This document shows, in pieces, positions 1 through 64,000 of a stretch of 64,000 nt of DNA. The notes under the pieces are model-generated. The model saw only the letters and a program-made list of their open reading frames with translations. It had not been told where the DNA came from and made no database searches. Positions within the stretch are counted from its first letter, which is position 1; each line of letters starts with the position of its first letter. The position numbers and the translations under genes were made by a program. This stretch comes from an uncultured Gemmatimonadales bacterium (lineage in GTDB: Bacteria; Gemmatimonadota; Gemmatimonadetes; Gemmatimonadales; Gemmatimonadaceae), in contig OY969695.1 in NCBI GenBank assembly GCA_963701965.1, positions 1,728,001-1,792,000 on the forward strand, given 5' to 3'.

Positions 1-977
1 CCGGTGTCACCATCGGAGTCGTGTGTGCATACGCGACACTGGTCGCCGCAATGGTGCTCACGGGGCGCGTGCATCTCGTGAACAGTCCGTTGGCGGTCAC
101 CACCTCCAGCGATGCGTCGATGCTGGACGAGGGCGCCAAGCTCATGCTGCTGGGCATGGTCGGCGCGATCGCGACGTACGCGACAGCGTGGAACGAACGC
201 ACACTCCGGCGGGCCTTGGCGGCGCAACTGCGACGCGACATCGAAGAGCGCGAGATGACCGACCGCCTGCGCGAAGCGGACAAGCTGGCGGCGATTGGCA
301 CGCTGGCCGCGGCCACGGTGCACGATGTCCGCAACCCCCTGACTGCCATCGCGCTCCAGTCCGAGTTGCTCATGGAGTCGCCGCTCGGCGAGCCGCTCCG
401 GAACGATTTGACGCTGATCCTGGAGGAAGCGCGCCGGGCGATGGCGTTCCTCGCCGATCTCCTGCAGTTCGCCCGGTCGGCGAACACGGAGCCGGAAACG
501 GTGCCGCTGGCGATCGCCGAGACAGTGGACGCGGCCGTCGCGGCCGCCCGCCCCTTGTTGCACGAGCACCGGATTCCCGTCGAAGTGTCGATCGAAAATC
601 TGAATGGCAACCTCGCGCCCTTGCACGGTTCCCCCATGCGCCTCGAGCGCGCGTTGGTGAACCTCCTGGTCAATAGCGTGCAAGCAATGGAAGAGCAGGA
701 CGGCGCCAAAGCGATCCGCGTCCACGCCCGTCCCGACGCGACAGGACGGGGCGTGATTCTCGATGTGGACGACACGGGGCCGGGGTTCCCGGCCGGTCTG
801 GTGACGCGCGCCTTCGAGCGATTCGTCACCACCAAGCCGCCCGGCAAGGGGACTGGACTCGGGCTGTGGATGGTGCGCCAGACCGTGTCCGATCTCGGTG
901 GCCGCGTGTCGGCCATCAATCTCGCCGGCGGCGGTGCGCGGGTCCGGGTCGAGCTGTCGGGAGACGGCGTGGCCTGA
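1..977 (+). CDS. Membrane sensor histidine kinase (HisKA + HATPase_c), 5' end probably outside the window
   Basis: H-box TVHDVRNPL, N-box NLLVNS, G1 DDTGPG, F/G2 FVTTKPPGKGTGLGL; N-terminal hydrophobic segments. Confidence 0.9.
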   Translation, partial: GVTIGVVCAYATLVAAMVLTGRVHLVNSPLAVTTSSDASMLDEGAKLMLLGMVGAIATYATAWNERTLRRALAAQLRRDIEEREMTDRLREADKLAAIGTLAAATVHDVRNPLTAIALQSELLMESPLGEPLRNDLTLILEEARRAMAFLADLLQFARSANTEPETVPLAIAETVDAAVAAARPLLHEHRIPVEVSIENLNGNLAPLHGSPMRLERALVNLLVNSVQAMEEQDGAKAIRVHARPDATGRGVILDVDDTGPGFPAGLVTRAFERFVTTKPPGKGTGLGLWMVRQTVSDLGGRVSAINLAGGGARVRVELSGDGVA

Positions 978-1008
978 CCTGCGCGGCGCGCGCCGCCTAT
1001 CATTTGGC

Positions 1009-2172
1009 ATGGCCGCGCTGGAATTGATTCTCCTGCTCGTGGCCGTGGCGGCGGTGTTGCAGACCGTCGCCCGGCGGTTCTCCATTCCGCTCCCCGCAAT
1101 ACTCGTCACCGGCGGGCTGCTGCTGGCGGTGATCCCCGGCGTGCCCCGGGTATCGATCCCGCCGGACCTCGTATTTCTCATCTTCGTGCCGCCGCTCCTG
1201 TTCAGCGGCGCGATCCAGTCCTCGTGGCGTGAGTTCCAGACGCGGGCGCGCCCGATCCTGAGCCTGGCCGTGGGTTTGGTGATCGCCACCATGATCGCCG
1301 TCGCCGTAGTGGTGCACGCGCTCAACCCGGCGTTTGGTTGGGCGTCCGCGTTCGTGCTGGAAAGCCTCATTTTCATCTTCATCGGCCTGGAGTTGCCGGT
1401 GGTCGCGGCCGCATTGGGCGGCTACCCGATCGCCACGCTGGTCCAGGAGATCGCGATCGTGAGCGCGGTATGCATCGCCGTGCGCTTACTCTGGGTCTTT
1501 CCCAGCGCGGCGTTTACGCGCGCCGGTGAGATCCGGGGCGGGAAGCGCGTGTGGCGGGAGGTCGCGTTCATCGGGTGGACCGGCATGCGCGGCGCCGATT
1601 CGCTGGTGATCACGCTCGCTCTGCCAACGGTGACGCAGCAGGGCACGCCGTTCCCGGCCCGGGCGTTCATCATCGTGATCACGTTCGGCGTGCTCCTGTC
1701 GACGCTGGTCCTCCAAGGCCTGACCCTCAAGCCTGTCGTCCGATTGCTCGGTCTCGCCAATGGGAGCCGCGCGCTCGATGACCAGGAAGAAGCCTTCGGT
1801 TGGAAGAACACGAGCGAGGCGGCGCTGACGCGGCTCGCGGACATCGAGCGCCGGATCGACGGCCAGGCGCCGGAAGTCCGCGCCGCGGTCGCCCGGTTGC
1901 GCGCGCAGTACGAGGCGCGGCGCCGGAAATTCGGCTCCCAGCGCCCGGCGGTCGACAGTCCGGTGGACGAGACGAACGCCGAACGCCATCTCAAGCGCGC
2001 CGTGATCGACGCCGAGCGGCAGCGGCTGCTGGAGTTGCGCGACACGGGCGCCATCGACGACACCGTCGTGCGGCATCTCGCGCGCTATATGGATCTCGAA
2101 ACCTTGCTCGCGAACTATCCCGGCTTGGGCACGACGGAATCACCCTTCGAGGTGATTCCGCCGGACGCCTGA
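1009..2172 (+). pseudogene. CPA1 Na+/H+ antiporter (YjcE/NhaK-like) with a large in-frame internal deletion
   Basis: Colinear with paralog 34523-36265 but jumps from FGWASAF to VLESLIF; lacks the PDPVA and EGLLND motifs. Confidence 0.8.
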
Positions 2173-2175
2173 GGG

Positions 2176-3564
2176 CTACTGGATAGGCGTGTGCGCCGGC
2201 GCGCCTTCAGGTCCCGTGTCCCAATGCTGCGCCGTCGAGACGTTCGGCATGCCCCAGGAGTGACCGTTCCATCCGTCGAAGCCGTCCATGAAGAACGCCC
2301 AGAATCCCGTGGACATGTCGCTGATGACGATGAGACCGTCGGCGTCGCGTACCTGAACGCCGAAGGCCCCGTTGGCGACGCCGTGGTCTCGCGGATCCTG
2401 GCTGGGATCGGCGATATACGCATCGGAGCAGCAGCCGGTCTCGTGACCGCCACTGAACGTATGGTAGGACGCCATCGTGTACGGGTCCGTCGGATCCAGC
2501 ATGTTGAAGACTTGGAGGCCATCCTCGTAGGCCGAGACGAACACGTACGGCCAGCGGACTTCGTGGTTGTGGGCGAGGTCGCGCCAGTCGGCCGTCCAGG
2601 CGCCGATGGGGTGCGAGATCGTTTGGACCTTCTTGTCGAGGCCCGGCTTCAAGTCGAAAATCCGGAGGGGCTCGTACTGCACCTCGGTCTCGGTGACCGC
2701 GTACCGGCCGTCGGGCGACGGCGTGATGGTATGGCCGGCCGTGATGCCCATGACGCCGGTGATGGATGTGACGAGCTTGGGTGACTCCGGTTGCGTGACG
2801 TCGAAGACGAAGTAGCCGCCGCGACCGGCACCATAGAACTTGTCCTGGTGCGTGGCGGGGTCGTACCCCACCCAATAGTCGTGGAACGACCCGACGATAC
2901 TTTGTGGGCCTTGGGCAAGGCGATCCGGATTTTGGATGCGGCCCACGAATCCGTTGTTCGGCGCGCCGGCCAGCAGCTTATCCATGTCAAAGATCTGCGC
3001 GTAGGACTTGGCGGACGTCGAGGCGAACATGAGGACGCGGCCGTCAGAGTGCTTGTACGTGAAGATGTTGTGAAAGCCGCCCGGCGCGTCCGTCTGATGA
3101 ATGCGCGCCACTTCTTTGATCTTGGTCGTGTCGGGAAGACCGGTGACATCGAAGACGATGGCGCCGAGGTCGGCGTCCGGCGAGCCCTGGTTGAACTGAA
3201 AGCACTGCACGAGGTAGTACTTGCCGTGGCTCTTGAAGTAGCGGGCCCGGAGCCCGCCCAAGCCCACGTGGAGCTCCGGGTTCTCAATGTTCCATTCATA
3301 CAAGACGCGAGGCTTCTCGCCTTTGGCGATGTCCTTCACGCTGATGATGGAGAAACCCGCCGGCTTGCTGACGCCGCGCGAGACGTAGACGTACGGACGC
3401 GAGAGCTCCTGTTCGATGTCGATGTCCGAGACCTGTAGATATCCCGCGAGCGGGACGTGACCGACGACATGGACGTTCGGCGTGCCCTCTTGTCCCGGCA
3501 GGGGCCGCCGGGTTTGGGCCAGGGCCAGGACAGGAATTGCGAGTCCGACAAGGAGCATTCTCAT
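2176..3564 (-). CDS. Secreted LVIVD-repeat-like beta-propeller protein (paralog B)
   Basis: Signal peptide MRMLLVGLAIPVLALAQ; blade motifs YVYVS, AIVFDVT, YFVFDVTQP, LRIFDL, LQVFNMLDP, LIVISD. Confidence 0.8.
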   Translation of the reverse strand: MRMLLVGLAIPVLALAQTRRPLPGQEGTPNVHVVGHVPLAGYLQVSDIDIEQELSRPYVYVSRGVSKPAGFSIISVKDIAKGEKPRVLYEWNIENPELHVGLGGLRARYFKSHGKYYLVQCFQFNQGSPDADLGAIVFDVTGLPDTTKIKEVARIHQTDAPGGFHNIFTYKHSDGRVLMFASTSAKSYAQIFDMDKLLAGAPNNGFVGRIQNPDRLAQGPQSIVGSFHDYWVGYDPATHQDKFYGAGRGGYFVFDVTQPESPKLVTSITGVMGITAGHTITPSPDGRYAVTETEVQYEPLRIFDLKPGLDKKVQTISHPIGAWTADWRDLAHNHEVRWPYVFVSAYEDGLQVFNMLDPTDPYTMASYHTFSGGHETGCCSDAYIADPSQDPRDHGVANGAFGVQVRDADGLIVISDMSTGFWAFFMDGFDGWNGHSWGMPNVSTAQHWDTGPEGAPAHTPIQ

Positions 3565-3569
3565 GGGGA

Positions 3570-5234
3570 CTATTTCGCCTCGACAGTGAGTGGCGCCATC
3601 ATGCCCGCCGCGACGTGCTCGCCAATGTGGCAGTGCAACATCCACGTGCCGGGATTCGTGAGATCCAACAGGAGGTCGACCGTCGATCCCACGGGGATGA
3701 TCGCGGTGTCCTTCCACACCAGATACGGATTGGGTTCGCCGTCGCGGGCAATGACGAGAAAGCGTTGGCCGTGCAGGTGCAACGGATGATCCATCGGGTG
3801 CAGCGACCGCGGGTCGTTGAACACGCGCAGCTTGATCACGGACCCCACGGGGAAGTGCCAGCCGATCTTCATGTTCTCGGCGCCTGTGCGCTGGTCGCGA
3901 ATGACCCACCGCACCTCTTTGCCCGTGGCCACCCAGTTCATGTCGGCCATGCCGTCCGTCCACTCGAGCGCCGGGCGAAAGAGCGTGTCGACGCTCATGA
4001 ACTGCATCACCGGGATCGGGAGATCGTGAATGTCCGTGGTGAGCACGATCTCTTCGTCGGGGGCTTTGTCGAATTGCGGGCGCAGGCGCTCGATGCTTCG
4101 CATCGTCACGCTGTCGGTGCGGAGCACGTCGAATGACGCCGGGCGAGCGACCGGCGGACCGCTGACATGAATGGAGCCGAGCGTGTCGACGTTGGCGGAG
4201 AATTCGCCGAGGAAGTGGTCGATCGTCTGGACCGCGTTCACGATGGCGATATCCCCTGGCTTATCGACGTGCGTTTCGACCACGTAGCGTTCGCCGGGGG
4301 CGATCACCACGCTGGGCACCATCACCTCATGAGCGTACGGCCCCTGGTCCGAGGCAATGAGCTTGAGCGGCGCGTCGCCCACGCTCAGGTTGTACGTGCG
4401 GGCGCTGGAGGCGTTCGTGATCAACAGGCGGACCACCTCGCCGGGCGCGGCGTCCAGGCGAACGCGCGGGCTGCCATTCACCAGCAAGACGTTCCCGAAG
4501 CGGCCCATGAGTGCGAAGTTCGGCGCGTCGAGACCGAATGGAACGACGCTATCGCCGTCGAGGAGCAGGTCGTTCAACATCAAGAACGCGGTGCGGGTGC
4601 CCGGCCCATTTTGATTTGCAGGCTCGACGTACAGGTTCCCGAACAGGCCCATCGGCTGACCGATATCCTCGCGGACGTGCTCGTGGTACCAGAAAATTCC
4701 CGCGTCGGGACAATGTACGGCGTACACGAACGTGCCACCGGCCCGGACCGGCGGCTGCGTCATGTCGGGCGACCCATCGAACCGGTTATCCAACCGGACC
4801 CCGTGCCAGTGAATGGTCGCGGGCAGATCGATGCCGTTGTGAAACCTCACGTAAAACGTCGCGCCTTGCGGCACCCGGAGCAGGGGGCCTGGCGACTGGC
4901 CGTTGAATGCGAACGTGGTCAGGGTGCGCCCGCCTACGGCGTGGCGCACGAATCCCGTCGCCAACGTGATCGTGTCTCCGTTCTTGATGCGCATCTCGGT
5001 GCTCGGCATCGCCGTAGGCGTCGCCAGAGGGGCGGTGCTGCTCTTGGGCACGTAGGCCTCGACCGCCGGACGCACGCCCTCGAGCCCGGGCATCATCGGG
5101 TTCTTCATCATGGGCACAATGGACCGGCCGCTCGGCGCCTCCAGGGTGTCCATCTTCTCCATTCCCGGCATCCCCGCCATGTCTTGACCAAAGGCCCTGA
5201 GTGGCAGCACGAGCAACAATGCGAAACGTTTCAC
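3570..5234 (-). CDS. Multicopper oxidase (three-domain, CueO/CopA/laccase-like), secreted
   Basis: Copper motifs IHWHG, WYHEH, HPLHLHG, HCHIGEHVAAGM; Met-rich N-terminus; GTG start overlaps upstream TGA. Confidence 0.93.
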   Translation of the reverse strand: MKRFALLLVLPLRAFGQDMAGMPGMEKMDTLEAPSGRSIVPMMKNPMMPGLEGVRPAVEAYVPKSSTAPLATPTAMPSTEMRIKNGDTITLATGFVRHAVGGRTLTTFAFNGQSPGPLLRVPQGATFYVRFHNGIDLPATIHWHGVRLDNRFDGSPDMTQPPVRAGGTFVYAVHCPDAGIFWYHEHVREDIGQPMGLFGNLYVEPANQNGPGTRTAFLMLNDLLLDGDSVVPFGLDAPNFALMGRFGNVLLVNGSPRVRLDAAPGEVVRLLITNASSARTYNLSVGDAPLKLIASDQGPYAHEVMVPSVVIAPGERYVVETHVDKPGDIAIVNAVQTIDHFLGEFSANVDTLGSIHVSGPPVARPASFDVLRTDSVTMRSIERLRPQFDKAPDEEIVLTTDIHDLPIPVMQFMSVDTLFRPALEWTDGMADMNWVATGKEVRWVIRDQRTGAENMKIGWHFPVGSVIKLRVFNDPRSLHPMDHPLHLHGQRFLVIARDGEPNPYLVWKDTAIIPVGSTVDLLLDLTNPGTWMLHCHIGEHVAAGMMAPLTVEAK

Positions 5235-5707
5235 TCCGGGGGCATGCCCGTGTTGTAGAAGGGATGACCCGCGAACGACTGCATGAGCGAGCTCGGGCTC
5301 CGACCCACAAGCACGATGGCACCGCGCCAATGCGCGCCTACGGGTGCGGGCTCCGCGCTCACGATCACGGTGAACTTGTTCCAGTCCGCCTTGGCGCGGA
5401 GCGGGGTGTCGTTGGTGATGGGGCCCAAGGAGCGGACGACCCCGAGGTTCGGCGTGGCGAGCCACGCGTGGTAGCTGGTGTACGCTCCCAACAATGCGGC
5501 CGGCGGCAAGTCGTGGACGTTGACATCGAGGTCATACACAATGTGCCCATCTTTACTCACGCCGATCACGAACGGCGACTGCGCCGGCGCCAGCTCGACC
5601 CAACCCGACGCCAGCGCCGCGGGTCCGGCCACCGCGAGCCGGAACCGTGGACGCGATCCCGGGAGAACGGCGATCGCGAGTGCGCCGGCCAGGGCGAGCG
5701 TCTTCAA
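5231..5707 (-). CDS. Small secreted hypothetical protein, resembling the RskA C-terminal domain
   Basis: TTG start overlaps upstream stop; signal peptide LKTLALAGALAIAVLPG; pattern YHAW..P..LG..F.VIVSAEP..G.IVLVG. Confidence 0.6.
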   Translation of the reverse strand: MKTLALAGALAIAVLPGSRPRFRLAVAGPAALASGWVELAPAQSPFVIGVSKDGHIVYDLDVNVHDLPPAALLGAYTSYHAWLATPNLGVVRSLGPITNDTPLRAKADWNKFTVIVSAEPAPVGAHWRGAIVLVGRSPSSLMQSFAGHPFYNTGMPPE

Positions 5708-7203
5708 TGTGCGCCCGTGCGCGTCGCGGTGGCGGTGGACTTGGGCGCAGTCTTGGGCACGCCTTCGGGGCCGTTCGCCCAATCCTGAGCGGTAGAGACG
5801 TTGGGCATGCCCCAGTTATGGCCGTTCCATCCGTCGAACCCATCCATGTGCAGCGCCCAGAACCCCGTCGGTGATGTCGCTGATCACGATCAGGCCGTCC
5901 TCGTTTCTGACCGCGATGCCCCAAGCGCCATTGAGCACGGTGCCCGTGCCGTGCCGCAGGCTGATCTCGGCGGTGTCCGGTCGGCCGGCTTGGCTGACCC
6001 CCGCCTCGGTCGGACCATCGTACGTCTTGTAGTACCCCACCGTCATCGGGCGCGTCGGATCCAGCATGTTGAAGATCTGCAGACCATCTTCGTAGGCCGA
6101 CACGAACACGTACGGCCACCGCACCTCGTGATTGTGCGGGAGATGCTTCCAGTTCGCGGTCCAGGCGCCGATCGGGTGCGTGATCGTGGGGACGGTGCCG
6201 TCCAAGCCGGGTCGCAGATCGAAGATGCGCAGCGGCGCGTACTGATACTCGGTCTCGGTGACCACGTAGCGGCCGTCGGGCGTCGGCGTGACCGTGTGCC
6301 CGCGGCCGAACGGCGAGAATATGGCGCCCGGAAGCGGCGTGATCGACGTGAGCAACTTCGGCGTCTCCGGCTTCGAGACATCGAACACGAAATAGCCGCC
6401 GGGCTGCGCGCCGCCATAGAACTTGTCTTGGTGCGTCGCGGGATCGTATTGGACGACGAAGTCGTGATAGCGGCCCGTCGCTCCCGGCACCGGCACGTGG
6501 CTAATGAATCCCTTGTCCGGCGCGCCCGCGAGAAACTTCCCGAGATCGAAGATGCTGGCGTACGTTCCGGTCAGCGTCGTGGTGAAGAGCAGCGTACGAC
6601 CGTCGGAGTGCCGGTACGGGAAGACGTTATGGAAGCCGCCGGGCAGCGAGCAGCCGGCCATGCCGCCGCACTGAGGATCGGAGCCTTTCGTGACCGCCGA
6701 GTTTGGGGCGGTAATCCGGCCGACCTCTTTAATAGTGGATGTGTCGGGCAGTCCGGTGACGTCGAAGATGATGGCGCCCAGGTCGGCATCCGGTGACCCC
6801 TGCGCGAACTGGAATCCCTGAACGTAGTAGTACCGTCCATGGTACTTGAACGTCTTGCCTTCCATCCCGCCGAAGCCCTGGTGCAGCTCGGGATCCGAAT
6901 GTGATAGTTGTACAGCACTTTCGCGTGCGCGGGATCCTTCACGCTGATGAGCGTGAATCCGGCCGGTGTGTGCGGGTCCAGCATCCGCGAGACATACACG
7001 TACGGTCGGCTCAGCTCCTGCTCCATGGCGATCCCGGAGATCGTCTGCGACCGGCCGAGGGGAATGTGCGACATCAAGTGCACGTTCGGCGTGTTCGGCA
7101 CGAACAACGGGCTGCCACTGTCGGCATCAAACGCGTGTTGCGCGTCGACGCGACCGGCGACGACGAACGCAATGAGCAGTGCGATGCGAGCGGCGCGTGG
7201 CAT
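5704..7203 (-). CDS. Secreted LVIVD-repeat-like beta-propeller protein (paralog A), two frameshifts (~6897, ~5870)
   Basis: Three ORF pieces join colinearly with paralog B (EQELSRPYVYVSR ... HNHEVRWPYVFVSAYEDG ... GFDGWNGH.WGMPNVSTAQ). Confidence 0.8.
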
Positions 7204-8570
7204 CACTGACCAGCCACCGGCTGGCATCCGGGCGGCGCGGGGTTCCGTGGAAGACACTCGGCCTGTGGGATCGGAAAGTGGGAGATGATCTTGAAGTTCG
7301 GGAGATCGCGCGGGAGTTGTAACAGCTTACCGTATCTCCGCCAATCGATCAATCGGTGCCCGCCCTCCCAGAACAGCGAGTACCGCTTCTCGTAGAGCAA
7401 TTCGTCCAGCAGGTTCCCGGTGAACGACCCGTCGAGTGGCGCCAGGCCGCCATCCTGCACCCGGATCACGTTGATGTCCGTCATCGCGGCAGCCGCGTGT
7501 CCGAGCCCAATGTTTGCTTCGGCACGGAGCAGGATCAGCTCCGCGTTCCGCACGATGGGGATTGGCGCCGTCGGACTGCCATACACGATGATCGACAGAT
7601 TGGAGGTGACACCCTCCAGCGTCCGCGGCGTGACGACCTTGACCTTGGCGGCGACCCGGAGATCGGGCGTCCCGTCCGCGCGGGACTGCGCGTCGGTCAC
7701 GAACGAGGGGTGGGCGTAGTACTGGGTGGCCGAGGGATCGAACAGGGGGTTGAGGGCGTCACCGGAGTTCGTGCTGTACACATGGTATGCGCCGAGGGTG
7801 AGCGGCGCGCTCGTCGAGACGAACGACGCCGCCAACGCGGTCAGCGCACCGGCGTAGTCGAGCTGATAAATGGCGACGCGCGCCCGGAGACCGCGATTGA
7901 CCTGCCGGAACGTGGCCGGTGTATCGAAACCGGCGAAGCCGGTGGTCAACGCGAACGGGAAGGCGGCGCCACCGGTCGCCAGCTTTGCGTCCGCATCATC
8001 GAGGAGTTTGGCGATACTGTCGAGCGCCTGGGGCGCGGTCTTGATGGGCGCCGGGGTGCCGGCCGGATCGCCATCCACCGCCATCGGGATGCCGGCCGAG
8101 TCACGCGCGTTCAGCACCTGCAGGAAGTCGTTGGCCTGGATCGTCTCGGCGAACCCCCGCGTGGCGTCCTTCTGCACATCGGTAAATCCCGGCACCTTCG
8201 CGACCGCGGCCAGCAGCAGGTTCGCCGAACGGATGTTCTTGTACGGGTTGCGCCACAGAAAGATGTCGCCGCCCAGACTGCCCGGGTCGATCGGCCCTAT
8301 GAGCAGCTCGCTGATGAATCGCGGCTCGTTGTTGCAGAGACAGTAGCCTTCGCGACCCAGCGTGCCGTCCATGAAAATGAAATTCGGCATCTCGGTCCGC
8401 GTCCCGAAGAGCAGACCCTGGGCGAGCGCTTTCACGGACGCGACGTTGGGCGCGCCGGTGACCGACTGTAGCGTGCTGTTGTTGAGATCGGGATTCGTGG
8501 GGTTCGTGCATCCGACCGCGACGGTCGCGAGCACCACCCACCGCCATGCGCCGACGTGATGTCTGGTCAT
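7203..8570 (-). CDS. SusD/RagB family outer-membrane lipoprotein
   Basis: Lipobox AVGC; motifs IVRNAELILLRAEA and YEKRYSLFWEGGHRLIDWRR; directly follows SusC. Confidence 0.93.
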   Translation of the reverse strand: MTRHHVGAWRWVVLATVAVGCTNPTNPDLNNSTLQSVTGAPNVASVKALAQGLLFGTRTEMPNFIFMDGTLGREGYCLCNNEPRFISELLIGPIDPGSLGGDIFLWRNPYKNIRSANLLLAAVAKVPGFTDVQKDATRGFAETIQANDFLQVLNARDSAGIPMAVDGDPAGTPAPIKTAPQALDSIAKLLDDADAKLATGGAAFPFALTTGFAGFDTPATFRQVNRGLRARVAIYQLDYAGALTALAASFVSTSAPLTLGAYHVYSTNSGDALNPLFDPSATQYYAHPSFVTDAQSRADGTPDLRVAAKVKVVTPRTLEGVTSNLSIIVYGSPTAPIPIVRNAELILLRAEANIGLGHAAAAMTDINVIRVQDGGLAPLDGSFTGNLLDELLYEKRYSLFWEGGHRLIDWRRYGKLLQLPRDLPNFKIISHFPIPQAECLPRNPAPPGCQPVAGQ

Positions 8571-8571
8571 G

Positions 8572-11500
8572 CTAGAACCCCGCGCTGATGCCGAGCCAGA
8601 AACTGCGGCTCGCCGGGAAGGCGAAAAGCTCGAAGTTCCGCGCGATCGGCTGGTTGCCAAAATGACTCACTTCCGGGTCCGTCCCGTCGTAGTGCGTGAA
8701 CGTCACGAGATTGCGGCCGCTGAACGTGAGCGCCATGTGGTGCGAGCCGCCGCCAATCCGGCTGAGCCACGCACTGGGCAGATCGAAGGTCACGTTGACC
8801 TCCCGCAGCTTCACGTAGGACGCGTCCTCGATGTAGGTGTTGGTGTGTCCCGGGAACTGCGAGAGCCGGTAGGCGCCCCGGTCCCACGTCACACCGTTCA
8901 CCACGATCTTGTCGGCATAATCGCGCGTAGTCTGCGCTTGATCGTACGTCAGCTTGGTGAAATTGATGTCGTCGCCGCCGTCCTTCCAACTGAACAGAAA
9001 TCCGAGGTGGAGCTTCCGGTACCGGAAGGTGTTCTGCAGGGACATGATGGCGCGCGGATTGAAGTCGCCCACCTGACCCACCACCACTTGGCCGTTCGGC
9101 AACGTCAGGTTGCCGACGATCTGCGTCGCCGACTTCCCCTGCTGGATCTCGTTCGTGCCGACGTCGGTGCCAAATCCCAGACCGACGAACGCCGGCACCG
9201 GGAGGTTCTCGATCACGCTGGCGTCATGGTACACCGACGCCGTGGCCGTCCAGTCGAAGTTGCGACCGGTGAATGGCGCCACCGTCAGGCCGACCTCGAT
9301 CCCGCGGTCGCGGAGCTGACCGCCGTTGAAGAACTGGGTCAGGAACCCGCTCGACGGGGACAGCGTACGCTGGAGGAGCAGATCGGTGATGTCCTTCTGA
9401 TAGAGCGTGAACTCGAGCGTCGCTTTCCCGCGGAACAGTTGGGCGTCGAATCCGGTCTCGATCTCCCGCTGGCGCTCGGGCTGGAGATTGGGCGCCAATG
9501 TGCTCGTGGTCGGCGCCAGACCCGGCAAGGCCTGGATATTCTCCGCGGCCAATAGCGTGAACTTCTGGCCAAAAAGCGGCCGATTGCCGGACTCGCCGTA
9601 GGCGGCGCGCAGCTTGAGCTCGTCAATGACGCCAGGAAGCACTGGGAAACGGTATGACGCCGCGGCCTTCGGGAAAAAGTAGAAGTGATTGAGCGCCGAA
9701 TTGGCGGTGCTCCGATCCACGCGGGCGCCGATCGTGAGGAGCAGGCGGTCGGACAGAGTCAGGAACTCCTCCTGGCCGAACAACCCCAGGTCTTGGATGT
9801 TCTCGTCATCCTCCGCCACCTGCACGACCGTCCCCGTCCCGACGTTGGGCAAGCCGCCGATCAGATTCTGGGCCAGGGTGCGCCCCACGTTGAGCGACGA
9901 GGCCTCGTCTTGAAATCCCAGCGTCGTCGTCATGCCGAACGCGCCGCTGCCCGGCTTGAACGAATGGATCGCGTAGGCGCCAACGTTGGCGTTGATATTG
10001 TTGCTCTTGGACAACGCCTTGAACCCCGGGAGCGCGCCGCTGGCCTCGAACTGCAGCTCGGGCGGCGCGAAGACGTCATTGGTCTGATTGAAGAAGTCGA
10101 CGCCGCCCGTTCCCACGATCTTCACGGACTGCGTCGCGGTCTCGAGCAGGGTCCAGTCCGCGGTCAGCGAGGCGACGTCGCGCCACACCTCCTCTTCATT
10201 GTGGAGGAGGGCGGCCGTCTGCACGGGATTGCTCGGCGCGAACGGATTGGTCGGATAGGCGCCGTTCTTCGGCGACAAGTCGAAGAAGCTGGGCGTGAAG
10301 GGAAGCACGGCATAAAAGACAGCGCCAATGTTGTCGTTGTTGCTCAGGCCGCGACCCGTGTTCGAGTGGATCAGTTGGTTGCCGCCCGACAAATGCAGCC
10401 GCGTGCCGACCTCGTGATCCAGATTGAGCCGGACGGAGGATTTGTTGTAGAACGTGTTCTGGATGATGCCGGGGTCGCGGTTCACCATGCCCGAGGCATA
10501 GAACTGCGTGTTGTCCGTGCCTCCGCTCACGCTCAGCATCGTCTCCGACGACAGCGGCTTCCGGCCGGCCAGCGCGCTCTCGTTGTCGAACACGGCGCCG
10601 GGGTGAAAGTACTGGGCGGCGATCGGCCCGAATGCCGAATCGGCTTCTTGCACGTTGGCGAACGTGCGCGAGCCCAGCTCGCGCGAGATCTCCGAGATCC
10701 CGAAGTTCTGCTGCACGTCGTAGCGCGCGGCCCCCGCCTTGCCCCGCTTCGTCGTGATGACGATCACGCCGTTCGATGCCTTGGAGCCGTACACGGCCGC
10801 CGCCGACGCGCCCTTCAGCACCTCGATATTTTCGATGTCCGCCGGATCGATGTCGGCAATGCGATTGGTCGGGTTGTCCTCGTTGCCCGCAATACCCTGC
10901 CGCGGCGACGCCAGTGTCAGCAGATTCGTCGCCGGCTCGATCGAGGCGTCGCTGACGATGACCCCGTCCACGACGTAGAGCGGCGTAGCCGAGCCGATGA
11001 CGGACGTGATGCCGCGCAGGCGGATCTGCATGCCGCCCCCGGGAGCCCCGGTATTCGACGAGATGTCGGCGCCCGTGACCTTGCCTTGCAGTGCCAGATC
11101 GACGCTCTGGGCCGGCGCCTGATTCAACTCGTCGCTATTGACGGTGGCCACGGCGTTGGCGGCGTTGCGGCGCGCCACGGTGGTCGCCTGGCTGGTGACG
11201 ACGACTTCGTTCAGGTGCAGGACGTCGCGCACCAGCCGGATCTCGATCGTGGTCTGCGCGGCATCAATGGCGATCTCACGGGCCAGGTACCCGATGAGTC
11301 GGGACTGGATCGTGAAGGCGCCGCTGGGCGCCCGCAGCACGAAGCTCCCGTCGGCCTTGGTGTGGGCGCCGAACGTCGTGCCTTTGACCACCACGTCCGC
11401 CGACTGTAAGGGTTCGCCCGACGCATCGTCGAGCACGTGCCCGGTCAGCGTGCGCTCCTGCGCTTCGCGCATGGGCACCGGCGGCTCGGCGCGCGGGGCG

Positions 11501-20650: not shown

Positions 20651-22642
20651 CGCGGCCGACGCCACCCGCCGAGCTGACCGCCCGCGCGCTGCTGCTCGGG
20701 GCGTTCCTCGGGATCGTGTTCGGCCTCGTCACGGTGTACGTCGCGCTGGAGGTGGGACTCAACTTCAGCGCCTCGATCCCGATCGCGGTCCTCTCCATCA
20801 CCGTCTTCCGGCGCCTGGGACACGGGTCGGTGTTGGAGAAGAACATGGTCCAGACGGTGGGGTCGGCCGGCGAGTCGATCGCGGCCGGTATCGTCTACAC
20901 CATGCCGGCGCTCCTCTTCCTCGGTTACCAACTCGAGCTGTGGCGCATTTTTTGGCTGGCCCTCGTTGGCGGCATTCTCGGCGTGCTGTTCATGGTGCCG
21001 CTCCGGGAACATCTCGTCGTCAAAGAGCACGGCCGGCTGATCTACCCCGAGGGCACGGCGTGCGCCGACATTCTCATCTCCGGAGAGCGCGGAGGCGCGT
21101 TCGCCCGACAGGTCTTCCTAGGCCTGGCCGTCGGCGCCGGCTACAAGTTCGCCATGAGCGGCCTGCGGTTGTGGCGCTCGTCGCTCGACTGGACGCTGAG
21201 TGGACTCCGCGGTGCGGTGCTCAGTCTCGACCTGGCACCCGAGCTCTTGGGGATAGGCTGCCTGATCGGACTCCCCGTCGCCCGCGTCATCTTCGCGGGC
21301 TCGGTCATGTCGGGCATCGTGCTCATCCCGCTGATCTACTTTTTCGGCGAGCAGCTGACGGGCCCCATCTACCCTTCGTCCGTGCCGATCGACCAGAATG
21401 GCCCCGGGCGACATCTGGTCGAGTTACCTGCGGTATGTCGGCGCCGGAGCGGTCATCGCCGGCGGCGCGCTGCTCCTGTTTGGCGCGCTGCCGACCGTCG
21501 TCGCATCGCTGCGCGGTCTGCGCGCGTCGCGTACGACCGATACGGCCAATGCATCGCGGGACCTGTCGCCCCGCACCGTAATCGGCGGGGCGGTGCTCAT
21601 GTTGGGCGCGCTCTACGCGCTGCTCTCCATCGCCATCAATCCGGGGGGCCAAGCCAATCTGCTGTCGACGCTCCTGGTCGCGGTGTTCGGCTTCTTCTTC
21701 GTCGTCGTGTCCGCGCGGATCACCGGTCTCATGGGATCGTCCGCCAATCCGATCTCAGGAATCACGATCGCCGTCATCATGCTGACCTGCCTCCTCTTCG
21801 TCTCGTCGGGTTGGGTCGGCGGGACCTACGAGATCATCGCGATCAGCATCGGCGCCGTGGTCTGCGTCGCGGCGTCGAACGCCGGCACGACGGCGCAGGA
21901 TCTCAAGACGGGGTACCTAGTGGGCGCGTCCCCGCGACGCCAGCAGATCGGCCTCGTAGTCGGCGTGCTGACGTCGGTGCTCTGCATCGGCTACACCTTG
22001 ACGTGGCTCAACGGGCACGCCGCTCCGGTCTCCGTCGCCGCCACCGCGCTCCCCAGCGATAGCCGATTGGTCGAGACCGGGATGCGATTCCAGGGCGGCA
22101 CGTACGACGTCTACGCCGTCCGCACGGGCAGCGGCATGCCGGCCGGGCGGTACCTCGTGACGCCTGGCGATCGGCGGACGGCGTTCCGGGAGACACAACG
22201 CATCGGGTCCGCGCAACTCCCGGCGCCGCAGGCTCAGGTCATGGCGATCCTGGTCGACGGGCTCCTCAATCATCGGATGCGCTGGCGTCTCTTGCTCGTC
22301 GGCATCGTGATCGCGTTGGTTCTGGAGCTGGCCGGTGTCCGGTCCCTGCCCTTCGCCGTCGGGATGTATCTCCCGCTGTCGGCGACAACGACCCTGCTGG
22401 TCGGCGCCCTCATCGGGCGCCTCGCCAAATCCGGAGAGTCGGGCACGTTGTACAGCTCCGGGTTGATCGCCGGTGGCGCCATGAGCGCCATCGGAATCGC
22501 GGTCGCATCGAGCATGGGACTGCTGGATCGATTCGACTTGGGCAGCCGGCTCGGGCTCTCCTTCCTCCAATCGCCGATCTGGGCGCTGGCGACGTTCGTG
22601 GCGCTCTCGGGAATCCTCTGGCGCGAGAGCCGGTCCCGCTAG
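20647..22642 (+). CDS. OPT family oligopeptide transporter, frameshift at ~21396
   Basis: SASIPIAVLS, QTVGSAGES, YPEGTACA, NPISG, AQDLKTG, APQA, PFAVGMYLP across two frames. Confidence 0.9.
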
Positions 22643-23361
22643 ACCTGCGCCCGGTGGTAGATCCTGAGCTCCGGAATGATCGTGTCCGGATCCTGCTTGA
22701 TACAAAAGACGACGGCCGCTGCGACAGGCCGGGGATCGAGCCAGTCCAACCCGAGGTGCCACACTTCGGACTCCTCGGCCATCGGCGTCAGGATCATCCC
22801 TGGCGTCAGGGCGGTCACCCGGATGCGCGTTTTCTTGAGATCCTTGGCCACCGACTCGGAGAACCCGAGGATGCCCCACTTCGACGCACAGTAGGCCGAG
22901 CTGTCCTCTTCACCCTTTTTGCCCGATCCGGACGAGATGAAGATGATGGTACCGTCGCCGCGCGCGCGCATGTCCTGGACGAGGGCCTCGCGCGTACAGA
23001 GAAAGTGACCCTTGAGGTTGGCGTCGTGGATGCGGTCCCACATCGCTGTCGACGTCTCCCAAATGGGAGCGACCTGGCGAATACCGGCGTTGTTCACCAG
23101 GACGTCGAGCCGGCCCCAGCGGGCGATCACATCACGCGTGAAGGATTGCACCGCGCGCTCGTTCCCAATGTCGGCCGCGAACGCCAGCGTCTCGACGCCG
23201 CGCTCGCGCCCGATGGCCGCCATCCGGGCCGCCAGCTCCTCGCGCTTGACGTCGACACCGGCCACGCGCACGCCTTCCTGCGCCAGGGCGTCGGCGATCT
23301 CGGCGCCGAGCCCGCGGGCCGCGCCCGTCACGATCGCCGTCTTGCCCGCGAGATCAGACAT
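22639..23361 (-). CDS. Short-chain dehydrogenase/reductase
   Basis: TGAARGLG, NNAG, YCASK. Confidence 0.9.
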   Translation of the reverse strand: MSDLAGKTAIVTGAARGLGAEIADALAQEGVRVAGVDVKREELAARMAAIGRERGVETLAFAADIGNERAVQSFTRDVIARWGRLDVLVNNAGIRQVAPIWETSTAMWDRIHDANLKGHFLCTREALVQDMRARGDGTIIFISSGSGKKGEEDSSAYCASKWGILGFSESVAKDLKKTRIRVTALTPGMILTPMAEESEVWHLGLDWLDPRPVAAAVVFCIKQDPDTIIPELRIYHRAQV

Positions 23362-23737
23362 GCTTGTTGGCCTTCTCGGTGTCGAAGTACTCGCGCACCC
23401 AGTAGATCTTGCCGTCCTTGATCTCAATGAAGAACGCGCCGGTGTTGCTGTAGTTCTTCCCGGTCTTCGGCTTGAGATGGCTCCGCCACTCGATCATGAC
23501 CGTTGAGTGCTTGGGATCTTCATCGAGATGGACGACCTCGAAGCGCACCTCGTGGAACGCGGGAAACACGCGCTGGCGAAAATAGTCAGCGATCTTCGCG
23601 TTGCCTTCGAGATCGACACCGAAATCGGATCCGGGCGCCGAATGCTTGGCCTGGGAATGCAACAAGGGCTGCAGTTGGTCGGCACTCATTGTATTGTAGC
23701 AATCGACCATCTGTCGCACGAGATCGACATTGGACAT
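23354..23737 (-). CDS. SnoaL/NTF2-like protein
   Basis: 127 aa ending DGKIYWVREYFDT; RBS AGGAG. Confidence 0.85.
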   Translation of the reverse strand: MSNVDLVRQMVDCYNTMSADQLQPLLHSQAKHSAPGSDFGVDLEGNAKIADYFRQRVFPAFHEVRFEVVHLDEDPKHSTVMIEWRSHLKPKTGKNYSNTGAFFIEIKDGKIYWVREYFDTEKANKHV

Positions 23738-23768
23738 GCTCCTGCTCTCCTGGCTACGGGGTTGATGC

Positions 23769-24155
23769 TCAGTCGGGTACGACGGCGGTCACTTCGATCT
23801 CCACCCGCGCGCCATCCTCAATGAGACCGGCGACCTGCACGGCGGTCATCGCGGGATAGTGGCGGCCGATGATCTCGCGATAGATGGTGCCGATCTCCCG
23901 GTGGGCGCGCACATATTCGTTCTTGTCGATCATGTACCATGTCATGCGGACAATGTGCGACGGTTGGGCGCCGCCTTCCGCCAGAATGGCCACGATGTTC
24001 TCGAGCGCCCGCCGCGTCTGCGCCGCGAACCCGTCGGCGAGTTGCCCGGCTCGATCCCATCCGATCATGCCGCTGACGAACACCGTGCGACCTTTGGCGA
24101 CCATGCCAAAGGCGTAGCCCTTGGGCCGCGGCCAACCCGGCAGCTCAATCCGCAT
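23769..24155 (-). CDS. RidA/YjgF family protein
   Basis: GWPRPKGY, FVSGMIG, YPAMT, VEIEVTA. Confidence 0.9.
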   Translation of the reverse strand: MRIELPGWPRPKGYAFGMVAKGRTVFVSGMIGWDRAGQLADGFAAQTRRALENIVAILAEGGAQPSHIVRMTWYMIDKNEYVRAHREIGTIYREIIGRHYPAMTAVQVAGLIEDGARVEIEVTAVVPD

Positions 24156-24573
24156 GGAACACCGCCAGGCGCGCGCGCAGGTCGGCGGGAATCGGCGAGG
24201 GCCGCTTCGTGGCGGCATCGGTCAGCACGAGCACCGAATTCCCGCGGACGCGCTCCCCGCCATCCGGTCCCGATAGCACGATCGCCAGACCCACGGAGCT
24301 CGTGCCAATGCGCCGCACCGCGAGCGTGGCCGTGAGCACATCACCGAGCATGCTGGGCGCCACGAAGTCCACATCGAGATGCACGGTCGGCAGGCCCCAT
24401 CCCCGCTGCTGATGAATCTCGGCGAACGAGACGCCGAGCTCGTCCCGGCACCAATCTTCGACGAGATTGTTGAACATCTCCAGATACCGCGGGAAGAAGA
24501 CGATGCCGGCCGGATCGCAATGGGCGAAACGCACTAGAATGTCCGCGCGATAGACGCGGCCTCGCTCAGCCAC
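24145..24573 (-). CDS. 4-hydroxybenzoyl-CoA thioesterase family acyl-CoA thioesterase
   Basis: [17 protein letters not shown] hotdog-fold motif. Confidence 0.9.
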
Positions 24574-25717
24574 GGGGACCCTCGCTGTCCTGGAATGCCT
24601 TGATGATGCCGCGCGCGATGATCAACTGCTGGACCTCGGTCGCGCCCTCGTAAATGCGGAGCGGCCGGATCTCGCGGTAGAGTCGCTCCACCGGTTGATC
24701 GCGCACCACGCCGAGGCCCCCGAACATCTGCAGCGCCGCATCGATCACCTGTTGGGCGGTCTCGGTGGCGGTCATCTTGGCCATCGCCGCTTCGACCGTG
24801 ACGCCGCGACCCATGTCGCGCTGCCACGCGGCGCGGTACGTGAGGAGCGCCGCGGCGTCGACGCCGGTGGCCATGTCCGCCAGCTTGGCTTGGGTCAGCT
24901 GAAAATCAGCCAGCGTCTGGCCGAAGAGGGTTCTGGTGGTCGCGCGCCGGAGCGCCTCATATAACGCACGCCGCGCGAATCCCACCGCCGCGGCGGCGAC
25001 CGACGTGCGAAACACGTCGAGCGTCGCCATGGCGACCTTGAATCCTTGCCCGGGCGCCCCAATGACCTGCGCCGCGTCGACTCGACAGTCGGTGAAAACC
25101 AGCCGCGCCAACGGATGTGGCGCCATGACCTGGATCCGCTCCCCGGCGTTGAAGCCGGGGGTGCCGGCTTCGACCACAAAGGCGGTGATGCCTCTCGCGC
25201 CGGGCGCTTCACCGGTCCGGGCGAACACGACGTAGAAATCGGCGATGCCGCCGTTCGAGATCCACGTCTTCTCGCCATTGAGCACGTACGCATCGCCCTC
25301 CCGGCGTGCGGCGCACTGCAGCGCGGCGACATCCGATCCGGCCGCCGGCTCCGACAGCGCGAATGCCGCAATGGCATCGCCGGTGCCGGCGCGGGCGGCA
25401 TATCGCTGCTTCTGGGTCTCGCTGCCGAACAGCGTGATGGCGCCGGAGCCGAGTCCTTGCATCGCGAACGCGAAGTCCGCCAGGCCCGAATGAAACGCCA
25501 GCGTTTCGCGGATGAGGCACACCGCGCGGGTGTCGATGCGCTCGCCGACCGCGTGGGCCAACCAACCGGCATCGCCGAGCGCGCGCACCAGCGCACGACA
25601 GGCGGCATCGACGTCGGCGTCGTGGTCTGGCGTCACGTGGGTGGTGGCCCACGCGTCGCAATCGGTCACTACGGTCTGGTGGCGTGGCTCGAAGAACGGC
25701 CACGCCGAGATGGTCAT
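24566..25717 (-). CDS. Acyl-CoA dehydrogenase
   Basis: [38 protein letters not shown]. Confidence 0.95.
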
Positions 25718-25729
25718 GGCGGTCCACGG

Positions 25730-26587
25730 TCAGTTGCCTTCGAACACCGGCTTCTGTTTGGCGACGAACGCATGATAGGCGCGATGGAAATCGTTCGTCG
25801 CCATGCAGATCGCCTGGGCCTGCGCTTCGGCCTCGATGGCCTCATCGACGCCCATGTTCCATTCTTGCTGCAACATGCGCTTGGTCATCCCGTGCGCGAA
25901 CGTGGGGCCGGATGCCAACGTCTCGGCCAGCGCCCGCGCGTCGGCCAGCAGCGACTCGGGAGCACACAGGCGATTGAGGAACCCCCACCGCTCGGCCTCC
26001 TCGCCGCCCACGCTGCGGCCCGTGAACAGCAACTCGGCCGCCCGCCCCTGGCCGACGACCCGTGGCAGCAGGGCGCACGCGCCCATGTCACATCCGGCCA
26101 ATCCCACCCGCGTGAAGAGAAACGCCGTCTTGCTGCGCGCCGTGCCGAGCCGGAGATCCGAAGCCAGCGCCAACAGCGCCCCCGCGCCCATGCACACGCC
26201 GTCAATGGCGGCGATGATTGGTTGGGGACAGGCGCGCATTGCCCGCACCACATCGCCCGTCATCCGGGTGAACGCCAACAAGCCGGGCATATCGAGAACG
26301 GTGAGCGGACCAATGATCTCGTGCACATCGCCGCCCGAGCAGAAATTCTCTCCCGCGCCCGTGATGACGATGGCCTTGATATCCTCGGCGGCGACCATCG
26401 CCCGGAACAGGTCGCGGAGCTCGGCGTAGGCGTCGAACGTCAATGGGTTCTTCCGCTCCGGCCGGTCCAGCGTGATCGTCGCCAACGCGCGCTCGACGGC
26501 GAACCCGACGTGCTGGCCATTGTAATCGGCGAGGCGGCTCCGATGGCCCGGCAAGTGATGGGACTCGCCCGGGAGATATCGCATCAT
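25730..26587 (-). CDS. Enoyl-CoA hydratase/isomerase family protein
   Basis: [29 protein letters not shown]. Confidence 0.93.
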
Positions 26588-27072
26588 GTGACCAATCCGA
26601 CTTTGAGTTTGCGCAGCATGCCGAGCATCGCCTGCTTCTCATCCTGGCTGAGACCGGCCATGAGCTCAATGATCCATTCCTCATGGTGGGACGCCATCTC
26701 GCGGAATCGCTTGAGGCCCGCCCGCGTGAGCTTGACGGTCACCGCGCGCCGATCGCTCTGCTCCAACGTGCGAACGACCAACCCTTCCCGCTCGAGCTGG
26801 TCCGTGATGCCGGTGACGTTGCCACCGGAGACCATGAGGCGCTGGGACAGCTCGGACATGCGGAGCCCGTCGGGATGCCGCTCCAGCTGCGCCAGGAGAT
26901 CGAATCGGGGAAGCGTCGTCTCGAATCGCTCCCGCAACCGCGTCCGGACCCGACCCTCGATGCGCATGGTGCAGGAGAGCAACCGCAACCAGAGCCGCAG
27001 GGCCTGATGGTCGTCGGGCGTGGCGCGCGTCTCCAGGTCGACCAAGTCGACCTCGGTGGCTCTCGCTCTCAT
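26584..27072 (-). CDS. MarR family transcriptional regulator
   Basis: [36 protein letters not shown] wing motif. Confidence 0.93.
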
Positions 27073-27779
27073 GTCACCTCGCCCCCGGCCACCGGGATCG
27101 CCTGCCCGGTGATCGCTTCGCTGCCCGGGGCGCACAGCCAGGCCACGGCGTTCGCCACTTCCTCGGGCTGCACGAACCGGCGCTGCGGGTTGCGCGCGAC
27201 CAGCTCGGCCGCGGCCTGCTCCGCCGTGCGCCCGGTCCGGGCGACGATCGTCGCCACGGCGTCCCGCATCATGTCTGTTTCCGTGTATCCGGGACACACG
27301 GCATTGACGGTGATGCCCGACGTGGCCACCTCCAACGCCAACGCCCGGGTCATCCCGATGACGGCGTGCTTCGCGGCACAATACGCCGACACATACCGGT
27401 ACCCGACCAGGCCCGCGGTACTGGCAATCGTCACGATCCGCCCCCAGCGCGCCGCCAGCATACCGGGCAACGCCGCCTGCGTGCAGTAGAACGCGCCGTC
27501 GAGATTCACGGCCATCGTCTCGCGCCACAGCGCGCGATCGGTGGTCGCGAAGGACGCCGAGCGGGTGCCGCCGGCATTGTTCACCAAGATGTCGACGGGG
27601 CCGATGGCTTCGAACATCCGCGCGACGGCGTCCGGGTCCGTGACATCGGCCTGGACAAATGCCTTGGCGCGGATCGGAGTCCGTCCGGCGACCGTGACAT
27701 CGACGCCAAGCGCGCGCAGCGCGCTGGCGACGGCCGCGCCAATGCCGCGGGTGCCCCCTGTTACCAGAGCACGTCTCAT
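27069..27779 (-). CDS. SDR (3-hydroxyacyl-CoA dehydrogenase-like) of the anthraniloyl-CoA cluster
   Basis: [25 protein letters not shown]. Confidence 0.9.
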
Positions 27780-30064
27780 GGTTGGAGAGCCAGCTGCGCG
27801 GCGCGGGCCATGTTGCGCTCCAGCTGCTCCTTCCCATTGAGATAGGGATCGGGCCACCAGACATTGGCGTAGGCCTGTTTCGCGGCCTCGTGCAACGTCC
27901 ACGCCGGATCGGCCAGGTGGGGGCGGGCCACCGCGCACAGATCGGCGCGTCCCGCGGCGATGATCGTGTTCACGTGATCGCCGTCGAAGATATTGCCGAC
28001 CGCAATGGTCGCGATGCCGGCTTCGTTGCGGATCCGGTCGGCGAGTGGCACCTGGAACATGCGGCCGTAGACCGGTCGCTCGGCCTTGCTCACCTGCCCC
28101 GACGAACAGTCGATCACATCGGCGCCCGCCGCCTTGAACAATCGCGCGATCTCCACCGCGTCCTCGGGCGTGACGCCGCCGGATACCCAATCATGGGCCG
28201 AGATGCGGACACTCATGGGCTTGTCGTGCGGCCAGACATCGCGCATGGCGCCAAACACCGCCAGCGGATACCGGCACCGGTCGCGCAGTGACCCGCCGTA
28301 TTCGTCCGTCCGCTGGTTGGTCAACGGCGAGATGAAGCTGGACAACAGATAGCCGTGCGCGCAGTGCAGCTCCAGCCAGTCGAATCCCGCGGCCGCCCCG
28401 CGCCGCGTCGCGGCCACAAACTCCCCGAGGATGCGGTCCAAGTCCTCCCGCGTGGCTTCGCGCGGCACGGCGGAGACGCCGGCAATGTAGGGCAATGGAG
28501 ACGCTGATACGAGGGGCCAGTTGCCGTCCTCGAGCGGCTGATCGATCCCCTCCCAACCGCGGCGGGTCGATCCTTTGCGACCGGAGTGACCGAGCTGCAA
28601 CGCGATCGCGGCGTCGGTCTCCCGATGCACGAAGTCGACGATCCGGGTCCAGGCGTCCTGTTGTGGTGCGTTCCAGAGTCCGAGGCACCCGGGCGTGATG
28701 CGTCCCTCGGGTGACACACAGGTCATCTCGGTAAACACCATTGCGGCCCCACCCATGGCCCGCGCGCCAAAATGGACGAGATGAAAATCGTTCGGCATCC
28801 CGTCCGTGGCCCGATAGGTCGCCATGGGAGAGACCAACACGCGGTTCTTGAGCGCTACGCCGCGGAGCCGGTACGGCGTGAACATCGGCGGACGGACGTC
28901 GCTCACGCCACTGCGCTCGGCAAACCACCGCTCAATGCCGGCCACGTACCCCGCATCCCGGACTTTGAGATTCTGATGCCCAATGCGCTGGCTGCCAGTG
29001 AGCAAACTGTACGTGAATTGCTCGGGGTCGAGATGCACGTACCGCTCGACCTGCTCGAACCATTCCATGCGGTTGCGGGCGGCAGCCTGGAGCTTGAGCG
29101 CTTCGACTTCGCGTTCGGCTTGATAGCGCCCGAGCGCCGCCGACACATCGCCCTCGTGACACGACAGAACGCGGGCCAGCGCGATCGCGTCCTCCATGGC
29201 CAGCTTGGTCCCGGACCCGATGCTGAAATGCGCCGTGTGCGCGGCGTCGCCGATCAGCACGATATTCCCGTGGTACCACTTCTCGCACAGCACGCGATTG
29301 AACGCCAGCCAAGCGGTGGACCCCCGCCGATGCCGGGCGTTGGAGATGAGGGCGTGGCCGTCGAGGCGATCGGCGAACAGCTGCTCGCAGAACGCGACGG
29401 ACGATTCGGTGTCCATCGTATCGAGACCGGCGGCCTTCCAATTCTGCTCCGGCGTCTCGACAATGAATGTCGACCAATCCTCGGCGAACCGATAGGCGTG
29501 GAGATTGAACCAGCCCCACGGCGTCTCGCGAAAATCGAACGTGAAGGCGTCGAGCTTCTGTCGGCTTCCCAGCCAGATGAACCGATTCTGTCGGACCTGG
29601 ATGTTGGGGCGAAACACATCCTCGTACGTCTTCCGCGTGATCAATGCCACGCCGTCGGACGCGATCACCAGGTCGTATTCCGACGCATACCGGGCCGTGT
29701 CGACGACCTCGGTCTCGAATTTCAGACGGACGCCGAGATCGGCGGCGCGCTGCTGCATGATCTGCAGCAACGTGAGGCGGGCGATGCCGCAGAAGCCGTG
29801 GCCGCCGGAGGTGACGGTGCGCCCCCGAAAATGGACATCAATGTCATCCCAATGCCGGAACGCGCGGGTGATCGCCTCGTGCGTCTCGGGGTCGGCGACG
29901 CGGAAACCATCCATCGTCTGGTCGGAGAACACGACACCCCAACCGAACGTGTCGTCGGGTCGATTCCGCTCGACCACGGTCACGTCCCACGAGGGGTTGG
30001 CTTTCTTCGCCAGGATCGAGAAGTACAATCCGGCCGGACCGCCGCCCAGACACACGATTTTCAT
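27776..30064 (-). CDS. abmA: Anthraniloyl-CoA (2-aminobenzoyl-CoA) monooxygenase/reductase, same family as bifunctional salicylyl-CoA 5-hydroxylase
   Basis: FAD monooxygenase half ([34 protein letters not shown]) fused to an Old Yellow Enzyme half ([16 protein letters not shown]). Confidence 0.9.
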
Positions 30065-31549
30065 GCCAGCACCTTGAGGACGGCTTCGCCAAGCTTGGCG
30101 CCCGTGTCGTCGGCCAACGCCGCCTCGCGCAGCGTCCGCACGCGACCGGCCGCGTCGCTCTTCCCTTGGAGCTGCCCGATCGCGCCGATCACGGTGTCGA
30201 AGTTCCGGGTACCGCGGCAATGGGTGTCCCCATAGCCTTTGACCACACGCGCGCACTCCGCGACCTCGACGGCCAACGCATAGTCCACTGGTGCCAACGA
30301 CGCGATCCGCGCCAACCACGCGGCAATGCGCTCCCGCTCCCGTTGAAACCGCAGGGACGCGCGCCGCCATGGCCGCAAGCTCGCCACGACATAGAGTTGC
30401 ACATATCCGCTGAGGGATGTGGTCTCGAGGACCGTCCCTTTGCGCGTGATCCGTCCGATCGCCTTCGTGGCCCAGCGGCTGTTGTGCAACCACCGTCCGA
30501 GTCCGGTCGGCATGACGTCCGCCAGCTCGTCGATGCCGGGATGCAGGAACTCGTTGATGCGCACCACCTGGTGCGCTCCCGCCCTGGCCTCCTGCTGGAC
30601 CCGGTCGAACCGCGTCCGCCGAATCTTGAGATCGGCCACCCGGATCGCGTCCTCGTAGGTCATCCACAGCGCCAGATATCGCGCGGTCTCCCGGAGCAGG
30701 GCGAACTCCCCGCGGCCGTACCGCGCATCCGCCTCGCGCACCGGATCCAGCCGATCCAAATACTCGGCCGCGTACCGCTCGTCCTGATAGTCGGCGAGAC
30801 GCGGCACCGCGGTCAGGAGGATCTCGTGACTCGCCGCCGGAAAGGTCCGTTCGACTCTCCCGACCAGTTCCCGTATCCTGGGCCCGGCCTTGGCCTGCGC
30901 TGGCGAGGGACCGGCCGCCGCATCGGGCCGCGACGCCGAGTCGAATCCCGCCGCGAACGCCGCGCGGCTCGACTTGACCCCGACACCGCCGCGCTCAATG
31001 GCCTCCTCGTACTGCTGGCGCGTGAACGGCAGCGCGCTGCGTTGCCGCCAGGGCGCCCAGGAGCACAGCGCTGATGACGCTGCCGGCCCGCTCCGCCACC
31101 CGCGCGAAATCCCGGGCCACCAACACGCGCGCCGCTCCTTGGGCCGCCGCCAGCAGGGCCGCCGCGTCGACCCGCCCGTCGCCGCTATCCGTGCGCTCGG
31201 TCATCGAATACACGCGATGCGTGGACGCGATGAGCGTCGTGCGATCGGGCGTGACGAGCCCCCGCTGCACGGCGCGTCCGGCCTCCATCAACTCCGATGC
31301 GATGACGACGTCGAGCTCGCCGGGCACGGGCATGAGCGCCAACACCGGCTCTTTGCCCGCCGCTCTCGCCTCGGCCTCCGGGAAAATCTCCAGATAATAG
31401 ATGGTGGTGCCGGTGCGCTGCGCCACGCCCGGCACGGACGTGGTCTGGGCATAGTAGCCCGCGTGTTCGGCGACATCGACGATCCAGTCGGCGAGTACGC
31501 CGCCGCCTTCCCCGCCCATCGCCAGAATGGCGACCGTCGTGGCTCTCAC
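30061..31549 (-). CDS. iorB: Indolepyruvate:ferredoxin oxidoreductase beta-family subunit (long form), frameshift at ~31040
   Basis: AMGGEGGG, QTTSVPGVAQRTG, then LADYQD, MTYEDAIRVA, KGYGDT. Confidence 0.85.
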
Positions 31550-31552
31550 GCG

Positions 31553-33688
31553 CTACGAGCCGGCGTAGATGCCGGCCAGCCGTCGTTCGATGCGGCCCTG
31601 CAGCACACCAATGATCGCCCGGCGAACGCGCGCGACGAAACGCTCCCATCGGCCCGGGTTCGACACAATGTCGGCGCGATAGAACGAGGGGCACAGGACA
31701 GCCGCGTGCGCGACTTCGCCGCAGAGACCGCAGCCGACACAACTGTCGAGCACCGTGGCCACCGGGTCGGGCCGCAAGGGATCGGGGCTGGGGGCGATGG
31801 TGAGCGACGGACACCCCGACAACCGGATGCACGAGTGGTCGCCCGTACAGGTGTCGCCATCGACCCCGAACTTCTCGCGCACGACCCGCTTGCCCTCGTC
31901 CGCCATCTTCAACATCATCGGCCGCACGCGCCGCTGCTTGTTGAGCGTGCACTCGCTCTGGGCGATGATGACCTTGGGCCCTTTTTCCTTGGTGGTCAGG
32001 GCCTCGGTGAGCACGTCCCGCATCTTGGCGACGTCGTACGTTCGCGTCACCGTGCGTACCCATTTGACGCCGACGCCGCGCACCGCGTCGGCGATGGACA
32101 GCCGCGTGCGGCGGATGGGATTCTCGGCCTGCGACGACAGGATGTCCTGGCCGCCCGTCGCCGCGGTATAGCTGTTGTCGACGACGATGAGGACGCTGTC
32201 GCTCTGATTGAACACGGCGTTCCCCACACCGCTGGTCAGACCGTTATGCCAGAATCCGCCGTCGCCCATGATGCTGATCGTGCGTTTGGCGGTCTCCTTG
32301 GTGTTGAACGCCGCGGCGCCCGCCCAGCCCAGACCGTAGCCCATGGTGGTGGCGCCAATGTTGAATGGCGGCAAGATCGAGAAGAGATGGCAGCCAATGT
32401 CCGCGCTCACGTGGTGCGCGCCGAGGTCGCGCTCGACGAGCTTCATGGCGCTGAAGATCGGACGCTCCGGACATCCCGTGCAGAACGACGGGGGCCGCGG
32501 ATGCACGGGCAGATCTGCCGCGACCGGAAGCGGCTGGCGCGCCTTCGGCGCGACCAGTCCCGGCGCATAGCGCTCCACGAAAGTGCGGAGACCATTCGTC
32601 ACCGTGGCGGCGGTGTATTCGCCGGCCATCGGCAACATGCCCTTCCCGGCGATGTGCGTCGCGATGCCCGCCCGGCGCAGCATCGTATTCAGGTGCTGCT
32701 CGATGAAGTCCGGCTGACCTTCCTCTATGACCAGCACCGCGCGCTTGTTGGCGCAGAAGCGGTGCACCTCGTCATCGATCAGCGGATACGTCACGTTCAG
32801 CACGTAGAGCGGGACCCTGCCGTCGCCAAAGGCATCGGAGAGGCCGAGCAACTCCAGTGACCGGACCGTCGTGTTGTACATCCCGCCTTGCAGGATGATG
32901 CCGATATCCTGACCGGTGTCGCCGAAGACTTCGTTCAGCCTCTGCTCGACGATGAAGCGCTGGGCCGCGGGCCAGCGGTGCTGGATTTTCTCCTGCTCGT
33001 GCAGGAAGCTCGAGGGCGGCAGCACGATGCGACTGGTGTCGCGCACCGGCCGCTCCATGGCGTCCTTGAGCGTAAACGTGGGCCGCACGTTGTCCTTGGC
33101 CATGAACCGGCCGTGGACATGGCAGGCGCGGATCCGGAGCTCGAGCATGACCGGCGTATGGCTCGCTTCGGACAGCGCGAACCCCTGCTCGACGGCGCGC
33201 ACGATCGACGGCAGGTTGGGCCGCGGATCGAGGAGCCACATCTGCGATTTCATGGCGAACGCGTGCGAGCGCTCCTGCATGATGCTGGAGCCATCGCCGT
33301 AGTCCTCGCCGACGATGATCAGCGCGCCGCCGCAGACGCCGCCCGACGCCAGATTGGCCAGCGCGTCGGAGGCCACGTTGGTGCCGACCGTGGACTTGAA
33401 CGTCACGGCGCCGCGGAGCGGATAGTTCACCGACGCGGCCAGCGTGGCCGCGGCCGTGGCCTCGGACGCGCTGTGCTCGAAGTGGACGCCCAGCTCTTCG
33501 AGGATGCTATTGGCATCCGTGAGCACGTCCATCAGATGCGAGATGGGCGCGCCCTGGTAGCCGGCCACGTAGGACACGCCCGACTGCAGCAGCGCCTTGG
33601 TCACGGCGAGGATGCCCTCGCCGTGAAACTCCTCACCGGCGCCCAGATAGAGCTTCCGAACTTCCTTGGTGAAAGTTCGCTCAGCCAT
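31553..33688 (-). CDS. iorA: Indolepyruvate:ferredoxin oxidoreductase alpha-family subunit
   Basis: GYQGAP, FCTGCPER, DIGC, TPP motif GDGGFWHNG...N, ferredoxin Cys motifs CTGDHSC..CP and CVGCGLC. Confidence 0.92.
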   Translation of the reverse strand: MAERTFTKEVRKLYLGAGEEFHGEGILAVTKALLQSGVSYVAGYQGAPISHLMDVLTDANSILEELGVHFEHSASEATAAATLAASVNYPLRGAVTFKSTVGTNVASDALANLASGGVCGGALIIVGEDYGDGSSIMQERSHAFAMKSQMWLLDPRPNLPSIVRAVEQGFALSEASHTPVMLELRIRACHVHGRFMAKDNVRPTFTLKDAMERPVRDTSRIVLPPSSFLHEQEKIQHRWPAAQRFIVEQRLNEVFGDTGQDIGIILQGGMYNTTVRSLELLGLSDAFGDGRVPLYVLNVTYPLIDDEVHRFCANKRAVLVIEEGQPDFIEQHLNTMLRRAGIATHIAGKGMLPMAGEYTAATVTNGLRTFVERYAPGLVAPKARQPLPVAADLPVHPRPPSFCTGCPERPIFSAMKLVERDLGAHHVSADIGCHLFSILPPFNIGATTMGYGLGWAGAAAFNTKETAKRTISIMGDGGFWHNGLTSGVGNAVFNQSDSVLIVVDNSYTAATGGQDILSSQAENPIRRTRLSIADAVRGVGVKWVRTVTRTYDVAKMRDVLTEALTTKEKGPKVIIAQSECTLNKQRRVRPMMLKMADEGKRVVREKFGVDGDTCTGDHSCIRLSGCPSLTIAPSPDPLRPDPVATVLDSCVGCGLCGEVAHAAVLCPSFYRADIVSNPGRWERFVARVRRAIIGVLQGRIERRLAGIYAGS

Positions 33689-33696
33689 GGTTGGTC

Positions 33697-33729
33697 AATC
33701 TGGGTAGTGATACTTTAAATGTCAAGCAT
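33697..33729 (-). promoter_or_regulatory. Internal sigma70-type promoter with overlapping imperfect palindrome (putative MarR operator)
   Basis: Minus strand TTGACA-17nt-CAGATT-8nt-ATG(iorA); ATGCTTGA-CATT-TAAAGTAT overlaps the -35; AT-rich stretch in high-GC DNA. Confidence 0.65.
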
Positions 33730-34507
33730 CTCCGATCAACGCCAGGACGCGGCAGGGACTGCCGGACCCGTTCACGATCTTGAGCGGCGGCGTGATCAGG
33801 ATCGCGCCCTTGGGCGGCAGCTGATCGAGATTGGTGAGGCTCGCCAGTCCGAACTTGTTGTTCCCATGCATGATGCTGTGGCAGGGGAACGGGGGGTCGA
33901 ACGTGAACGCCTGGCCGGCATCGGTCCCCACGCCTTCCGAGCCCCACCCGATCACGTTCCGTTCGCGGGCCAGGAAAGGCACGAGGTCGGGATGCGGACC
34001 GGGCACATGCGCGCCGTCCTCCTTCATATTGAGGAACGCCGACGGGTCGCGGCGCTTGGACCAGTCGGTGCGCATGAGAACCCAGCTCCCGGCTTCGACC
34101 CGGCCATGCGTTTTCTCCCACGTCTCGATATGGCCGGGCGTCAGGAGAAAATCGGAATCGGCCGCGGCCTCGCGCGACACATCGACGACGCACGCGGGCG
34201 CCAGGAACTGCTGCACCGGGATGCTGTCGGTCGCGTTGTGGGGGTAGTCCTTGCCGGTCACCCAATGGATCGGCGCATCGAAGTGCGTCCCGGTATGCTC
34301 GCCGCAGGAGAAGTTGTTCCAGTACCAGGCCGGCCCCCGGCTGTCGTACTTGGAAATTTCCTCCAGGCGGAATGGCCACGAGGGACCGAAGTCGGGCGGC
34401 AACTGAATGACGGCGGTCCGCGCATCCAATGGCTGGCTCAGATCGACCACCCGGACCGCGCCCGTGACGAGCGCCCGCGTGAGCCGACTGAGGAGATCAT
34501 CTGGCAT
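33722..34507 (-). CDS. Cyclase-family metallohydrolase, isatin hydrolase-like
   Basis: GEHTGTHFDAPIHW.TGKD, DFLLT, MRTDW, GTDAGQA, GLASLTNLDQLP..GA, matching the isatin hydrolase subgroup as recalled. Confidence 0.85.
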   Translation of the reverse strand: MPDDLLSRLTRALVTGAVRVVDLSQPLDARTAVIQLPPDFGPSWPFRLEEISKYDSRGPAWYWNNFSCGEHTGTHFDAPIHWVTGKDYPHNATDSIPVQQFLAPACVVDVSREAAADSDFLLTPGHIETWEKTHGRVEAGSWVLMRTDWSKRRDPSAFLNMKEDGAHVPGPHPDLVPFLARERNVIGWGSEGVGTDAGQAFTFDPPFPCHSIMHGNNKFGLASLTNLDQLPPKGAILITPPLKIVNGSGSPCRVLALIGDA

Positions 34508-34522
34508 GGAGCGTCCTCCTCT

Positions 34523-36265
34523 CTATTGAGTTCCGCGCAATCTACTCGCGGCAATGCGGCGCATTGCGTCCTCGTGGCGCCGGGGGTCGGTGAGATCGTA
34601 GGGCGACTCGTCCGGCGCGGCGTCAGATGAATCGAGCAGCATGGTCTCGAAATCGAGATCGCGTTGCACGCGCCGCAGGGCATCGTCGCCGATCGTCCCC
34701 CGGTCGCGCATCGTGATCACCGCTTCGCGCTCGGCGTCGATCATGTCGCAGCGCGCCCACCGGTAGGCATCGCTCCACGCGTGAGCCTCGGCTTCAGCGG
34801 CGCGATCTTCCTCGACGTCGGACCGGCGATTGTGCAACTGCCAGTGCTTCGCGCTCTTCTCGTACTGCGCCCGCAGCGCGGCGACGATCCCCGGGGGCAA
34901 GGCCTCGCGGGCCTCGAGATCGGCGAGCCGCACGAGCCCGGCTTCGGCGGCCGCCAATCGCGCCGAGTCCTCTTCCATGTTGTCCGGCTCCTCGCCCCGC
35001 AACCCCAGCCACCGGATCACGGGCGACAACGTCAACCCCTGCAGGACCAGCGTAGCGAAGATGACGCCGAAGGTGACGACCAGGATGAGATCGCGGGCCG
35101 GAAACGCGGCGCCCGATGCGGTCAGATACGGAAGCGCCAGCGCAATGATGAGCGAGTCGGCGCCGCGCAGGCCGGCCCATCCAATGAACGTGATGTGGCG
35201 GACTCCCCGCATGTAGGGCATCGCGTCGGTATCCTCGCGATGCTTGGAGCGGATGAACCGCCGCAGGAGCCGGGGCAAGTAGGCGCTGGGAAAGACGTAG
35301 AGCATCCGCACGCCGATCACCACCGCGCTCACCACCGCCGTGTACCACGCCAGCTGCTCGAACGAGTGCGTGCGCAATCCGGCGCGCACCACCGGCAGCT
35401 CGAATCCAATGAAGATGAACGTCAGGCTCTCCAGCACGAACACGAGCATCGACCACACCGCTTCCGACTGGATCCGCGTCGCCGCCGGTGTCGTGTTGAG
35501 GGTCGTGCGGCCCAGATAGAGTCCCACGGTGACTACGGCGAGGATGCCCAATGCGCCGAGGCGGTCGGCCGGGATGTAGGCGGCGAACGGCGTCAGGAGC
35601 GCGACGGCGTTCTCGACAATGGGGATCCGTCCGACGTAGCGCACGATCGCCGTGCGCAGGAAGGCGACACCCCGGCCCACGATCAGCCCGACCGCAATGC
35701 CGGTGATGGCGGCATACGAGAAGCGCCAGAAGACGTGTTCGGGGCGGAACGCTCCCGCGACGGCGGCGGCCACGGCGATCCGGTAGGCCACCAGCGCGGT
35801 CGCGTCATTGAGTAGCCCTTCGCCCTCCAGCACGCGGGTGATCGCGGACGATACGCCGAGCGGGCGCATCACCGCGATGGCGGCGACCGGGTCGGGCGCC
35901 GCGACAATGGCGCCCAGCGCGAACGCTGCCGGCCAGGTGAACTCTGGTGTCAGCTCGTGGGCGACGACCGCGACCGCGCCAATGGTCACCAGCACGAGCC
36001 CAACTGCCAGCCGCGCGATGGGTGCCCATTCGATCTGAAAATCCCGGAGGGAGCTCGTGATCGAGTCCCAATAGAGGAGCGGCGGGATGAACAGGACGAA
36101 GAGAACTTCCGGATTCAACTCGAGCTGCGGTACGCCCGGGACCAACGCCAGCAGCAGCCCACCAATGACCAGGAGCACCGGGTGCGGGACGCCGATCCGG
36201 CTCGCGACCGCGCGCAGCAACCCGGCGACCGCCAGCAGGATCAAGATCAGCTGGATCGCCGCCAT
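34523..36265 (-). CDS. CPA1 Na+/H+ antiporter (YjcE/NhaK-like), full length
   Basis: FIPPLLY, PDPVA, EGEGLLNDATAL, GLRGA, QGLTL; cytoplasmic C-terminal tail. Confidence 0.93.
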   Translation of the reverse strand: MAAIQLILILLAVAGLLRAVASRIGVPHPVLLVIGGLLLALVPGVPQLELNPEVLFVLFIPPLLYWDSITSSLRDFQIEWAPIARLAVGLVLVTIGAVAVVAHELTPEFTWPAAFALGAIVAAPDPVAAIAVMRPLGVSSAITRVLEGEGLLNDATALVAYRIAVAAAVAGAFRPEHVFWRFSYAAITGIAVGLIVGRGVAFLRTAIVRYVGRIPIVENAVALLTPFAAYIPADRLGALGILAVVTVGLYLGRTTLNTTPAATRIQSEAVWSMLVFVLESLTFIFIGFELPVVRAGLRTHSFEQLAWYTAVVSAVVIGVRMLYVFPSAYLPRLLRRFIRSKHREDTDAMPYMRGVRHITFIGWAGLRGADSLIIALALPYLTASGAAFPARDLILVVTFGVIFATLVLQGLTLSPVIRWLGLRGEEPDNMEEDSARLAAAEAGLVRLADLEAREALPPGIVAALRAQYEKSAKHWQLHNRRSDVEEDRAAEAEAHAWSDAYRWARCDMIDAEREAVITMRDRGTIGDDALRRVQRDLDFETMLLDSSDAAPDESPYDLTDPRRHEDAMRRIAASRLRGTQ

Positions 36266-36279
36266 GCCGTATCGTAATA

Positions 36280-38944
36280 CTATTCCGCGCGGAGGGCGTC
36301 GACGGGGTTGACGCGCGTCGCCTGGCGCGCCGGAACGTACGTCGCAATGAGCGCGACCAGGGCGAGGAGTGCGGCCACCGCAGCGTAAGTGAGCGGATCC
36401 GCGGGGGTGACTTGGAAGAGCACGGCGCGCATGCCGCGGGCGAGGATGAGCGCCGCCCCGACCCCCACCGCGAGCCCGAGCAGCGTCATCGTCATGCCTT
36501 GCCGCGACACGAGGGCCACGACATCGCGGGGCGCCGCGCCGAGTGCCACCCGCAGTCCGATCTCCGCCCGGCGCTGACTCACGGTATACGCGACGACGCC
36601 GTACAAGCCGAGCGCGCCGAGCAATAAGCCGAAGCCGCCGAAGATCCCTAAGAGCACCGAGAGAAGGCGCGGGCGGGCCACGGCCCGGCTCTGGACATCA
36701 TCGAGGGTCGTGATCTGACCGATCGCCTGATCCTTGTCGACCGACCAGATGGCCTGGCGCACGGCCGCCGCCATGGCGGCCGGCTCGCCACGCGTGTGGA
36801 CGACGAGGGTCACCGTCGAGCGGAAGTCTTGCAGAGCGGCGATGAAGATCGTCGGCACAGGAGGCGCATCGAGGCCTGCCTGGTGGACATCGCCGGCGAT
36901 GCCGACGATCCCAATGGCGCTCCCGCCCTCCCTGAACACCAGGCGCTGGGCCAACGCGGCTTCCGGAGACCGCGACAGATAGCGACGCGCGAACGCCTCG
37001 TTCACCACAATCACGTCCGGCGCGCCCAGCGTGTCTCGGGCCGAGAACTCCCGGCCGATGAGGATCGGGATACCGAGCGTTTGAAAGTAGTTCGCGCTGA
37101 CGTGAAAGACCGACGCCCTCGGCGCCCGGGTCGGCCTCGGAAACGGTTGCCCCGCGACCCCGAACGTCCATGACTCCTCGCCTCCGTCGAGCGGGAGCAC
37201 CTTCGTCGCGCCGGCGGCACGGACGCCGGGGATGGCGCGGACGCGATCGAGCACGGTGGCATAGTACCGCGCCGCGGTCGTGTCATCGTAGCGCCGGCTG
37301 GGGACGGCGAACCGCACCGCCAGGGTATGATCCACCCGGAACCCCGGATCGGTCGCCAGCAGGTGGCGGAAGCTCCGCACCATGAGTCCCGCGGCCGAGA
37401 TGAGCATCATGGCGATGGCGACCTGCGCCGTCACCAACACTTGGCGAAGCCGGTGTCCTTCGACCCCGCCGGTGACCCGCCGGCCGCGCCCGTCGGCGAG
37501 GGCGACGCGCACCGCCGGAATCGCGCCGAACACGAGACCCGACAGGACGGCGACCGCGAATGTGACGACCAGCACGGAGCCGTCGATGCGCGCCGTCGGC
37601 AGGCGCGGCAGTTCGCCGGCGGCCAAATGGACGAGCAGCAGCAGCGTGATGCGCGCCACGGCGAGACCGCCGACGGCGCCGAGGAGCGCCAACAGCAGAC
37701 TCTCGGTCAGCACCTGCCGGGCGACGCGGCGCCGGCGAGCGCCGAGCGCGATGCGCAGCGCGAACTCGCGGGAGCGGGCGTTGGCGCGCGCCAACACGAG
37801 GCCCGCGACGTTCACGCTCACAGTGAGCAGGACGCAGGCGACGGCGACGAGCATCACGAGCAACGCCGGCCGGACATCGCCCACGACGGAGTCGATCAGC
37901 GGCATGACCTGAGCGGCAGTCCAGCCCTCATCGGCGTCGGGATACGCCGCCGCAAGAATGTCGCTGGACGCTGGCGATGTCCGCGCGAGCCTGCGCCGGA
38001 GTCAGTCCGTCCCGGAGCCGCCCCACCACGTTGAGCCAGCGCATCGACCTCAACTTCCACGGGGTGGCGTCCTGAGATTCGTACAGCACCGATAACCAGA
38101 TGTCGGGTCCAACGCCGGTACCGGGGAATCGCATCGACGGCGGCATGACGCCGACGACGATGTGCGGAATGCCTTGCAGCACGATGGCTTTGCCCACGAT
38201 CGACGAGTCGCCGCCGAACCGGCGCTGCCACAAACCATCGCTCAGCACGACGACGCGCTGGCCCCCCTCCTGCATCTCGTCCGGACGCGCCGTGCGGCCG
38301 ACTTCGGCGGCGACGCCGAGGGTTCGGAAGAACGTGGGAGTCACGAACGCCGGGTCGAGGCTCTCGGGCGGTCCGCCCCCCGTGAGATCGACCGACGATT
38401 TGCCGGGGATGAACCAGAAGGCGGCCAGGTCGACGAACGCGTGTTGGCTTTGCCGCCAGTCCTCGAAGTCCGGCGTCGAGATCAGCGCAGCGTCGGTCGT
38501 CTGGCTGGGATCAACCGGCCACAGGCGCACCAACCGGTCCTGGCGGGGGAACGGCAGCGGCTCGAGCAGGACCTGGTAGACGATGCTGCTGATCGCCGCG
38601 GTCGCACCGATGCCGAGCGCGAGCGTCAGCGTCGTGGCGATCGTGAACAGGGGGTTGCGGCGCAACAACCGGACGGCGTAGCGCGCATCCTGTCCGATAC
38701 CGCGCCACCAGGCGGCGCGCCGGACGACCGTGACCTGCGACTGCTCGATGGCGACGATCGCCGCCCGCGTGCGCTCGACGTCGCCAAACCGGCGGGCGGC
38801 CTCGGCGCCCGCCTGCTCCCCGCTCATGCCTTGCGCCATGAGCTCTTCGCGCCGGAGCGCCAGATGGGCCGCGATCTCGGCGTCGACGTCATCGCCGACC
38901 CGCGGCTCCTGCCGCTCGATACGGAACAATCGCCGGCGCGCCAT
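36280..38944 (-). CDS. ADOP/MacB-FtsX duplicated ABC permease, frameshift at ~37958
   Basis: A.RRFGD prefix domain, TLALGIGA, REFALRIALGA, EIGLRVALGA, PARQATRVNPVDALRAE. Confidence 0.9.
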
Positions 38945-38949
38945 CGGCG

Positions 38950-39279
38950 CTACGCGGTTTCCAACACGCGGGACACGGCCGCGACGTAGCGTCGCCAGAG
39001 CGACGTGCGGGCCGAAAGTTGTTTCTTTCCGGCTGGTGTCAGCGCGTAGTACTTCGCGGGCCGATTGCTCTCGGAGCGGCCCCACTCGCTCGAGACCCAC
39101 CCGCGTTTCTGCAACCGGTGAAGCGCGGTATAGAGCGCGCCGTCCTCGACGACCAGCTCGTCCTGCGTGCGCTCGCCGATCCACCGGGCCACGGCGTATC
39201 CGTGGCGCGGCTCCCAGCTCAGGGCTTTGAGGATGAGGACATCGAGCGTGCCCTGCAGCAGGTCGAGATCAGACTCCAC
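38950..39279 (-). CDS. PadR family transcriptional regulator (acidobacterial type)
   Basis: LLQGTLDVLILKAL, HGY, GALYTALHRL, YYALTPAG; directly upstream of an ADOP permease. Confidence 0.93.
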   Translation of the reverse strand: MESDLDLLQGTLDVLILKALSWEPRHGYAVARWIGERTQDELVVEDGALYTALHRLQKRGWVSSEWGRSESNRPAKYYALTPAGKKQLSARTSLWRRYVAAVSRVLETA

Positions 39280-39286
39280 GGCGGCG

Positions 39287-39335
39287 ACCCATCAACATTT
39301 GAGGGTACTCTACGTACGCCCGCAGTCGACGTCAA
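39287..39335 (-). promoter_or_regulatory. padR promoter and putative PadR operator
   Basis: TTGACG-17nt-TAGAGT followed immediately by inverted repeat ACCCTCAA-ATG-TTGATGGGT. Confidence 0.7.
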
Positions 39336-39344
39336 GCGAATTTT

Positions 39345-40322
39345 TTAGCGCCGGTGCAGCACCGACAGGGCGTAGACCGCTGACCGCAGGGGGACAAGCG
39401 GATCGTCGGACAGCTGGATCCCGTCGCTGAGATAGATGGGATTGAACGCCAACTTGCGTTGGAGACCGGCGTTGTCCGGGGCGACCGTCGTGAGGGTCAC
39501 GACACCCAGCTCGGCGAACTTCCGGTCGTCCGGCCACGGGATCGAGCCATCCTTCGTCTGATCGCCGGGGTTGGCGAGCTGCGCGAGAACCCGCAGCTTG
39601 ACCGGCTTCGACTTGAGACGCCGCGGCAGCTCCTCGAACAGATAGTTGGGGGAAATCTTGGCGGCCGCCGCGGAATCGAGATACTTGGTCCCGTCCACCG
39701 GCACGATCTTGTACCGCACCGCTTGCTTGGTGCCCGCGGCGTTCACGAAGATGAACGCGTTGTTCCCGAACCACTGTTCCGTGGCAAAGCTCACGGGGAC
39801 AGGCTTGGGATCCGTGGCGAACTTGAGCGCGCGGGGATGTCCCTGGAGAAACTTCTCGACGGGCGAGGGATGCGGTCCGCCCGGCTTGGTCGCGGCGACG
39901 GATTCCAGAAACGCAGCGAAATCCTCGCCGTTCGACACCACGAACCCATTGTGCGAGTTGGCGACGATATCGGTGTACGCCCCATTGGGGAGCGTGAACC
40001 GGACGGCGATCCCGCGCGGCGCGGAGTTGGGGTTGTTGTCGGGAATGTCGGGGACACCCGTCGCGTCCGAGTACCGCACGATGACCGGCGTGGGCGCCGC
40101 CAAGTGCGGCGCGCGACTCAGCGCCGACGCGCCCGGCGCCGGGGCGAACGTTCCAGTGACAATGATCCCCTTGGCGTGATTGATGCGAAATCCGGGATGG
40201 CTCCCGAACAGCGTCAGGAAATCGTCGGCGATGCGCTGCGGCAAACTCTTGGCCGGCGCCTGGGCGGTCAGCGCGGCCGGTGCGGCTGCCACGATGAGCC
40301 CCATCAACTTGAGAAAACGCAC
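39345..40322 (-). CDS. Secreted catalase-related peroxidase (SrpA-like)
   Basis: HPGFRINHAKG, proximal RSAVYALS; signal peptide. Confidence 0.9.
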   Translation of the reverse strand: MRFLKLMGLIVAAAPAALTAQAPAKSLPQRIADDFLTLFGSHPGFRINHAKGIIVTGTFAPAPGASALSRAPHLAAPTPVIVRYSDATGVPDIPDNNPNSAPRGIAVRFTLPNGAYTDIVANSHNGFVVSNGEDFAAFLESVAATKPGGPHPSPVEKFLQGHPRALKFATDPKPVPVSFATEQWFGNNAFIFVNAAGTKQAVRYKIVPVDGTKYLDSAAAAKISPNYLFEELPRRLKSKPVKLRVLAQLANPGDQTKDGSIPWPDDRKFAELGVVTLTTVAPDNAGLQRKLAFNPIYLSDGIQLSDDPLVPLRSAVYALSVLHRR

Positions 40323-40346
40323 GAGGGTCCCTACCGTTGGCGATTA

Positions 40347-41504
40347 ATGCTGACGATCAATGAGGCCTTCGCCACTACGGTACTGCAAGACCTGGTGCGC
40401 ATCAACTCCGTCAACCCGTCGCTGAGCGCCGCGGGGGTGGGTGAGGCGGCGATCGCGACGTATACCGCGGGGACGCTGGCGGCGCTGGGCATGGAGGTGC
40501 ACCGGCACGAGCCTATGCCGGGGCGCGTGTCGGTTGTCGGGCGTTTGCCGGGCTCGGGCGGCGGGCGGTCCCTCATGCTGAATGCGCACTACGATACCGT
40601 CGCGGTCGACGAGATGCCGGATCCGTTTGGCGCGGTCGTACGCGAGGGCCGTTGCTACGGTCGCGGGGCGTACGATATGAAGGGCAGCCTGGCGGCGTGT
40701 GTCGCCGCCGTGAAGGCAATGCGTGAGGCGGGGGTGCGGCTCAAGGGCGACCTGCTGATCGCCGCCGTCGCCGATGAAGAACATGCGAGTCTCGGCACAA
40801 GCGACCTGATCGGCCGCTATCGCGTCAATGGGGCCATTGTTACCGAGCCGACGAGTCTGCAGGTGTGTCTCGCGCACAAGGGATTCGTCTGGCTTTCGGT
40901 CTCGGTCGAAGGGCGGGCGAGCCATGGCAGCCAGTGGACCCAGGGCATTGACGCGAACGTCCGCCTCGGCCGCGTCCTGGTGGGGCTCGAGGCGTTGGCG
41001 TCGACGCTCACCGCGCGCACGCCGCACCCGCTGGTGGGCCCGCCGTCGTTGCACGCGGCGCTGGTGTCGGGCGGCACCGGAATGAGCACGTACGCGGCGT
41101 CGGCCACCGTCCAGATCGAACGGCGCACGATTCCCGGCGAGACGACGGCGCAGGTGGTGGCCGAGGTCGAGCAGCTCGTTGGCGCGATCGCGGCGGAGGA
41201 TGCGACGTTCCGGGCGTCGGTGCGCGTCGATCTCGCTCGCGACCCGTTCGAGGTCCGGCCCGAGGCGGCGATCGTCCAGGCGATCGGGGGCGCGACCACG
41301 GACGTGCTGGCCGCGCCGCCGCGCTATGTCGGCGAGAACCCCTGGATGGACTCGGCGCTGCTCTCGGCCGCGGGCATCGAGACGGTGGTCATGGGACCGC
41401 ACGGGGCCGGCGCGCATTCCAAGGAAGAGTGGGTCGACCTCAAGTCGGTCGCGCAGTTCGCGGCGATCCTGTCCGGGGCCGCCCGGAGGTACTGCGGCGA
41501 ATGA
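40347..41504 (+). CDS. M20 ArgE/DapE family deacylase
   Basis: NAHYDTV, GRGAYDMKG, DEE, EPT, GAHSKEE. Confidence 0.92.
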   Translation: MLTINEAFATTVLQDLVRINSVNPSLSAAGVGEAAIATYTAGTLAALGMEVHRHEPMPGRVSVVGRLPGSGGGRSLMLNAHYDTVAVDEMPDPFGAVVREGRCYGRGAYDMKGSLAACVAAVKAMREAGVRLKGDLLIAAVADEEHASLGTSDLIGRYRVNGAIVTEPTSLQVCLAHKGFVWLSVSVEGRASHGSQWTQGIDANVRLGRVLVGLEALASTLTARTPHPLVGPPSLHAALVSGGTGMSTYAASATVQIERRTIPGETTAQVVAEVEQLVGAIAAEDATFRASVRVDLARDPFEVRPEAAIVQAIGGATTDVLAAPPRYVGENPWMDSALLSAAGIETVVMGPHGAGAHSKEEWVDLKSVAQFAAILSGAARRYCGE

Positions 41505-42349
41505 GCGATCTGTCAGGGGTACGCGTCGTCAGCGTCGCCGTCTATGTCCCCGTGCCCGTCGCCGCGCGGCGTCTGACCGCGCTCGGCGCTTCGGTCACGG
41601 CGGTCGAGCCGCCCGGCGGCGATGCGTTCGCGGTCTGGTGCCCGCGCTGGTACGCCGAGCTGCGCGCCGGCCAGACCGTGCGGCGCATGGACCTCAAGGA
41701 CGCGACCGAACGCGCGCAGCTCGCCGTGCTGCTCGACGACGCCGACGTGTTGCTGACGAGCGCCCGGCGCGCGGCGCTTGGTCGGCTCGGGTTGGACTGG
41801 CCGACGCTGCACACGCGGCATCCCCGCCTCTGCCACGTCGCGTTGGTCGGCTGGGAATCGCCGGCCGACGACCATCCGGCACACGATCTCAATTTCCAGG
41901 CGACGCTGGGCCTCATCACGCCGCCGGCGCTCCCGATCACGCTGTTCGCCGATCTAGCGGGCGCGGAGCGAGTCGTGACGGCGGCGCTGTCGCTGCTGTT
42001 GGCGCGAGAGCGGGGGCGGGGCGCGGGCATGGCCGATGTGTCGCTCGAGGGCGCGGCGGCGCCGTTCGCGGATCCCATCCGGCACGGGCTTACGTCACCT
42101 GGCGCACTGTTGGGCGGCGCGCTGCCCGGATACGGCGTCTATCGAGCGCGCGAGGGATGGGTCGCGGTCGCGGCGCTGGAGCCGCATTTCTGGTCGGCGC
42201 TCGTGGCGGGATTGGCGCTCGATCCCAGCGCCGACCATGCGGCGCTCCAGGAGGCGTTCGCCCTGGACACCGCGGCGCACTGGGAAGCGTGGGCGCGCGA
42301 GCGGGGTTTGCCGCTAGTCGCCATCGCGCGGGACATCGTTCCGCATTAG
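41501..42349 (+). CDS. Family III CoA-transferase (CaiB/BaiF, short form)
   Basis: VEPPGGD, MDLK, AHDLNFQA, ALEPHFW. Confidence 0.88.
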   Translation: MSDLSGVRVVSVAVYVPVPVAARRLTALGASVTAVEPPGGDAFAVWCPRWYAELRAGQTVRRMDLKDATERAQLAVLLDDADVLLTSARRAALGRLGLDWPTLHTRHPRLCHVALVGWESPADDHPAHDLNFQATLGLITPPALPITLFADLAGAERVVTAALSLLLARERGRGAGMADVSLEGAAAPFADPIRHGLTSPGALLGGALPGYGVYRAREGWVAVAALEPHFWSALVAGLALDPSADHAALQEAFALDTAAHWEAWARERGLPLVAIARDIVPH

Positions 42350-42359
42350 ATAGGGGGGC

Positions 42360-42719
42360 ATGAAACTCCGCTCTGCTCTCGGTCTCGCGTCACTGGTCGT
42401 GTTCGCGGGCGCCGCGCAACCCGGTCCGACCAAACGGATCCCGCAATTCGAGAATGACCAGGTCAAGGTCTGGAAGTCGGTCGTCATGCCGAACGCGCCC
42501 TTGGCGCTGCACCGGCATGACCACCCGCGCGTCATCATCGCGCTCACCGGCGGCACGATGAAGATCGTCGCGCAGTCGGGGACGACCGAAGTGCATCAGT
42601 GGGACACGGGCAAGGCCTATTGGCTCCCGGCGAACGCGCCGGGCGAGTTGCACACGGATGTCAATGCCGGGACGGCGCCGATCGAAGTAATGGTCGTCGA
42701 GCTCCTGAACGCGAAGTAG
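42360..42719 (+). CDS. Secreted cupin protein
   Basis: Signal peptide; FENDQVKV, HRHDH, HTDVN. Confidence 0.8.
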   Translation: MKLRSALGLASLVVFAGAAQPGPTKRIPQFENDQVKVWKSVVMPNAPLALHRHDHPRVIIALTGGTMKIVAQSGTTEVHQWDTGKAYWLPANAPGELHTDVNAGTAPIEVMVVELLNAK

Positions 42720-42724
42720 CCACC

Positions 42725-43834
42725 ATGACCACTGGAGAACGAATCGTGCACTCGCGCAGGGAATTCGTGACGCGGGCCCCGTTTGGCATCCTCGGCGCGG
42801 TCGCCGCCTGTCGCGGCGCGGCCGAGGGTGCGGCCGAGCACTCGCCGGACGCCGCGCCGGGAGCGCCGGCGGCGGCCGCCGCAGGTGGCGTGCTCACGTG
42901 GACGCCCAAGCACGAGGAGCTCGTGTACACGTTCGGCGGGGCCAAGCCGCTGCAGCGCATCGCGCCCGGCACGCGCATCGTCACTTGGACGGAGGATTGC
43001 TTCGACGGCACGGTGAAGACGTCGGCCGATCTCCCGTCCAAAGTCATGCCGGCCGGTCACGACAATCCGCAGACCGGTCCGTTCTTCGTCGAAGGCGCGG
43101 CGCCGGGCGACACGCTGGCGATCCACATCGTCAAGCTGACGCCGGCGCGCGCGTATGGCGTGTCGTCGTTCTCGCCGGGCTTCGGCGCGCTCGTCGCCAC
43201 GGATCAGACGGCCATGCTGGGGCCCAGCTTTCCCGAGTCGACGTGGCGCTACGACGTAGACGCCGCAAAGAACACGGCGCGCTCGACGTCGCACGACGGC
43301 AAGCACGTCTGGGACGTGCCGCTGGCGCCCTTCCTCGGCTGCCTCGGCGTGGCGCCCGCGGCCAATGAAGTCCGCTCCACGATCGTGCCGGGCACGTTCG
43401 GCGGCAACATGGACTGCCCGGAGGTGCGCGCCGGCAACACGGTCTACCTCGGGGTCAACATGCCCGGAGGATTGGTGTCATTCGGCGACGGGCATTACGC
43501 GATGGGCGACGGCGAGATCATGGGCGCCGCCATCGAGGGCGCGATGAACGTCGAAGTGATCGTCGATCTCGTCAAGGGAAAGTACACCCCAATTCCCCGC
43601 ATCGAGAACGACGACGAAGTGATGTTCGTCGGCTCGGGCCGTCCCCTCGAAGACGCGGCCCGCGTCGCGTTCAAGGCGATGGTCTCGTGGGTTCACGAAA
43701 CCGCGGGCCTCTCCGAGCTCGACGCCTACCAGTTCGTGTCCCAGAACGCGAAGGCACCGATCATCCAGATCGTCGACCCGGAGTACACCGTCCTCGTCAA
43801 GCTCTTGAAGAAGCGGCTTCCCGTGCACGCGTAG
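42725..43834 (+). CDS. Acetamidase/formamidase family protein with Tat signal
   Basis: SRREFV; NPQTGPFFVEGA.PGD, GGNMDC, GDGH..MGDGE. Confidence 0.9.
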   Translation: MTTGERIVHSRREFVTRAPFGILGAVAACRGAAEGAAEHSPDAAPGAPAAAAAGGVLTWTPKHEELVYTFGGAKPLQRIAPGTRIVTWTEDCFDGTVKTSADLPSKVMPAGHDNPQTGPFFVEGAAPGDTLAIHIVKLTPARAYGVSSFSPGFGALVATDQTAMLGPSFPESTWRYDVDAAKNTARSTSHDGKHVWDVPLAPFLGCLGVAPAANEVRSTIVPGTFGGNMDCPEVRAGNTVYLGVNMPGGLVSFGDGHYAMGDGEIMGAAIEGAMNVEVIVDLVKGKYTPIPRIENDDEVMFVGSGRPLEDAARVAFKAMVSWVHETAGLSELDAYQFVSQNAKAPIIQIVDPEYTVLVKLLKKRLPVHA

Positions 43835-43944
43835 CTTGCCGCGGGTCAGCGCGGCAGTACGGCTCAGGCTGCGATTGGCCGATACCGGCGCATCAATGCG
43901 ATACAATTCTAGGGAGACGCTTTACATCTCCCCGGAGTGGTATC

Positions 43945-44454
43945 ATGGCCGACCAGATTCTCTCCCAATCGGCGTACACCGCGATCATTAACGCGCCGAT
44001 CGACACGGTGGACATCGCGAACTGGCTGCTGCACCTCCCGGCCGCCGAGTACCAGCGATGCTGCGCACCCGACCATATCGCGTGCGGCGCGACGGCGACT
44101 GAGGACGGGCGCCCGATGTCGATCAACGTCGAACAGATCGGCGACGCGCTCATGATCCAGCAGTACGTCGGCGAGATCACCGACAGCCGCCACTGCCGCA
44201 TGGTCTCGCAGTCCAATGCCATCACGGCCGATGGCCGCACCAAAGTGCAGGTCGTGTGGGACCTGAGCGTGAAACCCATCGACAGCGAGCACTGCGAGTA
44301 CACCAACAGCGTGGTGGCCACCGCGCCGTCCGACGTCCTGACGTTGGGACAAGCCGCCGCGGACCACAACCGGCGCGAGACCCCAATGTTCGCCAAGAGC
44401 ATCGAGCGCAGCGCCCTCGCCGCGCACGGCGCCGCCCGCATGTTGGCCGACTAA
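43945..44454 (+). CDS. Hypothetical protein (possibly SRPBCC-like)
   Basis: Intact 169-aa ORF with GC3-biased codons. Confidence 0.7.
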   Translation: MADQILSQSAYTAIINAPIDTVDIANWLLHLPAAEYQRCCAPDHIACGATATEDGRPMSINVEQIGDALMIQQYVGEITDSRHCRMVSQSNAITADGRTKVQVVWDLSVKPIDSEHCEYTNSVVATAPSDVLTLGQAAADHNRRETPMFAKSIERSALAAHGAARMLAD

Positions 44455-44486
44455 CGGAGCCCCTCTGCAACCCGGCGCCCGCCGGA

Positions 44487-45995
44487 TCAGACGAGGCCCG
44501 TCCGCGGCAGCCGGAGGGTGAACCGCGAACCGCCGCCGAGGACGCTCTCCACCGTCAGGTCCCCGTGCATGGCGCGAGACAACTCGCGGCTGATCGAGAG
44601 CCCGAGCCCGATGCCCTCTTGCGCGCGCGCCCGGCGCTGATCCACCTGGACGAACGGATCGAAGATCGCCTCCAGCTTGTCCGCCGGGATCCCCCGCCCC
44701 GTGTCGGCGACCGTCACGAACACATCGCGCCCGTCCGACGCGCAGGACAGCACGACCGCGCCGCCCGACGGCGTGAACTTGAACGCGTTGGACAGCAAGT
44801 TGAGCAAGATCTGCTGCACCTTGTCCGCGTCGGCGAGCGCCGTGAGCGCCGTGTCGCACGGATCGACGCGGAACGCCAGCCCGCGCTCGGTGGCCAGTCC
44901 CTCGACCATCTCGACGCACGCCGCGACCGCGCCAGCGACGTTGATGGCCTCGATATCGTACGTCACCATGCCCCGCTCCAGGCGCGCGAAGCTCAAGAGC
45001 GCGTTGATGAGCCCCGCCAACGTCACCTGACTGCGCCGGATCTTCTCCAGGTCCGCCAGCTGCGCATCGTTCATCGGCCCGCGAATGCCGAGCGCCAGCA
45101 ACTGCACGAACCCCGCGATGGCGTTGAGCGGCGTGCGGAGCTCGTGGCTCGCCACCGCCAGGAAGTCGCTCTTGGAGCGGTTCGCGGCCTCGGCGACCCG
45201 CCGCGCCGTATCGGCACGCTCCAGTAGCGTCTCCCGTTCGCGTTCACTCTGCCGGCGGGCCGTGATGTCGGTGAGCACGCACACGACCGGAGTGCCCGGG
45301 AGTCCCACGTCCCGCTCCAGGCGACTGGCGGTCACCGAGTACCACCGCCCGCCGATCGGGAGCTCCACGCGCCCGGGAGGAGCCGCCGCGATCAGCACCA
45401 TGAGGCCATCGCTCTCCGTGCCCGCGAGCCCGGCCGCCTCCCACGCCTCGCGGAGCGTGTGCCCGACGACATCGCGCGGCTCGCGTCCCAGGAGCCGACC
45501 CGCTGCCCGGTTGCAGCGGCGGATCGTTCCGTCGTCTTCCACGATCATGATCGCATCGCCGATCGTATCGAACGTCACCACCCACTCGCGCGCGGCGCGC
45601 CGAGTTTGCTGTTCGGCCTCGCCAGTCCGCAACAACGCCCGCGCCGTCGCCAGGAATACGATCGGCTCGACCGGATGTGTCATGTAGGCGTCGGCCCCCG
45701 ACTCGAGACCGTGGGTCTGATCGGAGGCCCCGGTCAGGGACGCCGACACGTGCATCATGGGGATCGACGCCGTCGTCACGTCACGCCGGAGCGTGCGTAC
45801 CACGTCGAACCCCAGCATGTCGGGGAGATTGACGTCGATCACGATCAGGTCCGGGTACTCCGCCGCGAGGCGCAGCGCGTCCTGACCAGCGTCGGCCTCC
45901 ACGACCTCCATGCCCGCATTGCGCAGCAGCCAGACGATGACATGGCGGCTGGCCTCGTCGTCTCCGACGACCAGGATATGCGGTACCCGGGCCAC
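44487..45995 (-). CDS. Hybrid sensor kinase REC-PAS-HisKA-HATPase
   Basis: REC DLIVIDVNLPD; PAS; SHELRTPLN; NLLSNAFKF; DTGRG; GIGLGL. Start codon uncertain. Confidence 0.9.
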   Translation of the reverse strand: MARVPHILVVGDDEASRHVIVWLLRNAGMEVVEADAGQDALRLAAEYPDLIVIDVNLPDMLGFDVVRTLRRDVTTASIPMMHVSASLTGASDQTHGLESGADAYMTHPVEPIVFLATARALLRTGEAEQQTRRAAREWVVTFDTIGDAIMIVEDDGTIRRCNRAAGRLLGREPRDVVGHTLREAWEAAGLAGTESDGLMVLIAAAPPGRVELPIGGRWYSVTASRLERDVGLPGTPVVCVLTDITARRQSERERETLLERADTARRVAEAANRSKSDFLAVASHELRTPLNAIAGFVQLLALGIRGPMNDAQLADLEKIRRSQVTLAGLINALLSFARLERGMVTYDIEAINVAGAVAACVEMVEGLATERGLAFRVDPCDTALTALADADKVQQILLNLLSNAFKFTPSGGAVVLSCASDGRDVFVTVADTGRGIPADKLEAIFDPFVQVDQRRARAQEGIGLGLSISRELSRAMHGDLTVESVLGGGSRFTLRLPRTGLV

Positions 45996-46221
45996 GGTCC
46001 CAACAGTCAGCAAGATGGGCGCCGCCTGATCGCAACCCGTCGCGCAACCGAACATCCCGTCCGGGAAACGAACACCCGTCACACTGCAATTGGTTGACAA
46101 TCAGCTACTTACGCCCGGAACGGCGCTGGCATGTTGGATTCCCGCGCGATGCGCGCCCAGTGAGGGTCCGGCGCGCTCCGCTGGACTGGGATTTGCGCGC
46201 ACTCGCCGTCATGTTGGTGCC

Positions 46222-46905
46222 ATGACCAGTCTGTTCGCGATCGTCGCGCTCGGCTTCATCCTGGGGCTTCGCCACGCGACGGACCCGGACCACGTGATCG
46301 CCGTGACGACGATCGTCGCCCGCCAGCGCACGCTGGCCGGGGCGGCGGCGATCGGGGCGGCGTGGGGCGTTGGCCACACGCTGACGATGCTCGTGGTCGG
46401 CGGCGGGATCATCATCTTCGGATGGGTGATCCCGCCCCGCATTGGGTTGTCGACCGAGCTGTCGGTTGGCGTGATGCTGATCGTGCTCGGGATCATGAAC
46501 CTGGCGGGGCGCCGGGACTCCGACCATGCGTTCGTGCATCGGCTGGATCACCGGTTCGGCGCGTTCGGTCCGTATCGCCTCGTGCGCCCGCTGTTCGTGG
46601 GCATCGTGCATGGCCTCGCCGGCTCGGCGGCCATCGCCTTGCTGGTGCTGGCGACGATCCAGAACCCGTACTGGGCCGTGGGCTACCTGATGATCTTCGG
46701 GCTGGGGACGATCGTGGGGATGATGGCGATGACGGCGGCGATCGTGGTGCCGTTCGCCTATACCGAATCCCGGCTCGACCGCCTCAACCGCGGGCTCCGC
46801 CTGACATCCGGCGTCATCAGCCTGACGTTTGGTTTGTTCGTGGCCTATCGCATTGGGATCGTCGACGGCCTGTTCACGGGCACGCCGCACTGGACGCCGC
46901 AGTAG
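46222..46905 (+). CDS. High-affinity nickel/cobalt transporter (NiCoT/UreH-like)
   Basis: [28 protein letters not shown]. Confidence 0.88.
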
Positions 46906-46934
46906 ATTTCAGTGGGACCTCGCAGGGGAGCGAC

Positions 46935-47447
46935 ATGACGGAACGGGCGATTCTGGCGGGCGGGTGTTTTTGGGGCGTACAGGATTTGATCCGCCGCTTG
47001 CCGGGCGTGATCTCCACGCGCGTGGGCTATTCGGGTGGCAATGTGCCGAACGCCACGTACCGGAACCACGGAACCCACGCCGAAGCCATCGAGATCATCT
47101 TCGATCCCGCCAAGATCAGCTATCGCCGGCTGCTGGAGTTCTTTTTCCAGATCCATGATCCGACCACCCGCAATCGTCAGGGCAACGATCTGGGTCTGAG
47201 CTACCGGTCCGCGATCTTCTATACGACGGACGAGCAAAAGGCGATCGCCGAAGACACCATCGCCGACGTCAACGCCTCGGGGTTGTGGCCGGGCAAGGTC
47301 GTCACCCAGGTCGCGCCGGCCGGCGCGTTCTGGGAGGCCGAGCCGGAGCATCAGGATTATTTGGAGCGCTACCCGGACGGGTACACCTGCCATTTCATCC
47401 GGCCGGACTGGGTGCTTCCCGCGCGCGCGACCGCGAGGCAAGCCTAG
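46935..47447 (+). CDS. msrA: Peptide-methionine (S)-S-oxide reductase
   Basis: [32 protein letters not shown]. Confidence 0.97.
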
Positions 47448-47474
47448 CCACCCAGCCGGGCGGTAGGACTTTGG

Positions 47475-47881
47475 CACGCAATGCGTGCGAGGGACCGGAC
47501 CGCGCCATCTTCCTCGCCAGCACGTTGTACCTCGCGTTGGCGGAACCGGGCCACCCCATTGGTGACGCCATTCGCACTTACAACTACGCGCAGGATGGCC
47601 AGATCGTGGGCGAGCGGGCGCTGTTCGACCAGATCACGACACTCGACCCACAGCGACTCCAAGGCACGTTCAATGTGCCGGTCTTCGTGATCCAGGGCGC
47701 GCAAGATTGCACGACCCCCACCGACCTGGCCAAGCAGTGGGTGGCTTCGATATCGGCGCCACGCAAAGAGTTCTTGACCATTCCGGGCGAGGGGCATTTC
47801 GCGGCGTTCATCAAGTCGGATGAATTCCTCAAAGACCTCATCGAGCGCGTGCGTCCGCTGGCGGTCGCCAAGACACCATAA
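47475..47881 (+). pseudogene. C-terminal remnant of an alpha/beta hydrolase (proline iminopeptidase-like)
   Basis: VPVFVIQGAQD and GEGHF present; N-terminal half with the nucleophile Ser absent; left boundary approximate. Confidence 0.7.
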
Positions 47882-47950
47882 CGCGCTCCGGAGCCCGGGC
47901 GTCGCCAAAACGTTGCTATCTTTGCAGCAGCTCACCATCTGATCGAGTCA

Positions 47951-48487
47951 ATGCACATCCCCCGGTTACCTGTATTTCGTGTCACCATCGCCGTTATAGT
48001 CGCCGCGGCACCCGCGCGTGGTCAGCAGATGACGGCGCCGGCCTGGGGCGCGCTCACTCGGCTGGTGGGCACTTGGGTCGCGGATAGCGGCAGCGGTGGG
48101 AAGCCCGGCGTTGCCATCCGCGGCGGCGAAGCATGGTCCCGCGATCTCGATGGACGGGTGCTCGTCCGGCGCGACTATTCGGAATATGCCGCGACGCCGG
48201 CCCGGGCGGCGTTCCGGCATGAAGGACTCACCGTGATCTCGCCGGCGCCCGATGGGGGGATGGTCGCTCACACGTACGATTCCGAGGGACACGTGATCGA
48301 CTACGTCGTCGCCGTGACCGATACCGTGATTGTCTTCACGTCACCGCCAACCGCTTCCACACCGCAGTTTCGTCTCACCTATAGGCCACGCGGTACTGGC
48401 TACGCCGTGACGTTCGAGATTGCGCCGCCGGGTCGCGCCGGGCAGTTCCAACGATACGTCGCGGGGAGCCTGCGCCGAGCACCGTAG
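47951..48487 (+). CDS. Secreted hypothetical protein (beta-barrel-like)
   Basis: Signal peptide; LVGTW, YDSEGHVIDY, FRLTY, FEIAPP. Confidence 0.7.
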   Translation: MHIPRLPVFRVTIAVIVAAAPARGQQMTAPAWGALTRLVGTWVADSGSGGKPGVAIRGGEAWSRDLDGRVLVRRDYSEYAATPARAAFRHEGLTVISPAPDGGMVAHTYDSEGHVIDYVVAVTDTVIVFTSPPTASTPQFRLTYRPRGTGYAVTFEIAPPGRAGQFQRYVAGSLRRAP

Positions 48488-48546
48488 TCGGCGAAGGAGT
48501 CACTCATGCAGTTCAGACACCGGTCGATCCGCGTCGCCGTAGGTGT

Positions 48547-49101
48547 CTACCGCACGATGAACGGAGTCAGGCCACCAACTGATTCGTCGATCAACGGGAT
48601 GCTCTTGATCACTTCCTTCACCGCCTCCTCGGGAAAGCCCGATTCGAGCGTGAACTGGTAGCCCGCGAATGCGTCCCGATTGTCGTCGAGCCCCCAGAAG
48701 AAGAAGTTGTGGTACGAGAACCGCAGCATCTGCTGCATCAACCCGTTCGGGTCGTGGACCCGGTTCAGATTGATGTGATGCCCATAGTACTGGGGGTACA
48801 CGCGCAACCAGATCGTCGCCTGACGCGTGACGGTAATGTAAATCTCCAAGCGCGACGACCAACGGAGCCCCTTGTCGTAGAAGCCGTCGAGGTCGAACGC
48901 ATTGCTCGCCCGATACCAGCGAATTGCCTGCGCTGGTTCGTAAGTGGCGATCACCGCCTTGAGTTTGTCCAACGTAGCGGCCTGCGCCGAATCCGCGGCG
49001 GACTGAGCAGCGACCGGCTGGAGCCCGCTCCCGGCGAGGGCAAGGGCGCATCCGTACCAGATCACGTTGGCTCGGGCCAGACCAACTATATCGGCCAGCA
49101 C
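48547..49101 (-). CDS. Secreted hypothetical protein (possibly YbjN/CesT-like fold)
   Basis: Signal ending VAAQ; aromatic-rich domain; start uncertain. Confidence 0.6.
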   Translation of the reverse strand: MLADIVGLARANVIWYGCALALAGSGLQPVAAQSAADSAQAATLDKLKAVIATYEPAQAIRWYRASNAFDLDGFYDKGLRWSSRLEIYITVTRQATIWLRVYPQYYGHHINLNRVHDPNGLMQQMLRFSYHNFFFWGLDDNRDAFAGYQFTLESGFPEEAVKEVIKSIPLIDESVGGLTPFIVR

Positions 49102-49239
49102 TGTATGACCGTCGTCGCTAGGGTGAGCGTTTGATATCCCAGCCGTATGACGACCGTAAGACGTGAACCGCTACGGCACCCGACGTGCAGCCATGTCCGT
49201 GTCCTGCCTCTACACTCGTCGAGAATGCGAGAACCCACA

Positions 49240-50848
49240 ATGCCCCGACGCATCGCCGCCGCGATAGCTACCGCGTTGTTTATCACCGCTGCAGCCCCGA
49301 CTACACCCGTACCGCTCTACGACAACCTCGGCGATCACCACTACGCGATCACCACATCGTCGGACAGCGCACAACTGTACTTCGATCAGGGCCTGCGCCT
49401 GTACTACGCCTTCAATCACGCCGAGGCGATCCGGGCCTTCACCGAGGCGGCCCGTCGGGACCCCGACTGCGCGATGTGTTATTGGGGCACGGCGCTCGCC
49501 TACGGTCCCAACATCAACGCCATGATGGACTCGGCGAGTGGAGCCAAAGCATACGCCGCCCTGACGCGCGCCCGCGCCGCGCGCGGCGCCAACGCGCGCG
49601 AGCGCGCGCTCATTCGCGCACTGGGCGAGCGCTACGCCGCGGCGCCGACGACCGGTCGGGCCAGGCTCGATTCCGCGTACGCCAGAGCGATGAAGCAGGT
49701 GACGGAGCGCCACCCCACGGATGTGGAGGCCATGACGCTCTATGCGGAAGCGTTAATGGACCTGAGCCCCTGGAACTACTGGAGGCCGGACGGCTCCCCA
49801 CGCCCGCACACGCCCGATGTGCTCGAGCATCTCGATCGGGCGATCGCCATCGACCCTGTCCATCCCGGCGCCAACCATTTCTACATCCACGCCGTGGAAG
49901 CCGTCGACCCCGCACGCGCCCTGCCGATGGCCCAGCGGCTGGCGGGACTCATGCCCGGTGCCGGCCACCTCGTGCACATGCCGGGACACATCTACGTACG
50001 GGTCGGCCGATATCTCGATGCCGTCAAAGCCAACGAGCACGCCGTGCACGCCGACGAGACCTACATCCGCGACCAACAGCCGGGTGTCAGCACCTACACC
50101 GCCGGCTACTACCCGCACAATTACGACTTCCTCGCGTTCGCGGCGAGCATGCTCGGACGCAGCAGGCAATCGATCGAGGCCGCCGAGAAGATGGCGTCCC
50201 TCGCGTCACCGGAGATGCTGCGTGCGCCGGGCATGACGGTCCTGCAGTATCATCTCACGCGGCATCTCCAGCTCAAGGTCCGGTTCGCCCGCTGGGACGA
50301 CATCCTCGCGACCCGCCCGCCGCCCCGCGATCTGCCTCATGCCAGCGCCATGTGGGCCTACACGCGCGGGCGGGCGTTGATCGCCCGTGGCGATATCGCG
50401 AGCGCCGAGGCCGAACTGGCCCATCTCCGCGCCACGGCCCGCGATTCCACGGTCGGCCACCTGCGCCTCGAGTTCAACACATTGGGCGCCGTCTTGGCGA
50501 TCGCGGCCGAGGTGCTCGCGGGTCATTCTGGCGATGGCCAAGGGGGACCCCAAGCGCGCCATCAATCACCTGCGCGCGGCCGCCGGCCTCGAGGACGCAC
50601 TCGTGTACGGCGAGCCGCCCGAGTGGACGGTGCCAGTGCGACAGGACCTCGGGGTGCTCCTGCTCGCGGCCGGTCAATTCGCCGCCGCCGAGCAAGCGTT
50701 TCGCGAAGACTTGAGGCGCTTCCCCGAAAATGGCTGGTCGCTCTCGGGGCTCGCCAAGAGTCTCCGCGCGCAAGGGAAGGCCGCCGAGGCCCACGCGGTC
50801 GAGGAGCGTTTCCGGCAGGCGTGGGTCCACTCCGACACGCAAATCTGA
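49240..50848 (+). CDS. Secreted TPR-repeat protein, frameshift at ~50527
   Basis: YFDQGL..YAFNH.EA, HPGANHFYIH, HLVHMPGHIY, ENGWSL across two frames. Confidence 0.85.
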
Positions 50849-50854
50849 TACGTC

Positions 50855-51751
50855 TTATCCCACGGACGCCGGCTCGGCGGTGTCCGGCGTCGGGCTGGCG
50901 AGTCCCGCGATGACACGCACGTGGTCGGTCCGGCCCTTGATCGCCTGACGCCCGCCGTCCGGAAAGTCGATCCAGCCTTCGTTGAACCCATCGAGCATCC
51001 GCATACGAGGCTCGGGATTCTTCATGCCTTGCGAGCGAAACAGCGCGTTCCATGACTCGCGGGGCACCGGCACCGCCTGCACCGGTCGACCAAGGACGTT
51101 GGCGAATGCATTGGCCAGGTCGTTCGGCGAGACGCGACGCGGCCCCTCGAGCTCGACCACCCGTGTCCCCACCCACGTCTCCTGGATGAGCTCCGCGGCC
51201 ACCCGTCCGACGTCATCCGCGGCGACCATCGGAACCGCCCGGTTCGTTGGCATGAGGAAGCTGTAGATCACGCCGGTGTCGCGGGCCGATGCCACGTCCC
51301 ACGCGACGTTGTCGATGAACCAGGCGGGTCTCAATATCGTGAGCGGCAGCGGCAGCTTGCCCAAAGCGGCCTCGATCATCGTGCGCTGGGAGAGCAGGTT
51401 GTCGTGGACCGCGTCGGCGCCGATCGTCGACAGCAGGAGCACCTTCTTGGGACTGGTGGCCGTCAGCGCCTCGACGACGCTATCGATGACCGCCTGCGCC
51501 TCCGGATACCCCGGCGCGGGGTCGAACTCGGGCGGCGGCAGGATGAACACCGCCGTCGCGTCCGCGAACGCGGCGGTCAGCGCCGCTGCGTCGGCCATGT
51601 CGGCGACGGCGACCGCGCAGCCGCGCGCGGCCCAGACGTCGCCTTTCGGCCCGTCACGCACGATGGCGCGGACGGGCTGGCCCGCCGCCAGCAGCGTCCG
51701 CGCGAGCGCGCCGCCGACCTTGCCTGAGATTCCGGTGATGGCAAATGTCAT
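50855..51751 (-). CDS. NmrA-family NAD(P)-binding protein
   Basis: ITGISGKVG, LRPAWF, VELEGP. Confidence 0.9.
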   Translation of the reverse strand: MTFAITGISGKVGGALARTLLAAGQPVRAIVRDGPKGDVWAARGCAVAVADMADAAALTAAFADATAVFILPPPEFDPAPGYPEAQAVIDSVVEALTATSPKKVLLLSTIGADAVHDNLLSQRTMIEAALGKLPLPLTILRPAWFIDNVAWDVASARDTGVIYSFLMPTNRAVPMVAADDVGRVAAELIQETWVGTRVVELEGPRRVSPNDLANAFANVLGRPVQAVPVPRESWNALFRSQGMKNPEPRMRMLDGFNEGWIDFPDGGRQAIKGRTDHVRVIAGLASPTPDTAEPASVG

Positions 51752-51805
51752 GACCGGCAGTCTAACCAGACTTGATGTATAAGCAAAATGCATTATTGCT
51801 ATACT

Positions 51806-52717
51806 ATGTATAACCTGAACGATATACGCCCATTATGTGTCTTACTCGAAGAGCGACACGTCTCGCGCGCCGCGGCGCGCTGCCACATGACCCAGCCCGC
51901 CATGAGCCGCGTCCTTGATCGCTTGCGCATCACCTTCGACGACGAGTTGCTCGTGCGCAGCGGTCGCACCTACGAGCGCACGCCGCGCGCCGAGCGGCTG
52001 CTGGCCGAGCTCCGCGACATTGTGGATCGGTTGGACGCTACGGTCGCCGGTGATCGGTTCGTCCCGGAGCAATGCGAGACCACGTTCCGCGTCTCGACCA
52101 CGGACTACGCGAGCGTCATCTTCCTGCCCCGCCTCCTGCGCGCCCTGGAACGACTCGCGCCCCGCACCGCGGTCGACGTGGCGATGTGGGACCAGCACAG
52201 CCTCGACGACGTCGCCGCGGGACGGATCGACGCGGCAATAACCAGCGTCACGAATCCCCAGTCGGCCCTGATCAGCGAACGCCTGTTCGACGACGATTAC
52301 GTGTGCATGGTCGCGGTCAATCATCCGCTCTCGGCGCGGCGCGTCGACCTCGGGTCGTATCTGGCATTCCGCCACGCCGTGGTGGACGTCATCCGCGGCG
52401 GACAACCGCCGGCGGACGAGCCCCTCGCCGCGCTCGGACGCCGCCGCCGCGTCGGATATCGCACGCCGTTCCTCGGCTCCGCCGTATTCGCGGTGGCCCG
52501 CACGTCGATGATCCTGACGGTGCCGCGCCGGTTGGCGGCGAGCTACGTCGGCAAGGTGCCCGTCCGGGTCGTCGCCGCCCCGCGCGAGCTGGCGACGTTC
52601 ACGTACTCGCTCGTCTGGCACAAACGCTTCGACGCATCGCTCCCCCACGTGTGGTTTCGGGAACGCATTCGATTGCTGGCTCGAGACGTGAGCCGCCCGC
52701 GAGCACGGCGCGCGTGA
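51806..52717 (+). CDS. LysR family regulator, divergent from the NmrA gene
   Basis: HTH VSRAA...TQPAMSRVL.RLR..F.DEL; AT-rich intergenic region 51752-51805. Confidence 0.93.
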   Translation: MYNLNDIRPLCVLLEERHVSRAAARCHMTQPAMSRVLDRLRITFDDELLVRSGRTYERTPRAERLLAELRDIVDRLDATVAGDRFVPEQCETTFRVSTTDYASVIFLPRLLRALERLAPRTAVDVAMWDQHSLDDVAAGRIDAAITSVTNPQSALISERLFDDDYVCMVAVNHPLSARRVDLGSYLAFRHAVVDVIRGGQPPADEPLAALGRRRRVGYRTPFLGSAVFAVARTSMILTVPRRLAASYVGKVPVRVVAAPRELATFTYSLVWHKRFDASLPHVWFRERIRLLARDVSRPRARRA

Positions 52718-52769
52718 GCTCCCTCACCCCATCAGGATGGCGGGTGATGGGATTCGCAGAGCGCCGCTC

Positions 52770-52895
52770 CCCACAAGGCGCAGTAGATCCCATAAGCCAC
52801 ACGCGACACTGTTGATGATGCGGTGCCAGTTCTCGGTGTAGCCGAACACCCACGGGGAGATCAGGATCCAGCAGCCGACAAACCCGAGGAGTAGT
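52770..52895 (-). pseudogene. SPW-repeat membrane protein remnant
   Basis: Minus-strand translation LLLGFVGCWILISPWVFGYTENWHRIINS; no start codon; boundaries approximate. Confidence 0.6.
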
Positions 52896-52904
52896 CGAGT
52901 GCGC

Positions 52905-53081
52905 TTAGGCGCGGACGAGCTCGCCGTTGCTCTCGACCATACAGGTGTCGCAGCTCTGGATCGGGCCGAGCTGCGGATGGTAGCACACGTGGGGGACCGG
53001 AATCCCGACGCGGTTGATTAGATCGATGAGCCGCTCGCCTGCGACGGCGTCATGGACGATCCCGTCGATCGTGACGTTCAC
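52905..53081 (-). pseudogene. N-terminal 2Fe-2S remnant of a formate dehydrogenase alpha-like molybdopterin oxidoreductase
   Basis: VTIDG...PHVCYHPQLGPIQSCDTCMVE.NGELVRA*; RBS retained; stop replaces the fourth Cys. Confidence 0.8.
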
Positions 53082-53210
53082 CGTATCCGTCTCTCCGGGA
53101 AATGGGGACGCGCGGGGGACCCGTCGCACAATTTGCGCCACGCCGCGCCCACGGGGCCCTCCCCCATTTGGCGAACTGGCATCCGCGATGCGCGCCCCCA
53201 TCTTGAACTC

Positions 53211-53681
53211 ATGACCGACGCACACGTGCCTTCGTTGTTCGAATGGGCGGGCGGCACACCCGCCATTGAGCAGTTGACCGCTCGCTTCTACGACAACGTC
53301 AAGCGCAATGCCATCCTGGCGCCCATCTTCGCGCACATGGACGCGCACCACCCGCATTTCGTGGCCCAGTTCATCGCCGAGGTGCTCGGTGGACCGGCCG
53401 CGTACAGCGCCGAGCGCGGTGGTCACCCGCACATGATCCGCCAACATCTCGATCGCCATCTGACCGAGGCCCAACGTCGCGCGTGGGTGAATCTCCTGCT
53501 GGACACCGCCGACGAAGTGGGTCTACCGGCCGACCCGGAGTTCCGGTCGGCGTTGGTGGCCTACCTGGAGTGGGGCTCGCGGTTGGCCGTGATCAATTCC
53601 CAGCCCGGAGCGTCGGCCGTGCCTGGCGCGCCCATGCCGAGCTGGAGTTGGGGTGTTCCGGGCGGCCCGTATCGCGGCTAG
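53211..53681 (+). CDS. Group II truncated hemoglobin
   Basis: LFEWAGG, FY..V, LGGP..YS, H, W..L; 2/2 globin pattern. Confidence 0.9.
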   Translation: MTDAHVPSLFEWAGGTPAIEQLTARFYDNVKRNAILAPIFAHMDAHHPHFVAQFIAEVLGGPAAYSAERGGHPHMIRQHLDRHLTEAQRRAWVNLLLDTADEVGLPADPEFRSALVAYLEWGSRLAVINSQPGASAVPGAPMPSWSWGVPGGPYRG

Positions 53682-53727
53682 TGCGCGGCGACACGTGCCA
53701 GGCGTCGTTGTCGCGTAAGTTTGCACT

Positions 53728-54393
53728 ATGCGCGACGATCGCGACGCGTGGGTGCGCCGAGGGCTTCGGCTGAACTACGTCACCCTTGCGTACAACGCCG
53801 TAGAGGCAATCGTGGCGCTCATGACGGGGCTACTCTCCGGGAGCGTCGCGCTCGTCGGGTTCGGGTTCGATAGCGTCATCGAGTTAGCGGCCAGCGGAGT
53901 CGCCCAGTGGCGATTGCGCGTGGACATCGAGATTGCCCGACGCGCCCGGGTTGATCGCCTGGCCGCCCGACTCATTGCGTGGTCGTTCCTCGCCCTCGCC
54001 GCCTACGTGAGCTGGGATAGCGTCACCGCACTGCTGGCCCGGGAACGCCCCCAACGCAGCCCGGTCGGCATCGCCATCCTCGCGCTTTCCGTCATCGTGA
54101 TGCCGCTCCTGGCCAGGGCCAAACGCCGGGTCGCCGAGGCGATGGGGAGCAACGCGCTCAGGGGGGAGTCTCACCAAACCGCACTGTGCGCCTATCTATC
54201 GGCTATCGCGCTCGTCGGTGTTGCGCTGAACGCGGTCGCCGGATGGTGGTGGGTCGACCCCGTCGCCGCATGCGTCATGGTTCCGATCATTGCCAAGGAG
54301 GGATTTGATGGGCTTCGCGGCCGCGCATGCTGCGCCGTGGTCACTGCGCCGGCTCGATCGCCTTCCTCAACCCAGCGGGATCGAGAATCCTGA
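53728..54393 (+). CDS. Cation diffusion facilitator-type transporter (TM domain only)
   Basis: YNAVEA, SVALVGFGFDSVIE, QT.LC.YLS, WW.DP. Confidence 0.88.
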   Translation: MRDDRDAWVRRGLRLNYVTLAYNAVEAIVALMTGLLSGSVALVGFGFDSVIELAASGVAQWRLRVDIEIARRARVDRLAARLIAWSFLALAAYVSWDSVTALLARERPQRSPVGIAILALSVIVMPLLARAKRRVAEAMGSNALRGESHQTALCAYLSAIALVGVALNAVAGWWWVDPVAACVMVPIIAKEGFDGLRGRACCAVVTAPARSPSSTQRDRES

Positions 54394-54916
54394 TCCGCCG
54401 CGGGCCATCCGTGGCGATCAAGCCGCGCTGCCGCAACGATCGCAAAACACGCACGACGACCTCACGGACGGTCCCCAGTTCGGCGGCGAGCGCCGCTTGG
54501 GACATGCCGATGTCGACGATGCCCTCGGCGACCTGCGGCCTCGAGATCAGGAGTCCAACCAGCCGGACCTCAGCGGTTTGGACGGCCAGCCGGTCGACGC
54601 GTTCCACGAGGGTGCGTACTCTCCGCGCGAGTCGATCCAACAGCACCCACGCCGTCGCCGGATCCACCGCAATCGCGGCCTCGATCGCGTCCCGCCCGAG
54701 CATCAGGCATTGCGTCGGCACCGTCGCCATGGCCGTGGCGGGAGCGACACCTCCGCTGTAGAACGGCACTTCGCCGAGCGTGCCGCCTGCCCCCTCGGTG
54801 TGCAAGACGTGCCGGCGGCCGCCGCTCTCGCGAATGACGCGTACCTCGCCCGAGATGATGATGACGAGGTGTGCGATGGGGCTACCGGCCGTCCACAACA
54901 TCTCCGCCAGCACCAT
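54341..54916 (-). pseudogene. Crp/Fnr family regulator, apparently 5'-truncated
   Basis: GEVRV, GEVPF, HTH SQAALAAELGTVREVVVR; first helix and strand of the cNMP domain seem missing. Confidence 0.7.
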
Positions 54917-54934
54917 AGTCCCAGACGATGGCCC

Positions 54935-55163
54935 GCCCTTCTCCAACGGCGATTTCTCGACCCCGATGTTCGTGCACATGCGCGACGTCCCGGGCACCGC
55001 CACGATGGCCGCGAAACGCGCCGCCATCGCCTACACCGTCTCGGACTTGCCGCGCGGCGGTGTGGTCCGCATCACCACGCACGATCCCGACGCGCTGGCG
55101 GCGGTGCACCAGTTCCTGGCCTTTCAACGGAGCGACCACCACTCCGGGCAACGCCCGCAGTAA
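54935..55163 (+). pseudogene. C-terminal remnant of a His-tailed hypothetical protein
   Basis: F.NGDFSTPMFVH..VPG..M...LPRGG..RITT.DP.AL.AVH.FL.FQR.DH with no N-terminus or signal peptide. Confidence 0.6.
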
Positions 55164-55247
55164 GAGCCTCGCGGCGCCAGGGATACCTGTACGGTCAGCC
55201 CCCCCGTAACACACTGGCCCCTGCAGCACGGCGGTGTGACCCAACGC

Positions 55248-57644
55248 TCACGTCGACGTGAGGGCCACCACAGGACTCACGCGTGTCGTCCCGAGCGCCG
55301 GCACGCTGGCGGCCCCCAACGCCGCCAGCGCGAACGCGATCACAGCGCCGACGAAGATGTCGGGATCGTGGGGACTGACGCCGACGAAGAGTCCCGCCAG
55401 CACGCGCGCCAGCCACCACGCGGCAACCGACCCGAACATGATGCCCGTGAAGGTCAGGGCGAGGGCGCGCCGCAGGACCGCCCCCAGCACGTGCGATCGA
55501 CTGGCGCCGAGCGCAAGCCGGATACCAATCTCCCGCCGTCTCTGGCGGACGACGTACGTGAGCACGCTATAGATGCCGACCATCCCGAGAACCAGTGCGA
55601 CGATGGCGAACATCGACGCGAGAAAGCTCGAGAATCGTGTCGTCCCCACCGATCGGGCCATCCGCGCCGGCATCGTCTCGATGTCCGAGACCGGGACGGT
55701 ACGATCGAGGCGGAAGATGGCCTGCTTGAGCGCCGCGCCTTGCGCGGCCGGATCCCCTCCGGTGCGCAGGGTGACGGCAACGAAGGGGCTCGGGGACTGC
55801 GCAAACGGCAAATAGAGCTCTGGCTCATCTTGGTTGACGAGTAGCCCGCCCTGCTTGACGGATGCCACGACGCCGACCACTTCCACGGTGTCCGGGGCAT
55901 TCGTGAGCGCCAACCGCTGGCCGACGGGATCCCGGCCGTTGAAGAACCGTCGCGCCAACAGGTCGTCGACGACCGCCACCTTCACCGCTTTCGCATCATC
56001 GGTCGCGAGCACACCCCGTCCGTGGCCGACGACGATGCCCATGGTCCGGAAGTAGTCCGGCGTCACGACGATTTGGGTGGCGACGGGCAGGTGGCTGGGA
56101 TCGACCGCGGGATCACCGACGATGGTAAATCCATTCTTGGACCCGGCGCCGTTTGGCCCGGGCACCAGATCACTGGCACTGGCGACGCGGACTCCGGGGA
56201 GGGCCGCGAGTTGCTCGACCACGCTGCCGACAAACGCGGCCCGTCGCTCCGGTGTCGGATAGCGCTCCGCCGGCAGATTGATCCGCGCCGTCAGCACTCC
56301 TTCCGGCCGGAATCCCGGATCCGTCCGCGCGATCTGGTCGAAGCTCTTGACCAGCAGTCCGGCTCCCGTCAGCAGCACGAGGGCGAGCGCGAGTTGCAGG
56401 ACCACGAGGCCATCCTGCAGCCGTCGATGCTGGACCGAGCTGGTGCCGCCGCCTCCTTCTTTCAAGACGCCGGCCAGATTGCCGCGCGAGGCCCGCCACG
56501 CGGGCAGCACACCGAAGATGAGCACCGTCACCATCGAGGTGAGGGCACAGAAGGCGACGACCCGGCCGTCGATGCCGACGTCGCCGAGTCGCGGAAGCGT
56601 CGGCGGCGCCAGCGCGCGCAAGACTCTGACGCCGGCGCCGGCCACCACGACGCCGAGCGCGCCGGCGCACAGGCCCAGCGTGAGGGCTTCCGCCAACAGC
56701 TCGCGCACCAGTCGGCCGCGCGTTGCGCCCAGCGCCGTGCGGAGCGCGAGCTCGCGGTCGCGCGCGAGGTATCGGACGAGAAAGAGATTGGCCAGATTGG
56801 CGGCGCCGATCAGGAGCACGCAGGCGGCCGCCGAGAGCAGCATGGTGAGTGCGGGTCTGACGTCGCCGACCAGTTGGTCCAGCAGCGGCACTGCCACGAC
56901 GGACCAGCCCTTGTTCGTCTTGGGATACGTCTGGGCCAACCGCGCGGCGATCAGGTCCAGCTCGTGCTGCGCGCCTTTCGGCTCGATGCCCGGCTTCAAG
57001 CGACCCACCACGCGCAGATAGTGTCCCCAGCGGATGACCTCGTCGGCGCTCTTGAAGCTCAGCCGCGTCCACAGTTCCGCCGTCCCGGGAATGCCTGGGG
57101 GCAGTACGCCGACGATCGTATACGGCTGATCGTCGATCGTCAGCGTTTGACCGAGGACGGACGCGGCGCCGCCGAAATGGCGCTGCCAGTACCCGTAACT
57201 CACCACGACTTCCGCGGGGCCGGCGGAGTCCTGGGCCAGGACGCGTCCCAACACCGGCGTGATCCCCAAGGCAGCGAACAGGCTGGGCGTCGCGCCGATG
57301 CCGGACACGCGCTCCGGCTCGTGCGGCCCGGTCACGGTGAAGTCCGTTTGGTAGTTCGCGGCGAGGGTGCTGAATACGCTGTTCTGCGCCCGGTAGTCCA
57401 GGTAGTCCGCTGGCGACACCGAGAACCACGGGAGCCCCATTTCCGGGTTGCTCTCGTAGATCGTGAGGACGCGGTCCGGGCTTCGGAACGGGAATGCCTT
57501 GAGCAGCACGCCATCGACGACGCTGAACACCGACGCCGTCGCGCCGATGGCGATCGCCATCGTCAATGTGGCGGCGATCGTGAACCCCGGACTGCTTCTG
57601 AGCCTACGGAGCGCGTGCCGGAGCTCGCGGATAGCCGTCCTCAC
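55248..57644 (-). CDS. ADOP/MacB-FtsX duplicated ABC permease
   Basis: PGFT...TMAIAIGA, RELALRTALGA, REIGIRLALGA. Confidence 0.93.
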   Translation of the reverse strand: MRTAIRELRHALRRLRSSPGFTIAATLTMAIAIGATASVFSVVDGVLLKAFPFRSPDRVLTIYESNPEMGLPWFSVSPADYLDYRAQNSVFSTLAANYQTDFTVTGPHEPERVSGIGATPSLFAALGITPVLGRVLAQDSAGPAEVVVSYGYWQRHFGGAASVLGQTLTIDDQPYTIVGVLPPGIPGTAELWTRLSFKSADEVIRWGHYLRVVGRLKPGIEPKGAQHELDLIAARLAQTYPKTNKGWSVVAVPLLDQLVGDVRPALTMLLSAAACVLLIGAANLANLFLVRYLARDRELALRTALGATRGRLVRELLAEALTLGLCAGALGVVVAGAGVRVLRALAPPTLPRLGDVGIDGRVVAFCALTSMVTVLIFGVLPAWRASRGNLAGVLKEGGGGTSSVQHRRLQDGLVVLQLALALVLLTGAGLLVKSFDQIARTDPGFRPEGVLTARINLPAERYPTPERRAAFVGSVVEQLAALPGVRVASASDLVPGPNGAGSKNGFTIVGDPAVDPSHLPVATQIVVTPDYFRTMGIVVGHGRGVLATDDAKAVKVAVVDDLLARRFFNGRDPVGQRLALTNAPDTVEVVGVVASVKQGGLLVNQDEPELYLPFAQSPSPFVAVTLRTGGDPAAQGAALKQAIFRLDRTVPVSDIETMPARMARSVGTTRFSSFLASMFAIVALVLGMVGIYSVLTYVVRQRRREIGIRLALGASRSHVLGAVLRRALALTFTGIMFGSVAAWWLARVLAGLFVGVSPHDPDIFVGAVIAFALAALGAASVPALGTTRVSPVVALTST

Positions 57645-57646
57645 GC

Positions 57647-58042
57647 TTAAGTGTCTCCCGACACCGGCTGCCAGAGTTCGATCTTGTTCCCATCCAGATC
57701 GTAGATCCAGGCAAAACGACCATAGGATTCGTCCATGCGCTTGGCGTCGATCTGTACTCCCTCGTGTTTCAAGCGGTCGAGCAACGCATCCAGATCATCC
57801 ACGATGTAGTTGATCATGAACGGGGCGTGGCCGGGATTGAAATAGTCCGTGGAGCTGGGAAAGACACTCCACACCGTCACGTGTTCCGTTTGCGGGTCGT
57901 CGTGGGCGCGCCACGGGAGCATTGCGCCGGAGCCGGTATCCGCGAGCCCCAGATGCTTCGCGTACCATTCGCGCGTCTGATCGCGATGGGCGGATTTGAA
58001 GAAGATCCCGCCAATGCCAAGAATGCGACCGCGCTGCTCCAT
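57647..58042 (-). CDS. VOC/glyoxalase family protein
   Basis: GIGGIFFKS, MINYIVDDL, DLDGNKIELW. Confidence 0.92.
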   Translation of the reverse strand: MEQRGRILGIGGIFFKSAHRDQTREWYAKHLGLADTGSGAMLPWRAHDDPQTEHVTVWSVFPSSTDYFNPGHAPFMINYIVDDLDALLDRLKHEGVQIDAKRMDESYGRFAWIYDLDGNKIELWQPVSGDT

Positions 58043-58226
58043 TGTGTCCACCGGTTTCGACGTTTCGGGCCGGTATAGCCGAACATGCGCCAATATGCAG
58101 ACCGACGGTGTCGAGCGCGAGTCCTAGACGTGACGCGCGCGACACCCTGAGACTATGGACAAATGGTTGGCCCTGGCATGGCGCCTGCAGCTCGACGCGC
58201 TGTCCCCACCATCCGAGGATATCCGC

Positions 58227-59376
58227 GTGTCGTGTCGTGTTCTCGCTCTGGCGAGTGCCGGTTGCGCACTCGCGCTGTGTGCTTGTGCCTCTTCCACTGC
58301 TCCATCGGCGGCGGTTCTACCACGAGAGGAAGTGGCGGCGGCAGCGGCGACCGGCCTTCCGTACATCACGGCGCACACGGCGGCGCTGCCTGGGCTCGAC
58401 GATGCTGCGCTCAGTGTGATCGCGATCAACGACTTTGGGGAGATCGTGGGGACCTTCGCACAGGGTGGACATCAGGCGTTCAAATACCAAACCACGCGCG
58501 GCCTCACCCTATTGCCGCTGACGCCAACCTCGATGCAAACCGTCGCGGGCGCGGTGAACAATCAGGGTCAGATCGCGGTCTCGGGCGTGGGGGTCGAGGG
58601 TGTGGGGAGTAGTGCCGGCATTTGGGATTGGTTTGGCGGGATCACGGCCCTGCGGCCATTGTCGTCGTTCGCCGCCGGGGAGGACTTCTTGTGCGTGCCG
58701 ACCGCCATCAATAGTTCCGGCATCGTCGGTGGGTCGTGTCCCGCTGGCGCTGTGAACAATTACCTCGCCACGATCTGGACAAAGTTCGGCACGCCATGGG
58801 CTTTGCAGACGAAGGCCGGTGATCCAATCGTCATAGGCTCCATCCAGAACGTGCCGTTCATCGTCACCTATACGGACTCGGGCTTCGCGAGCGGACCGTT
58901 GATTGACGGCACAGGCTTCGTGCGCTCCCCGGCCGGCGATATGCGCGTGATCCCCAAGCCGTCGATCACCGGTGGTTCGTTCGTTGTCCAGTCGCTGGCC
59001 GTCAACAACGTCGGCCAGGCGGCGGGCATCGCCACCGCCCGCACGACGGGGGTGTGCACCCGCGCGATCGTGTCGTTGTCCGGGAGCTCGGTCGTCGACT
59101 TGGGTTGTGGCGGGGCGGTCGCCATCGACGACGACGGCATCGTGGTCGGCACGGTGAACAACCAACCCGTGATCTGGACCGCGGCCACCGGCCTTCGCCG
59201 GTTGCCCGGCCTCGAGGGCGGCGCGGCGCAGGATCAGGAGACCGGTCAGGCGGTCGCCATCAATGCGAAGCGGCAGATCATTGGGCAGATCACCATGACG
59301 ACCGGCGTGACGCACAAAGTGCATATGGACGTTGCCGAGCGGGCCGCTGACGGCGACGCTCGCGGTCGCGCATTGA
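58227..59376 (+). CDS. HAF-repeat extracellular lipoprotein, probable frameshift at ~59320
   Basis: Lipobox LCAC; repeats AINDFGEIVG, AVNNQGQIA, AINSSGIVGG, AVNNVGQAAG, AIDDDGIVVG, AINAKRQIIG. Confidence 0.8.
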
Positions 59377-59386
59377 GCCGGGGCGA

Positions 59387-59611
59387 TTGGCCCGCGACAT
59401 TGTGATCGTGGCGGTCCCTCCGGTCCGGATACTCAATGTGTTCGGGCCGGCGGAGGTTTTTGGCGATGCCAACGGTCAGCATGGCGGCGATCCGGCCTAT
59501 CAGGTCACGATCATCTCGGGTGGGCCGGACCGCGTGGTGGCGAGCGAGATTGTCTCGCCATTGCACGCGGATCACACGTACCGGGAGTATCGCGGCCAGC
59601 ATCATGGGTAG
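59387..59611 (+). pseudogene. N-terminal DJ-1 remnant of a GlxA-type AraC regulator
   Basis: IVIVAVP.V.IL.VFGP.EVF..AN...Y.V..IS; runs into the GH15 stop; no HTH domain. Confidence 0.7.
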
Positions 59612-61447
59612 TCGACGCCTGCTGTAGCGAGCTGCGGGGACTCGGCGTCGCTGGTCCGGCGCCGCAGTTTCTCCGTTTCCAGAACGCGGGCGGTGGTCAC
59701 GAGGGCCAGATGCGAGAAGCCTTGCGGGAAGTTGCCGACCTGCCTCGCGAGCCGTGGTTCGTACATTTCCGCGAGCAGCCCGAGGTGGTTGCGCAGTCCG
59801 AGCAGACGATCGTAGAGCGCGACTGCCTCGTCGGTCCGACCGACGAAGGCATAGTTGTCGGCGAGCCAGAAACTGCAGGCGAGGAACGCGCCCTCGCTCC
59901 CGGGGAGCCCATCGACTTGCGCGTCGGTGTCGTACCGACGCACGAAGCCGTCGCGGAGGAGGTGTTGCTCGATCGCCGCCACCGTACCCCGCACGCGCGC
60001 ATCCTGCGCGGGCAGGAACCCGACGTGCGGCATGAGGAGCACGCTCGCGTCGAGGTGCTCGCTGCCGTACGATTGCGTGAACGCGCCGACCCGTGGGTTG
60101 AATCCGCGTTCGCACACCTCTTCGTGAATGCGCTCGCGCAGGACCTGCAGTTCCGGCACGATCTCCCGACCCTCCTCGGCACCGACGCCGAACTCCTCGA
60201 TCAGCCGCACCGCCCGGTCCACGGCCACCCAGGCCATGATCTTCGAATGGGTGAAATGGCGCCGCCCGCCGCGTACTTCCCAGACGCCATCGTCGGGCTG
60301 CTGCCACACGCGCTCCACGTGTCTAATGAGTGTTCGGGCCGGTCGCCACACGTTCGAGGCGGCTTCTTTGAGTCCTAACCGCCGGGCCAGATAGAGGGCG
60401 CTCAACACCTCACCATAGATGTCGAGCTGGAACTGCTCCGCCGCGGCGTTGCCAATGTGCACGGGGCGGGAGCCCTCGTACCCGGGCAACCACTCCAGGT
60501 CCATTCTCCGTGAGCCGGCGTCCCCCGTCAATGTCGTACATGATCTGCGTCTCGGTCGGATCCCCGGCCGTGGTCCGGATGAGCCAATCGCGGAACGCCG
60601 ATGCCTCATCGACGTACCCTCCGAACATGAAGGCGTGGAGCGTCAGCGCCGCGTCGCGCACCCAACAGAACCGGTAGTCCCAGTTGCGGACGCCGCCGAG
60701 CTCCTCGGGCAGCGACGCGGTCGGCGCCGCCACGATGGCGCCGGTCGGCGCGTACGTCAGCGCTTTGAGCGTAAGGAGCGAGCGGACTACGACGTCCCGG
60801 TATCGTCCGGTGTAGGTGCAGCGACTCGCCCACGAGCTCCAGAACGCCGCCGTACGCGCGCGTTCCTTGGCCGCGTCGAGGAGCGGCGGCCCGGGGCGGT
60901 GCAATGGGTACCAGGCGAGCTGAAAGGCGGCCCGTTCGCCCGCCCGCACCGTGAAGTAGGCCAATGCGCGATCACTGGAGACCTGAACGGGGATGGTCGA
61001 GTGCAAGCGTAGAGTGTCGCGTCCCACGGTGAAGGTCACGTCGACCGACCCGTTGCGAATAAAGGGGTGGTTCGCGCCGTAGCCGAACCGCGGCTCGAGT
61101 GTCATTTCCAATCGTACTTCACCCGAGATCCCTTCCACTTGGCGGATGATGTCGGAGCGTTCGTCGCTCGGCGGCATAAAGTCGACCAACCGGACCGTGC
61201 CGCTGTCACAGGTGAATTCCGTCACGAGGACCAGCGTGTCCCCATCGTAGGCTTGTCGGGTTGACCGCACTGTCGTCATCGGTCGCATCGCCCATCGACC
61301 GTGCTCGTCGTACCCGAGGAGCGCGGCAAAGCACGCGTCGGAGTCGAAGCGCGGCATGCACAGCCAGTCGATCGATCCGGTTTTGGAGACGATCGCCGCG
61401 GTCTGGGTATCCGCGATGATGCCGTAGTCTTCGATCTTCGATGCCAT
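59602..61447 (-). CDS. Glycoside hydrolase family 15 (trehalase/glucoamylase-like), frameshift at ~60504
   Basis: IDWLC.PRFDS, SLPEELGGVRNWDYR, QLDIYGE, GVWEVR, EGAF..CSFW, GNFPQGFSH. Confidence 0.92.
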
Positions 61448-61570
61448 GATGCTCCTCCGCCGCGCCAAGTCTCAATTAGAAAAATCGGAGGCGCGGGCGC
61501 CACGACACCAAGGTCTACTAGTGCCTCAAGGCAGCTCGCACGGCCCGGGCGGTACGCGCGTCAGGTCGAG

Positions 61571-61687
61571 GTCCTCGCCGACCACGTCAGGAGCCTCGAC
61601 TGACCCGCCCGGCGCGCGGACTGCGTCGCTGCGACCCCGGCGGCGACCGTCGCCGAGGTTCTGGCGAAGCTCGGTACCCTGATCGGC
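61571..61687 (+). pseudogene. mazF: C-terminal remnant of a MazF/PemK toxin
   Basis: VLADHVRSLD*PARRA...VAEVLAKLGTLIG resembles the MazF C-terminus (LADQVKSIAWRARG...IKAKINVLIG); conserved Trp is TGA. Confidence 0.7.
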
Positions 61688-61884
61688 CGTGCGCAAACGC
61701 CGCACCGGTGGGCCTCCAACACCGGGCCGAAACGCGGCGCCGCGGAGATATCCGTTTTCTGTCATCGCACTATTGAGGCAATCGGTGTGAATGCATCGAC
61801 ATTCGCCCCGATGGGCGGTATATGATGTCGGTGTCGAGGTCATCACCGATCCTGTCGCCCACGGAGACGAAAGTCATGCGCCGA

Positions 61885-62158
61885 ATGAAGGTTCCTGCGT
61901 GCTTCGGATGTGCACGCATCCTGTTCCTTCTGGCTTCGGCCACCTCCGCGGCTCCCGCTTCAGGACAGGGGACCTGGTATCAATGCAGGTCTTGGGGCGA
62001 GAACGGGACCCATACGACCATGTTGTACGTCACGCCGTATAACGTTTGCTCCGACGGCCGGAGGGCTCCAGGCCGCGCAAACCTTCAAACAATCATTGGA
62101 AGATAAAGCCAAGCAAGGCAAGAAGCAGATCGTCGAAACCGGCTGGAAAAACCAATAG
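61885..62158 (+). pseudogene. Small secreted hypothetical protein, broken by a deletion or frameshift
   Basis: Signal peptide ...AAPASGQ in one frame; plausible C-terminus KQIVETGWKNQ* in another. Confidence 0.4.
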
Positions 62159-62216
62159 CGGTGGTGCGGCAGCCGGTCGCGGGGTTGAGAGACCGCCGCC
62201 GATTGATTGCACAAGC

Positions 62217-62256
62217 AACGAGGCCAATTCGAAAAGCGCTGGCCTCGTTTTCTTTT
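62217..62256 (+). terminator. Rho-independent terminator-like hairpin
   Basis: AACGAGGCCA-13nt-TGGCCTCGTT followed by TTCTTTT. Confidence 0.55.
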
Positions 62257-62792
62257 GATGTAACGCCACGACGATCTGGCAGTTCACGGCACTCAATGGT
62301 GGCGATTATCAAGTGTAACACGCACACCTGGCTGCTCAACCGAACTACGTCGCAGCTTCGGCGTAACTGACTCGAGGCGTAGAGGAACGACAATGGCGTC
62401 ACCTCATACGAGCACCCCTAAGAACCGCCTTGAGTGCCAGCAGAAACGCCGCGACGCCGGCCGAATCGATCGGCGCGATCACGCTCTCGTTGGCGCGCTC
62501 GAGTTGTTCGACCTCACAGCGGTAGATCCGCGTTGGCGTGACCATCGCCGACGGGAGATTTTGAGGGCGCGCGAGTGCTTTTGCGGCGTGCTCTTCGCGG
62601 AACACCCCGACCCGGTCGATGCGGTGTTCCTCCGGAAGTGCTTTCTGCAGTTCGCGACAGCCGCGCGCCACGCACGCTTGACCGGTAGGCAGAGTCGGCC
62701 CACATAGTCACGGACACACGAAGGCCGGGAAGGCGAGGAAATCCACCAGCGCGGCCTGGGCTAACTACCTGCGGGTTTTGAGGTTGTACGAA

Positions 62793-62831
62793 CGCGCCCG
62801 GAGAGACTCGAACTCACAACCTTTTGATCCG
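62793..62831 (-). mobile_element. 3' half of a tRNA-Arg-like gene (att-site-like remnant)
   Basis: Minus strand CGGATCAAAAGGTTGTGAGTTCGAGTCTCTCCGGGCGCG gives the 3' anticodon stem, T-loop and acceptor strand; no D-arm or 5' half upstream. Confidence 0.7.
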
Positions 62832-62844
62832 AGCTGGCGGCCAA

Positions 62845-64000
62845 CTAGGGCGCTATCCGATGCACGAACTTGACGGTGAACGTCGCGACCAATGGACGAT
62901 TGATCGCGCGGCTGTCCGGAAACCGAAAGCGCGAGAGCGGATCGGTCGTGTAACCGGAGTTCCACACGACGTACAGATCGTCCCCGATGACCGGAATCCA
63001 ATGGAACCGGAGGTCGAAATCGGTCCGATCGAGCGCGTTATCGTATTGCACGAATCCCAGGAAGTCCACGCGAGTCGTGAACGCGTACTCCAGCCGCCCG
63101 GTCGACTGAATGGCCACGAAATGGCCGACCGGCAACCCCACTTCGGTTCGCGAGAGGCTTCCGCCGACCATGAGGTGCCCACCTGACCGCCACGTCAGGC
63201 CGCCGTCGGTCTCGGTGCTGTGTCCGTTATAGAACGTGCCGGTGGAAACCAAGGCGAACCCGCTGAGCGGGCGGCCGAGGGAGGTCTGGTACTGCGCCCC
63301 TCCCTGCGTCCACCAATACCGCCCCGCCTGAATCGTCACGCCGCGAGAAATCGTGAACGTATCCGGCGGCGCGTCCATGTTCCGCAGGATCATCACCTGG
63401 AACTGGTCCCCATTGTTGAACGTCCCGCCGACCGGGTGCCACTCGATCACTGCATTCTGCCAGTCGCGCGCGTTCAGCAGCGACCCGTCGTGGTTGGCGT
63501 AGATGTCCCACGACGGCAGCAGGAAGTCGAACTGCCGGATTCCCAAGACATGTGGCCGTGGCATGAAGTCGATGTGCCCGTACGTTTCCCACGCGTCGGT
63601 CCGGCGCACGAAGCCGAGCGTCGGTGCGAACCCGGAATCGTAGCGCGCGATGGCAATGTTGTTGTCGAACAGGTCGTTCGGGAAATCCGTCGCAACTCGC
63701 CACGCCATAGGGGTGCCAGCGGTATCTGGTGTCCGCGTTCCCGCCACCCACACCGTCGGCTCGATGTTCTGACCCCCAACCACGAGCGGAAAATCGGCGT
63801 CGATGCCCGCCGCCAGGTCGCTCCCGTGCACACTCGACCCGGTGCGGGCGGTAACGATCGCGCCAATGTACGAGCGATCGAACAGGTCGCGTTTGATCCG
63901 CACGACGGCGTCGTTGGCGTCATCGATCCCGCCCGTCCGCGCGTCGAGGACGCCCACGGACCACGCGCCCATTTTCCCGTACAACCGGGCGCCGCCCAAG
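62845..64000 (-). CDS. DUF5916-like outer-membrane protein, 5' part outside the window
   Basis: GGARLYGK, F.PTLGFVRR, FVQYD, DDLYVVWN, terminal beta-strand; open to window edge. Confidence 0.75.
   Translation of the reverse strand, partial: LGGARLYGKMGAWSVGVLDARTGGIDDANDAVVRIKRDLFDRSYIGAIVTARTGSSVHGSDLAAGIDADFPLVVGGQNIEPTVWVAGTRTPDTAGTPMAWRVATDFPNDLFDNNIAIARYDSGFAPTLGFVRRTDAWETYGHIDFMPRPHVLGIRQFDFLLPSWDIYANHDGSLLNARDWQNAVIEWHPVGGTFNNGDQFQVMILRNMDAPPDTFTISRGVTIQAGRYWWTQGGAQYQTSLGRPLSGFALVSTGTFYNGHSTETDGGLTWRSGGHLMVGGSLSRTEVGLPVGHFVAIQSTGRLEYAFTTRVDFLGFVQYDNALDRTDFDLRFHWIPVIGDDLYVVWNSGYTTDPLSRFRFPDSRAINRPLVATFTVKFVHRIAP

Follow-up and report, generated by a model that had tools for sequence, protein, structure and literature searches.

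Of the six metal-binding residues of Sb-PTE, the haloalkylphosphorus hydrolase/phosphotriesterase of Sphingobium sp. TCM1, five are conserved in the two propeller proteins encoded in the window (the whole 64,000-nucleotide stretch of contig OY969695.1 analysed here), which are therefore likely two-metal enzymes. Our preferred reading, which we hold tentatively and a little short of probable, is that propellers A and B are exported seven-bladed propellers whose two-metal His-Glu ring hydrolyses a small imported substrate, that the substrates of the paralogs probably differ, and that the neighbouring multicopper oxidase serves them. The propeller/oxidase operon recurs, and its chemistry seems to be without published description.

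The genes lie head to tail in the order ECF sigma factor, FecR, SusC, SusD, propeller A, P3, oxidase and propeller B, and their stops and starts overlap or nearly touch (Table 1). A scan for an operon promoter and terminator gave a result at chance level. A paralogous locus of the same genome is followed by genes for an S9 peptidase and a putative esterase, which speaks for the preferred reading. In that reading, the substrate would enter through SusC and SusD, and expression of the operon would be switched on by the sigma/FecR pair.

Table 1. Genes of the propeller/oxidase operon and residues discussed in the text (positions in the window).
Feature	Position	Strand	Remarks
ECF sigma factor	12904..13539	-	heads operon
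FecR-type anti-sigma factor	11895..12872	-	
SusC-type TonB-dependent transporter	8572..11898	-	N-terminal STN match weak
SusD/RagB-type lipoprotein	7203..8570	-	stop overlaps propeller A start
Propeller A	5704..7203	-	reading split among three frames by two single-base indels
Propeller A insert CGGMAGC (C-x5-C)	6650..6670	-	loop between blades 2 and 3, just before first ring His
P3, small exported beta-sandwich protein	5231..5707	-	158 aa; without family name
Three-domain multicopper oxidase	3570..5234	-	554 aa
Propeller B	2176..3564	-	462 aa; intact
Propeller B His99	3268..3270	-	loop 1-2; candidate extra ligand, family-specific (152/171)
Propeller B His165	3070..3072	-	blade 3; Sb-PTE His258 by blade order
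Propeller B His228	2881..2883	-	blade 4; Sb-PTE His317 by blade order
Propeller B His278	2731..2733	-	blade 5; Sb-PTE His389 by blade order
Propeller B Glu294	2683..2685	-	end of blade 5 second strand; Sb-PTE Glu407 by blade order
Propeller B His332	2569..2571	-	blade 6; Sb-PTE His475 by blade order
Propeller B vicinal Cys378-Cys379	2428..2433	-	variable loop between blades 6 and 7

The AlphaFold2 model of B is a seven-bladed propeller of 28 strands (pLDDT 90, pTM 0.91), and structural searches with it gave seven-bladed propellers as the best matches. The predicted C-terminus is a Trp-rich tail after the seven blades, with no second domain beyond blade 7. By eye, the N-terminus resembles a signal peptide ending in ALA-Q; both propellers are predicted to be exported. 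The motifs of B are located at residues 162-166 (GGFHN), 227-229 (FHD), 277-282 (GHTITP), 292-297 (ETEVQY), 332-338 (HNHEVRW) and 377-381 (GCCSD). The corresponding motifs of A, which is 58% identical to B over 350 aligned residues, are GGFHN, YHD, GHTVTP, ETEYQY and HNHEVRW, with CGGMAGC immediately N-terminal to GGFHN. In the model, the inner strands of blades 3, 4, 5 and 6 begin at, or immediately after, H165, H228, H278 and H332 of B, respectively. The preliminary description of this DNA, made from the sequence, had thus read the named motifs of both paralogs, the His residues at the starts of successive blades and the different Cys inserts (GCCSD in B, CGGMAGC elsewhere in A) correctly.

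The ring His residues are conserved far above chance. Among 120 homologs, H165 was kept in 120, H228 in 119, H278 in 117 and H332 in 120; of 171 distinct family members of nearly full length, taken from 91 loci, 164 have all four. Four His and one Glu are invariant in the nine aligned LVIVD-type proteins (from archaea, Pseudoalteromonas and the present genome), and ordinary LVIVD and choice-of-anchor B proteins carry the same His/Glu ring. The multi-His candidate metal site of the preliminary description, which had been made to depend on conservation across homologs, is supported by this conservation and by the predicted blade register.

The His residues might instead be structural elements at blade starts with no metal role, A being a decaying pseudogene and the Cys loops incidental. 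The fold is indeed kept in His-poor relatives, A carries two frameshifts, and 107 of 171 family members have no Cys in loop 6-7. In the His-poor relatives (16 proteins, chosen by eye), however, 7 of 78 ligand positions were kept against 261 of 272 structural positions, so the ligand positions were lost as a set, and the ring positions match known ligand positions. These relatives were not recovered as a single clade but fell in several groups of the tree (trees were built with FastTree). As to A, comparison with an intact ortholog shows that a base is missing near 6895 and that there is one too many near 5870. The motifs of A are present, but it is not one open frame; the preliminary description had missed the two single-base frameshifts. 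Silent codon differences exceed replacements in all three segments of A (33/9, 116/47 and 12/8), orthologs at loci L021, L042 and L062 are intact, and 4 of 28 other genes tested in the same assembly are also frameshifted. The frameshifts of A are probably assembly errors, and we consider the structural reading as a whole very improbable.

Sb-PTE is the only sequence relative of the propellers in the PDB. A profile of nine LVIVD-type proteins including B found Sb-PTE (5HRM) at E 1.1e-12, every other match having an E value of 0.25 or more, and the profile of the propeller family itself returned Sb-PTE alone (E 0.002). Foldseek with B placed 5HRM sixth at a modest TM of 0.40, as the sole enzyme other than WD40 proteins among the matches listed, and in a wide structural search 5HRM was absent from the best 50 matches listed, all of them generic propellers (Z 29-31). 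The title of the Sb-PTE structure paper, as cited in PMC11656708, describes a seven-bladed propeller with a binuclear centre. By alignment and blade order, H165, H228, H278, E294 and H332 of B match five of the six ligands. The alignments place Glu or His exactly at positions 201, 258, 317, 389, 407 and 475 of Sb-PTE, and we take the metal ligands to be Glu201 (bridging), His258, His317, His389, Glu407 and His475. The metal of Sb-PTE is Mn, and the enzyme acts on man-made phosphate triesters.

In the preferred reading, the ring of H165, H228, H278, E294 and H332 would bind two metal ions. The bridging Glu201 aligns to a Gly-rich stretch of the propeller family; H99, E97, E292 or E335 would therefore have to complete the site. 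Positions 101-105 of the family read G, variable, G, G/A and M/L, and no acidic residue is among the commonest at positions 99-105 of the 171 sequences, a point against the preferred reading. An upstream E/D97 could take the place of Glu201. The conserved carboxylates of the family are E292, E294 and E335, the last following, with H334, after His332 as family-specific residues. A site of four His and one Glu suits Mn, Fe or Zn at least as well as Cu, and copper is possible as the propeller metal.

The oxidase matched Cu-oxidase_3, Cu-oxidase and Cu-oxidase_2 over cut-off, and its four copper motifs are complete (HWHG, WYHEH, HPLHLHG and HCHIGEHVAAGM). Its best PDB relatives are 4F7K (E 8.5e-47), a Thermus laccase (7.8e-44) and CueO (1e-32). 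The N-terminus is Met-rich, as in most of 47 copies, and a twin-Arg motif is absent. P3 occurs at other loci as the fused N-terminal domain of the oxidase. For P3 itself, Foldseek gave no match at E 0.001, 38 aligned copies gave no Pfam family over cut-off and one weak RskA_C match (E 0.07), and the ESM Atlas gave a lead at 0.84. P3 was present in all 42 propeller genomes among 151 sampled, within 4.5 kb of a propeller in 40, and in 28 of the 151 genomes it occurs without a propeller. At 37 of 76 propeller loci, many of them tandem arrays or short contigs, no P3 was found within up to 8 kb. The dependence of the propellers on the P3-oxidase is strict and one-way, in keeping with the functional tie to the oxidase expected from the preliminary description. 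P3 has one near-invariant His only and is also found as a domain of the oxidase where a genome lacks propellers, which argues that it is not a dedicated propeller chaperone. A C-terminal His peculiar to propeller-linked P3 was ruled out, as many fused copies retain His there.

Since the same ring occurs in other LVIVD-type proteins, and since Sb-PTE is not known to need any such oxidase, a plain hydrolase leaves the strict oxidase link unexplained. In the preferred reading the P3-oxidase may be a shared service, given that one to three copies of it are found alongside as many as 25 or more propellers; it would set the oxidation state of the metal for loading or oxidise the released product, which is the weakest step of the proposal. 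A somewhat unlikely alternative, near the idea of the preliminary description, is that the ring holds copper and that the propellers act as copper-dependent oxidases or oxygenases like methanethiol oxidase, loaded by the Met-rich oxidase and P3. The one-way dependence on the P3-oxidase and the Met-rich N-termini fit such a copper site, as does a site made richer in His by the extra H99 and H334 and the loss of the bridging Glu. The blade-2 ring position is Met in 84 of 171 family members, and the copper genes mbnP/mbnH adjoin one distant choice-of-anchor B gene, a single case; a search for others gave only one more record, from the same species. Against copper stand the conserved carboxylates, the Mn of the one solved relative, a hydrolase, a match to SBP56 of E 0.55 only, and the lack of a dedicated chaperone role for P3.

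The propellers could also be periplasmic binders rather than enzymes, passing a metal or metal chelate imported by SusCD to the oxidase, with the paralog loops choosing the chelate; we regard this as quite improbable. Two of the 42 genomes hold tandem expansions of 25 or more propeller copies, the loops are variable, and several His-poor lineages persist, some heading tandem arrays, all of which would suit binding proteins. The sigma/FecR head resembles that of siderophore uptake, and a SusCD subgroup recurs, two propeller-linked SusC proteins being 52% identical as against about 38% or less for the other full-length SusC proteins of the genome. However, one propeller-linked SusC of the same genome is only 38% identical, SusC was found within the fetched flanks of only 10 of 76 propeller loci, and the ring matches the catalytic site of the one solved relative.

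Within the family, conservation is lowest in loops 3-4 and 6-7 (0.31 and 0.30, against 0.52-0.81 for the blades), in agreement with the paralog-specific variable loops proposed before. The vicinal Cys pair occurs in 3 of 171 family members and the A-type pair also in 3 of 171, a rarity that rules out Cys pairs as family-wide ligands. The vicinal pair is always accompanied by Arg106 at the start of blade 2 (31/31). In trees, its bearers form one group of 15 with the loop columns included and two groups of 4 and 11 with them left out. Two of these proteins have lost ring ligands; this loss and the confinement of the pairs to small subfamilies make a PQQ-type catalytic disulfide, the parallel drawn in the preliminary description, unlikely. 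Judged from the alignments, the Cys loops mark subfamilies and lie outside the candidate core site. Under the hydrolase reading, the pocket would take its shape from the two long variable loops at the His face, the Cys pairs may be periplasmic disulfides pinning these loops, and Arg106 of B may add an anion-binding group.

A more far-reaching and unlikely proposal is that Gemmatimonadota and Rhodothermales possess a periplasmic system not described before, where the oxidase and its partner domain mature a new His-rich (copper or mixed-valence) dinuclear site in propellers that diversify by swaps of disulfide-pinned loops. If so, LVIVD and choice-of-anchor B proteins, filed as cell-surface repeats, would gain their first natural function as metalloenzymes. 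PMC2447325 describes LVIVD repeats as cell-surface repeats. The propeller search gave 2780 matches, so the family counts its members in thousands. It was present in 42 of the 151 genomes sampled from this phylum, most of which is uncultured, and its oxidase partner is fixed. The cassette A-P3-oxidase-B comprises four genes and is compact enough to be expressed whole, so that direct tests could show which metal is bound, what reaction is catalysed and what the oxidase contributes.

Among known systems, the preliminary description had named NosZ and PQQ dehydrogenases as models, a choice that the sequence evidence does not support, the sole PDB sequence relative being the binuclear-metal hydrolase Sb-PTE; searches of PDB sequences and scans of Pfam and NCBIfam gave neither. 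NosZ and methanethiol oxidase/SBP56 are likewise propellers, with a metal held by His close to the axis. NosZ is a propeller with CuZ and a C-terminal CuA cupredoxin domain; A and B lack the cupredoxin domain and the family match, and no mauG or nos accessory genes were seen in the window. The SBP56 family PF05694 matched neither paralog, 2ECE being reached at E 0.55 with the wide profile, and NosZ, SBP56 and carotenoid oxygenases are absent from the structural matches listed, which are filled by WD40 proteins. PQQ alcohol and methanol dehydrogenases share a vicinal Cys-Cys on a loop, located at the His face in B; they have eight blades, whereas B has seven, no PQQ Pfam match and a Cys pair rare in its family. 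The preliminary label LVIVD-like holds at the profile level, where A and B are homologous to LVIVD repeats with the His ring in common: PF08309 matched seven of nine members of the wider LVIVD-type alignment at E 0.1, but neither A nor B singly, and the ESM Atlas neighbours are LVIVD clusters. The choice-of-anchor B model TIGR04312 scored 23.1 bits (E 4e-5), below its cut-off of 100. In contrast to both families, A and B are single domains with their own tail and a dedicated operon. The oxidase shares complete copper motifs and a Met-rich segment with three-domain oxidases of the CueO/Thermus laccase type, and differs in its N-terminal beta-sandwich P3 (fused or a separate gene), the absence of a twin-Arg signal and the propeller link. 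Sb-PTE (5HRM, 5IOJ) shares the four blade-start His and the blade-5 Glu at 13% identity, whereas the A/B family adds H99, E292, H334, E335, the Trp-rich tail and a fixed link to a multicopper oxidase.

The paralogous propellers A and B, both predicted to be exported, were encoded together with P3, a small exported protein, and a three-domain multicopper oxidase. SusD, SusC, FecR and ECF sigma factor genes were located upstream of A on the same strand, and from FecR through B the gene starts and stops overlapped or were a few bases apart. The sigma factor and FecR genes formed the operon head (window 11895-13539, minus strand); past region 4 the C-terminus of the sigma ORF appeared frameshifted by eye.

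Propeller, P3 and oxidase genes in the window
Gene	Position	Strand	State
Propeller A	7203-5704	minus	
Small protein P3	5707-5231	minus	
Multicopper oxidase	5234-3570	minus	
Propeller B	3564-2176	minus	intact

The reading of A was spread over three frames, and exactly 1 base was missing and 1 base was extra relative to an intact ortholog. Silent codon differences exceeded replacements in all three A segments (33/9, 116/47 and 12/8), and frame splits also affected 4 of the 28 other genes tested from the same one-contig assembly; these findings favour assembly error over decay. A sixth propeller-P3-oxidase locus in the source genome G000 (L025, C1:470000-474000) was disrupted by many frameshifts. 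A 387-aa Na+/H+ antiporter gene (window 1009-2172, plus strand) lacked the middle of the membrane domain, its best Pfam stretch being model positions 261-374; an intact 580-aa paralog was found at 34526-36265 (minus strand). The long operon at 22642-34507 (minus strand) contained a flavin monooxygenase/NADH-oxidase fusion and, by eye, acyl-CoA dehydrogenase, enoyl-CoA hydratase, indolepyruvate oxidoreductase and cyclase genes, and is probably involved in aromatic catabolism. A selenocysteine tRNA was present at C1:354852-354948 of G000.

The AlphaFold2 model of B, built from 111 aligned sequences, was a seven-bladed propeller (pLDDT 90, pTM 0.91) in which H165, H228, H278 and H332 occupied the equivalent site, the inner-strand start, of blades 3-6. 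In propellers, residues at inner-strand starts share one face near the axis. By this rule the four His of B would converge there. They were retained in 120, 119, 117 and 120 of the 120 best homologs, respectively. Every motif listed in the preliminary description was present in the A/B sequences, and its expectation that the His are conserved held: all four occurred in 164 of 171 distinct sequences. This set was drawn from 76 public loci plus 15 stretches of related genomes, and took only sequences with 330 or more model positions covered, which excluded frameshifted and partial copies. Other conserved positions were H99 (152 of 171), E292 (144), E294 (151), H334 (138) and E335 (165). His-poor relatives were also retrieved among 50%-identity representatives. 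In 16 full-length ones, 7/78 ligand positions and 261/272 structural positions agreed with B; as these relatives were chosen by eye for missing His, the informative points are only that Glu294 was lost as well and that the scaffold stayed intact. A single clean clade of His-poor relatives was not found. The fold and Trp-rich tail were retained in His-poor proteins P0126, P0127, P0140, P0144, P0151 and others, and at loci L104:3207, L107:3480 and L101:3774. In Rhodothermales/Bacteroidetes records, some His-poor relatives stood first in tandem arrays of paralogs with the complete set of His.

Both Cys inserts were located on the His face, the C-x5-C of A in the loop joining blades 2-3 and the CC of B in the loop joining blades 6-7. 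Loop 6-7 was the least conserved of all regions (0.30); among the 171 sequences it contained CC in 3, C-x-C in 49, at least two Cys in 64 altogether and none in 107. The A-type pair occurred in 3 of the 171; recurrences were counted in four database proteins and three loci. Among the 120 best homologs, 31 carried GCC, and every one of these had Arg in place of the usual Asp (120/171) at position 106; ring ligands were lost in 2 of the 31. A-type proteins formed a single supported group (4/4, support 0.99 without loop columns); the CC proteins fell into one group or two, according to the columns used. The Cys pairs were stable inside subfamilies. The several unrelated Cys spacings in these exported proteins are best explained as disulfides that hold long loops in place, and not by a redox pair of the PQQ type. 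That A and B differ in specificity is a fair inference.

The order A-P3-oxidase-B was found again in four loci (L021, L042, L054 and L062). P3 was present at 39, oxidase at 38, SusC at 10 and SusD at 7 of the 76 public loci, whose flanks were at most 8 kb, many of them shortened, with several loci per genome. Among 151 genomes of the phylum, 42 had the propeller and 70 had P3, including 42/42 propeller genomes; P3 lay within 4.5 kb of a propeller in 40/42, only part of the positions being used for two genomes with at least 25 propeller copies. This co-occurrence is a pattern without a statistic, as related genomes are not independent. Genomes G061 and G144 had just 1 and 3 P3 matches, respectively, for no fewer than 25 propeller paralogs each. 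In the 28 P3-only genomes, 27 P3 matches fell within frames of at least 579 aa, and all 8 examined were P3-oxidase fusions, which indicates that P3 is an oxidase domain, carried as a separate gene in most propeller operons. P3 was predicted to be a beta-sandwich, and structure and family comparison gave no clear match. The oxidase had a full set of copper motifs and a Met-rich start, and was nearest to Thermus-type laccases and CueO. The source names of the homologs indicated Gemmatimonadota, and the propeller family, with the same partners, also occurred in Rhodothermales and Bacteroidetes records. The one-way dependence of the propellers on P3-oxidase, itself also existing as a fusion, is a new point, and would be better accounted for if the propellers were copper enzymes loaded by the oxidase.

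Two further SusC-SusD-P3-oxidase-propeller operons and a fused P3-oxidase lay back to back in G000 (C1:1980000-2005000; L022, L023), with a cupin gene (oxalate decarboxylase-like by eye) between the operons, followed by esterase and S9 peptidase genes. Amidohydrolase, class V aminotransferase-like, cupin and amino-acid permease genes preceded the cassette in another genome (L062:3-3796; compare window 13602-20650), where SusD was reduced to a 64-residue remnant ahead of A. At L117:762-5434, the copper genes mbnP and mbnH were oriented divergently to a choice-of-anchor B gene of Pseudoalteromonas whose product has this His ring.

The phosphotriesterase of Sphingobium sp. TCM1 (Sb-PTE; PDB 5HRM, 5IOJ) has a binuclear centre within a seven-bladed propeller, according to a structure-paper title cited in PMC11656708. 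B alone had no match in a PDB sequence search; with the family profile Sb-PTE was the sole match (E 0.002). A profile of nine proteins (3 propeller-family, 2 archaeal, 3 LVIVD from G000 and 1 choice-of-anchor B domain) matched Sb-PTE at E 1.1e-12, the next match being at 0.25. Foldseek with the B model placed 5HRM sixth amid WD40 proteins (TM 0.40), and a wide structural search gave only generic propellers among the best 50 matches listed. We take the metal of Sb-PTE to be Mn and its ligands to be E201 (bridging), H258, H317, H389, E407 and H475; when positions were counted along the 5IOJ alignments, each number carried the stated residue type, and the residues fell where successive blades begin. 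Because HMMER local pieces paired blades out of order and the last blade aligned directly, B was mapped backwards from the last blade, giving H165=H258, H228=H317, H278=H389, E294=E407 and H332=H475. E201 mapped to positions 101-105, mainly Gly and hydrophobic here. The four His and the Glu were unchanged in 9/9 aligned LVIVD-type proteins, which makes the ring characteristic of the LVIVD/choice-of-anchor B superfamily.

We tentatively favour, at slightly less than even chances, periplasmic two-metal hydrolases for the A/B family: substrate choice would be set by the propeller loops, substrate would be brought in by SusCD at the window locus, and the oxidase would be a service shared by propellers. 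Oxidase-loaded copper enzymes fit the carboxylates and the solved relative, Sb-PTE, more poorly and are unlikely; binding proteins are more doubtful still. As a ring without a metal role seems very improbable, the residues very probably form a metal site of some kind. The propeller family, the operon and an LVIVD metal site were undescribed in the literature searched (listings and abstract starts, mostly outside subscription papers), and 'choice-of-anchor B' had 0 matching papers there. Further new points are the A/B cassette, the Cys-loop census, the Arg106-CC pairing and the A frameshifts. The observation is real, and concerns a known kind of site within an undescribed system. Compared with the LVIVD/choice-of-anchor B superfamily, the special traits of the propeller family are H99, E292, H334, E335 and the Trp-rich tail (conservation 0.81).
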